Source: Azolla caroliniana
Lineage: Eukaryota; Plantae; Polypodiophyta
DNA: 64,000 nt
NCBI GenBank assembly: GCA_043228905.1
Contig: JBHGNT010000002.1
Coordinates: forward strand, 11,904,001-11,968,000
Direction of reading: 5' to 3'
Below the pieces are notes generated by a model. The model had not been told where the DNA came from and ran no database searches. It saw only the letters and a list, made by a program, of their open reading frames with translations. Below, one piece after another: positions 1 to 64,000 of the stretch; within the stretch, counting starts at the first letter, position 1, and each line of letters starts with the position of its first letter. The position numbers were made by a program, and so were the translations under genes.

Positions 1-687
1 ACTTGCCGGTGTTGCCGGTGGTGCAGGGGCTTCTAATTCCGGTGCCATGTGCACCGGTTCCGGTTCCTCCCTTGGCGTGGGAGTCTCAGTATGGGGAGCC
101 GGTGTTCCCTCCGTCTGAGGGTCCGAACATTTCCCGGCTCCCTCAACGGTCCTTGCCGACGACCGTCGCTGGAGGTGCTCCGTAGGCTCCTCCTCTATTT
201 CCTCTTCCTGAGTCCCGACATTGAGTTTCGCCGCCAAGGGGTCCGCTTCTCTATTCACCGGTCGGCGGCGTGTAATCTTTACAGGCCGTACCAGTGGTAC
301 CTCCTGCGCATCCGTTGGCCGCTCCCGGCTGGCGCTCTCCTTTCCCGCTTGTTCTGCGTCCGCCGCCTTCCCCTTAGTGGCCTTAGAGGCCAACAACTGT
401 TGTCTTTTGGAAGCAGTCCTTGGGGTGCCGTCCGCCACTCTTCCCTGCTTCTTGGGCTCGACGGGCTCGACAGGTGGCACAAGCAAGGTGAGCCACTGCG
501 TTACTGCGTGCCATATCTTCCGTCTGTCTCGGCCTTCTTTGCCGTCTTTTCCTCTAACGATCTCAATCGCCGCACTCAATACCGGCCAATCCACCTTGAT
601 CCCTTCATAGGTGGCGATGATCATCCCTTCCCGGTTCTGCGGCATGACAGGGGGTCTAGGGTACACATGGCTGTATTCGTGGAGCAC
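1..687 (-). pseudogene. C-terminal part of the host Gypsy accessory ORF (open to the window edge)
   Basis: Manual translation has no stop down to position 1: VLHEYSHVYPRPPVMPQNREGMIIATYEGIKVDWPVLSAAIEIVRGKDGKEGRDRRKIWHAVTQWLTLL, then a Pro/Glu-rich tail. It continues in frame from 7959-7654. Confidence 0.85.
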
Positions 688-691
688 ACGG

Positions 692-1337
692 TGTCGTGAA
701 GAAAACCGTCCACAAGCGGAATTGGTGCACCAGAGCGTAGGAACCGGCTCTTCATGCACGTACGCCTTATGTTGTACGTAAGAGAGAATTAGGTACATAG
801 AAGATCCTAGGTAGGTAGATTCGGTAGGTAGGAAGTTAATGGGAAACGGCTCCTTTCTTGCCTATAAAAGGAGGGAGACGAGAAGGAGGAGGGGGGATCG
901 AAGATAGAGAGGACGAAGTGTTGTCGGGTTGTCGGCCGAAGGCTTCTCTCTCTTCCATACTCCGTAGCTTCTTTCTGTGCAGGTTTCCGGGAGGCTCGCG
1001 CTGCTCTGAGGAATGCCCGAGTGCTTCCGGTAGCACCTCCAACCTACTCCTTTCTTTCTGTGCGTTTGTGAACTGGCATCGGCATCTGTTCGCCGGCCTG
1101 TTCGGTTGTAACCGACTTCGTGCTTCTTGTTGTTTGTCTTTGTTAATATATATATACATACATTCATGTCTCTCTGTGTCGGTGTCCCACTCGCGTCTTT
1201 GTGTCGAAGGGTCGTGTCCCTGTGAATCTACGCTCGCATGTAGTGGGTCCCTTCCCTTCTCCTTTCTCTCTTGTTCTTTGGTACAAGACCCCCGAGGCCC
1301 CGCCTCATTCCACGCATCCGCGAGGAATACCTCGACA
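692..1337 (+). repeat. 5' LTR of element A
   Basis: TGTCGTGAAG...CCTCGACA, a direct repeat of 7008-7653 with about 15 substitutions, nearly all transitions. Confidence 0.97.
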
Positions 1338-1340
1338 TCT

Positions 1341-1358
1341 TGGTGAACCCGACGTGAA
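1341..1358 (+). promoter_or_regulatory. Primer-binding site complementary to tRNA-Trp
   Basis: TGGTGAACCCGACGTGAA lies 3 nt after the LTR and is the reverse complement of the plant cytosolic tRNA-Trp 3' end (TTCACGTCGGGTTCACCA, recalled from memory). Confidence 0.88.
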
Positions 1359-1380
1359 GGAGGCGGCAGAAGAGCAAAAG

Positions 1381-3506
1381 ATGAAGGGGTCGGATCTTGC
1401 GGAGGCCATGGCTTCAGCCGTGGATCGGATATTGAGCGCACGCGAGGGCACCGGCGCCCTCGACAGAGCCATTGAGGCGGTCGTCTGTACGATCGGCCGG
1501 TTCAGCGGAAAGGATGCCACGAAGTATTTGGCGTCCTACGGGGCAGAAATGCTGATGCGGGACATTCCGAAAGAGAGGCGTCTTGCCGGGTTCCCTCGAG
1601 TGGCGATGCCGAGCATCCATGCGGAGGTGCTCGAGGTGCGGGTGGAGAGCCGTACCTGGGAGGAGTTCGAAGGCCGACTCCTAGAAAAATACGGACTGGA
1701 CGACGCGCTCCGGCTTTCAAAACGGGACTTCATGGAATGGGTGAAGGCCCCCGGCAAGGGAAGAAACGCGTCGGCACTCCTCCGGGAGTTTGAAGAACGC
1801 TTTGCGCGCCTTTCGGCGCTTGACCGAACCATTCTGGATACGAGCCGGGTCCTACTGTTCGTCAAGTCGGTGGACGAGCGAGACCGGGATCAAGTTGGCT
1901 CCTTGCTGGAAACCGAAGACGGGCTGACGACCGACTGGGCTGCGGTTAAGAGAGTCTGTGGCCGTTTCGACAAACGGCAAGAATGGGTTGATAACGGGGC
2001 GGCCGGTGCGGGCTCTGTCACAGCAAGGAAGCTTGAACCGGCACCGCAAGGGCAAAGGGAAGAGACCAGGGAGTGGCTCGAAACCGGTTCGGCTTCGACC
2101 GGCATGGTCAATGGCTCATTCGGAGGAGCAGCGCTGGAGGAGTTGACGCGGGCGATAAAGGATCTCCAGATCGCCCAGGCTCGAAGGGAAGGCGGCGAAC
2201 CGGCTCGTTACCGACGGCCGGCAGCAGGGAACAGGTGCATGTGGTGCGACGAGGTCGGCCACATTCGGAAGGACTGCGGCGATTTCGCAGAGGCGTTGAG
2301 GAACCGGGTGGTGTACCTATGGGAAGGCCGGGTGCACGCCAGCGATACCAGAAGGGCCCTAAACCGGAACGACGGGCGAGGAGGTATGAAGAGACTGATG
2401 GAAGAGGCAGCGGCCCGACACGTGGAGGCCATCCACTACTCGGCGTCGGTCGGTATTCGGGTCGGGGGCAGCGAGGCCCGAAAGGAGAGCAAAGACGGAT
2501 TCTGGTCGGCAATGCTGGAAGGCCTCGCCGGTGCATGGCTGAGGAAAGATGAAGCGGACCGCACTGAGAGACGGGTCCGGGAAATAACCGGGTGGAGCGA
2601 CCCGGTTGAGGAGAAGACGGGCTTCGTAGAAGCCGCCTGCCGGAACTACGAGGCTCTGGTAGAAGACAAGCGAGTGGGGAAAGCCGGAGCGGCCGGGCCC
2701 TCACAAAGATACGAGCCCGATTCGGGCAACGACGGAACGAAGCCGGTGGATCCAGCGCGCAAGATAACCCCAAGAAGGGCGGATACCGACTGGGGACGGA
2801 AATAGAAAGGGCCACGGACCTGCAAAAGGTCCTAGAAGAACGGATCCTCGACAGCAAAGTGGAGCTGTCATTGCGGGTGATGCTAGGGATCGCCAAGAAG
2901 GAGTTCCACGACTCCATTGTGGACTTGGTAAAGCGGAAGAGGCTGTCGACGGAGACAGAACCAGAAAGACCGGTGGAGGTGCGGACGACGCACATCGACG
3001 ACATGGCGCTGGAAGATGAGTGGGCGGAGAGCCACTATTCGAGGCCACACTGGGCCCGAGCGACCACGGAGACCCCGGTGAAGATCGGAGATGTTCAGGA
3101 ACCGGTGGTGGCACTGGTGGACCACGGTTCGGAAATAAACCTGATGTCCATGGACTTCTACAAGAAGGGAAAATGGCCGATCAACACCAAGCACGGGTGG
3201 AAGATACGGGCGGCGACGCGCGCCACCGAGGAACTGCACGGGGCCAGCCCGAACGTGCGGGTCAAGATCGGCGACGTTGAGATTGACCAGCACTTCTTCG
3301 TGCAGGAGACGTCCTCGCACCCGGTCATATTAGGGGAACCATACATCACGGCGGCACGAATGGAGACCAAGGTGCTGGACAACGGTTCGGCCTACGCAAG
3401 GGTCAAAAGCCAGGACGGGCGCCATTCGGTCCAATTTCTGACGGTGCGGCCGAACCACGAGCGAAACCGCGAATCCCTCGGTGGCGAGAACCGAGAGGAT
3501 TTTTAG
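1381..3506 (+). pseudogene. gag-protease of element A, with one frameshift near 2715-2780
   Basis: ORFs 1201..2805 (zinc knuckle) and 2859..3506 (LVDHGSEINLM...VILGEP). The homolog at 60472-61636 reads through this junction in one frame. Confidence 0.88.
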
Positions 3507-3562
3507 AGAGGGCTGCCAAGGCGTGGGGCCGAGACAGTCCGGACACTCGGGAAAGACCCCAC
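3497..3562 (+). other. Putative -1 programmed ribosomal frameshift signal (G GAT TTT plus pseudoknot)
   Basis: The heptamer sits just before the gag-pro stop and the -1 frame is open into pol. Stem pairs are GGGCTG/CAGTCC and GTGGGG/CCCCAC. The cassette is conserved in the second copy at 60419-60481. Confidence 0.8.
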
Positions 3563-6500
3563 AACTGTACGATAGAACCGAAACCGAAGAAACCTTGTAC
3601 GATAGGTAGAAAATTTTGCTTCTCCAACAACGGAGGGTGTATGATAGTCGGCATCGTTGGCCGAGAAAAGGCAAGGGCGGAGGAGCGACTTCAAGCGTGC
3701 GGAGTTCTCGGCCCGGACGAGGAAATCAGCGGAGCCGTGGAGGCGGTCTCCTTCGACGACACCTTGGGGATGCTGAGGAAGATAGCCGGAGAAGACCTTA
3801 ACGAAGACCGGACGATACCAGTATGTTCCGAAGAGATGTACGAAGTCATCGCGAACTTCAGTCAGGGGCTCGGGTCGGATCGGACGGCCCGAGTTAGCAC
3901 AAAGTACAAGACTGTGGACCGAAAGGTAAGGCTAGTCACGGCACCCTTATCGGAGGGCAGCGAGTCCCGAATCAGAGGGGTTGCGTCGGACCCCAGTTTA
4001 CGAGATCCGTTCTGCATAGGACACACCTTCACCGACGGGATGCTCCGGGAGCTCAAGATCGGTGGGGGCGGGTTCCTACTGCCGGCGGAGGAAGACCGGT
4101 TTCGGAGAATTCTTGGAAGGCACGGGAAAGCCTTCGCATTCTCACCAGAAGAGATCGGGTGCGTAGACCCGACAATCATGGAGCCGATGGTGATATTCAC
4201 GGTACCGCATGTGCCGTGGAATCTCAAGCCGATTCCAGTACCGAGAGCTCACATCCCGAAGTTGATGGAGCTATTGAGGTAGAAAGTCGATATGGGCATT
4301 CTCAAACCGTCGAGTGCCCCATACTCGAACCGATGGTTTACCTTACCAAAGAAAAAAGGAACATTGCGCTTCATTCAAGACCTGCAGCCGGTCAATAGAG
4401 TGACCATTCGGAACGCAGGAATCGGACCAACCATAGATGAGTTCGCGGAGGCCTTCGCCGGAAGGTCGATTTACTCGGTCGGTGACCTGTACTCGGGGTA
4501 CGACTAGTTCCAGCTAGCCGTGGAGAGCAGAGACATTACGACGATGCGAACTCCCCTCGGCCTAGTGCGAATGTGTACCCTACCACAAGGAGGGACCAAC
4601 TCGGTGGCCCACATGGTGAATGCAATGAACAAGGTACTGAGGGATTGCATCCCGGACATCACCATGCCATTTCTAGACGACATCCCGATCAAGGGGTGCC
4701 CGGTGGAGGAGAAGGACGAGACACTCGGGCCGGACGGATGCCCGCGATTCGTGGCAACACACATCGATGACTGCGAGAAGGTGCTACAAAGGCTGGAGGT
4801 TGCAAAGCTCACCTTCTCCGGGGAGAAATCGGTCTTCGGGCAATCAGAAATCCTGGTGGTCGGACACCTATCTGGACCATATGGCCGGAAGCCGTCTCCG
4901 GCAAAAGTAGAAGCCATCTGCGCGATGAAGACCGACTGTAGCTCGGTTACGGAAGTTCGGAGGTTCCTGGGGGCGTGCGCATTCTACCACATATGGATCC
5001 CGCATTACGCCCACGTTGCGGAGCCGCTATACGGGTTGCTGAAGAAAGGGCGAAAATTCGAGTGGCAAGACGAGCACACGGAGTCGGTCCGGAAGCTGAA
5101 GGAAGCTCTTGCGGCAGCACCGGCGCTCCGGAAGGTTATCTACGAGAAGGGTACCCCGGTATACATAACGGTGGATACGAGTCCGACCGGGATCGGATGG
5201 GTCGTCAACCAAGAAGACGAGGACAGCATTCGGTTCCCGATCCGATTCGGCGCAAAGGTCCTCAGTGAGCGACAGCGAGGGTACGCCCAGGTTAAACGCG
5301 AACTCTGGGGTATCGTTTCGGCAGTAAAGGCCGACAAAGACTACCTGATCGGGACAGAAGTGATTATCGAGACGGATTGCCTGCCAATTCTCGGCATGGT
5401 CTCCGGATGCGCGACATGGGACCTAGCGATGCTCAGGTGGATAGCGTACATCAAGTCCTTGGACCCGGAAATACGACACATTTCCGGAAAGGACAACGCC
5501 ATGGCCGACATGCTTTCGAGGGCGAGGTTTGATGACGAGGGCGGCATGGTTTCGGAGGACGAAGAAGTCGGCGTGGACTTCTTCGAGGCGCCATACGTAA
5601 CGACGTATGGGGCGAGCACTCCGGCACTTAACGGCTTCGACGAGAGCAAGTACGACGGCGAGTGGCTACAGATCGGTGGTTTTTTGAGGACAATGACGCC
5701 GGATGCGTCATGGACGAGGGACGAGGCCAACCAGATCCGGAAGAAAGCATACCGATTCTTTCTCCGGGACGGATACTTATGGAAGCACCCGAAGAAGAGG
5801 AACGGCATCCCGCTCCGGGTGGTGGTGATGAAGGAAGAACAGGAGGAGCTGCTGACGGCCTACCACGACAGCCCTTGGGCTGGACACCATGGAACGTGGG
5901 CCACGTTCGAGAAGATAAAGGGGAAGTATTGGTGGCCGGGACTGTACCGGGACGTGCATCGGTTCGTGACAACTTGCGAGAGCTGTCAGATGCACTCCAT
6001 AGTCCGACATCGGGACGAGCTTCACCCTACGTACCCTCCGACCATCCACTTCAAATGGATGGTAGATCTGGTGACGATGCCGATGGGAGTAGGACAGATG
6101 CGGTATCTGGCCCTGGCTCGGGAAGATCTGACGAACCAGGTGGAAGGCCGAGCCCTTCAGAACAAAACGACCGCGGCCATATGTCGGTTCCTGATCGAGG
6201 ACGTGATATGCCGGTACGGGTGCGTCGGGAAGATCGTGGCTGATCGCGGGGAGTTGGACGCCGAAGAGGCCGAGAAGCTGTTCGACCGGCTAGGAGTCAA
6301 GCTCTCGCTTACCACTGCGTACAATCCGGAGGCAAATGGGAAGGTGGAGCGCGGACACAGACCGATCGTCAAGGCGTTAGTTCGGGCATGCGGAGGTCAA
6401 GTTGGGAACTGGCCACGGCTGCTGCCTTACGCATTATGGGCGGACCGAACTACGCACAGTTCGGTAACCGGATTCATGCCGGCAGAGCTCATGTTTGGGC

Positions 6501-6934
6501 AGAAGCCGATCATGCCGATGGAACGTACGATCTCCTCATGGGCAACCGTGGACTGGAAAGACGAGATGAGCCGGGAGGAACTGTTGGCGGCGCGCATACG
6601 ATAGCTCAAGCGAAGACCGGAGGATGTGGAGCAGGCTGCGGGGAAGCTTCGAGTGGCAAGGACGAGGAACAAAGCCCGGTTCGACCGAACGCACCGGCAC
6701 CGAGCAACACGGAAGTTCGCAAGAAGGTGGTTTGGGCCTTACGTGGTACAAAGCGCCAACGACAACGGGACGTACCATCTGGCTGAACTCGACGGCACGA
6801 GAATGGCGATACCGGTAGCTAGGAAGCGGATCAAAGCGTTCAAGAAGCGTCACGACGACGAGGCGGATCCGGTTAACCTGGACCGCGACGACGAACGATC
6901 CGAAACCAAGGAAGAACCGACGGGCGGGGAATAA
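3500..6934 (+). pseudogene. pol (RT-RNase H-integrase) of element A with three in-frame stops
   Basis: ORFs 3641..4282, 4292..4507, 4520..6604 and 6626..6934 share one frame and are separated by single TAG codons. Motifs: LPQG, FLDD, TVDTSPTGIG, H-H-C-C, VDL..ADRG..NGKVER. Confidence 0.93.
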
Positions 6935-7007
6935 AGACTGGACCGGTTTTCTCCGTCGCAACACAATTTGGCGCATGCCGGTGGATGCACGGTTAGGTGG
7001 GGGCGAA

Positions 7008-7653
7008 TGTCGTGAAGAAAACTGTCCACAAGCGGAATCGGTGCACCGGAGCGTAGGAACCGACTCTTCATGCACGTACGCCTTATGTTGTACGTAAGAG
7101 AGAATTAGGTACATAGAAGATCCTAGGTAGGTAGATTCGGTAGGTAGGAAGTTAATGGGAAACGGCTCCTTTCTTGCCTATGAAAGGAGGGAGACGAGAA
7201 GGAGGAGGGGGGATCGACGATAGAGAGGACGAAGTGCTGTCGGGTTGTCGGCCGAAGGCTTCTCTCTCTTCCATACTCCGTAGCTTCTTTCTGTGCAGGT
7301 TTCCGGGAGGCTCGCACTGCTCTGAGGAATGCCCGAGTGCTTCCGGTAGCACCTCCAACCTACTCCTTTCTTTCTGTGCGTTTGCAAACTGGCATCGGCA
7401 TCTGTTCGCCGGCTTGTTCGGTTGTAACTGACTTCGTGCTTCTTGTTGTTTGTCTTTGTTAATATATATATACATACATTCGTGTCTCTCTGTGTCGGTG
7501 TCCCACTCGCGTCTTTGTGTCGAAGGGTCGTGTCCCTGTGAATCTACGCTCGCACGTAGTGGGTCCCTTCCCTTCTCCTTTCTCTCTTGCTCTTCGGTAC
7601 AAGACCCCCGAGGCCCCGCCTCATTCCACGCATCCGCGAGGAATACCTCGACA
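7008..7653 (+). repeat. 3' LTR of element A
   Basis: Direct repeat of 692-1337, preceded by a PPT. Confidence 0.97.
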
Positions 7654-7959
7654 ATGGGCAATCTCGCGGAATAGCATATCTCCGCCGCCCTGTGTCTGGT
7701 AGCCCTTGCTGGATAGGGAGTACTCACCAAAATACTTGATGAGTTGCTCCGAGGTCGGATTGTCGATCGTGAATATGCCTCCCTCCGGAAGGCCTATTAA
7801 CGCACGGATCGCCTCCTCCGTTATGACCTCTGTGTCGATTTCTTTGATCACAGTGTCGGCTTCTTTGTGTGGCGGTGCCTCCATAATCGTCAAGAAGCCC
7901 TCGAGCCCGTGTTGCTTTAGCCATTTCTTGGCGGCTTCCGACAGCGTTTGCGGGTCCAT
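7654..7959 (-). pseudogene. N-terminal part of the host Gypsy accessory ORF
   Basis: MDPQTLSEAAKKWLKQHGLEGFL...ITEEAIRALIGLPEGG...LFREIAH, cut exactly at the edge of element A. Confidence 0.85.
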
Positions 7960-8324
7960 GTCTGTGTCGAGGTCGAATTGTGGTGGCGAGGTTGGATGGT
8001 GATGAGAGTGAGAGTGAGAGAGACAGAGTTTAGAAAGCGGGGGTTCTCTGTGCGTAGGTTCTCGTCTGATGATCTGCCAACGCCTTGGTGCTTCTGTGAT
8101 CCTGGGTTCGCGAAATGAGAAGGTCTCCATGCGCTGTGGTTTTTCTCTATGCATTCTGGCGCCTTTTTGAGCGTGTGCACGTCGTGTCCTAAAATAGCAT
8201 TATGTCCTGTGGCGGCGCTTAAATGCCCACTACGTACCTTTTCGCTCCTCGCTCTCTCGTCCGTTCATACCTCGCTTTTGCATGATTACTTCGCCTTTTT
8301 TTTTTTTTTAAATGTAGTGTGAGG

Positions 8325-9054
8325 TTACTTGTCCGTTGGTCCTATCGGACCCTTACCGGCCTCATTACGGTTTGTCGTCGCCTCATTCTCCCCAGTTACC
8401 GGCTTGCCGTCTCCTCCGTCTTGGTGGTTGTCGTTTCCCTCACAGGTTGCCGTTTCCGCACCGGTTCCCGATCCGGTGTCGGTCCTTTGCTCAAATGGGT
8501 TCTTGGGCATCAATCCTCTATATGGCTTCAATCTGAATCCGTTGACCCATTTGCCTAGCACTTCGCCAGCAAGTGTCCCTAACTGGTAGGACCCATTATA
8601 CTCACGCGTCAGCCAATACGGGCCGGTCCATCTAAACCGTAGTTTACCCGGCATCTTGCCCATCCGGGTCTGAAATACTAACACCGGCTTGCCGATTTCG
8701 AACATTTTTTCATTTCCTTTCCGGTGCCGGTCGACAAATGCTTTCCGTCGCCGTTGTTCCAATTCTAAGTGCAGGATGCTTGCCAGCCGTTGTTCCTCGA
8801 GTTCACACAGCGCTGTTAACCGTATTGCCTCCGACTCCTTCTCGTTCAGTCGTTCCCGTAGCTGGATCCGTAAGCTTGGTACTTGGAATTCCACCGACAT
8901 GACCGCCTCTAGTCCGAACGCTAACCGGAAAGGTGTTGTTCGGATGCTCGTTTTGTATGTTGTCCGGTATGTCCAAAGCGCGCTATATAGCTTGGTATCC
9001 CAATCCGTTCGGTTTTCGTTGACGATCTTCCGGAGGATATTCTGGAATGTTTTG
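8325..9054 (-). pseudogene. Host Gypsy integrase, C-terminal part
   Basis: KLRFRWTGPY (GPY/F module) and WVNGFRLKPY. It continues NGLTESTNK from 14469 across Copia B. Confidence 0.92.
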
Positions 9055-12000
9055 TGTTGGGATTACGGTCCCTCCGGATGGGATGGTCGGATGTCCGGGA
9101 ATCGGGAATGAAGACCCGAATGAGGAGTAACCGGTATCGGAGCCGGATGACGAAGACCCGGTTTCGGATCCGGATGATGAAGACCCCGGCTACGGAGCCG
9201 GATGACGAATGTACCCGGAGAGAGAGATCCGGATGTGGGGACATATTTGTGAATATGTTTGCCAAGGGCCCTTGAGGCTATATTTGTAAATAGCCCGAAA
9301 GTCATATGTGTATAAATATGACTTAGGGCAAACAGTTTTATGTTGTTGCTCATTTTTTTTGTTTTCCACTCAGAGGGAGTGAAGTGAGAGAGAGAGAGAG
9401 AGGAAGGAAGAGGTCGACGCCTCTGTGTAATACCGCCGCCTGTGGCGAGGACAGCGAGCTCAAGGTCGTCGCCTTGCAGCTCGCCATTGTACATTCCCTG
9501 CGTATAGTGATAGTTGGAGTCTTGCACTCCCGTGGTTTTTCCCGTCTAGGGTTTTCCACGCTAAACCCTGTGCATTCGAGTCTCTCTCTGTTTTTCGATT
9601 TTCTGCTGCATTGCTTCGTGTTTCCTCGGTTGTGGCCGGGAGAGGTGAAGGTCTTGTAGGCGTCAATATCCTAACAATCTGGTATCAGAGCGACTTCAGT
9701 GCAGAAAATGGAAGGCGGCAGCAGCGGGCAGCCGGTGATGATGGTGCTGAATGTGCAGAACTACGCCGACTGGAAGATAAAGATGGAGGATCTGCTAATT
9801 GTTCGGGACCTGTATGAACCTATCAACAGGTCGGAAATACCCAAGGGGGTACTTAAGACGGAATGGAGGCTTCTGAACCGGAAAGCCGTTGCAACCATTC
9901 GGCAATACGTCGACGTGAGCGTTCTACAACATGTGGCGAACGACACCAACGCATATGAGATGTGGCAGAAGCTGTCAGGCCTCTACGAGAGGAAGAATGC
10001 GTTGAACCGGACCTCCCTGATGAGGAAGATAGTGAACCTCAAGTACCGGGACGGCGAGAGTATGGTGGAACACGTAAGCACGTTCATGGGAATCGTGAAC
10101 CAGCTTGCGGCGATCAAGTTCCCGTTGGAGGATGCAATGCAAGCCATCATCCTGATGTGTACATTGCCGGAAAGCTGGGAGAACTTGGTGGTGACTCTGA
10201 GCACCTCCTGCACCGAAGATAACTTGTCCCTACAAACGGTAAAGACAAGCATTTTGAACGAAGAAGCGCGTCGGAGAGATAAAGAACCGGCCTCCGATCC
10301 GAAGATGCTGTTTACCGAATCGGATCGGGGAAGACAACGGAACCGGAGTCCGCAAAGACGGGAGAAGTCGGGGACCCGGTCGCAGTCAAGAGGAAGGCCC
10401 ACATGCTTCCACTGTGGGAAGCCGGGGCACTTCCGAAAGAATTGTCGGCATTACCGAAAAGACAACGGAGCCGACGACACCGATTTGAAGAAGTCTTCGG
10501 AACGGAACGGTGCTTACCGGGGAGCCACGGACCGGAATGGTTCGGATCGGCGAGGGCAGGACCGGAAAGGAACGACGACACTCGCGGCAAGTGAAGAGGA
10601 GATCATGCTCATCACCGAAGAAGGTGAACTAAACATTGCCGGCGATGAGACTACCTGGGTGGTCGATTCCGGAGCGTCGTTCCACCTGACCCCGGAAAGA
10701 AGATACTTCTCATCCTACACAACCGGTAAGCATGGCTGTGTTCGGATGGGAAATGAAGGTACGTGCCGGATTGCCGGCATAGGAGACGTGTGGTTGACAA
10801 CCTCGACCGGATGCAAAATGTTGCTGAAGGATGTCCGACACGTTCCGGAGGTTCGTTTGAACCTGATTTCGGCCGGGAGGCTAGACGATGAAGGCTACAC
10901 AGGTAGCATCCGGAACGGCGTAATGAAGTTCAGCAAGGAGAGCCTGATAGTGGCTCGGGCCCGAAAAGTCAACACATTGTACCTTATGAATGCCTGGTTG
11001 TGTCCGGAGGAGTTGAACGTGGCAGCCGACACTGCCGATGAGCTGTGGCACAAGAGACTGTGCCACATGAGTGAGAAGGGGATGAAGAGGCTTGCAGAAG
11101 ACAACCTTATTCCAGTGAAGCATGTGCACCTGGAGAAGTGCACCGAATGCCTGGCCGGTAAGCAGAACCGAACCTCCTTTCACTCAAGGCCACCAACGAG
11201 ACGTAGCGCACCATTGGAGTTGGTGCACACTGACGTGTGTCAAGTAGAAACGAAGTCACATGGCGGAGCCCAGTACTTCGTGACATTCATTGATGACCAC
11301 AGCCGGAAGCTGTGGACGGCACCGTTGAAGACAAAGGACCAAGTGTTGTGCGTCTTCAAAGAACTCCACGCGAGAGTGGAAAGGGAATCCGGCAAGAAGC
11401 TGAAAGCGATACGAGCGGATAACGGAGGAGAATACCGAGGGCAGTTCGAGGAGTATTGTCGCTCGAAGGGAATCCGGCTCGAGTTTACTGTGCCAAAGAC
11501 GCCGGAACTGAACGAGCTGGCCGAGAGGATGAACCGGACCATAATGGAGAGGGTCCGGAGTATGCTGGCGCATGCGAAATTACCCAAGGAGTTTTGGGCT
11601 GAGGCAATGTCGACGGCGACATACGTGATAAACAGATCACCCTCAGTACCTTTGGACGGAGACACGCCGCAGAGAGTGTGGACCGGAAGGGAAGTATCCT
11701 ACCGGCATCTGAAGGTGTTTGGGTGTCTCGTATATGTGCATGTGGCAAAGGACCGGAGAGGAAAGCTAGATCCAAAGACCCGGCCATGCATATTCCTCGG
11801 TTACGGCGATGACGAGTTCGGCTACCGAGTATGGGACCCGGTCGACAAAAAGATATTCCGGAGTCGTGATATCATCTTCATGGAGGACAAGACACTCGCC
11901 GACTGGGAGTCGGAGAAGAAGATGAAGAGCTCCAAGTCGACCGGTGAGGATCAACTCTACGAGGAGCAGTCCCGACCGGCAAGGGACCGGTTAGCACTCG

Positions 12001-14468
12001 AGGATCCGGCCGAGGACGGTGAAGAAACAGAACCGACCGAGGAAGATGAAACTGATACCGGAACCGGCCCCGATCCCGAAATGGATTCGGATGAAGAGGA
12101 AACGGAGGAGCCGGTTACCGAAGCTCCGGAACGGAGATATCCTCTAAGAGAGAGAAGGGCCCCCCGGAGATTTCCGGAACCAGAGCACGTGCTGCTAACC
12201 GACGAAGGGGAGCCGGAGAGTTTTGAAGAAGCAAAGCTTAACACCCATAGCCGCAGGTGGTTAAGTGCCATGCAGGAGGAGATGGATTCCCTGCATGAGA
12301 ACCACACATATGAACTTGTGGAGTTGCCGAAAGGAAAGCGGGCACTTCGAAACAAGTGGGTGTTCAAGCTGAAACCGGGAGATGCCGGAAACCCCCCGAG
12401 ATACAAAGCCAGGATCGTGGTGAAGGGGTTCCAGCAGAAGAAGGGCGTCGACTTCGACGAGATATTTGCCCCGGTAGTGAAGATGACCTCCATCCGGACG
12501 GTGCTGAGCATAGCGGCAAGCATGGACCTCGAGGTAGAACAGATGGACGTGAAGACGGCATTCCTTCACGGTGACCTCGAAGAAGAGATCTACATGCAGC
12601 AACCGGAAGGATTCGAGAAGAAAGGGAAGGAGCACCTGGTATGCCGGTTGAAGAAGAGCCTTTACGGACTGAAGCAGGCTCCCCGGCAATGGTACCGGAA
12701 GTTCGACTCTTTCATGACCGACGAAGGTTACCACAAAACGCAATCCGATCACTGCGTGTTTGTGAAGAAGTTCGAAGGAGGAGACTTTCTAATACTCCTC
12801 CTGTACGTGGACGACATGTTGATCGTCGGACGGGACCAGGTCAAGATACGGATGCTGAAGAAAGCGCTTCACCCAACCTTCTCAATGAAGGACCTGGGTC
12901 CGGCGAGGCAAATACTAGGGATGCACATCATCCGAGACCGGAAGAAGAAGCAGTTGTGGCTGTCACAGGAGAAGTACGTGACAAAGGTGCTTCATCGGTT
13001 CAACATGTCGGAAGCAAGACCGGTCGGGTCAACCCTCCCGGCAAACTGCAAGTTGTCCAGCAAGCAAAGCCCCAAGACAAAGGCTGAGAAGGAGGACATG
13101 ATGAAAGTACCATATGCCTCGGCCGTCGGAAGCTTGATGTACGCAATGGTGTGTACAAGACCAGACATAGGATATGCAGTCGGAGTGGTGAGCTGGTACA
13201 TGAGCAATCCCGGCAAAGAGCACTGGAACGCGGCCAAGTGGATACTCCGATACCTGAAGGGCACGGCAAACGTGTGCCTCCGATTCGGCTCCGGTAAGCC
13301 CGAACTCGACGGCTTTACCGATTCGGATATGTCGGCTGATGCAGATACCAACCGGTCCACATCAGGGTATGTGATGACGTATGCAGGGGGAGTTGTTTCG
13401 TGGCAGTCGAGGCTGCAGAAGACGGTTGCGTTGTCAACCACGGAGGCGGAGTACATGGCGGCTGTTGAAGCCGGCAAGGAAATAATATGGATGAAGGACT
13501 TCATTAGAGAGCTCGGTATCCGGCAGGAGGAGTACCGACTCTACTGCGATAGTCAGAGTGCCATCCACCTTGCGAAGAACGCGGCCTATCACTCCCGGAC
13601 GAAGCACATCCAGCGAAGATATCACTGGATCCGGGAAAGGATAGAAGACCAGGAGTTCATGCTGACGAAGATCCACACGGACGAGAACGGGTCAGATATG
13701 CTGACCAAAGTGCTCACACCCGACAAGCTGGAAGCGTGCCGGAAGAGGGTCGGACTGGAAAGACATCCCATGCCGAAGTGAAGGGGGAGTTTGTTGGGAT
13801 TACGGTCCCTCCGGATGGGATGGTCGGATGTCCGGGAATCGGGAATGAAGACCCGAATGAGGAGTAACCGGTATCGGAGCCGGATGACGAAGACCCGGTT
13901 TCGGATCCGGATGATGAAGACCCCGGCTACGGAGCCGGATGATGAAGACCCCGGCTACGGAGCCGGATGATGAAGACCCCGGCTACGGAGCCGGATGACG
14001 AATGTACCCGGAGAGAGAGATCCGGATGCGGGGACATATTTGTGAATATGTTTGCCAAGGGCCCTTGAGGCTATATTTGTAAATAGCCCGAAAGTCATAT
14101 GTGTATAAATATGACTTAGGGCAAACAGTTTTATGTTGTTGCTCATTTTTTTGTTTTCCACTCAGAGGGAGTGAAGTGAGAGAGAGAGAGAGAGGAAGGA
14201 AGAGGTCGACGCCTCTGTGTAATACCGCCGCCTGTGGCGAGGACAGCGAGCTCAAGGTCGTCGCCTTGCAGCTCGCCATTGTACATTCCCTGCGTATAGT
14301 GATAGTTGGAGTCTTGCACTCCCGTGGTTTTTCCCGTCTAGGGTTTTCCACGCTAAACCCTGTGCATTCGAGTCTCTCTCTGTTTTTCGATTTTCTGCTG
14401 CATTGATTCGTGTTTCCTCGGTTGTGGCCGGGAGAGGTGAAGGTCTTGTAAGCGTCAATATCCTAACA
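9055..14468 (+). mobile_element. Full-length Ty1/Copia element B (Tnt1/Tork-like)
   Basis: LTRs 9055-9676 and 13792-14468, TSD TTTTG on both sides, tRNA-iMet PBS TGGTATCAGAGC at 9680-9691, and PPT GAAGGGGGAG just before 13792. Confidence 0.98.
9708..13781 (+). CDS. Copia gag-pol polyprotein (uninterrupted)
   Basis: CFHCGKPGHFRKNC, WVVDSGAS, WHKRLCH, integrase D-D-E, LYVDD, RNase H (TDSD, EAEY, CDSQ). The first ATG is at 9708. Confidence 0.96.
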   Translation: MEGGSSGQPVMMVLNVQNYADWKIKMEDLLIVRDLYEPINRSEIPKGVLKTEWRLLNRKAVATIRQYVDVSVLQHVANDTNAYEMWQKLSGLYERKNALNRTSLMRKIVNLKYRDGESMVEHVSTFMGIVNQLAAIKFPLEDAMQAIILMCTLPESWENLVVTLSTSCTEDNLSLQTVKTSILNEEARRRDKEPASDPKMLFTESDRGRQRNRSPQRREKSGTRSQSRGRPTCFHCGKPGHFRKNCRHYRKDNGADDTDLKKSSERNGAYRGATDRNGSDRRGQDRKGTTTLAASEEEIMLITEEGELNIAGDETTWVVDSGASFHLTPERRYFSSYTTGKHGCVRMGNEGTCRIAGIGDVWLTTSTGCKMLLKDVRHVPEVRLNLISAGRLDDEGYTGSIRNGVMKFSKESLIVARARKVNTLYLMNAWLCPEELNVAADTADELWHKRLCHMSEKGMKRLAEDNLIPVKHVHLEKCTECLAGKQNRTSFHSRPPTRRSAPLELVHTDVCQVETKSHGGAQYFVTFIDDHSRKLWTAPLKTKDQVLCVFKELHARVERESGKKLKAIRADNGGEYRGQFEEYCRSKGIRLEFTVPKTPELNELAERMNRTIMERVRSMLAHAKLPKEFWAEAMSTATYVINRSPSVPLDGDTPQRVWTGREVSYRHLKVFGCLVYVHVAKDRRGKLDPKTRPCIFLGYGDDEFGYRVWDPVDKKIFRSRDIIFMEDKTLADWESEKKMKSSKSTGEDQLYEEQSRPARDRLALEDPAEDGEETEPTEEDETDTGTGPDPEMDSDEEETEEPVTEAPERRYPLRERRAPRRFPEPEHVLLTDEGEPESFEEAKLNTHSRRWLSAMQEEMDSLHENHTYELVELPKGKRALRNKWVFKLKPGDAGNPPRYKARIVVKGFQQKKGVDFDEIFAPVVKMTSIRTVLSIAASMDLEVEQMDVKTAFLHGDLEEEIYMQQPEGFEKKGKEHLVCRLKKSLYGLKQAPRQWYRKFDSFMTDEGYHKTQSDHCVFVKKFEGGDFLILLLYVDDMLIVGRDQVKIRMLKKALHPTFSMKDLGPARQILGMHIIRDRKKKQLWLSQEKYVTKVLHRFNMSEARPVGSTLPANCKLSSKQSPKTKAEKEDMMKVPYASAVGSLMYAMVCTRPDIGYAVGVVSWYMSNPGKEHWNAAKWILRYLKGTANVCLRFGSGKPELDGFTDSDMSADADTNRSTSGYVMTYAGGVVSWQSRLQKTVALSTTEAEYMAAVEAGKEIIWMKDFIRELGIRQEEYRLYCDSQSAIHLAKNAAYHSRTKHIQRRYHWIRERIEDQEFMLTKIHTDENGSDMLTKVLTPDKLEACRKRVGLERHPMPK

Positions 14469-17012
14469 TTTTGTTCGTCGACTCAGTTAACCCGTTTGCT
14501 TGCGGATAGTACGGTGTGCTCCGTTTATGGACAACGGCATAGAATGTCATCAGGCTTTCAACTACTTGGCCGAGAAAGTGCCCCCCTTGGTCGCTTATTA
14601 ATTCGATTGGGCATCCGTAATGGCACCATATGTAATCGTATAGAAATTTTGCCGTTGACGTAGCGGTGTTGTCTCTTAAGGCTTTGGCCTCCACCCATTT
14701 CGTGCAGTAATCCGTCGCAACGATGACATGCCGATTACCTGTTCTCATTGCCGGTGGTTTGAACGGTCCAACAAAGTCCAGACCCCACTTCTAGAATGGT
14801 TCGAGTGGTAGTACAGGCTGGTGTGGCATCCGAGCATGCTCCGTTGGCTGGCCCATTCGCTGGCATAGGTCACATTCTTTTGCGTACCGTACAACATCTC
14901 TTAATGTAGTTGGCCACCATAGGCCACTTTGCCATATTTTCCTGGCCGTCGCATCTCCGGCATAGTGACCTCCGGCAACTCCGCAGTGGGCTTCCCTCAG
15001 TATGAGGTCCTTTTCATCGCTGCGCACAACCCGTCTCCATATGCCGTCCGTGCCCTTGTGGTAAAGTGTGTCTCGCAGTAAGCAGAAATGTCGGCTTTGC
15101 ACCGCCAGGCGTTTCCTTTCGTCCCGGTTCATCTCCTCCGGAGGCAGTCCTGTGCTCAGAAACTGGTGCATATTTGTGAGCCACTTGTCTTCCTATGCCA
15201 CCATTTCATCTGCTGCCATTTCCGTAGTGACTCGAAACAGCTCTGCATCCGGAAACTCGTCCGCTACTCCGTCGCCCGTCTCTCCGGACTCTAATCGGCT
15301 TAAATAATCCGCTACGACATGCTGTATACCGGGTCGGTGGAATATTTCGAACTCGAATTCCTATAACAGTAAGGTCCACCGGGCCAACTTATCGGTGAGT
15401 GACGCCTTGGACACCAGGTAGAGGAATGCCGAATGATCTACATGGAAGGAACACTTCCTTCCGAATAAATAATGCCGAAACTTTGTCACACTGTAGATCA
15501 TCCCTAGAGCTTCCCGTTCCGTGGTAGAGTAGTTCTGTTCCGCTTGGGATAGCTTTCGGCTGGCATAGTACACTGGCCGGTACCACTTTGGCTCCGTAAG
15601 CTGCATCAGTGCGCTTCCGATTGCGATGTCGGAGGCGTCCACGAACACATGAAATTCTTTACTCCAATCCGGAGGCTGCACTACCGGTGCCTGCGACAAT
15701 AGTACCTTGAGGGCCCTATACGCCCTATTCTCGGTGTCGGTCCACTAGAATGGTGTTCGATGTACCGCGGCATGCAACGGTGTAGCCAGGTCGGCCAAGT
15801 ATCGGAGCATCCGGCTGTGCCACCGGATTTGGCCTAAGAACCGGCTCAATGCCTTTGCCGTTGCCGGCGCCGGTGCTTCTAATATGGCTTTCACTTTGTC
15901 CGGGTCGACTGCAATGCCTTCCTTGCTCACAATATGTCCTAGTAGGGTTCCACTAGACACGCCAAATACACACTTCGCCGGATTCAAGCTTAGCCGGTAC
16001 GCTCTACACTTTTCTAGACAAAGACGGAGGTGCTGCAAATGTTCCTCTTCCCGGCTATAGACGGCGAAATCGTCAAGGAAAACCTGCATAAAAGCCGGGA
16101 TATATTCACCAAATATTTCCATGATGATTCGTTGGAATGTTGCCGGTGCCGTTTTGAGTCCAAACATCATCACCACGGCCACAAACACCCCCCATTCGGT
16201 GACGAAAGCCGTTTTCTCTTGGTCGTCGGGGTGCATCCGGATCTGATTATACCCGCTGAATCCGTCTAGAAAGCTATAGACCTCATGGCCGGCGACGGCA
16301 TCCAACACTCCATCTGTGAACGGAAGTGGAAACACATCTGTTACCGTAGCCGCATTGAGTTTCCGGTAGTCCACACAAACTCGAATTTTTCCGTTCTTCT
16401 TCGATACGACTACGATCGGGCTCAGCCATGTCGCTTTTTTTACCGGACGGATAAAGCCAACTCTTAGCAGTTTGTCGATTTCCTCCTTGACTTTGGCGGC
16501 ATAATTGGGATTCATCCGGTACCGTCTTTGTGCCACTGGTTTTGCGTCCTTGCTCAAGTGAATCTGATGCTGGTATAACTGAGGGTCGAGCCCTCGCATG
16601 TCTTCGTATGACCAGGCAAACACATCGCGAAATTCCGTGAGAAGTGTGATCGTCGTCGTTTTGTCTTCGGACTTCATCTCCTTGGCGATGTGCACCGGTT
16701 TTGCTTCGTCCGTGGTCCCTAGGTTCACCTCTTCAAGTTGCGACGCTTTTAAGCGCTGTGAAACGGCCATTTCCCGTTCCAACGCTTCCTACGCTTGTCG
16801 TAACTCTCAGATTGCGTCCTTATCCGGTTCTGCTTCAATCTCTTCCGGATGCGGTAAGTATGGTGCTACTGCTTCGGCAATGTCAATTTTGAAGAGGGGT
16901 ACGATCTTCGGGTTTTCCTGCAAGTACTGAGCTTCTTCTTCGTCAGCTAACCCTTCTAGCATGTTGACACACTCTGCATACAACGGTGTACATTCCTTGC
17001 CAGTGCTCGTCC
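14469..17012 (-). pseudogene. Host Gypsy RT, RNase H and integrase N-terminal/core, with several premature stops
   Basis: CVDYRKLN, FLDGFSGYNQI, MFGLK, FLDD, FVDASD, HCGVAGGH..CDLC, ISDQG. Confidence 0.94.
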
Positions 17013-20000
17013 TGTTGGGATTACGGTCCCTTCGCATGGGATGGTCGGATATCGGAGATGAATGCCGACAAGCCCGGTTTCGGTTTTCGGATCCGGATGA
17101 CGAAGACCCCGGTTTCGGTACCGGATGACGAATGTACCCGGAGAGCGATCCGGATACAGGGACATATCCGTGAATATGTTCGCTATGGGCCCCTGAGGCT
17201 ACAGTTGTAAATAGCCCAAAGTCATATAAGTATAAATATGACTTAGGGCAAACAGTTTTGTTGTTGCCTCTCATTTTTCTGTTTTTTTTCCACTCAAGAG
17301 GAGTGAAGTGTAAGCAGCCGTGAGAGAGAGAGAGAGAGAGATAGAGCGCGAGAGACGAAGAGGTAGACGCCTCTGTGTATTTCCGCCGCCTGTGGCGAGG
17401 ACAGCGAGCTCAAGGTCGTCGCCTTGCAGCTCGCCATTGTATACTTCTCTGTATAGTGTTGGGTTGGAGTCTTGTACTCCCGTGGTTTTTCCCGTCTGGG
17501 TTTTCCACGTTAATCCCTGTGTACTCGCGTTCTTGTTTTTCGTGTGGTTCCTATTTTCTGCTGCATTGATCCGCGATTACTCGGTTGTGGCCGAGGGAAG
17601 AAGGTGAATCGAAGCGTCTATTCCTTACAAACTGGTATCAGAGCGACTGTTGCAGAAAATGGAAGGCGGCGGCAGCGGGCAGCCGGGGATGATGGTGCTG
17701 AATGCACAGAATTACGCCGACTGGAAGATCAAGATGGAGGATCTCCTGATTGTTCGGGACCTGTACGAACCGATTGACAGGTCGGAAATACCGAAGGGGG
17801 TACTTGAGTCGGAGTGGAAGCTCCTGAACCGGAAAGCCGTAGCGACGATCCGACAATATGTCGATGTAAGCGTCCTACAACATGTGGCGAACGACACCAA
17901 CGCATATGAGATGTGGAAGAAGCTGTCGGGCCTCTACGAGAGGAAGAATGCGTTGAACCGGACCTCCCTGATGAGGAAGATAGTGAATCTCAAGTACCGG
18001 GACGGCGAGAGTATGGTGGAACACGTAAGCACGTTCATGGGATTCGTGAATCAGCTTGCAGCGATCAAGTTCCCGTTGGAGGATGCAATGCAAGCCATCA
18101 TTCTGATGTGTACATTGCCGGAAAGCTGGGAGAACTTGGTGGTGACTCTCAGCACCTCCTGCACCGAAGATAACTTGTCCCTACAAACGGTAAAGACAAG
18201 TATTCTGAACGAAGAAGCGCGTCGGAGAGATAAGGAACCGGCCTCCGACCCGAAGATGTTGTTTACCGAATCGGATCGGGGAAGACAATGGAACCGGAGT
18301 CCGCAAAGACGGGAGAAGTCGGGGACCCGGTCGCAGTCAAAAGGAAGGCCCACATGCTTCCACTGTGGGAAGCCGGGACACTTCCGAAAGAATTGTCGGC
18401 ATTACCGAAAAGACAATGGAACCGACAACACCGATTCGAAGAAGTCACCGGAGAGAAACGGTGCATACCGGGGAGCCACGGACCGGAATGGTTCGGATCG
18501 GCGAGGGCAGGACCGAAAAGGAACGACGGCACTCGCGGCAAGTGAAGAGGAGATCATGCTCATCACCGAAGAAGGTGAACTAAACATTGCCGGCGATGAG
18601 ACGACCTGGGTGGTCGATTCCGGAGCATCGTTCCACCTGACCCCGGAGAGAAGATACTTCTCATCCTACACAGCCGGCGAGCATGGCTGTGTTTGGATGG
18701 GAAACGAAGGTACGTGCCGGATTGCCGGCATAGGAGACGTGTGGTTGACAACCCCGACCGGATGCAAAATGCTGCTGAAGAATGTCCGACACGTTCCGGA
18801 GGTCCGACTGAACCTGATTTCGGCCGGGAGGCTAGATGATGAAGGCTACACGGGTAGCATCCGGAACGGTGTCATGAAGTTCAGCAAGGGGAGCTTGATA
18901 GTGGCTCGGGCCCGGAAGGTCAACACACTGTACCTGATGAATGCCCGGTTATGTCCGGAAGAGCTGAATGTGGCAGCCGACACTGCCGGTGAGCTGTGGC
19001 ACAAAAGACTGTGCCACATGAGTGAGAAGGGGATGAAGAGGCTTGCAGAAGACAACCTTATTCCGGTGAAGCATGTGCACCTGGAGAAGTGCACCGACTG
19101 CCTGGCCGGTAAGCAGAACCGAACCTCCTTCCACTCAAGGCCACCGACGAGACGTAGCGCACCATTGGAGTTGGTGCACACTGATGTGTGTCAGGTAGAA
19201 ACGAAGTCACATGGCGGAGCCCAGTACTTCGTAACATTCATAGATGACCACAGCCGGAAGCTGTGGACGGCACCGTTGAAGACAAAGGATCAAGTATTGT
19301 CCGTCTTCAAAGAACTCCACGCGAGAGTGGAAAGGGAATCCGGCAAGAAGCTGAAAGCGATACGAGCGGATAACGGAGGAGAATACCGAGGGCAGTTCGC
19401 GGAGTATTGTCGTTCGATGGGAATCCGGCTCGAGTTCACTGTGCCGAAGACGCCGGAACTGAACGGGCTGGCCGAGAGGATGAACCGGACCATAATGGAG
19501 AGGGTCCGGAGTATGCTGGCACATGCGAAATTACCCAAGGGATTTTGGGCTGAGGCAATGTCGACGGCGACATACGTGATAAACAGATCACCCTCAGTAC
19601 CTTTGGACGGAGACACGCCACAGAGAGTGTGGACCGGTAAGGAAGTGTCCTACTGGCATCTGAAGGTATTCGGGTGTCTCGCATTTGTGCATGTGGCAAA
19701 GGACCGGAGAGGAAAGCTAGATCCAAAGACCCGGCCATGCATATTCCTCGGTTACGGCGATGACGAGTTCGGCTACCGAGTATGGGACCCGGTCGACAGG
19801 AAGATATTCAGGAGTCGAGATATCATCTTCATGGAGGACAAGTCACTCGCCGACTGGGAGTCGGAGAAGAAGATGAAGAGCTCCAAGTCGACCGGTGAGG
19901 ATAAACTCTACGAGGAGCAGTCCCGACCGGCAAGGGACCGGTTAGCACTCGAGGACCCGGCCGAAGACGGTGAAGAAACAGAACCGGCCGAAGAAGATGA

Positions 20001-22362
20001 AAATGATACCGGAACCGGCCCCGATCCCGAAATGGATTCGGATGAAGAAGAAGAATCGGAAGAACCGGTTACCGAAGCTCCCGAACGGAGATATCCTCTA
20101 AGAGAGAGGAGAGCCCCCTGGAGATTTCCGGAACCAGAGCACGTGCTGCTAACCGACGAGGGGGAGCCGGAGAGCTTTGAAGAAGCAAAGCATGACACCC
20201 AGAGCCGCAGGTGGTTGAGTGCCATGCAGGACGAGATGGATTCCCTGCATGAGAACCTCACATATGAACTTGTGGAGTTGCCGAAAGGAAAGCGGGCACT
20301 TCGAAACAAGTGGGTGTTCAAGCTGAAACCGGGAGATGCCGGAAACCCCCCGAGATATAAAGCCAGGATCGTGGTGAAGGGGTTTCAGCAGAAGAAGGGC
20401 GTCGACTTCGACGAGATATTTGCCCCGGTAGTGAAGATGACCTCCATCCGGACGGTGCTGAGCATAGCGGCAAGCATGGACCTCGAGGTAGAACAGATGG
20501 ACGTGAAGACGGCATTCCTTCACGGTGACCTCGAAGAAGAGATTTACATGCAGCAACCGGAAGGATTCGAGAAGAAAGGGAAGGAGCACCTGGTATGCCG
20601 GTTGAAGAAGAGCCTTTACGGACTGAAGCAGGCTCCCCGGCAATGGTACCGGAAGTTCGACTCCTTCATGACCGACGAAGGGTACCTCAAAACGCAGTCC
20701 GACCACTGCGCGTTTGTGAAGAAATTCGAAGGAGGAGACTTTCTAATACTCCTCCTGTACGTGGACGACATGTTGATCGTCGGACGGGACCAGGTCAAGA
20801 TACGGATGCTGAAGAAGGCTCTTCACCGAACCTTCTCAATGAAGGACCTGGGTCCGGCGAGGCAAATACTAGGGATGCACATCATCCGGGACCGGAAGAA
20901 GAAGCAGTTGTGGCTGTCACAGGAGAAGTACGTGACGAAGGTGCTTCACCGGTTCAACATGTCGGAAGCAAGACCGGTCGGATCGACCCTCCCGGCAAAC
21001 TCCAAGCTGTCCAGCAAGCAAAGTCCCAAGACAAAGGCTGAAAAGGAGGATATGATGAAAGTGCCGTATGCCTCAGCCGTCGGGAGCTTGATGTACGCCA
21101 TGGTGTGTACGAGACCGGACATAGGATATGCAGTCGGAGTGGTGAGCCGGTACATGAGCAATCCCGGCAAAGAGCATTGGAACGCGGTCAAGTGGATACT
21201 CCGATACCTGAAGGGCACAGCGAATGTGTGCCTCCGATTCGGCTCCGGTAAACCCGAACTCGACGGTTTCACCGATTCGGATATGTCGGCTGATGCAGAC
21301 ACCAGCCGGTCCACATCAGGGTATGTGATGACGTATGCAGGGGGAGCTGTTTCATGGCAGTCGAGGCTGCAGAAGACGGTTGCGTTGTCAACCACGGAGG
21401 CGGAGTACATGGCGGCTGTTGAAGCCGGCAAGGAAATAATATGGATGAAGGACTTCATTAGAGAGCTCGGTATCCAACAGGAGGAGTACCGACTCTACTG
21501 TGACAGTCAGAGTGCAATCCACCTTGCGAAGAACGCGGCCTATCACTCCCGGACGAAGCACATCCAGCGAAGATATCACTGGATCCGGGAAAGGATAGAA
21601 GACAAGGAGTTCGTGCTGACAAAGATCCACACGGACGAGAACGGGTCGGATATGCTGACCAAGGTCCTCACACCCGACAAGCTGGAAGCATGCCGGAAGA
21701 GGGTCGGATTGGAGAGACATCCCATGCCGAAGTGAAGGGGGAGTTTGTTGGGATTACGGTCCCTTCGCATGGGATGGTCGGATATCGGAGATGAATGCCG
21801 ACAAGCCCGGTTTCGGTTTTCGGATCCGGATGACGAAGACCCCGGTTTCGGTACCGGATGACGAATGTACCCGGAGAGCGATCCGGATACAGGGACATAT
21901 CCGTGAATATGTTCGCTATGGGCCCCTGAGGCTACAGTTGTAAATAGCCCAAAGTCATATAAGTATAAATATGACTTAGGGCAAACAGTTTTGTTGTTGC
22001 CTCTCATTTTTCTGTTTTTTTTCCACTCAAGAGGAGTGAAGTGTAAGCAGCCGTGAGAGAGAGAGAGAGAGAGATAGAGCGCGAGAGACGAAGAGGTAGA
22101 CGCCTTTGTGTATTTCCGCCGCCTGTGGCGAGGACAGCGAGCTCAAGGTCGTCGCCTTGCAGCTCGCCATTGTATACTTCTCTGTATAGTGTTGGGTTGG
22201 AGTCTTGTACTCCCGTGGTTTTTCCCGTCTGGGTTTTCCACGTTAATCCCTGTGTACTCGCGTTCTTGTTTTTCGTGTGGTTCCTATTTTCTGCTGCATT
22301 GATCCGCGATTACTCGGTTGTGGCCGAGGGAAGAAGGTGAATCGAAGCGTCTATTCCTTACA
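17013..22362 (+). mobile_element. Full-length Ty1/Copia element C (same family as B), very recent
   Basis: 617-bp LTRs 17013-17629 and 21746-22362 with one substitution seen, TSD CGTCC on both sides, PBS TGGTATCAGAGC at 17633-17644, and a PPT. Confidence 0.98.
17659..21735 (+). CDS. Copia gag-pol polyprotein (uninterrupted)
   Basis: All Copia catalytic motifs are present and the protein is near-identical to 9708-13781. Confidence 0.96.
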   Translation: MEGGGSGQPGMMVLNAQNYADWKIKMEDLLIVRDLYEPIDRSEIPKGVLESEWKLLNRKAVATIRQYVDVSVLQHVANDTNAYEMWKKLSGLYERKNALNRTSLMRKIVNLKYRDGESMVEHVSTFMGFVNQLAAIKFPLEDAMQAIILMCTLPESWENLVVTLSTSCTEDNLSLQTVKTSILNEEARRRDKEPASDPKMLFTESDRGRQWNRSPQRREKSGTRSQSKGRPTCFHCGKPGHFRKNCRHYRKDNGTDNTDSKKSPERNGAYRGATDRNGSDRRGQDRKGTTALAASEEEIMLITEEGELNIAGDETTWVVDSGASFHLTPERRYFSSYTAGEHGCVWMGNEGTCRIAGIGDVWLTTPTGCKMLLKNVRHVPEVRLNLISAGRLDDEGYTGSIRNGVMKFSKGSLIVARARKVNTLYLMNARLCPEELNVAADTAGELWHKRLCHMSEKGMKRLAEDNLIPVKHVHLEKCTDCLAGKQNRTSFHSRPPTRRSAPLELVHTDVCQVETKSHGGAQYFVTFIDDHSRKLWTAPLKTKDQVLSVFKELHARVERESGKKLKAIRADNGGEYRGQFAEYCRSMGIRLEFTVPKTPELNGLAERMNRTIMERVRSMLAHAKLPKGFWAEAMSTATYVINRSPSVPLDGDTPQRVWTGKEVSYWHLKVFGCLAFVHVAKDRRGKLDPKTRPCIFLGYGDDEFGYRVWDPVDRKIFRSRDIIFMEDKSLADWESEKKMKSSKSTGEDKLYEEQSRPARDRLALEDPAEDGEETEPAEEDENDTGTGPDPEMDSDEEEESEEPVTEAPERRYPLRERRAPWRFPEPEHVLLTDEGEPESFEEAKHDTQSRRWLSAMQDEMDSLHENLTYELVELPKGKRALRNKWVFKLKPGDAGNPPRYKARIVVKGFQQKKGVDFDEIFAPVVKMTSIRTVLSIAASMDLEVEQMDVKTAFLHGDLEEEIYMQQPEGFEKKGKEHLVCRLKKSLYGLKQAPRQWYRKFDSFMTDEGYLKTQSDHCAFVKKFEGGDFLILLLYVDDMLIVGRDQVKIRMLKKALHRTFSMKDLGPARQILGMHIIRDRKKKQLWLSQEKYVTKVLHRFNMSEARPVGSTLPANSKLSSKQSPKTKAEKEDMMKVPYASAVGSLMYAMVCTRPDIGYAVGVVSRYMSNPGKEHWNAVKWILRYLKGTANVCLRFGSGKPELDGFTDSDMSADADTSRSTSGYVMTYAGGAVSWQSRLQKTVALSTTEAEYMAAVEAGKEIIWMKDFIRELGIQQEEYRLYCDSQSAIHLAKNAAYHSRTKHIQRRYHWIRERIEDKEFVLTKIHTDENGSDMLTKVLTPDKLEACRKRVGLERHPMPK

Positions 22363-24849
22363 CGTCCTTGGCTGTGTTGGTACACGTACCTTGGCTTTTC
22401 CTCGTCGGAAGGTAATTATATTTTTCCTCCAATTCTGTTTGATATGTGTCGTTTTCAACCACGGCCGCCCCAGCAATAGCGGGTACGCGCCTTGTGGCTG
22501 TAGTTGTAGCACTACTACCGAAATGTGAAATGTATGACCGCCAACGGTGACTTCTAATTTTCGTATTAATCCTGCCGGCCGCACTGAGCTTGTATCGGCC
22601 ATCCGTAACCAGAACGGACACGGCTCCCACTCGTGGATTCCCTAGGCATCACACGTCCGGAGGCTTATTACATTCACACCGAAGCCTCCGTCTATTACTG
22701 TGCCGGGGAGTTCTTTCCCTTTTACAATGGCAATAATTACCGGACTGTTGGTGTCCACCACCATTGGTCCCTCCTCCGAATTCGAGAAGAGTACCAGTGC
22801 CGGTGATGATTCTCCTTCCGTCATGGCTGTCTTCAGTCCTTCCGTGAATCTCGGCACGAGCTGTAGGAGTCTTCCTAGTGGCAGCGTAATCTGGCATTCT
22901 TGCAACGCCTGCCATGTCTCGTTCTCGGAGTGACTGCCGCCAGCAAGCCCTACGGTGTTCTCCTTTTGCCGTTGTAAGTCTGTTACGTTTTGCTCGTTTG
23001 CTTTCTTCACTCATTCCGTCGCTTGCTTCCGGATGGTCTCCTGCGTCTCCCATTCCTTGGCCATGCCCTTCGACCTTGTGGTCACCTGTTGCAGATTTGC
23101 CACTTCAAGGACTACCATATTTACTGCCGGTCGTTTGTCATAGCTCTTCGCCGGGCATTGATTACTATAATGGCCACAGTAGGCTTTCCGAGTATTGCTG
23201 GATTCGGCATTGTTTGTTGTACCAGAGGCAGGTCCTGTGGTAAGCGTGGGGTTTTGGGCCGGTTGGCTGCTTGAAGCTCCTTGTTCCGGATCCCGTGGGT
23301 GGCCGCCTTTTTTGAAATGTCGTTTTTTGTTATAGTTCTTCTTATTGCGGTACTCTTGACGAGGTTGGTCATTATATCTACCGTATTCCTCCTGTTGCTG
23401 ACGATACCCGGGGGAGTGCTCCCGGTCGTAATGTTCGTATCGTCTATTGTAATCCCGGTACCGATCATATCTATCGTACCGGTCGTAGTTATCCCGCCGA
23501 TCACCGTACCAGACATCATTCTCCCGTCGATCGCCATACCGGACATCCTGTGTCGGTCGGTCGCGGTCCATTCGCCGCTAGCGTTCCTCTTCTTCATCCC
23601 GGCTGCTGCGTGGCTCTATTTGTCGGACGGGCGGTGCTTGCCGGTTCAATAGATTATACTCGCACCTATCCGTCGTATGGCCCTTGGATTGACAGATTAC
23701 ACATTGCGTCCTCATAGTGCATTCTAGTGCCGAGTGTCCGGAATTCAAGCAGGTTGTGCATTGTATTGCTTGCTGAAACCGGAGGTCTTCATCGGACGGT
23801 AACGCCCGTTTGAGTGCTCCTAGTGTGAGCCAAGAGCTTGTCTTTTCCATCTCTCTCACCCGGTCAATGACCTGGTCGATTGTACTTGCGCGGAAGTCAA
23901 TTACCGTGCAAACCGTGCGTAGGGGTTCCCGGAGCGCATTTAGGAATATAGTCCGTAATTCCTCCTCCGGGGGTGCGTGGGCAAGCTGACTATGCATCCG
24001 TTGAAACCAGATGACAAACTGGGGAATGCTCTCCCCTGCCTCTTGTCGGATGGTATAAAACAAGCCCACCATTACTGTCTGGTCCACCTCCTTGTGGAAA
24101 AAATGCAAGAATTTAGCTTTTAAATCTGCGAAGGTGGTGATGGTAGACGGGTCCTGCGTCCAGTGCCATCTTGTTGTCAGTCCCTCCAATGTGACGCCAA
24201 ATTCCGCTATCTTAGAGCGTTCCTCTTCCTCCGGGGTCAATCGCTGGGACACATGGTTTACTTCCCATGTCTGTTCAAAGGCATGAACATGAGCTTCCAC
24301 GTTCGGATCATCTCTACACTTGGAGTACTGGAACGGCATGTCGTCGTCCGGTATCGGTGGTCTTTCCTCTTCTTTTGGTGACGGAGGCCTCTCCTCCTCG
24401 ACTTCCGGTGTCGGAGGTCGCTCTTCCTCTGCTTATGGTTCCGGAGGTTCCAGCCTTAGCACTTCTGGTTCCGGTGTCGGTAAGGTGTCCGATCCTTCGT
24501 CCTCCGGTTCGCCCAGGGTGTCGTTGCTGCTACAGTAGTTTGTGTGCACGCTATATCCCCCTTCGGAATCCGATTCATACGCTGAAAAGGCTTCTACTTC
24601 ACCTTCTCCGCTTGCCAACGCCTGGAGAAGGGATTCGGTTTCCCGGAGGCTGCTTAGGCTGCTGTTGTCGTCCGGGTGCGATGTTTGCTGTAACCAGAGG
24701 GACTCCTCCGCTACTCTCCGGATTACGTTGGAAAATGAGCGATCCGCTCTAATTTCCTGCGCCGCTTGCTAGAAAGCCTCACGTCTCCTTTGCCTTTTGG
24801 CAAGGCGTCGAGTTCGATCTATAACCAGGTCGTGCGTTGATCTAGTCAT
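22363..24849 (-). pseudogene. Host Gypsy gag and aspartic protease, with premature stops
   Basis: Retrotrans-gag-like region (IRQEAGESIPQF), tandem knuckles CTTCLNSGHSALEC and CVICQSKGHTTDRC, protease VIDGGFGVN...LLLGRPW. Confidence 0.9.
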
Positions 24850-24884
24850 CCATTCATGTCGTCATTCGCTGCAAAAACAGGAAT

Positions 24885-24895
24885 CGTGGTCGCCA
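24885..24895 (-). promoter_or_regulatory. PBS of host Gypsy, probably tRNA-Arg type
   Basis: TGGCGACCACG lies a few nt inside the LTR end. The tRNA identity is recalled from plant tRNA-Arg 3' ends and was not searched. Confidence 0.6.
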
Positions 24896-24902
24896 AAAAT
24901 TG

Positions 24903-25347
24903 TGTTAACTCTTAGGGCCGAACAATGGCCTAACACAGGGTGTCTACGGAAGACACTTCACCAAAGGGGTGTTACGGCAAGAGGATTAGGCGCAACGATT
25001 AATCCGACTTAATTAGGTTACTTAGCAAGATCGTCCTTAATAATCACACGCGTAAGATATAACAATGAATGCAGAACGACAATTAACACAAAGAGATAAA
25101 AACACTAAGCTTCATTAATTATCCGCTCAACATTACATTGTTTCCGGGCCTTTAAATAGGTTTCCGGTTTTTAGTACAAAACGGTGCCATCCGCACCTGT
25201 TCGGGATCGGTCCGGATCCGGAACGGCATACCGATTCCGGTCTGTCCGTCCACACTAATAGCTCACTTACAACCATTTACAACCATTCCTTAATAATTAA
25301 ATAACTCCTTCGTTTCACACTCTGGACTCCTTTGCCGGCCGGTAACA
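24903..25347 (-). repeat. 5' LTR of host Gypsy
   Basis: Inverted termini TGTTA...TAACA next to the PBS. The partner LTR is not in the window. Confidence 0.75.
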
Positions 25348-26067
25348 AAATGTAGGGCATGCCACCTTTGACTTGATGGCGAACAACGTGACCTGTCTAG
25401 ATAGCCTTGGGCGAAGTGCCCAAGTCCCCATCTCCTTATAGCAATTGCAATGTTTGGTGTCCCGCTTCAATGCGGCTCTTGAACCCCTCCTCAATCCATG
25501 TTGTCATGTTGCTAGTGTCATGATATGGCAAGACTCAAACCCATGACCTTATGTTACATGGGTCAAACTCTTGACCATTACACTATCTATTGTAATACGT
25601 GCAATATTATTTTATTTAGGTTTTACTATAGAAAATTAATGTATATTCCAGATTTCTCTGGAACATTCTAGAAGCTTCGGGACTACTCCTGAGAACACTA
25701 TAAAAGGAGGCACAAGGCATTATTTCGAACCAAATCGGTTCAATGCCAGCCTTAAGCCTCCTAGCCTTCCTTGTATATTCTTCTCACATAATATATTGTT
25801 GTCATCACCATTTTCTCTCCCACTCTCACTCTCACTCTCTCACTCTCTCTTCTCTCGAGTGTTCTACACCCTCTATTACTCTTAGTACTAATTTCTTCTC
25901 AGTCTTTGTACTATTCCTGACAATTTGAACTGATTTCCCCTCCTTCCGTCTCCTCCTCTTCCTTTTATCTTCTTACATATCCCCTTTTTTCCAGTCTTCT
26001 TTCCGGTTTCCCTCATCTTCTTACCCCTTTTTCCCTTCATACTAATCCTCTTATCCTCCCTAGTAAA

Positions 26068-27197
26068 ATGGAATACCAATCTGTTTTCTCGAAGCTCTAG
26101 TGCTTAAAAGAGAAATTTGTAGCACTAGAACAAGAAAATCATCGTTTGTTGGGGGATCTTCAACAAATAGCGCTGGAAAAACAACAACAACAACCACACG
26201 GGGAGCTGAAGTTACGTGTACAACAACTTGAAGCGACTATTGTATCACTACAACAACAAGGATCAAGCACTCAAGGGATTCACAAAGAACCCAAGATCGG
26301 TCTTCCTGCAAAATTTGATGGGACCCGATCACAATTTAGAGGTTTTCTGAATCAGGTACGTTTAGTGATTCAAATGCATCCTTCTCGATAGCCCACCGAT
26401 GCATCACGAGTGGGACTAGCAGGCACTCTACTTAGTGGCTCAGCATTGGCATGGTTCACTCCGTTGTTAGAAAAGGAATCTCCATTACTAAACAATTTTG
26501 CAGAATTTATAAGTGAGTTAAAGCCTGTTTTGGAGATACTAACAACATAAGGACAACAATCAACAAAATCCGACGATTACGCCAAGGTGATCGTCTAGCC
26601 TCCGCATACGCTATAGATTTTCGCCTATTCGCTGCTGATATCCCTTGGCATGATCAAGCATTGATGGAGCAATTTCTTTATGGTTTACGCAACGATGTCA
26701 AGGATTTACTCTTGACCTTCCCCGAAGAACCAAAGTCATTAACAAGAGCAATCAATCGTACGGTGAGATGCGACAACCGCCTTTTCGAATGACGTTCGGA
26801 ATGGAAATTCTAGATGCCAAGGGCAAGATCAGAGCCCACATATGCCTTAGTGGTAGCGAAACCTTTTCCAAGGGAGTCATATAATGCGTCTCCAATGAAA
26901 ACTCCGACTCCAATGGAGATTGACACTACACGTCGTCACGGACCATTATCGGAACAAGAAAAGTAGTGACGTCGAGCAAATCGACTATGTCTTTATTGCA
27001 GTGGACTAGGGCATATTGCAGTAAATTGTCCCCATAGGCCAAGAAGACAGGTAAACCAAATAGTTGCTAGTTCTAATTGTACTAAACCCGGGTCTATTTC
27101 AGTAGGAATATCTGATAGCCCTAATAGTACTAATAGCCCAAATCTAGCGAACAAATTTGATGTCCTTAGTTAGTTAGAAGAAGAGTTAAACGACTAA
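26068..27197 (+). pseudogene. Chromovirus gag
   Basis: EPKIGLPAKFDGTR, PTPMEID, CLYCSGLGHIAVNC, with multiple stops and frameshifts. Confidence 0.88.
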
Positions 27198-30100
27198 GTC
27201 CAACCAAAATAGGAGCCGTTTGGTTGGACAGCCCTAGATCTGTGCAGCCCATTAGTGGTTGCATTCCCTCTAAGCAAGTTAGCAACGTGCTCGTAGCCCA
27301 AGTAACAGTTAGTACTAAAAGTACCCCTCCAGTACATGTCTTACCACTTCTAGATTCCGGAGCTAATTCTTGCTTCATGGATATGAATTTTGCCCAAGCT
27401 CATCAGGTATCTCTCAGAAAACTCCCGTGTCCAGCCTCTGTAGTAGTCATTGATGGTCGTCCCATTGCTTCCGGAAATATCATAGAAGAGTCAGCACCCG
27501 TTAATATTGTCCTAGATAATCTAGTGTGTGTAGTATCATTTAATATAATTAGTATCCTACAACATCCCATTGTTTTAGGATTACCATGGTTCGAATTACA
27601 TGACCTAGACATAGATTGGAGAACAAGAGAAATCCGGTATCGACAAGCCCGAGGATCTACTCATAAGATTGCAACCATTTCGCTACATCAATTGCGGGAA
27701 GAAGGACGCAAGGAAGAAATGTTTCTCTTTGCAATATCAGTAAAACCCTCCAACACCACCAAAGAGGAGTCCACCGTTCAACTTCCAAAGAAGTATCATC
27801 ATTATGCCGATGTGTTCGATAAAGTACAAGCCAATACGCTTCCTCACCATCGACCGTATGATTGCCCCATCGATTTACAACCGGGAAAAGAGCCACCATG
27901 GGGACCGATCTACAATTTGTCACCAACCAAGCTAGAAGTCCTTCGAGCCTATATAGAGGATAATTTGGAAAATGGTTTCATTCGGCATTCGAAATCTCCA
28001 ACCGGCGCACCCATTTTCTTCATCAAGAAAAAGGATGGATCACTTCGTCTCGTTGTAGATTACCGTGGCTTGAATAAGGTCACCATCAGAAAAATGTATG
28101 CACTTCCCCTTATCTCAAGTCTTTTAGAATAGATCAATGGTGCAAGGTTCTTCACGAAGATCAACTTACGGGGGGGAGCATATAACCTTGTATGGATCCG
28201 ACCAGGAGATGAATGGAAGACCGCGTTTCGCACCAGATATGGGCACTTCGAGTATACGTCATGCCGTTTGGCTTCACTAATGTGCCAACAGTCTTCCAGC
28301 ACATGGCAAATGATGTATTCCGAGATCTCTTGGATGTTTGTTTGATCATCTATTTGGATGATCTACCGGTTTATTCGAAGATCCAAGAAGAACATGATTC
28401 TCATGTACTATTAGTACTAAAATGACTTCGAGAACATGGTCTTTATGCAAACCTGGAAAAATGTAGTTTCGGGTGCAACCAGGTGGAATTTCTCGGCTAT
28501 GTCATCTCCTCGAAGGCATCTCCATGAATCCAGGTAAGGTCAAAACGGTGGTAGAGTGGCAAACTCCGCGTTCATTGTGAGATGTGCAATGCTTTTTAGG
28601 CTTTGCCAATTTCTACCACAAGTTTATACATGATTACTCAAAGCTTGTTCTGCCTCTCACACAACTTACTAAGAAGGGACAATCGTTCATTTCGTCTGAA
28701 GAAGCGGACATGGCTTTTGAGAATTTTAAGAAGGCATTTACATCGGCTCCTATTCTAGCTCACGTTGATCCGGAAAAACCATTCATCATGGAAGCGGATG
28801 CATCGGAATTCACATTGGGTAGCATTCTGTCACAACAAGGTAATGATGAAAAGCTACATCTTGTGGCTTTCCACTCACGCAAGTTTGACACCGCCGAAAT
28901 CAACTATGAAATTCATGATAAGGAGCTATTAGCAATAGTGGACTCTTTTACGCAATGGAGGCATTTTCTAGAGGGATCCTCTCATCAAGTCACTGTATTC
29001 AATGATCACAAAAACCTTGCCTACTTTCAGAGTGCTCATGTGTTAAATTGACGTCAAGCTCGGTGGGCCCAATTCCTCACGCATTTCGACTTCAAAATTA
29101 CATATCGTCCGGGGAAGCACCAAGGGAAGGCAGATGCATTATCACGGTGTTCGTATCTAGCACCGCGTCCCGACGAGCCAGCTTTTGATAACCAAAAGCA
29201 AGTAGTCTTGGGACCGGCACGACTGCAAGCAACACAAGTCTTCAGCAGGCCTTTGGATTCCAACGTTATCGATACCATACGTGAGGACTTGAAGACATAT
29301 GCTTTCGCCCAAGCCATTGGAGCACAAATTGATCCCTCTTGAGCATCTTGTTCACAGTCGCAACAACCAGGTACGGACTATCGACAATTCAAATGTCATG
29401 ATGGATTACTATTCTTTAAGAAACTCTTGTACTGTCATGACACATATACATCTGGGCATTTTGGTAGTACTAAGACATTAGATTTAGTACAACGGTCATT
29501 ATGGTGGTCCTGTATGCGACAATTTGTCAAAGATTTTGTTCGGACTTGTGATACATGTTGTAGAGCAAAAATGCCAAGGCATCATCCATACCATTACTTA
29601 TTAGAACCATTACCAATTCCAAGCAAGCCGTGGCAATCCATTGCTCTAGATTTCATCACAGATCTTCTAGTCTCTAAGGGATTCAATGCGATTTTAACAA
29701 TAGTAGATCGATATACAAAGATGGCTCATTTCCTGCCATGTACTAAGGAAATCTCTAGTGAAGAAACCGCCGAAATTGTCATGCGTGAAGTATGTCGGCA
29801 TCATGGCCTTCTTGATAATATCATCAGCGACCGTGGACCCCAGTTCGTCTCGAAATTCTAGAAGCACCTTTTTTAAATGCTCAAGGTCACTTGTAACCTC
29901 TCCTCCGATTACCACCCGCAAACCAACGGCCAAGCAGAACGAACAAATCAAACGTTGGAACAGTATCTTCGGTGCATTCTAAGCTATCATCAGGATGACT
30001 GGGCGGATATTCTCCACTTCGCCGAATTTGCCTATAATAACTTTCTCCACTCATTAACTAAAGTTACGCCATTTTATGCTTATACGGGTTGTCACCCCCG

Positions 30101-30746
30101 GTGGTGTGTATTTGAAACCCCAGTGTTACCCACAAATCCTTGCGCAGAGGATCGTTTGGAGCGGTTACGCAAGATACAAGCAGATTTATCTACTCATCTA
30201 CAACAAGCTCAACAAACACACAAGGTTTACGTGGATCGTCATCGGCTTCCATACAGTTTTAACATTGGAGATCGGGTATGGCTACTACGACGACACATCA
30301 AGACTACTCGCCCATGCGAGAAGTTGGATTATCGGCGATTAGATCCTTTCCGTATTATCGGAAAGATTAATGATGTCGCTTTTCGTCTCGATCTACCCTT
30401 GCATCTTCGCATACATCCGATGTTTCATAGTTCTCTCCTCGAACCCTATCAAGACAGCACCATCCTAGGACGTATTCCACAACCTCCACCCCCAATCGAA
30501 CTTGAAGATGGACCTGAGTACGAGGTTGCCATCATCCTCGATTCCAAGATTGTTCGCAACAAGCTCTACTATTTAGTCGATTGGCTAGGATATAGTCCCA
30601 ACGAGCGTACTTGGGAACCAATAGAGAATGTGACCAATGTTCGTGCTCTTCTTGAAGACTTCCATCGTCAATATGCAGATAAAACGGGCCCTCAATCCAA
30701 AACGACTCGTGACACTTGTCGTTTTAAAGGGGGGATAGTGTCATGA
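27185..30746 (+). pseudogene. Chromovirus pol (PR-RT-RH-IN-chromodomain)
   Basis: LLDSGAN, VDYRGLN, IYLDD, EADAS, ISDRG, NGQAER, and chromodomain EYEVAIILDSK..YYLVDWLGYSPNERTWEP. The frame is disrupted. Confidence 0.94.
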
Positions 30747-31198
30747 TATGTCAAGACTCAAACCCATGACCTTATGTTACATGGGTTGAGCTCTTGACCA
30801 TTACACTATCTATTGTAATATATAAAATATTATTTTATTTAGGTTTTACTATAGAAAATTAATGTATATTCCAGATTTCTCTGGAACACTCTAGAAGCTT
30901 CAGGACTACTCCTGAGAACACTAGAAAAGGAGGCACAAGGCATTATTTCGAACCAAATCGGTTCAATGCCCGTCTTAAGCCTCCTAGCCATCCTCGTATA
31001 TTCCTCTCACATAATATATCGTTGTCATCATCATTTTCTCTCCCTCGATGTCTCACTCACTCTCTCTCTCTCTTCTCTCAAGTGTTCTACACCCTCTATT
31101 CCTCTTAGTACTAATATTCCTCTCTTAGTACTAATTTCTTCTCTGTCTCAGTACTATTCCTGACAGCTAGTTGGTTCTTGTCAAGGATAGTGGAAAAT

Positions 31199-31995
31199 AA
31201 GAACTACATTTAGTATGTAAGGCAGCTAGGCACTCGACAAGATTTCGCATTAAAACATGTCATGTGATCAACGACTGGTAAGCATTTATATTTTCCTTAT
31301 ATTTTGGTTTAACGGAGGGCACTATTGCATGTGTGTTTTTCTAAGTTAAAAAAAAGATAACCTTGTGTGTTTTTCTTCTTCTTTTTCATTATTGGTATAA
31401 TGATTTCCATATGATATGTGGCTTACATATTTTATTTAACTTATTGTATTACTTTTATTATGAAGTCTTGCCAAGAACTACAACTTATAGAATGTGAGGG
31501 ATTCGGGCCCTTGACGAGAATTGGCACTAAAACATGCCATGTCGTCAACAATGCATAAATTTCGCTATTTTCCTTGTATTTTGGTTTCACATGGGGCATT
31601 GCGAGTAGTTGGGGGAGTTAGTTTTTTTAGTGAAATAGAAGATCTTTAATGTTCCTTTTCTTTTTCATTTCGTTATCAATATAATGATTTTCATATGATA
31701 TGTGCCTTGCATATTTGGTTTCACTTATTCAAGGACTTTCATGCACGGGTCTTCCCAAGGATAAGAACTACAACATGTAGTGTGTGAGGGACCCAAGGGG
31801 CAAACAAACATACCATGTGATCAAGGGCAAGAATTTCTATTTTTCTAATATTTGCGTTTAACATAGAGAATTGCCACTAGTTGGGGAAGTTATTTTTCAT
31901 CGTGAAAAGTGGATCTTGCATGCTGCTCTTCTTTTCCATTTCATTGTCATTATAATGATTTCCATAAGATGTGTGCCTCACATATTTGCTTTCAC
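31199..31995. repeat. Degenerate AT-rich tandem repeat, about 3 units of 275-290 bp
   Basis: AAGAACTACA recurs at about 31199, 31473 and 31763, each followed by AAACAT.CCATGT-like and TATAATGATTT.CATA.GAT.TGTG blocks. Confidence 0.75.
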
Positions 31996-33948
31996 TCATT
32001 TAATGGCTCTTATACAATTTGAGGGGGAATATTTACGCTTGACTCCTTGCCTCCATCCATCCATCCCTCCCTCTTGAGAGTTCCCCGTATGATTTCTTTT
32101 CTTTTCTTTTAAGGAGAGAAACCTTTTTTTACCAAGTTTCAAAGGCTTCCATGTTTTAGTGCCTTATTAGATAACCTTAGAAATAATGATAAAGATGGTC
32201 TAAGGAAAATTGATCCTTGAAAAGATTGGTAATATTATCAAACAATTTGAAGTTTTACAAAAGTAGTAATCCTTGGCCTGTAGAGAAAAGTTACTCATCA
32301 AGTTATTTTGTGTTGTTATCCATCGTAGTCTCCTCCTCTCAAAGATATCTATCATTTATTAATTTATTCATTATCTATTTTGCAACAACATACATAGTTC
32401 CAATGGGTATGGGACATGATGTCAACTTGAGTTGTTAAAGAGTTCAAAATACCTAGCATCTTTCATCAAGAAGCAAAACTAGCCCTTCATCATAAGTACA
32501 TGATATTCTTGGTAATATGTATTGCATTGCCAAACAAATGGTAAAGGCAACCAACCTGTGCATGCGTTTCACCTTTTAATCTATATTCAATATTTGATGA
32601 AAAGTTCATGAACCTTTTGGACGATTTGGAGACTCCATCTTTGGAGTTTGCTTGAAAGTTGAGGGTACTTTTGGGTCTAAGGTTGATTTGCTTTATGCAC
32701 GAAGCTCGAGATTAATTTTCGCAAAGGGTGTACATTATTATTTATTTAACTTTTCAGGACTCCAAGGTTAGGTTGGCACCTATCAATCAATCAATCAATC
32801 AGGACATTAAACCACATCTTCACACACACTGCCGAAAAACATTTTTACACGTGAAAGTTCCAAGGCAAAAAAATAGTGCCATAACTTTGTTTTGACCCAC
32901 TACTCAAACTTGAAACAACCCCAAACTTAAAATCTGTGACGTCCATTAATCTTTTATCCACGTGCCGGTTATTACGGGTCTGCATGGGTGTGAGCGCGTG
33001 TTTGTATGTACATAATACATACATATGTGTGTTGGGGGGGGGTGGTTTCTATGTGGTTATTGTTGATTGAAAGTTGCGAGTGCTTCCGCCAATTTTACCA
33101 ACCTCAAGAATGAATGAATGTTCACTACCAAGGATCTCATCTCAATATGTACATAGTCGAAGAAGACTTCATCAAGATTCACACCACATCCTCATCAGCC
33201 TCCCTCCATTTGTTGTGTTGATCTCTCTCATTACTTGAATGTGTTCGACAATTCAAGATATGTAGATAGATAGATAGATAGATAATCTTGTGGACGAGTG
33301 AGTGAATGCATAGAAGAGCTAGAAAAAGCATCATGTTTCATAAACCAATGCTAATAAACTAGTTTACATGATGTTACATACAGATTAAGACAGCTGCAAT
33401 ATAGGCTTTGGAGGTTAGAAAAACCAACTTTATGGAGAGGGCAAGGGACGAGTGGGTCAATAAAAAGGCACATCCTTATTATTATATCAAGGTCCTCCGG
33501 TCTACGCAAATGCAAAAAAGCAAAGCCAGCCAGCCACACTTAAAAGTGCCCAGGACAACAAGGTAGTGTAGAGAGAGAGAGAGAGAGTATGCACGCGCGC
33601 GCGCACACACACACATTCATTTTATGAGAGAGTTGAATTGATGCAATAAAGCGAGCGAGCGCCACACATACATACATATATGATATGTATATATGTATTT
33701 TGATCCAAAAGTAAAACATTCCGGACTTTAGGAAAATAAGAATTTGTGGGTAGGGGGGATTTAAATAAGCAAACAAACAAACGAAGAAGGGATTGAATGA
33801 CCCCCCCGGGTCCCACAAACCCACCAACCCCAAACCCAAAGAAATAAATATTATTATGTAGTTTTTATGAGAATATGTATGTAGAGGCTGAGCTGTAGCT
33901 CCCCGATCTTTTGGTATTCTTCCTTTTGAATTTATGGCGCCTGCAATG

Positions 33949-34113
33949 CACGTGTACACGTGTCAAGGACGTGAGAGAGGGATGAGAGGCATGCGGATGG
34001 GGGGGTCCCCACATCGCACGTGCGGCCAGCTGGAAGGCTCCCCTTCGCACGTGCCGAATGTGACTTTCCTTACCCTAGCTGCGGGTTCCTGGTCCCCGCC
34101 CCACCCGCACGTG
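33949..34113 (+). promoter_or_regulatory. Cluster of five CACGTG G-boxes, probable promoter/enhancer of the BZR gene
   Basis: CACGTG at 33949, 33957, 34017, 34048 and 34108, followed by TA-rich and CT-repeat sequence typical of plant core promoters and 5' UTRs. Confidence 0.55.
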
Positions 34114-34387
34114 CTCCCCCCCCCCCCCCTCTCTCTCTCTACTCTCTTACAATATAATATCGTATATGTATATATTATTATGTATCCCTTCATCCTCCCG
34201 TAACACGCAATAACCCCCCCCCTTTCTCTTTTTTTTTTCCTTACTTTGTCGTGTCTCAATGACGACCCTCTTTCTTTCTTTTTCCTTCTCCTTCCTTTTC
34301 ACACATTGTGTTTCCCATCCATCACCCACTTGGGTTCGATCCTTGTTTTATGCATTCATTCATTGCCTTCATCTTCTTCCTTCTTCC

Positions 34388-34400
34388 ATACACACACACA

Positions 34401-34453
<53 letters not shown>
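34388..34453. repeat. (CA)n(CT)n microsatellite
   Basis: Direct reading. Confidence 0.95.
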
Positions 34454-34456
<3 letters not shown>

Positions 34457-36191
34457 AATAACTCTTCTCTACTCTCATTTTGCATTACTCAGCTTTGCCT
34501 TAGCGGTTTAAATTTAACACTGAGATTCGCAGGCTCAAAATTCATAAAGCTTTTGAAAAACCCAAGATCGATGCTCTATATTTTGCTCTCATTTTGAACT
34601 CTCCCTAACTTTGGCACGCGTGTACACACACACACACACACACACATAAAAGAGGGATTTATATTAAACCTTTGAAAGCTCCATCACAATTGCTAAGTAT
34701 ATGGCCGACTTATGATGCCAAATAGAGGAACACAAGGAATGAAAACTACAAATAGTTTGAACCAAGTAATGCAAACAAAGAAGTAGGAGATATCATTGAG
34801 AAGGGAAGGGGATATGAAATGCGTTGTCATAAAACATTACAAGCATGAGAAAGCCCAAATGCGACAATCTTGGAAGATCCTTGTGGCATCCCATTGATAA
34901 ATAAGGGTATGTGGATGATCTCGTCTCAAATGATATTGAAGGTCTCTCATTTCATGCACATGCTTGCGCCATGTGCACACAATCACACTTTTTTGTTTGA
35001 ACCCTTTCTTCTTTCCACTCTTGAGTCTCTTTTATTTTGTTTGTATGGAGATTGTTGTACCCTAGAGGTATACTGAGTTTTTACTAACCCATGCACCAAG
35101 GCTGAACTTTCACAATATGCAATGCCGTACTAGATGCGACACATTGGAATATACCGAGTTCACAGGACACCACCTGGTCTCGGCAACACAATCTCCTCTA
35201 TCAACCAAGTTATATTGGTATGAATGCATGACCCTTCTCATCACTCTTGGGAAACGCCTAGTTAGTTAGACAAGCGTATGCAGGAAACATCTCTCTAGGA
35301 TCTGCACTTAAACACACAACATCTAGATCTTATCACTAACTAACTATCGTTACTTATACTCTTATCTCTACACACACACACACACACCCTCTCTCTCTCT
35401 CTCATTGAATTCTGTCTTTCCTCTTAGTCCAAAAGTAGCTTTTGTTTGGTCGTCTCTCACACTCACTTTCTCACGTACACAACATGCGTATTTTGTGTGT
35501 GTGTGTGTAGAATATATGTACATACAATACATACATAGAGAGAGGTAACGAAGCTAGTAGCTATTATAGAGCTAGTAGCGAGAGCTACCTTACCTACCTT
35601 AGCTTCCGCTTGCACACAACTTGCTATCGAAACAAAGCTTCTTCCGCATCACATCTGTCTGTCTGTCTGTCTGTCTGTCTGTATTCATTCATTCTCTTGC
35701 TATCTTCCGTTTTGCTCGCTCTGTGCTTCTTATCTCTACATAGCAGTCACTATTACTACTACTACTACTACTACTGCATATTATTTGTATACTTCACACG
35801 GCTTGTGCCCTCTTAGCCGCTGCTCCATTTGTACCAAGAAAACAGGCTTTGGCAAATATATATATATATATATACCATTGATCTGTTCTCTGATTCATAT
35901 GTATTTGGCATTACTCTGGTATTAGGTTAGAGATTTGAATCAAGGAAGGCTTTGGTATTATCAGTGTATGGAATTACATATTCTTCATGTATTGAAAGAG
36001 TTACATATTTGTAGCAGGCTCGGCTCATTCACAGATTGAATTAGAGATCTACAATACTCTCTTCTCTGTCTGTCTGTATCTACATACTATTATTGCAGAA
36101 ATCCGTTGATTGAATTTCTCTTGCTCTTTCTAAAATATACAGACAGTTGTTTCTAGGAAGAGGAGGAAAGAGTAGAGAGAGAGAGAGAGGG

Positions 36192-37033
36192 ATGACATCT
36201 AGCAGTAGAGCTCCTAGCAATCGCGAGAGAGAGAACAACAAAAGAAGGGAGAGAAGACGGCGTGCCATAGCCGCACGGATCTTCACGGGGCTGCGACAGT
36301 TTGGTAACTATAAGCTACCCAAGCATTGCGACAACAACGAGGTCCTAAAGGCTCTGTGTAGAGAAGCAGGGTGGAATGTAGAAGAAGACGGGACTACTTT
36401 CAAGAAATTAGGAAGGGTAGCCCTCGCCCCAACCAATTTCTCCTTCAGCCAAGATATTGTGGTGCAGCAGCAGCATAATAATAATAATAATAATAATAAT
36501 AATCATAGTACACATGTACATCAGCAGCAAATGGAGTACAATGTGAATGGCGAGACTGCGTGTGATACCGTCGTCGTCACATCTATAGGGCCCTCCTCCT
36601 CCTCCTCCTCCTCCATACACGGTCTCCCTTGTCTCAAGATGATGAGAGGAGGAGGAGGATCATCATCATTTAGTGCCCCAGTAACACCTCCTTTAAGCTC
36701 TCCAACTCGACTTAATCCTAAATCCAAGCTACCTTATGATGGCATCCCAGATCTAGCACAAGATTTAGCTATTCCTAAGGTTTATCCAGGTCGAATTTGC
36801 CATCATAACCTTAACTCATTTTCTGTACATCAACAGGATTGTATCAAGAGAGGATTATCTACTATTGCGGCCACCACCACCACCACTACTCAAACTGCTA
36901 CTTCACTCGCATTCCCAAAATATCACCATCAGGATTACCCTTCTGAAGATCCTCTGGAGAACAACAGTTCTAGTAACATTAACAATAACTCTATTATTAA
37001 GCATGATTCTAAACCTTTTAATTTATCCTTGGC

Positions 37034-37064
<31 letters not shown>

Positions 37065-37613
37065 ATATCAGCACACACTACATCATCTTCGGTAGTGTTA
37101 TCTGAATCATCCACACCCTCTTACTTCTATACCTCAGGCTCATGCACACCTGCCTATTCCTCTCTTTTCTCTTCAGGTGCTTGCACCCCTACCTCAAACA
37201 ATAACACCGCCAGCAACACTATCTATAGAATGAGATCATCTTTACCTATTCAGTTTGCCGCTGCAATATCCAACCTAGCTCTTTCTCAATCAAATCAAGA
37301 TGACTTAGTTCAAGAAAAAAAGAGTGTCCATGGAGAAAAGCTCTACACTTTCCCCAATGATCGTCCAAAGTGTATGACCCCATCGATGGCTGTGAATGGT
37401 TATGGTGAAGAGTATCCTGATACATCATCCTCATCATTACCACTCAAGAATCTTGCAAAATCTAATGTCCCTATCATTTTAGAGAGATTTGGAAAAGAGG
37501 ATATTGAAAGGCACGAATTGGTAAAGCCATGGGAAGGGGAGACCATACATGAGGTATCTCTGGGTGAAGAAGACCTGGAATTAACTCTTGGAAATTCTAC
37601 ATTCAATGGTTGA
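36192..37613 (+). CDS. BZR1: BES1/BZR1-family transcription factor (473 aa, single coding exon)
   Basis: [51 protein letters not shown] (BES1_N domain), [22 protein letters not shown], and EAR motif DLELTLG. The symbol denotes the family, not proven orthology. Confidence 0.95.
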
Positions 37614-37681
37614 TCATATCAAGATCAAATACATGTTCGTAGCTTTTCAAAGATTCTTAGTTACTGCAGCAAATATCTATC

Positions 37682-37796
37682 GTATGGGTACTTTTCTTAA
37701 CCACTTTTGTAATATAAGTCTGAGTTAAGACTAAACTGTATGGGTTCTTTTCTTAACCGCTTTTGTAATATAAAGCTGAGCTTACGACTAAGCTGC
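37682..37796. repeat. About 57-bp tandem duplication in the BZR 3' region
   Basis: GTATGGGT.CTTTTCTTAACC.CTTTTGTAATATAA..CTGAG occurs twice in tandem. Confidence 0.85.
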
Positions 37797-39273
37797 ATTC
37801 AATATAAACTTGATCCTGATCTGCATCGCCAAAGCAAACATAAACTGTGCATTAGATGTGCCATTGCATTCCTTCTTTAAATAAGATGTTCATTCAACAT
37901 TCACAATAATGGTAAAGGAAATGAACGTAAGAAAGTTTATACACACATTTGAGAAGTGTTTTAGATAAGAACACGTGATTTTTGACTTTGTGAAAGAGGA
38001 AAAAGGGTGAAGAAATCGAAAGCCATCTTCACAACTCATTAGTGAATTTGCTTTGACAGTCATTCGGCATGATTATCGTCTTATTATTGGTTTGCATCGA
38101 AAAACAACGATGAATCATTCTAAAAATCAACCAATCAATCAATTATATAGAAGGATAGATTCGAACAACTAATGTCTTGACATTGGAGGCAAAAACGAAT
38201 TTAAGAAGATGATAAGAGGACCAAAAGTATCACAACAACGTTAGATTTCCAAGCTGTCCAAATGGATTAGGATGCAAACTTTTTTCTTATTTTTATAGAT
38301 AGGTTTTCCCAACTAATAATAATGATGTTATGTCATATGGGTATTATATAATATTCGATAAAAGATGGAAACCTATTCATTATTTTTTAATCAAGGTTGT
38401 ACTGATTTCTAATAGTGATTCCATGCCAGATGTGTATACACTCCCAGAACTGGCACACCAAATGTTATAAAATTAAAATCATAGGGTCTATGCTAAAACT
38501 AGATCTATATATATACACGTTGAAACAAAGATTACAGAGTGATGCATCCACACAATCTACACTAGCTTAAAGATGCATTTGTATTATAAAGTTCAAGGAA
38601 AAGTTTCTGATATACCAATACAAAGTCCATAGCAGTTATGCTGATATAGATATCCACCACTAATATATATGATCAAGTAATGTAAGTATTTTGCTTGATC
38701 ATATATCTTGAAGCCTCTCAACGTCCATTACCAACAAATTGAAAGTTTTTCCTGCAATATAAATAAACATTACTAAACATTGATAGATATGTACACTTAC
38801 TTTATACCTCAGAATTGAGATCTTAGGTCAGGTTGCATAGGAGCGCATATTTGTTTGCATTATAAGAAATTGCACTGTGTTACAAATTTATGAGGCAAAC
38901 TTTATTCCGCCTGATTATAGAGCAAAGGGAAGGAAAGCAAACAGTATCTCTTTGATTTAATACATTTCAAATACTCGTCATTCTGAGAGCATCGAAGACT
39001 CCACTCAAGCACAAGACATGACATTTTACATCTACACATAGCACTCACAATCATGGTTCTGATGAGTAGCAAGTAGCTATAGGAGGTCCAATTACTTGTC
39101 AAACTCAAACATTTTTGAAACCTAGTAGCACATGCAATTGTTGATCGCAATGCGTGTATAAGTAGCCATAAAAGATTCCACCCAACCACTATTTTTTTGC
39201 ATTCGTTGTAGCATTCACATTGATGGTAGTGATAAGCATAAGTAACCATAAATAACTTCATTCAATCATCAAA

Positions 39274-39379
39274 CTCGTGCATTTTCCAGCATTCCTTAGC
39301 AGCACTTGAATACATGAGTTTATTCAATAATCAATCTCGTGCATTTTCCAGCATTCCTTAGCAGCACTTGAATACATGA
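39274..39379. repeat. 62-bp-period duplication in the PORR gene 3' region
   Basis: CTCGTGCATTTTCCAGCATTCCTTAGCAGCACTTGAATACATGA occurs twice. Confidence 0.9.
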
Positions 39380-39431
39380 TTGCAATGTGCATAAGTAATC
39401 ATATGTGAGAATTCATTCATTCATCAAACTC

Positions 39432-40652
39432 TTAAAATTTTGCATTCCTCACAGCATTGGCAACCATAGACCGCACCCGAGGGCCATTTCTCACGAGCTT
39501 ACAATACTTTTTCTTCACGCTAAGAAGAGGATGGCTCTCTTCCAAAAGCTTTTGTCTTTCATAAGCCTCCCTAAGGTAAAGTGTGTGAACGGCACCTTTC
39601 ACACTAACATAGAATATCCCCGGGTATCGATTCACAGCCTTATAAAGATTTGCCGGTAGATTAAACTCTTGCCGGAAATGGTTGAGAATCTCGATCGTGA
39701 TCTTCTTCTCGAGAGTTAAGCTCAAAACCTCATGCAAGAGCGCAACCATTCTTCTGTCAGCAAGAGGGGTATGATCCAAGATTCCTTCAGTGTCCATGTA
39801 AGGGGATATATAAGGGAGTTTTTGCCACTTATCCAAATAAGCAAAAGCTTTTTGCTTTGGAACAACACCTGGTGAATAACGGGTTTCAAACTTAAGCGAA
39901 TAACCTCGAGTTTCAAAGTCCCTTAATCCCGATATCAACACATTAGCTTTAGCTTTCTTTTCAAACTCAGTTTCAGCTAAGTTCTCATCCCATAATAAAA
40001 GCTCTAATGTCTCATAAGGCTTTCCATTTTGGGAAAGTTCGAACAAATCTGGATATTTTGGTACAACCCGAGAGACTAAATCTGTCGGAAAGCCAAAAAA
40101 CGAGGCCGCCATTGTGATTCGATTTGCTCGCATTTTTTGATTCCTAGAAATCATAAGCAATTTCCTTAACTTTACCACATTTTCTTGTTCTTGGTTTTCA
40201 TGTATCATCTTTTCTTCTTTTATAAGATCAATGGCTTCTTGAGTGAGTTTGATCCACGGAAGCTCTTCTTCAGGGTGAATGAATATCTCAAAGAGCGTAG
40301 GATAATCTCTCACAAAATCCTCAAATCTCTCCTCTGTTGTTCTTAACCCTAAGTTTCTCCTTCTAATTGTGAGGAATCTGAAAGGCATGGATTCTTTCTT
40401 GAAGTGTAGGAAAACGTCTCTTATTTTGAGGACAGGGACTATAGATTTCTCTTTGTCTGAGACAGCATCAAGGGGTGGATCTTTCTTTATCCTAATTCGA
40501 GGGATACTCGTTGTCGTGTTGAAACATACAGAGAAGAAACATACAGTATTCATTCGGCATGGATGTCTCTTCGTCGAAGATTGAACCAGAGATGAACAGG
40601 ATGAAGATGACGAAGAAAAGACAAGTCGAAACAGCGTCGTTGTTCTCGCCAT
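39432..40652 (-). CDS. PORR (plant organelle RNA recognition; WTF1/RPD1-like) protein, 406 aa, intronless
   Basis: Ser/Arg-rich transit-peptide-like N-terminus, DYPTLFEIF, KLRKLLMIS, WQKLPYISPY, RMVALLHEVLSLTLEKK, RYPGIFYVS...LREAY. Confidence 0.92.
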   Translation of the reverse strand: MARTTTLFRLVFSSSSSSCSSLVQSSTKRHPCRMNTVCFFSVCFNTTTSIPRIRIKKDPPLDAVSDKEKSIVPVLKIRDVFLHFKKESMPFRFLTIRRRNLGLRTTEERFEDFVRDYPTLFEIFIHPEEELPWIKLTQEAIDLIKEEKMIHENQEQENVVKLRKLLMISRNQKMRANRITMAASFFGFPTDLVSRVVPKYPDLFELSQNGKPYETLELLLWDENLAETEFEKKAKANVLISGLRDFETRGYSLKFETRYSPGVVPKQKAFAYLDKWQKLPYISPYMDTEGILDHTPLADRRMVALLHEVLSLTLEKKITIEILNHFRQEFNLPANLYKAVNRYPGIFYVSVKGAVHTLYLREAYERQKLLEESHPLLSVKKKYCKLVRNGPRVRSMVANAVRNAKF

Positions 40653-40655
40653 AGC

Positions 40656-40698
<43 letters not shown>

Positions 40699-40708
40699 AC
40701 ATACCTTT

Positions 40709-40717
40709 AAACCCTAA
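40709..40717. promoter_or_regulatory. Telo-box-like AAACCCTAA upstream of the PORR gene
   Basis: The motif lies about 57 bp upstream of the ATG, beside a CT repeat. Confidence 0.45.
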
Positions 40718-41177
40718 ATAAACAAAGGAAAGCGCTATTTGCCCCCCCCAAAATTCTACTAAAAAACCAAAAACTTCAAGTTACATAAATTTCCAGCCAC
40801 AAAATGCCCAAAATCCAAGTGAAAAACCTTAAGGATGAAAACTAAATCCATACGTAAATAGAGATTATGCCTCATGTGGGGATGAGGCAACCACAATTTT
40901 GCAACAATTAACATTTAAGTCCCTTGAAGTCAAGGTCAAGCCATCGCAATCGTCTCCTCGCCCAACTTGCACGTCTTAGTCTCACATATTGGCAATCGCC
41001 TCCTAGCCCAACTTGCACCAATTTGGAAGTGTTTGGGGAGCTGCCAATAAGTTCTTGCAAGTTGTCAACCGTCGCTCCTCTTTTTGCACCAATTTGTTGT
41101 TTTCGACGTATGGATCCAATGCCTTCTTTGGCGCACCAAAACCATACACCTTTTGATACAAATCTGCCATTTGTTGC

Positions 41178-44100
41178 TATAAAAGAATACATGTGCGGAA
41201 GCGTATGTGTAAGAACACATATTACACGGTTTGGTAGTACGACAGTCCAATAGAAAACAGAAACCACAGAGAGAGAGAGGGAGAGAGAGAGAGAGAGAGA
41301 GAGCAGAAAATACAAAACTATATTCAAAATAATTGTCAGTATGTTCTGTCTACATGCTTCATGCTCAATGAGCACCTTTTTATACAAGCCCTGACTATTG
41401 GGCTGACACAAGTACTTACAGTACTTGACCGCTCATAAAGGAGCCTCTTACACTTACTCCCAAAATTATTCCTTACGAGGAATAACACTCTAACAGCCTC
41501 TCGGTTTAAACACTACCACGACCATATTTTGTGTACGGTTGGTTTTACACACCCAGTCTACGAACTGGGTTACGTACCCGTTTATGCACCCAATGTTGAG
41601 CTTGTCCCTCAACACTCCCCATCAAGCTCAACTTGAGGTTCCATCCGCTTTTCCGGATCTTCGTTGTGGCCTCTTCGGCCTTCACGCCTCGCTCGCGCTC
41701 CTCGACCCATTCGATTCCGCGCGCTTCGACCCTTCCGATCGGTTTGTCTGCTCATGTGGCCCTCCTCAACTCCCTTGTTGTCGTGGTGTTGGCGCCTCTT
41801 CCGCTGCCCTTTCCTCCACTTGACCTTCAATCGATTCGTAATGTCTGAATCGAACATTTCGATTAAATCAGTCATTTCCGATTCCATTCCTCTTTCGCCC
41901 GAATTGGTTGTCTCCAATTCTCTTCTGTTTCAAGCCCTTGACAACATCAGATCACATCTTGGTCTTGGCCTTTACGCCCTTCTTGGTTGTATTTCCCTTT
42001 TGTTCGGTTGTCTTCGGCTCTTCCTTTTGATTACGACCCCTGTTTTCTTCTTCGGCTTCTTCAGCCAACTCGAAATCGAATTCTTCATCCGATTCGGCAT
42101 CACGGTCACTATCGCTCCTTTCACGCTCTTGTTCGTGTTCCTGTCTCCCCCTCAAGTTCGGCATGTCAGGGGACCCAAACTGAGCGCACCCAAGAAATGT
42201 CGTAACTTGTCGAAACCAAGGGGCTTGGTGAAGATATTAGCAATCTGCCGAACTGTCAGAACATACGCCAGTTCAACTTCACCAGAAAGGACACGCTCGC
42301 GGACAAAATGGTAGTGCACCTCAATGTGCTTGATCTGAGCGTGGTATACAGGGTTTTTCGCAAGGAGGATGCTGCTGAGGATCGTCGTTGGATCGGACAC
42401 CTCCACGTGCAGATCCCATAATCGCCGTTTCAGCCAAATGACTTCGCATGTAGCAATAGTCTCCCCTCAATATTCGGCCTCTGTGCTCGACAATGCTATT
42501 GTCAGCTACTTCTTACTGCTCCACGCGATCGCCGCACTTCCCAATGAGAATGCGTATCCGCATGTGGACCTACGATCGTGGGCATTTCTGGCCCAATCGG
42601 CATCCGTGTAGCCGACTAACTGCTCGACTACATCTACACGATACAACAACGCCATGTCTTTCGTGCTGCCGACATATCGTAATATCCTTTCCGCGCACTG
42701 AAGGTGTTCGGTCGTGGGCAGCGACATAAATTGACTGATCATTGAGACCGGATAGGTGAGGTCCAGCCGAGTGATCGTCAAGTAGATGAGGCTTCCAACA
42801 ATCTGTCGAAACTGTGTCAGGTCGCACGTCTTTCCCGAATCTCAGCGAAGGTTTACGTTTCTATCCAGAGGCATCGAGATGGGCGTACAATCTGCCATCC
42901 CGAACTTGAAGAGCATATTCAGTGCAAAATGACGTTGACTGATCAATATGCCTTCGGGGGAACGGATCACTTCGATCCCGAGGAAGTAATGAAGGTCGCC
43001 AAGATCCTTCATTTCGAACAATGCCGCAAGTTGAGACTTTATGGGACAGATTTCTTCCAGGTCGGCACCGGTGATGACAAAATCATCAACATAAAGTAAA
43101 AGGCAAACCGGTCCATGTCGACCTTGCCGAACGAATAATGAAGAGTCCGATTTGGACGTCGTAAACCCCATTCTATGCAACCATTGCGTAATCTTCGCGT
43201 TCCAAGCTCATGGGGCTTGCTTAAGGCCGTATAACACCTTCTTCAATTGGCAGACTACCGAAGTGTTCTGTTCGGATAGAAATCCAGGGGGTTGTACCAT
43301 GTACACCTGTTCCTCAAGATCACCTTGCAAGAACGCATTCTTTACATCCATCTGATGTAGATGCCACCCCTTCGCCATAGCTACGACTAGCAGAACTCGC
43401 ATGGTAGTCATCTTCGCGACTAGTGCGAAGGTCTCGTCGTAGTCTACGCCGTGCTTCTGCGCATAGCCTTTCGCAACCAAATGGGCCTTATATCGGTTGA
43501 CCGAGCCGTCGGTGTTGTATTTCACCTTATACACCCACCTACATCCGATCGGCTTTACACCTTTCGGTACGTCAACCAGGTCCCAAGTCTCATTGTCCGT
43601 TAAAGCGCGCATCTCTTCCTCCATTGCGGCACGCCAATTGGTGTCTTCCGCCACTTCTATGTAGCTCTCCGGCTCACGCACTTCTGCCACGCACGTCATG
43701 TACGCATAATGATGCGCCATGTACTCATTATACTCGTACCTCTTTACAGGGTTCTTCAAGCGGGTAGATCGGCGTAATTCGTGATTACCCAATTTCACGA
43801 GCTTTTAGGTCGATTTCAACCCCTTCCGTGGAGGTTCATTCTCAATTGGCCCAAAGTCAGATTCGCTTTGATCTGACTTGGCACTGCCAAAATCGTATTC
43901 TGACATTTTCTTCTTCCCTTTTTCTTTACGCGTAAACCATCTCCTTGGTTCTTTACGCGGGGACAACACGGTCGAGTCTCCACTACTCGTCTGCTCTTCA
44001 TTTGGTTGGCCATCTTGACCCAACCCCTCATTCAGCCCACTTAGCCGAAATGAGATCGAACTCTCTATCAGAGCTCTAATTTCCTCATCTCGCGGAGGCA

Positions 44101-47100
44101 TCTTGGCCTCATTGACCTCTGCTTCAAAACTCAAAATGGAGTCTTGAGGTGTTGGAGGTGAAGGCAAGTACCATGAAGTGGACTTGTCGAACACGACATC
44201 TCGACTTACGCGAACTTCCTTTGTTCGGAGGGGTTATGGCACTTACACCCTTTCTATTCATCTGAATAGCTGACCAAGATACACTTCTCGGCTTTGGCAT
44301 CCAACATCCTCCGCTTCTCCTTCGGCACATACACATACGCAATGCTGTCGAAAATCCTCTTCGGCTTCTTGCCGTAATACAATTCATGTGGCGACACTCC
44401 TCCATTAGCAGAGGTCCAATTATGCAAGTAAACAACCATCCTTACGGCTTTAGCCAAGTAAAACTTCGGCATATGCTTCTCTTTAAGCATTGCCCTGGCG
44501 GCTTCTTTCGAATGTCCGATTCTTCGGCTCGGCTACGCCGTTCTGCTCTAGCGTATATCTACATGAGAATTCGCGTCGAATTCCCTCCTTCGGTAGATAA
44601 CTCGTGAACTGGTTGGAGAAGTACTCCTTCCTCCCATCGGACTGTAGGCACTTGATTTTACACCTTGTTTCCCTTTCCGCAAGGTTCTTCACCTTCAGGA
44701 ACCACGTGAAGACTTCGCTCTTTTTCGCGATCAAGCACACCCGGGTGTGTCGAGTGAAGTCATCGATGAAGGCCATTACGGCCCCGAAATTTCAGCAAGC
44801 CGAAAACAATGTTCTTCGTCTGCATTTCACGAACCCGTGGGAAGTTAACGTGGCCGAACCGCTGTCGTGCCTTTCGGCTCCGGATCGTTGCGTGGGTCGG
44901 GTGGGAACCGCCGAGGTTTTGGACTAGGAGGAAGAGGAATACAACTTAAGGCTAGTTATGAATAGTAGAAAGAGAAGTAAGATAGCAATCTCGTGAATCC
45001 CGCGAGTTTAGTGTATTTAAAACAATATTTAGATTATAAGAGTAATTTAGATGGCAAAATTCGTGAATCCCACGAATATATTAGATTAATCAAATCCTTG
45101 TATATTAATCAACAACCTTATACATATTTCTCTCCTCCTTATATAAAGATGGAAGAGGCTAAGCATGGCTTCATGCTTTTTTCCCAAAAGTGTCCATGCA
45201 CACTAAATGTGCATGTGATGTTTTTTCATTTCCTAAGTATAGGGCTCATGCACGCTAGATGTGCATGAGTCACTTTTAATGTCACGTGTAAATAAAATAT
45301 TCACACCCTAAAGAATACATGATTTTTATCTTTTAATAAAGGTATGTGTAAATAAAGGTTTTATACGTATTAAATCTATATATATAACACTAAAGATAAG
45401 TTATTATAATGGTAAAGTTGAGGTTTATCTACGTGGAGGTGTAGGGTTTGAATCTTGCCCTATGCACGTGATAAATATTTTGATATATTATTTATTTATT
45501 TATATGTATCTAAAATCGGATATATTATTTTATGGTTTTCACGTAGTGTGTGGAATACACTACGACACCGCTTGTGCCACAGATTGATGTCCGACTCGAT
45601 CTTCTGTCCTTTCGTGAACAACGCAGTTCCGGCTTGATTGGTGTCGAGGATGAACATCCTCCCTTCACGGCGCCCTTGCGCGATAACTTGGTCTTCCTCT
45701 TCGATGTAGCACCCGAGGTGCGTGAATCGAACTTGCAACCCCTGGTCGACAATCTGTCCGACCGACACCAGGTTCTTGGTTATTGTCAGGATGTGCAACA
45801 CGTTCATAAGTTTCCCTTTCCGCCCGACGTGGCTGAGAGGAACTTCTCCGACATGTTCGATAGTATGCGGAGTGTCGTCTCCTGTTTCAACCACTCCTTG
45901 TTTTTCCGGTTTCTCCAAGTACGACAACTATTCCTCAAGACTCGCCATATGATTTGACGGTCCAGAATCAACATACCACACCTTGCTCGATTTCGAGGTG
46001 TTTACGACCATCGAATTGGCCTTGTGCTTCTTTACGAAGGCTGGGCCCGATCCACTTCCGGCTCGTTCAAAGCCCTCAACGTAGTGCGATGTCTGATGCC
46101 TTCCTGTGTCTCTTCTGCTTGATTCAGCTTTGTCTGAATCAACTCTCTTCTTCCAGCACTTGCTCTCCCTGTGGCCTTTCTTGCCACAGTACCAACATTC
46201 TATCGTGGCCTTCTCTTGCCGGCTTCTGGCATTGCTGTGACTCCTCCTGCTTCCGGAGGGTTCGGAATTGCTTCCTACATTTCGATTATGCTGCACGTTC
46301 TGCTCTTTTCGGCCGCCTCCATTGCTCACCGATCCACCTCGCCTGCCACGACTGCGGGGCCTATCTTCCTCCATGTACAACATCTTGTTGTCAGTGTGCG
46401 TACTCATTGACGCATCCACATGATTTTCCTCCACGAGCAACATCGATGGAAGCTCAAAGAACGAAGGTGTAATCTCCCTAGTGTAGACCGCCATCCCGAA
46501 CGCTCCGAAATTTGACGCTAACCCACCAAGACACACCTCCACCATTTTTTCCTCCTTGACGTCATGTTGACGGAGGTGAGAGAGTTGCAAACAGATCTTT
46601 CTGTCGGACATTGCTGAGCTCCTGCTTGAGTTGGAGCTTCCTAATTGTTGTGCTGGCGGCAAATATACTCTTGAGATTCGCCCACGCATCCTTTGGCGTC
46701 TTAGCATCCCGAATGTAGCTCAAGAGCCGGTCGTTCACACAGGACACGAAGCAGTAAAGAACTCTACTTGCCGCTTGTTCCCAAGTTGAAAAATCTCTGT
46801 GTGTCGATTCGGGCATTGTATCATTAGCTCCTTCAACATATTTCCAGTAACCATGACCAAGCAGTTACTAGTGCATCTTGTACGACCAAGATGCGTAGTT
46901 GCTCCGGTCGAGCTTCTTAATCGGTAGCGAGCTTCCCATTCCTCTGTCCATATTGCAGTCTTATCCTTTCCGAAAACAACAACTTAACTCTGTCTTATCG
47001 CAAGCTTTTCTATCGGTTGTAGAGGAGTCTTAACCCTCGCGCTCTAATACCATGTAAAAGAATATGTGTGCGGAAGCATATGTGTAAGAACACAGAGTAC

Positions 47101-47469
47101 ACGGTTTGGTAGAACACAAAAACCACAGAGAAAGAGAGGGAGAGACAGAGAGAAAGAGAGAGCAGAAAATACAAAACTATATTCATAAAAATTCTGAGTA
47201 TGTTCTCTCTACATGCTTCATGCTCAGTGAGCACCTTTTTATACAAGCCCTAACTATTGGGCTAACACAAGTACTTACAGTACTTCACCGCTCATAAATG
47301 AGCATCCTACACTTACTCCCAAAATTATTCCTTACGAGGAACAACACTCTAACGGCATCTCGGTTTAAACACTGCCCTGGCCATATTTTACGTATGGTGT
47401 TACGCACCCAGTCTACGGACTGGGTTACGTACCCGTTTACGCACCCAATGTTGATCTTGTCTCTCAACA
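41178..47469 (-). mobile_element. Full-length decayed Ty1/Copia element D
   Basis: LTRs 47053-47469 and 41178-41614, TSD GTTGC on both sides, PBS TGGTATTAGAGC at 47041-47052, CWYCGKKGH, WYVDSG, FIDDF, LYVDD, IKHIEVHYH. Many stops. Confidence 0.94.
44771..45567 (-). mobile_element. One-ended LTR-like insertion in Copia D, with deletion of host sequence
   Basis: It starts TGTCGTAG on the minus strand directly after LWHKR, and the host resumes at FIDDF. No TSD and no second terminus were found. Confidence 0.55.
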
Positions 47470-47931
47470 GTTGCAAATAATCCTCAACAGCAACCTGTTT
47501 GAGGAATCCTAACCCTTGCTTGAGCCATTGAATAGCTTCTTGGTTGTTTGTATTTGAGATTTCCATGATTCCATGTCAAGATGGTGTGGGATTTGTGTCT
47601 ATGGTTGGTTCTGCCTCCATCTCCATCTCCACTTCTGTTTTTGTGATATCATCCATTCACATTTGGGTCGCATGATCTATAAACGGTAATGGCCCACATA
47701 GGGATGGCATATGCCTCTAAATGATTATTCAAATTCCGTGCTTACATTTACTTGCAAGGTCTTGGCAACCACAATATGAGCCTTGAGAAGCGAGACATTA
47801 TACCATATCGTAGGAGTCTTCATACTCAATATCCTAAACCAATATCAGGCCTCATCCACAATATGCATTGTGTTGGCATCAATCACATACCTCTCGAGTT
47901 TCCTCTTGGACACTTTAAGTCTTGACCTTTG

Positions 47932-48496
47932 TGTTGGGATCGTGACCGACCACAACCGGTTCTACTCCGAATGTTCGAGTGCAAAGAACAAGAAAGCTAG
48001 TACATAGACAGATAAGCGAGAAAGTATAATGATAAGTATAGAGACACAAGATGTTTTACGTGGAAAACCCGAAAGGGAAAAAACACCGGAATCCTCGAAC
48101 TCCGAACTAGATCACTATGATAAGGAGGAGTACAATAAGATTCTTGGAGGCAACAACCTCAAGATCTTCTTCGTTTGACAGATGGCTACTAAGTTACTAC
48201 TGTCATTCTCTCCCACTTACTCACAATTACAGAGGCAACTACCTTTTGTGTAACTTTACAACAATGATCAACAACTAGAAAGTTTGCCCTAGTTGCTTAT
48301 ATACTAAAACAACTTTTAGGCTATTTACAAATATAGCCCACAAGGGGCACATTCAGACTATTTACAATTATAGCCCCTCAAAATGGGAAATCAATTTTCA
48401 ATTTTGGTTTTCGATCTCGGCCTTGGCCGAAATACTCATTGACTCCACCTGATCCGGTTCATTCTCTTCCCATCCGGAGGGACTTGTTTCCCAACA
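47932..48496 (-). mobile_element. Solo LTR related to Copia B/C LTRs
   Basis: TGTTGGGA..TCCCAACA termini and TSD CTTTG on both sides. It shares GTCCCTCCGGATGGGA, TTTGTAAATAGCC and GGGTTTTCCACG with the B/C LTRs. Confidence 0.92.
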
Positions 48497-48924
48497 CTTT
48501 GATCCCTACAATTTGCACAGGACACAAATCTACCACTCTCACATATTTCTTGTCGTTGCAGGTACCATTCTATGATGGTCCCTCCGATGCAAGTGTCAAT
48601 TTCACAATCCCCGATTAAGACATGCACAAGATCGGTAATAGATCAGTTTATTCTTCCTTTCAAGGCAGTATACTTGATAAACTGCCAATTTCCCTCCACA
48701 ATGTTGGTAGTGTCAACATGTCAGTAGTTGAATAATCTACCAAACTTGGGCTATAGTTTCTTCCACACACATGTCTCTCCTTTATATTGCCAAATATTGG
48801 GTTTGTCCACATATTCTACCTTTAACTCCTCACGCATCCAATTGAACGCAAATTCCGTAATGTAATGCATGAGTTGGCACATCCATTGATAGAGATTGCT
48901 TCTCTTGGGAGCACTTACTTTGGT

Positions 48925-49967
48925 TGTTGAGTAACAAGCTCAACATGAAGCTGGATCAGCTAAAGGCCGAAAGGCCGAGTCGGCGAAAGCCGGATTGGCT
49001 GAGGAGAGTCAGTTGAAGAAACCGAAAGTCAGATTGACTAAAGAAGCCATTAGGTCCTACATTCCTATTTTAGTAGTAGGAATATTATAGGCTTGTGTCA
49101 GAGCTCATAAGTAAGCATAAAGTACTTGTCAGTTCTTGTGTTAGCCCAGTGTTAGGGGCTTGTATATAAAGTTCTTTGTTAGCACATTGTATGTACTAAG
49201 TGTTTTATTTTTTAATAGAACTTGTTGTCTGCTTACTTAGTCTCTCTCTCATTGTGCACTTGCTCTCTACCTCTATTCTCTGTGTATTCCTAACTGTCTA
49301 TTGTTGCCGACTAAGCCACACTAACTTTTTACATGGTATCAGAGTGCGAGGGTTGAGAAGAATCCTTTGCACTCAACAAACATACTCGCACAGACAACGT
49401 TTTCGTCTTTTGGACAGAAGAAGAGATAAGACCATAGACAAAACAATGGAAAGTTCCTTGCCGATAGAGAAACTCAACAAGAACAACTACGCATCTTGGG
49501 AATACAAGATGCACTAGTACCTGCTAGGACATGTGTACTGGGTTATGTTGTAGGAGAAAATGATGTACCACCAGAGATGACACACAAAGACCTTCTAGCA
49601 TGGGAGCAAGCACCAAGCCGAGTCTTGTACTACTTGGCATCGTGTGTCCATGACTAGATACTCGGGAACATCAACAAGGATGCGAAGTCGCCAAAAGAGG
49701 CATGGAAAAATTTGAAAAAGATCTTCGCCGCCAGCACCACAACCCCTAAGTTGCAGCTAAGATAGGAGCTCAACAACATTCGACATGGAGGAATGTCGGT
49801 AACTGACTACACCACCAAAATCAAAAAGATCTGTGACACATTAGGGTCCATCAACGTGATGGTGGACGAAGACGAGATGGTGCAGATTTGCTTGGGTGGT
49901 CTAACGGAGAAATATGGGCTGATTCAGACGACTGTTTGCACGAAGGAGAAATCGGCATCGTTCTTCA
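48925..49967 (+). mobile_element. Truncated Copia: 5' LTR (48925-49333), PBS and gag N-terminus
   Basis: TGTTGAG..TTTTACA, TGGTATCAGAG at 49334, MESSLPIEKLNKNNYASWEYKMH. Confidence 0.85.
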
Positions 49968-52900
49968 TATTACCTGGTGGGACAAGTGGGACTAGTGTGA
50001 AACGTAGCAAAAGTAGCTGAGCACTAATGGCCGAATAAGGAAGCCGAATGTCAAGGAAGGAGCGGGTGGAAAATGTCGAGTAGAAGGGAAGCTATATATA
50101 TCGAGGAGAAACGAACACAAAACGAAGGAGAATCTAGAGCAGACTAAGCTTAGGTATAGACTTGTAACGAAATGAGGAGCAAGAGTGGCTAAGATGCAGC
50201 AGAAGGAAAGTGTGTGTGTGTGTATGTAAGGCAAAAGAGAGAGAGAGAGCTTAAAACAGAGATAAAAGGTTGTATGTTACATTAACCAAAATACTTCCAA
50301 TAGTAACTAAGTTACAAGGGGTTGGTTTAAATACTAACTAAACTAGGGTAAGTGCCCTTTCTACTATTTACACAACTAGCTTGGTGTGTCCATGAGCTAG
50401 TGTGAAACCTATTGCTATGGGAAGTTGAGTTCGACTCTCAACACGCCCCTTTGAACACAAATTCCATCTGTTGAAAAGTTGTTTCGGTTCGGTCTTCGAA
50501 ATCCGGTTTTTGACGTTTGTAATCCTCGATATGGATTGTTCAGCTTTTCAGCTTCGTGCTCGGTTCAATTAACTACATGTTGCATACTCACGTATCGTTT
50601 TGTGTTACGTCCATGTCGCTTGTAGTACTCCCCCTCAAGCTTGGCAATGTGGATGTCAAGAGACCAAGGACAGATGCGAATTGCCCGAGTTTGTCGACTC
50701 CTAAGGCCTTCGTTAAAATATCAACAACCTGGAGGTGCGTACCGATATGTTGTAGATCAATTTCTCCGGCCTGTACGCGCTTGTAGATGAAGTGGTAGTG
50801 CACTTCGATATGCTTAGTATGCACATGAAATACGGGGTTCCACGCCAAGTAGATGTTGCTCATGTTGTCACAGTATAGGCGAATAAGAGATTTGATAAGT
50901 ATGCCCAGATCCTTGAGTATGCGCTTGATCCATACGACTTCGATTGCCACGCCCCTGCATTGGGCTTCCATGCTCGACAATGCGACTATCGGCTGCTTCT
51001 TACTGCTCCAGAAGATCGCTCCGCTACCAAGGGAGAAGACGAATTTGGATGTGGATCATCTATCTGCTTTGTATTCTTGCCAGTCTGTGTCTATGTATCC
51101 TTCGAGTTGAATGGTCGTATTTGACTGATACATAATGCCGTAATCCATTGTCGTACTGACATACCGGAGTATCCTCTTAGCGCAATCGAGATGAAAGTTT
51201 CGTAGATTCTGCATGAATTGACTAAATAGGCCGACCGAATAACTGAGGTCGGGTCACGTAATGGTGAGATAGATTGAGCTGCTGATTAGTTGATGATACT
51301 GAGTTGACTCACACTCGCTTGTGCCAGAATCGGCCTCAATCTTGAGATTACGATCGAGAGGGGTAGACACAGGTTTGCACTCGGTCATTCCAAACTTGTA
51401 CAGAAGGTTGAGAATGTAGTGCCGTTGAGAAATCATTATTTTGACTGGTGTCCGAATTACTTCAAAGCTAAGGAAGTAATGGAGCTTGTGCAGGTCTTTC
51501 ATTTCGAATCTGTCGAAAAGAAGTTATTTGACCTTGTTAATCTTGGTGAGATCCTTTGCTCCGATGACCAAATCATCCACATAAAGGATGATGACAATCG
51601 GGCTATCCGACTCGTTTCGGATGTACAAAGAAGTATCAGATTTTGACATTCGAAATCCGATCTGATGAAGACACTACATGATCTTCGAGTGCCACACACA
51701 TGGTTCTTGTTTGAGGCCGTAGAGAGGCTTCTTGATGGGCACACGGTGTTCGGATGATTGCATGATTCAAAACCGAGTGGTTGGATCATGTACACCTCTT
51801 CGTCCAATTCGCCTTGAAGAAAGGCGTTCTTGACGTCCATCTAGTGGAGGTGCCAGCCTTTTGCTGCCGCGATTGTAATTACGGTTCGCATAGTTGTCAT
51901 CTTTGCCACCGGGGCAATGGTCTCTTTGTAGTCTACACCGTGCGTTTGCGCGTATCCTTTCACAATGAGCCGTGCTTTAAAGTGATTTACGGAGCCGTCG
52001 ACATTGTGTTTCACTTTGTAAATCCACCTGCAGCCAATTGCTTTCTTGTTCGACATGTGAGGAACGAGATCCCATGTCTCGTTTTTGCATAGGGCTCGCA
52101 TTTCTTCATTCATTGCATTGACCCATCGCGGATCCTTTACGGCTTCGGAAAACGTCTCCAATTCTCGTACTAACGCTACCTTCATCATGAAGGCGTAATG
52201 GTACGCCATATAATCGTTGTAGCCGAATCGGCTTACGGGCTTCTTTTCGCGGGTGGATCGGCGGAGCTTCTCATTTGCGGATGTTAAGGCTTTCTTCGCT
52301 CCATCTGTTTGGATGATTGGGATGTTCAGGCCTTTGAACTCACTGTCAAGGGACTGAGTTGACACGTTGTCGATTGGATCTTCGTATTCAGACATCTTAG
52401 CCTTCCCTTTGTCGAGTTTTGGACTCGGTTGAAATGTGCTTTGGTCACTCAGGGGCTCTCGTGGTCCAATAAGCCATGTCATAATCGTTCTTTCTTGGTA
52501 CATGCACGTGAGCCGATCTTCATCTTCTATCTCCATTTTGGCGGATTTCGAGTCGAGCGGAGTTAGAGTCGAAGTTGTTTTTGCTGCGTACTAGGATGCG
52601 GACTCGTCGAAAACAACATCTCGACTTACGCGAGCTTTTCGGGTAGATGGTGTACCCCTTCTGTTCGAGTGAGTATCCTACGAGGATACATTTCTCCGAG
52701 TTCAGGTTGAGCTTTTGTTGCGTATCGTCGGGAATATGCACCTAAGCGATTGCGCCGAAAATGTGGACATGTGATAAGTCTGGCTTCTTCCCAAAGAACT
52801 TCTCATGAGGAGTTACGCTGTGTACTCCCGAGGTTGTGCACATATTCATGAGGTATACATCCATGTCGCCGCTTCTACCCAGCACGATTTTGGCAGGTTC

Positions 52901-55004
52901 TTCTCATTCATCATAGCCCGAGAGACTTCTACTATGTGTTGATTTTTACGCTCAGCTACGCCGTTCAGCTGAGGTGTGTGACGACATGAGAATTCTCGTC
53001 GGATTCCTTCCTTTCGGAGATACGCCATAAACTCATACGAAAAGTATTCTTTGCCTCCATCCGATTGAAGGCAGCATACGTGCCGACCCGAAGTTTTTTC
53101 GACTTCGGCCTTGAACCTCTGGAAGTGTCTAAACACTTCGCTCTATGTCTCATGGGGTAGATCCAAGTGTGCCTGGAGAAGTCGTTGATGAACGTGACGT
53201 AATATCGGCATTCACCGAGTGTGCTTGTATGGGCCGGTCCCCATACATCTGAATGTACGACATCTAGGATCCATTTGCTCACATTCCGCTCTTTCAGGAA
53301 TGGATGTCGGCATTGCTTTCCGAACTGGCACGCTTCACATATGCCCATAATCTCCTTCGCGGTAAAATTCGGGAGTCCAATTATGACTACTATCAATTGC
53401 ATGTTCTGGAGTTTTTGGAGATTGATGTGGCTGATTCTCTTGCGCCACAGATTTATGTCGGGTTCGACTTTAAGGCCCTTTGTGAACATGGCTGACTTTA
53501 CCTCGTTCGATTCGAGGATAAACATATGGCCTTCTCATCGACCGTGGGCTACGACTTGTCCACCCCTTTTGATGAAGCACCCATCGTTGTTGAATCGTAC
53601 TTGCATTCCTTGTTCGACAATCTGGCCGATCGAGACCAGGTTTTTCGTTATGGTAGGGACATGCAGTATGTGCAGTACGTACTGGAGATAGGTTTGTTTG
53701 CCGTTGTTTCCGAATGGGACGTTCCCGATATGTTGTATTGGATGAGTCGTGTCATCGCTTGTTTCGACATATCCGGTTCGTTCAGGTTCTCGTAATTCCC
53801 GAAACCAATCTTCATGAGATGTCATGTGGTTAGATGCTCCCGAGTCAACAAACCATATGTTATTTGAAGCAGAGGCGCTAGTTGAGGCCCGTGCTGACAT
53901 CGAGTGTGCTTCGTGCCTCATTACGAACATTCCGCCACAGTCGCCGTAGTCGGAATTTGTGGCGTAATTTGTACCCATTCGGCTACGATCTTTGTAGTCG
54001 GAATTCTATGTGTACTTTGTGAACATTCCGGTACGATTGTTGTAGTCGGAGTTTGATGCATAGTTCGTGAGTTGATGGCTAGTTGAAGCCGAGTACTGTA
54101 CCTTTTTTCGGCACTCCTCTTCATAGTGATTGTGTTTTCCACAGTACTCACATTCGATCGGGTTGTTACGATTGCTCGGTCCGGCGTGATGACTCCCCCT
54201 TGTACCGAACTCTCTAGGACCGTTCCTATCCGCTTGCCATTGGTGGGGGTTATGCTCTTGAGTTTGCCGACCATTACGGCCTTGGTCAAATCGACTGGGA
54301 GTAGAGCATATGACCCTCTGGTGCGTTGCTCCTTTGTCGAGAGTGATTTTCCTCAACCAACAATATTGATTGGAGATCGAAAAATGGAGGGTTCTCCCTT
54401 GCAAGGATGGCCAATCTAATCGAGCCAAATCGGGTTGCTAAGCCGCCGAGGCATATTTGCATCATCTCTTCATCGTCGATTACGACATTAATCGAACCGA
54501 GAGCATCACACAACTCCTTGATCTTTAAGGTATAGCATGTGATCGACATGTCCCTCTGTTGCATGTTGTTTAGCTCCTATTGAAGTTGGATCTTTCGGTC
54601 AACCGTGTTGTCCGCAAAAATCTTCTTGAGATTTCCCCAAGCTTCTTCGGGTGTTTTCGAATCTCGAATATAGCCAAGCATATGATCACGAACGCATGAT
54701 GTAAGGCAATACAACACACGACTTGCGGCCTGCTCCCAAACGGGATAATCGACGTGTGTTGGGTAGGGTTGAGTTTTGTGAGCTCCTTCAATGTAACTCC
54801 TGTAACCTTGACCGACAAGGTATTGATGCATCTTGTATTCCCAAGATGTGAAATTCGTTCTGTCAAGCTTCTCGGTAGGAAGAGTGCTTCCCATCTGAGT
54901 GCTCATTATGTCGATTTCTTCTTTGTTGATGAGCCGGTTTTGTTGATCGCCGGCATGTACCACAACACAGTTGAATAGATTCGATTAAGAAACCACAAGC
55001 TCTC
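49968..55004 (-). mobile_element. Decayed Copia element E (D-related) lacking its 5' LTR
   Basis: [68 protein letters not shown]. The 3' LTR starts at 50443 and its far end (about 49968) is uncertain. Confidence 0.88.
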
Positions 55005-55399
55005 GCGGAAGTACGACGAGGATACGTGAACTTTGAGGCAAGACCCTGGGGCCTCCGACCGGAAGATATCAAATTCGTATGTTTATATTAAACAATTAAT
55101 GGAAAATGAGAAAGATTGACAAATTTCATTAATAAATAGAAAAGAAAGATTACAATCAATCCCAAGATTGGGATTACAAAAGTTTTAGCTTATGGAGATT
55201 ACTAAAATAATAGATTAGAAGAAACTAAGATACGGATTTGATAGGAAATTTATATGGCTTTCGTAGGGAAAATTAGGGTTTATGACTTGCGTCCGGAAAT
55301 TTAGGGTTCTTGGCTTCGATAAGATAAGGGAGCTACCAAGGAAAAGAAAATAAGATAAAAAATACATGGAGAGCCCCCCATTGATCATATGCATCCCAC

Positions 55400-55563
55400 T
55401 TTTTGTTGCATGGCCTCTACTTTTAGTTGCATAGCTTTTTCTTTTAGTTGCATCTATTTTTAGTTGCATAGCCTTTTCTTTTCGTTGCATCTATTTTTAG
55501 TTGCATAGCCTTTTCTTTTAGTTGCATCTATTTTTAGTTACATAGCTTTTTCTTTTAGTTGCA
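55400..55563. repeat. TTTTAGTTGCAT-based tandem repeat inside the LTR
   Basis: About nine alternating 17/20-bp units. Confidence 0.85.
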
Positions 55564-55699
55564 TGCGACCGTCCACACGACCTTTACTTTAGTTTTCTTC
55601 ACTTCACTTTAATTAGCCACATGATCCTATCATCTGTCCTTCACGATTGTCGCAGGTTGTCGGATCCGCCCAGTTTCCGACACCATCCGATTGTCGATT

Positions 55700-55928
55700 T
55701 CGCCGGTTCCGATTTGCTTACCGATCAGTTCCGGATTGCTTACCGGCCGGTTCCGGTTTGCTTACCAACCGGTTCCGGATTGCTCTCTGCTCGGTTCCGG
55801 ATTGCTTCCCGACCGGTTTCCAGTTTGCTTACCAACCCGTTCCAATTTGCTTTCCGACTGGTTCCGAATTGCTTACCGACCAATTTCAGATTGCTTACCA
55901 ACCGGTTCCGGTTTGCTTACTGGCCGGT
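55700..55928. repeat. About 22-bp CCGGTTCCGGATTGCTTACC tandem repeat inside the LTR
   Basis: About ten degenerate units. Confidence 0.85.
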
Positions 55929-57901
55929 TTTTGATTTTTGGGAACTTGGCCACCATCATCCATCAAGACAAAGTGGCCAAAGTGTTCTTAGCACAAATGA
56001 AAAGGAGGGATCTCAATGTGCTTATATAGCCAGGGCCTTAAGTTTCCTATCTATGTGGGATACTTCAAAATTGTATTTTCCCTATCTTCTCAAGCTTCAT
56101 CTCCACCTAGCTTGATATGTAGTTGTCTATTTTGTATGTAGTAAAATGCGTTTTGAAGCTCTTGAGTACGTCCATATTTCTATAACAAGCCACTAATCTA
56201 ATCTAAAATAATTGTTTCATTATTTTTTTACATAGTGTGTAAAGATTCACACGACATTCGCCCCCACCAAACCTGCACATCCACCGGTATGTGCCAATTT
56301 CGGTGAGGCTCCACTTTTGTTTACTATACTTTTTCATCAATGCCCAAGACAGAATCGTCAAAAGCTTTGAATCCAATTTCTATTCTATCTCTTCTCTTGA
56401 AGATCTTGACTCTTTTACCGGAAATTGGCAAGGCAAGTGGTGTACCATCCAATTCTACTAAATGATATGTTGCATTTTCTTCCACTTTCTTCACCACATA
56501 TGGTTCAAACCATCGTTGTGAAAATTTTCGAGCCGTACTATGTTGGTTGTCTAGGCTACTGTCATAGACTAGCACCCAATCTCCTTCAACGATTTTCCTT
56601 GGGCGAAGTTGATGTCGTTTATCGAAGTCTTTCTTGTTCTTTGGCCTTGCATTCTTTAGCCGCGCTTTAGCCACCTCTATATCTTCCAAATTCCGCTCCA
56701 ACTGGTGAATCCTCAATGCTAGAAGATCTTGTCTACTTATCTCATCTTGCCATGGCAATGCAACCCATGAAATAATACTTTGTTCTACAGGCATTATCTG
56801 CTTTTGTCCGAATATGAGCTCTGCCGGCATGTATCCTGTCATTGTGCTATGAGTAGTCCTGTCAGCCCATAGTGCAAATGGCAATAGACGTGGCCATTCT
56901 CCTATTTTCCCATGGCAAGCTTTCACTAGAGCCTTCACAATCGGTCCATGTCCACGTTCCACCTTCCCATTTGCTTCCAGATTATACGCCATGGTAAGAG
57001 ATAGTTTGATTCCCATCCTAGAGAAGAATTCTCTAGCTTCATTGGTGTCCAGTTCGCCTCTTTCAGCCACTATCTTGCCGACGCATCCATATCTACAAAT
57101 AACATCTTCAAGAAGAAATTTGCATACTGATTATGTTTCTTTAGTTCTCAATGCTCGCCCTTCAACTTGATTGGTAAGATCTTCTCTTGCAAGCACAAGA
57201 TACCTCATCTGCCATCGCCCCATTGGCATCATTACAATGTCCACAATCCATTTATAATGCATAGCCAACGGGTAGGTCGGATGAAGCTCATCTCGATGGC
57301 GAACGTTCGAAAACATCTAACATTCCTTACATGTTTCCACATAAGCTGCTACATCTTTGTAGATGCCCGACCACCAATATTTCTCCTTAAGCTTCGCAAA
57401 CGTAGCCCATATTCCTCGATGGCCTGCAAAAACACTATCATGAAATTCAGACATTAGTTTTTGTCGGTCTTCAAGCTTGCAGACAACTCTCATCGGAGTC
57501 CCATTCTTCTTTTTTGCATGCCTCCAAAGAGCTCCATCCTTAAGGAAGTACTTGTATGCTTTCTTCTGAATTCGATGGAAGTCTTCCATCGACCATGATT
57601 CATCTTTTTGGAGAGAACTCAAGTATTTCCTGATCTCCACGAATTCGCCTTTGTAGTCCTCTTCTATGAAAGTAGTTAGCACCTGAGCGTAGGAACTTGT
57701 AAAGAAATCCAAGCCAACATCCTCCTCATCAGAATGTCGATCTTCTTCTCCGTTGTATCTCGCTCGTGATAGCATGTCTGCAACGACATTACGCTTCCCA
57801 GCTACATGATGGATCTCCGAGCTAAGTGATTTGATATATGCAATCCAACACAACATGGCAATATCTGGTGTATTGCAACCATATATCATACCCAAAATTG
57901 G

Positions 57902-59240
57902 TGGGCTTGCCGTCAGAATAGTCCGCTTCCGTAATGCAGGTGCCTCCATCAATAATTTCTTTAGCCTTCGGATGACGATTGTATGCTGCTCGTCCATTCG
58001 AACCTCCGCTTCTTCTTTAGTAGACCATATAATGGCTCAGCAATGTGGGTATAGTGTGGAATCCAAATATGATAAAATGCGCATGCTCCAAGGAACCTTC
58101 GAACCTCCATTTGGGTTACGCATTCTTCTTTCATGTCTTGGATTGCATTCACCTTGGATGGCGAAGGCTTCCTACCGTATGCTCCACACAAGTGACCTAC
58201 CACCAAGATCTCCGATTGCCCGAATGCGGATTAAATGGGCTTGTCGTCGGAATAGTCTGCCTTCCGTAATGTAGGTGCCTCCATCAATAATTTCTTTAGC
58301 CTTTGGATGGCAATTGTATGCTCGCTCATCCATTCAAACCTCCGCTTCTTCTTTAGTAGACCATATAATGGCTCAGCAATGTGGGTATAGTGTGGAATCC
58401 AAATATGATAAAATGCGCATACTCAAAGGAACCTTCGAACCTCCGTTTGGGTTACGCATTCTTCTTTCATGTCTTGGATTGCATTCACCTTAGATGGCGA
58501 AGGCTTCCTACCGTATGCTCCACACAAGTGACCTACCACCAAGATCTCCAATTGCCCGAATGCGGATTAAATGGGCTTGCCGTCGGAATAGTCCGCCTTC
58601 CGTAATGCAGGTGCCTGCATCAATAATTTCTTTAGCCTTCAGATGGTGATTGTATGCTCGCTCGTCCATTCGAGCCTACGCTTCTTCTTTAGTAGACCAT
58701 ATAATGGCTCAACAATGTGGGCATAGTGTGGAATCCAAATATGATAAAATGCGCATACTCAAAGGAACCTTCGAACCTCCATTTGGGTTACGCATTCTTC
58801 TTTCATGTCTTGGATTGCATTCACCTTGGATGGCGAAGGCTTCCTACCGTATGCTCCACACAAGTGACCTACCACCAAGATCTCTGATTGCCCGAATGCG
58901 GATTAAATGGGCGTGCCGTCGGAATAGTCCGCCTTCCGTAATGCAGGTGCCTCCATCAATAATTTCTTTAGCCTTCAGATGGTGATTGTATGCTCGCTCG
59001 TCCATTCGAACCTCCGCTTCTTCTTTAGTAGATCATATAATGGCTTAGCAATGTGGGCATAGTGTGGAATCCAAATATGATAAAATGTGCATGCTCCAAG
59101 GAACCTTCGAACCTCCGTTTGGGTTACGCATTCTTCTTTCATGTCTTGGATTGCATTCACCTTGGATGGCGAAGGCTTCCTACCGTATGCTCCACACAAG
59201 TGACCTACCACCAAGATCTCTGATTGCCCGAATGCGGATT
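57902..59240 (-). repeat. Four tandem copies of a 334-336-bp RT/RNase H linker segment
   Basis: Unit starts at 57903, 58237, 58573 and 58909. Confidence 0.95.
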
Positions 59241-62200
59241 TTTCTCCCGAAAATGTCAAATTCGCATCTTCAAGCCTTTGGATCACCTTCTCGCAATCTT
59301 TCATATGATCCACGACGAACTTTCTACATCCATCCTTATCTTTTGATTCATCCTTCTCTTCATCCGAACATCCTTTTATCGGGATATCATTTAAGAATGG
59401 CATCGTGATATCTGGGATGCAATCCTTCAAGACCTTGTTCATGGCGTTCATTATATGAGCCATCGAGTTCGTCGCACCTCGAGGTAAGGTACACATCCGC
59501 ACCAACCCGATAGGAGTTCTCATGGTTGTAATGTCACGATTGAAGACCACCAACTAGAAAACCGATTCCAACATTTTAAATTGTCACCTTGTTGACAGGT
59601 TGAAGGTCTTGAATGAATCACAATGATCCATTCTTCTTTGGCACCGTGAACTATCTATTAGAATAAGGAGCGTTCGACGGTTCAAAAATTCCCATCCTCA
59701 CCTTCTCCTTTAAGAGCTCGATCAGCTTCGGTAGGTGTGCTCTCGGAACCGGTATCGGTTTCAAATTCCAAGGCACATGCGGCACCGTGAAGATCACCAT
59801 CGGTTCTACCATCCTTGGATTAGTACATCCGATTTCTTGTGAGAAAAATGAGAAAGCCTTCCCATGTCTTTCAAGCATTTCGTGGAACATTTGCTCCTCT
59901 TTGGGAAGGAGGAAATCCTCCCGTCCAACTCGTAGCTTTCCCTTCGTCTCTTCAGTGAAGACGTGACCAATTGTATTTGGGTTCCTTAAGCTTGGATCTT
60001 TTGCAGCTTCCTTCATCTTTTGCCAGCTATCTTCCGGTAGCGGAACTACAATTGGGGCGATCTTCCTATCCACGGTTTTATATTTTGTGTTGACTTCGGC
60101 TTCCTCTATCAAGATGCCTCGATGATATTCATCGATGATAATATACATGTTGACGGAGTTAATCGAAATCACATGTTGATGGTGAGGATAGCTCAAGTTC
60201 ATGACTTCCTCGATTTCGCCGATGGTGTCGTTAAATGAGGCTTCCTCCAGAATATGAGAGACAAATTCTTCTTCTTCGATTATGCATTCTTCTTTCAGAA
60301 CTTTCTCGAAGTCTTGTATTCAATGCTTGTCCTTCTTGTTGAGTAGTGCTAGTTTGCATGCGCCACTAGGCGTGATGCATGTTGCTTCTCCTTGCAATCC
60401 ATACGCTCTGCTTCTTTGTGGGGACTTATGATTGACCGGACTATTTGTGCCCCATGCTTCAATAGTCCACTTTAAAAATCCGAGGATTTGCTTCCAAGGC
60501 TATCTCGATTCCTTTCATGATTAGCTCGCACCGTCTGGAATTGAACAGATCTTTTACTATCAAGACTCTTGACGCGCGCGAAGGCTGCTCCGTTATCGAA
60601 CACCTTGGTCTCCATCCGGGACGATGTTATATACGGTTGTCCTAGGATGACAGGATGCGAAGCCGAGTCTTGCACGAAGAAGTGTTGATCAATCTCCACA
60701 TCCGATTGTGACTTTAACGTTGGGGCAAGCTCCGTATAGGTCCTCCGTAGCCATCGTCGCCGCTCGAATCTTCCATCCGTGGTTTGTATTAATTGGCCAT
60801 CTTCCTTTCTTGTAGAACTCGGTTGACATGAGGTTGATCTCCGAGCCATGGTCAATCAAGGCTACCACAGTTTCTTTCTTCTCCTTGATCTTCACCGGCG
60901 TCTCCGTTGTCGCTTTTGCCCAATGAGGTCGAGACTAATGGCTATCCACCATCACTTCTTCTTCTTCCACCTCTTCTGATCCTGCCATGGTTATGGCACT
61001 TGTTTTCACCTCCTCTTCATCTGATTGTTTCCGCTTCCTTTTAATAAGGTCCACGATAGTATCATGGAACTCCTTCTTTGCGATCCCAAGCGGTTCTCTC
61101 CAAGTAAGGTCGACATGACTGTCTAAAACCTTCTCCTCAAGGACCTTCCGCAAGTCAGTCATTTGTTCTATGTCCGATCTTAACTTGTAAGTCAGTGCCG
61201 CTCGTTCTTTTCCTTTCTTCGTTGATTCTTTGACTTCCATCCGAGCAGGTTGGCTCGATCCACCGGGCTTCATGCTTGTTTCTCCAACCTCTTTTCTTGG
61301 GATAGGTTGGGGTTGCCCTTCTTTCCCTCCGTTCCTCGTGTTGGGACGCTTTGATGTGCCATCTTCTTCACCGGTTCTTTTCTTCTTTTCTTCGACAAGG
61401 GCTTCATAGGTGTCACACACAACCTCTGCAAAGCTTGTGTTTTCGTCGATTGGATCTGACCATCCGATAACTTGTCGCACGTTCCGGTCAGCAAGTTTTA
61501 GATCCTCCGAATTGATTTTTCCTTTTTCTTTGCACTCGAAGACCGTCGTCCAAAACCCAGCATTTGGCTTGATCATTTTAAGATTCTCCTTTCCAACTCG
61601 TGTCCCGGCCGAAGCGGCATAGTGCATAGCTTCCACATGCCTTGCATTTTCCTCTTCTACAATCTTTTTTCAGCCCACCTCTTCCGAAGTTCACTCGTAG
61701 TGGCTTCCGTCCAGTCCGCTACCAAGCCATTTGGTTGTGTTTCATCCTCCAAAAAACCACCCAATTCTCGCCGGTCTTTTGTATCCACCGCCTTCAGGAA
61801 TAGCAAGACTTTATCTCCATCGAGAACTTGTTGATCAACACTCGGAAGTCGGTTGTACATTTGGTCGAATTCTGCATAAACTCCCGATGCACATAGATTC
61901 TTTCCTTTCTTCTTGATCCAACTCATTAGTGTATGTTGAGTCATCCGTGATGCGTCTTCAAGAATGTATTCAGCAAGAAGCACCTTTTCGAACTCTGCCC
62001 AAGTTGTATGCTTGTTTTGGATCTCCATGACGTGCTCGCGGATCCCTGGTTCCACCACACGTTTGAAGCTAGAAATTTGTTTGAGATCATTGACATCCCT
62101 TTGTTGCATCTCGTTCCGATAGGTAGCAAGAAAATCCGTGATGTTCTTGCCACCAAATCGTCCAGCTATCTCAACCGTACGATCAACAACTTTGTTGATT

Positions 62201-62299
62201 AAAGCTTCTCGATCTCTCACCTTCAGCATGTATTTCACTACGGGTTCCGCTTCTGGAAGCCATTGTTGCACTTGATATCCTCCCTACCGCCTCTTTCAC

Positions 62300-63848
62300 G
62301 TTAACCGGAAGACAAATCGGGAGCAACCGATTCAGACAAGAGTTGGAATGAATCGGAGACAACCGATTCGGTTCAACAGATGGATTTGGAAGAACCGGAT
62401 CATTTCAAGGCCAAGAGGACGAGAAGGCAGAGGAAGTTGACGCCAACATGAAGGAATCGACGAATCGGCAAGCGCCAAAGTCACAGCAGCGAGGGAGCTG
62501 AATTGGGCCTGTTGAGCAGACAAGCCGACCGAGGAGGTCGAGGTGGGAGGAATAGAAGGGTCGCGGCAAATGGGACCGGATCGGACGAGGAGCGCGAGCG
62601 AGACGGAGTGACGCCAGAAGGAGCTAGGTGGAAGGACCGGCTACCATGGAGACTGACACTACGATCCGACCTCAAGTTGAGCTTGAGGGGGAGTGTTGAG
62701 CGGCAAGCTCAACTGGATCCGAATCGGCTGAATAAGCCTGAGCCGGATTGGCATCCGGAAGGATGAGCCGGATCGGTGACCCGGTGAGCAAGTGAGCCGG
62801 TTAGCTGGATTTATCAGTAATCGGAAGCCTAGTAGCAGCTAGAGTACTAGGGTGTTAAAAGTCTCGTAGTCAGTGCCAGACGCTCGAGTGAGCATTGAAG
62901 TACGTGGTACTTTTGTCAGTCCTCTCAGGACTTGTATAAATAGTGTTGTTGAGCACGTTGTATGTGCAGAGTGTTGATATAATTTTTGAATTTAGATTCT
63001 TGTTCTGCTCTCTCTGTCTCTCCCGAGTATTCTCTGTATTCTGTGTATTACTCTCTCTCTCTCTCTCTGCTGCTACGTAGCCAAGTGAAAGGACTACACG
63101 CTCCGCAAACAACGCTCGGCCACAACCGAGTCTAGTATCAAACACAAAAAAACAAATAATGTACGCACAACACAGTAAAGAGAAGAGTACACAGGATGTT
63201 TACGTGGAAAACCCAAACACGGGAAAAACCACAGCAGTCCACAAACTGCAAACTATCACTATGTTACAATATACAATAGATGAACACAGAGGCAACAACC
63301 TCTTGTTCACTGTCTTCGCCACAGGCGGCGGTTACAATAGAGACAACGTCCTCTTTGTCTCTCACTCACACACACTCTCTCTCTCTCTGTACACGGTTGC
63401 ACTCAAATCTTGCACCAACAAGAATGACAACTACACTACACTAAGTTTGCCCTAAGTCATATTTATACTAATATGACTTTTTGGCTATTTACAAATATAG
63501 CCCCAATGGACTCTCAGAAGCATATTTACGAATATGTCCCTTCATCCGGTGAGCACTCCTCACTAGGCCTGCATCATCCGGCTCTTGACGGGCACTCGTC
63601 ATCCGGTTCTCATCGGGCCTTCACCATCCGGCTCTTGCCGGGTACTCGTCATCCGGTTCTCACCGGGCCTTCCTTGCCAGGTACTCGTCATCCGGTTCTC
63701 ACCGGGTCTTCCGTTGCCGGGTACTCCACATCCAGATTCGGCCTCGGCCGAGTTACTCATCAACTTTGTTCTTCTCACTTCCCATCCGGAGGGACCTGTT
63801 TCCTAACACCAAGCTATTGTCTTATGCTTCCGCACATACGCTTCCACA
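62300..63848 (+). mobile_element. 3' end of a D-like Copia: 3' region, PPT and 3' LTR (62694-63848, interrupted)
   Basis: GAGCTTGAGGGGGAG|TGTTGAG. The LTR end ATGCTTCCGCACA...CA resembles that of element D. Confidence 0.78.
63086..63808 (-). mobile_element. Solo LTR related to Copia B/C LTRs, nested in another LTR
   Basis: TG..CA termini and TSD CCAAG on both sides. It shares GGTCCCTCCGGATGGGA, AAATATGACTTAGGGCAAAC and CCGCCGCCTGTGGCGA with B/C. Confidence 0.92.
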
Positions 63849-64000
63849 GTAATATTGTAACACATGTAAACGGTGCACGCGGGAAGTGTGAACGGCTAAA
63901 AGACCCCGCGTATATAAAGGGCAGAAAACCTCTGATAAAGGTAGCATGTAATTTTGAATGTAAGAGACGTAGCTTAATAGAGTTCTATCTTCTCTGATAT

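Follow-up and report, generated by a model that had tools for sequence, protein, structure and literature searches.

Plant Ty3/Gypsy retrotransposons have been described that keep gag and protease apart from reverse transcriptase (RT), RNase H and integrase. In the part of the REXdb survey considered here (PMC6317226), a separate gag-pro ORF prevails in Retand, by way of a single stop codon (49%), and in Ogre, by way of a spacer or intron (35%); the gag-pro/RT splits given there are only a stop (Retand and some Ogre elements) or a spacer (Ogre), and overlapping ORFs are given only at the gag/protease border (Tcn1, Selgy and SIRE). For the Phygy lineage, the same part of the survey enters the ORF organisation as 'ND' and gives no recoding signal. 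Shift sites of the G_GA type are used by umbra- and dianthoviruses, according to the section of PMC5009743 that deals with them, and the part of PMC5006619 considered here holds no confirmation of a pro/pol frameshift in the Dictyostelium element Skipper.

Here we describe an Azolla retrotransposon with the protease at the end of the gag frame and pol in an overlapping frame. Comparison of its relatives establishes how the frames are laid out and shows that the junction has a conserved heptamer, a spacer of fixed length and two stems in which changes are compensatory.

Retroelements in the window

The window, a stretch of 64,000 nucleotides of Azolla caroliniana contig JBHGNT010000002.1, carries on its forward strand an LTR element of 6,962 bp at 692-7653 (copy 1). 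The 5' LTR (TG...CA, 646 bp, 692-1337) is 97.5% identical to the 3' LTR (7008-7653), which is preceded by a purine-rich tract at 6990-7007. The 17-nt primer binding site, TGGTGAACCCGACGTGA at 1341-1357, is conserved across related loci, being identical in 36 of the 37 that match a PBS pattern, with a single change in the remaining one; its presumed match is tRNA-Trp, and nothing on the motif was found in open-licence papers. The gag-protease ORF runs from 1354 to 3506, with a DUF4100 region (Pfam) ahead of a retropepsin domain and a TAG stop at 3504-3506, and pol follows in the -1 frame (3503-6934), where Pfam places RT, RNase H and integrase after a linker of about 125 codons and reports no chromodomain, aRH or extra ORF. 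LTRs with domains in the order gag (DUF4100), protease, RT, RNase H and integrase are those of a Ty3/Gypsy element. The flanks read ACGG and ATGG, with one mismatch and for this one element only, which we infer to be a 4-bp NCGN target duplication in which one C has become T.

A frame change near 2718-2727 breaks the gag-protease ORF of copy 1, the intact 717-aa relative P0002 aligning with it in two frames, and pol is interrupted by stops at 4280, 4505 and 6602. The -1 frame is open for 259 codons, which take in the linker and the first part of RT, up to the stop at 4280, and the intact pol of one relative (L004) aligns with that of copy 1 in a single frame at 88.8%. Intact pol ORFs of the family have about 1150 codons and end shortly before the LTR or the contig end. 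Named homologues come from Physcomitrium, Riccia and Adiantum, the nearest being P. patens predicted proteins at 51-67%. Copy 1 is a decayed Ty3/Gypsy element of the non-chromoviral kind and fits the Phygy lineage.

A second, more decayed element of the same lineage (copy 2) lies on the reverse strand at 56390-62241; its protease DNA is 71% identical to that of copy 1, its -1 frame stops after 51 codons, and no LTR pair was found for it. Both window copies are decayed. Within the second element, a 336-bp piece of RT/RNase H-linker DNA is present as four tandem repeats (57902-59240). The window also holds two Ty1/Copia elements (9055-14468 and 17013-22362) with one uninterrupted ORF each, of 1368 and 1375 codons, the LTRs of the latter being 99.8% alike, a decayed Gypsy element with a chromodomain (25513-31133; repeats of about 400 bp, 92% alike), and two host genes, for a BES1/BZR1 transcription factor (36114-37613, forward) and a PORR-domain protein (39432-40706, reverse), which mark the host as a plant.

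The domain immediately 5' of the junction (3063-3440, forward) is predicted to fold as a retropepsin. Its Pfam matches are weak and under the cut-off; its structural model (pLDDT 79.5) matched the Ddi1 RVP domain in Foldseek (E 1.6e-6), as well as the XMRV, HIV and EIAV proteases. The active-site motif is D-H-G instead of D-T/S-G (3120-3128), and the surrounding DHGSEIN is conserved enough to act as a metagenome scan pattern.

The cassette in the two window copies

At the end of the gag-pro frame of copy 1 lies the heptamer G_GAU_UUU (3497-3503), followed by a 6-nt spacer that starts with the gag-pro stop (3504-3509). Beyond it are the 5' strand of stem 1 (3510-3517, with GGGCTG at 3510-3515), the loop strand of stem 2 (GTGGGG, 3523-3528), the 3' strand of stem 1 (3533-3540, with CAGTCC at 3535-3540) and the 3' strand of stem 2 (CCCCAC, 3557-3562). 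Stem 1 is an 8-bp register (3510-17/3533-40), 7 of the 8 being paired in copy 1. The cassette of copy 2 occupies 60419-60481 of the reverse strand: a heptamer at 60481-60475, then TAA, a 6-nt spacer, stem 1 formed by GGACTATT and AATAGTCC (60468-60461/60445-60438) and stem 2 by TGGGG and CCCCA (60454-60450/60423-60419). The motif GGATTTTTAR has two matches only in the window, these two cassettes.

A sequence-only reading of this DNA had placed such a cassette in both copies, with a compensatory G-C to A-T change in the stem. All of its motifs were located where it had put them, and the change is real (G3515-C3535 in copy 1, A-T in copy 2) and accompanied by a second one, C3517-G3533 against T-A. 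When folded singly over 79 nt, neither copy was better than its shuffles (z -0.03 and -1.57), and evidence beyond chance must therefore come from the family. Rfam gave no meaningful match.

Frame layout across the family

Relatives were collected by a metagenome scan, of which the best 80 of 184 loci were kept, and as 120 listed protein homologues (414-2000 aa) among 240 found, comprising 90 contig-called ORFs and 30 named gene models. The loci are largely from a single series of assemblies. At 85% identity, the 52 cassettes for which upstream DNA is available collapse to 28 families; family analyses used 24 of these, L030, L036, L061 and L078 being dropped as damaged or without RT on the contig. 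The two prokaryote genome loci found, L081 in a cyanobacterial MAG and L082 in a Streptomyces assembly, are probably plant DNA contamination. No relative was found in a search of a viral collection, and a search from the distant protein P0219 found only P0217 and did not reach fungal relatives.

Among the 62 loci that reach RT (of the best 80 of 184), pol is in the -1 frame and open from the stop in 57, open in +1 in 2 and interrupted in 3. In none of the 62 is it open in frame 0 behind the gag-pro stop, so the Retand-type layout, with pol in frame behind a single stop, was not found. Chance decay was rejected because the break lies at the same place in 57 loci, and stop-codon readthrough was ruled out as well, pol never being in frame and the identity of the stop being variable. 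Two loci, L021 and L071, pin the shift to the heptamer, as their pol frame is closed 3 nt 5' of it.

The protein set agrees in its C-termini: of the 90 contig-called homologues listed, 67 end in DF, GF or NF, 19 in xF plus five residues and 2 in VF plus one (88/90), DF, GF and NF being what X_XXU_UUY sites encode; the other 2 stop short, and the longest has 899 aa. Endings of the DF/GF/NF type are also present in several relatives at 37-45% identity. In one distant contig ORF (P0169, 44% identity, a single sequence) protease runs into pol in one frame, and this represents either a fused lineage or a one-off indel.

The heptamer is in frame in 70 of the best 80 of 184 loci, with variants G_GAU_UUC and G_GGU_UUU in the family, and is replaced by AG_GTT_TTT in 2. 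The remaining 8 lack an in-frame heptamer (in three it is out of frame, one has A_GAT_TTT instead and in four none was seen). The codon before the site specifies nine different amino acids, and its third position is G in 24/24 families; the Asp codon of the site is GAT 21 times and never GAC, the background ratio being 144:78. Any of TAA, TAG and TGA can serve as the gag-pro stop, which lies directly 3' of the site in 19 of the 24 families; in L054, L076 and L079 it lies 15 nt 3' of an unchanged heptamer. Because the stop varies in identity and has moved by 15 nt in these three families, it is the site that matters and not the stop. We note that in these three, and in P. patens and Adiantum proteins ending in DF plus five residues, the stop falls inside or at the edge of stem 1. 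With an in-frame X_XXY_YYZ heptamer (G_GA allowed), a spacer within 5-9 nt, a 3' structure established by comparison and an open -1 frame, the junction has the components of a canonical -1 signal.

Conservation of the two stems

The structure alignment comprises 46 of the 53 distinct cassettes; L005, L030, L036, L045, L046, L061 and L078 were left out, several of them with damaged stems, and this omission raises the paired fraction. No knot was found in L030 and L036. From the site to stem 1 the alignment is gap-free save for two rows, and the 6-nt spacer is fixed in length and free in sequence in 44 of the 46 aligned sequences (3-14 parsimony changes per column). Within these 46 sequences, 97.6% of the 368 cells of stem 1 are paired and 6 of its 8 pairs have two-sided changes; none of 500 shuffles was as high, and slid registers gave 22-44%. 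Mapped on a protease DNA tree, stem 1 underwent 43 changes, of which 37 end paired, compared with a null of 0.40.

Stem 2 was scored without alignment because it moves between codon registers, its 3' strand occupying all three across families. In windows that were picked after inspection of the data, the pairing score was 16.3 with a family's own partner and 13.7 with the partners of other families (0/20000), and windows further 3' gave 8.9-9.8. Resampling of synonymous codons equalled the observed pairing in 0 of 2000 cases for stem 1 and likewise for stem 2. The 3' strand lies 11-16 nt after stem 1 in 24/24 families; in several of them stem 2 has 4-5 bp only, and its gap to stem 1 is 0-5 nt. 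L075 and L081 form the same topology from unrelated stem sequence, the full cassette of L081 having a different, 11-bp stem.

The family data (frames, heptamer and both stems) support the proposal of the sequence-only reading, a covarying -1 frameshift pseudoknot at the protease/RT junction. Neither of the sequence findings that it had named as speaking against it, intact copies with protease and RT in one frame and unconserved stems, was borne out by the family data.

A branch with pol in the +1/-2 frame

Two loci, L053 (2836-2905) and L060 (2498-2567), have AG_GUU_UUU, a 5-nt spacer, an intact knot and pol in the +1/-2 frame. Both read CAG GTT TTT, with stem 1 five bases downstream, and their pol sequences are 81% identical. 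They group together (SH-aLRT 100), nested beside -1 elements (91), in a quick, midpoint-rooted tree of 25 pol sequences. They have 0 or 5 codons in the -1 frame before it closes, and an open +1/-2 frame of 1152 and 1099 codons; with 0 stops in the linker from the site on, and 47 of 83 differences at third positions, the linker evolves as coding sequence. An assembly error at the L053 site was ruled out because contigs from two further runs span it without gaps and with 0 and 1 differences. In RNA run X6 one read fell on L053 and in X8 three did; none of them crossed the site.

We give an even chance to the proposal that this one branch switched from -1 to -2 frameshifting, through a change from GAU to GUU and the loss of one spacer base, with the pseudoknot kept. 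Arteriviruses allow an A at the -2 position of their site. PRRSV, in the part of its description considered here, shifts -2 on GG_GUU_UUU with a stop in the -1 frame (PMC4937337); the nsp2TF -2/-1 site is similar to that of L053 and L060 in its G_GUU_UUU, in a -1 frame that in our loci closes at once or within 5 codons and in a long -2 product, and differs in relying on a protein complex and not on an RNA structure, and in that the base at -2 is A in L053 and L060. Lin et al., in the portion relevant here (PMC3458567), found that -2 shifting on U6A constructs has its optimum with spacers 1-2 nt shorter than those best for -1, and the spacer of L053 and L060 is 1 nt shorter than in their -1 relatives.

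Alternatively, ribosomes might gain access to pol of this branch through a +1 slip on the U run, through reinitiation or through splicing of the RNA at CAG|GT; together we assign these routes somewhat less than even odds. In their favour, the frame alone cannot tell +1 from -2, and re-pairing of GUU on AGG in the P site would be poor. UUU_U is present in L060, whereas L053 has UUU_G, a poor +1 site; pol-frame AUGs occur 77 and 17 nt before the stop, but share no position. These routes would also have to accommodate a knot that is retained one base closer and a linker that is coding from the site onward. If the -2 proposal is true, RT and integrase of this branch would depend on a -2 shift that occurs naturally and is driven by a pseudoknot, and evolution would have provided a test of the mRNA-tension model, according to which the length of the spacer determines how far the ribosome slips.

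Discussion

We consider programmed -1 frameshifting driven by an H-type pseudoknot to be the best reading of the junction, with a probability of about 0.88 on the comparative evidence. Gag and protease would be translated in one frame ending at G_GAU_UUU, with pol starting in the -1 frame. A predicted H-type pseudoknot six bases downstream, if it folds in the cell, would stall the ribosome, and tRNA-Asp and tRNA-Phe might then slip in tandem. Most ribosomes would stop and release Gag-PR, and a minority would slip back one base at the heptamer to produce Gag-PR-RT-RH-IN; protease would therefore be made 1:1 with Gag, and RT and integrase would be rationed.

The route known from Ogre, in which the gag-pro stop is spliced out with an intron so that protease becomes continuous with pol, would turn the structure into a regulator of splicing. 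It has the Ogre precedent itself (PMC6317226, in the part considered here), the CAG|GT at the site of the +1/-2 branch and gene models from P. patens, Riccia and Adiantum that join protease to pol. Of the 30 named gene models, however, 22 have no ending at the site, and many make the join, apparently by predicted introns, at differing points that disagree with one another, which suggests that such models are annotation artefacts. Nor is there a conserved donor: no GT position less than 45 nt or so from the site is shared by more than 4 of 24 families; the GT at -53 (10/24 families) sits in protease-frame coding sequence. The linker is open in exactly one frame in 57 loci; a non-coding spacer with splice sites, as in Ogre, was not found, the linker being open and coding with no shared GT donor. 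No splice joints at the junction were listed in 417 RNA reads of relatives from three polyA runs (mostly 80-95% alike, on both strands, with a depth of 8-20 in the junction bin and about 12% of each run read), a sampling in which a minor isoform would be missed. We regard splicing as very unlikely. Separate translation of pol, by internal initiation or by reinitiation after the stop, with the structure serving as an initiation or packaging signal, is less likely still. It would draw on the stop that directly follows the site in most families and on the pol-frame AUG close to the site in some copies, but the first such AUG is unconserved, lying anywhere from 2 to 326 nt after the stop among -1 loci. 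Moreover, the heptamer stayed fixed in L054, L076 and L079 though the stop moved 15 nt into the stem, and the invariant third-position G would be left unexplained.

A different kind of doubt concerns the stimulator: the -1 shift may be real and be promoted by a hairpin or kissing loop instead of a simple H-type pseudoknot. The minimum-energy fold of copy 1 has a 3-bp helix inside the loop, and both the short stem 2 of some families (4-5 bp) and its gap of 0-5 nt to stem 1 would be compatible with such a structure. Some families could form such an inner 3-bp helix, yet it is missing where stem 1 extends (L054, L060 and L075), and stem 2 covaries and keeps its place after stem 1 in all 24 families. 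We consider this alternative improbable, though it carries more weight than splicing or separate translation.

If -1 frameshifting is the correct reading, the cassette supplies an expression strategy for a retrotransposon lineage of mosses, liverworts and ferns whose layout REXdb gives as 'ND'. It would also offer a compact nuclear-encoded plant frameshift cassette in about two dozen natural variants, and the control of slip size would become directly testable with one pseudoknot that occurs in a -1 and a putative -2 version. No published account of the cassette was found in open-licence papers. The mechanism as such is known; its place, its host lineage and its putative -2 derivative are undescribed in the open-licence literature searched.

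Copy 1 may share a tRNA-Trp primer binding site with Phygy. It is further similar to Phygy, as far as the part of REXdb considered here describes it (PMC6317226), in its putative 4-bp NCGN target duplication, its lack of a chromodomain, a coding region that fills the interior and its P. patens relatives, and is shorter than the P. patens elements (6,962 bp compared with 7,656-9,968 bp). With Retand and Ogre of the Tat clade it has in common that GAG-PROT is apart from RT-RH-INT; the family described here has overlapping -1 frames with TAA, TAG or TGA as the stop, whereas Retand has a single in-frame stop and Ogre a spacer spliced as an intron (same part of PMC6317226), and Pfam reported no aRH domain in copy 1. 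Since Retand and Ogre keep gag-pro apart in this way, plants already offer precedents for protease synthesis at a 1:1 ratio to Gag. The novelty suggested by the sequence-only reading would lie in the frameshift route between protease and pol, of which no description was found in the open-licence literature searched, and not in the gag-pro/pol split as such.

The use of G_GAU_UUU by plant ribosomes is familiar from the umbravirus PEMV-2 and the dianthovirus RCNMV (PMC5009743, in its section on these viruses), which agrees with the earlier attribution of a functional site to these groups, and PEMV-2 similarly has its stop just after the heptamer. Their stimulator is a stem-loop with long-distance pairing, in contrast to the cassette described here, with both stems within 66 nt. 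Avian alpharetroviruses (RSV/ASLV) likewise encode protease with Gag, reach pol by a -1 shift and use a pseudoknot as stimulator, and differ, in the portions of PMC12789967 and PMC5009743 considered here, in being retroviruses, in their heptamer and, in RSV, in a three-stem knot. The alpharetrovirus-like layout proposed from the sequence, gag-pro followed by a -1 shift into pol, therefore stands, but the split is not confined to alpharetroviruses, as Retand and Ogre share it (PMC6317226, same part). The likeness is likely a convergence, because the lineages are distant. The cassette would represent a third way, besides a single stop codon and an intron, by which Gypsy elements of plants keep RT and integrase at lower levels than Gag-protease, and this points to repeated convergence with the alpharetroviruses.
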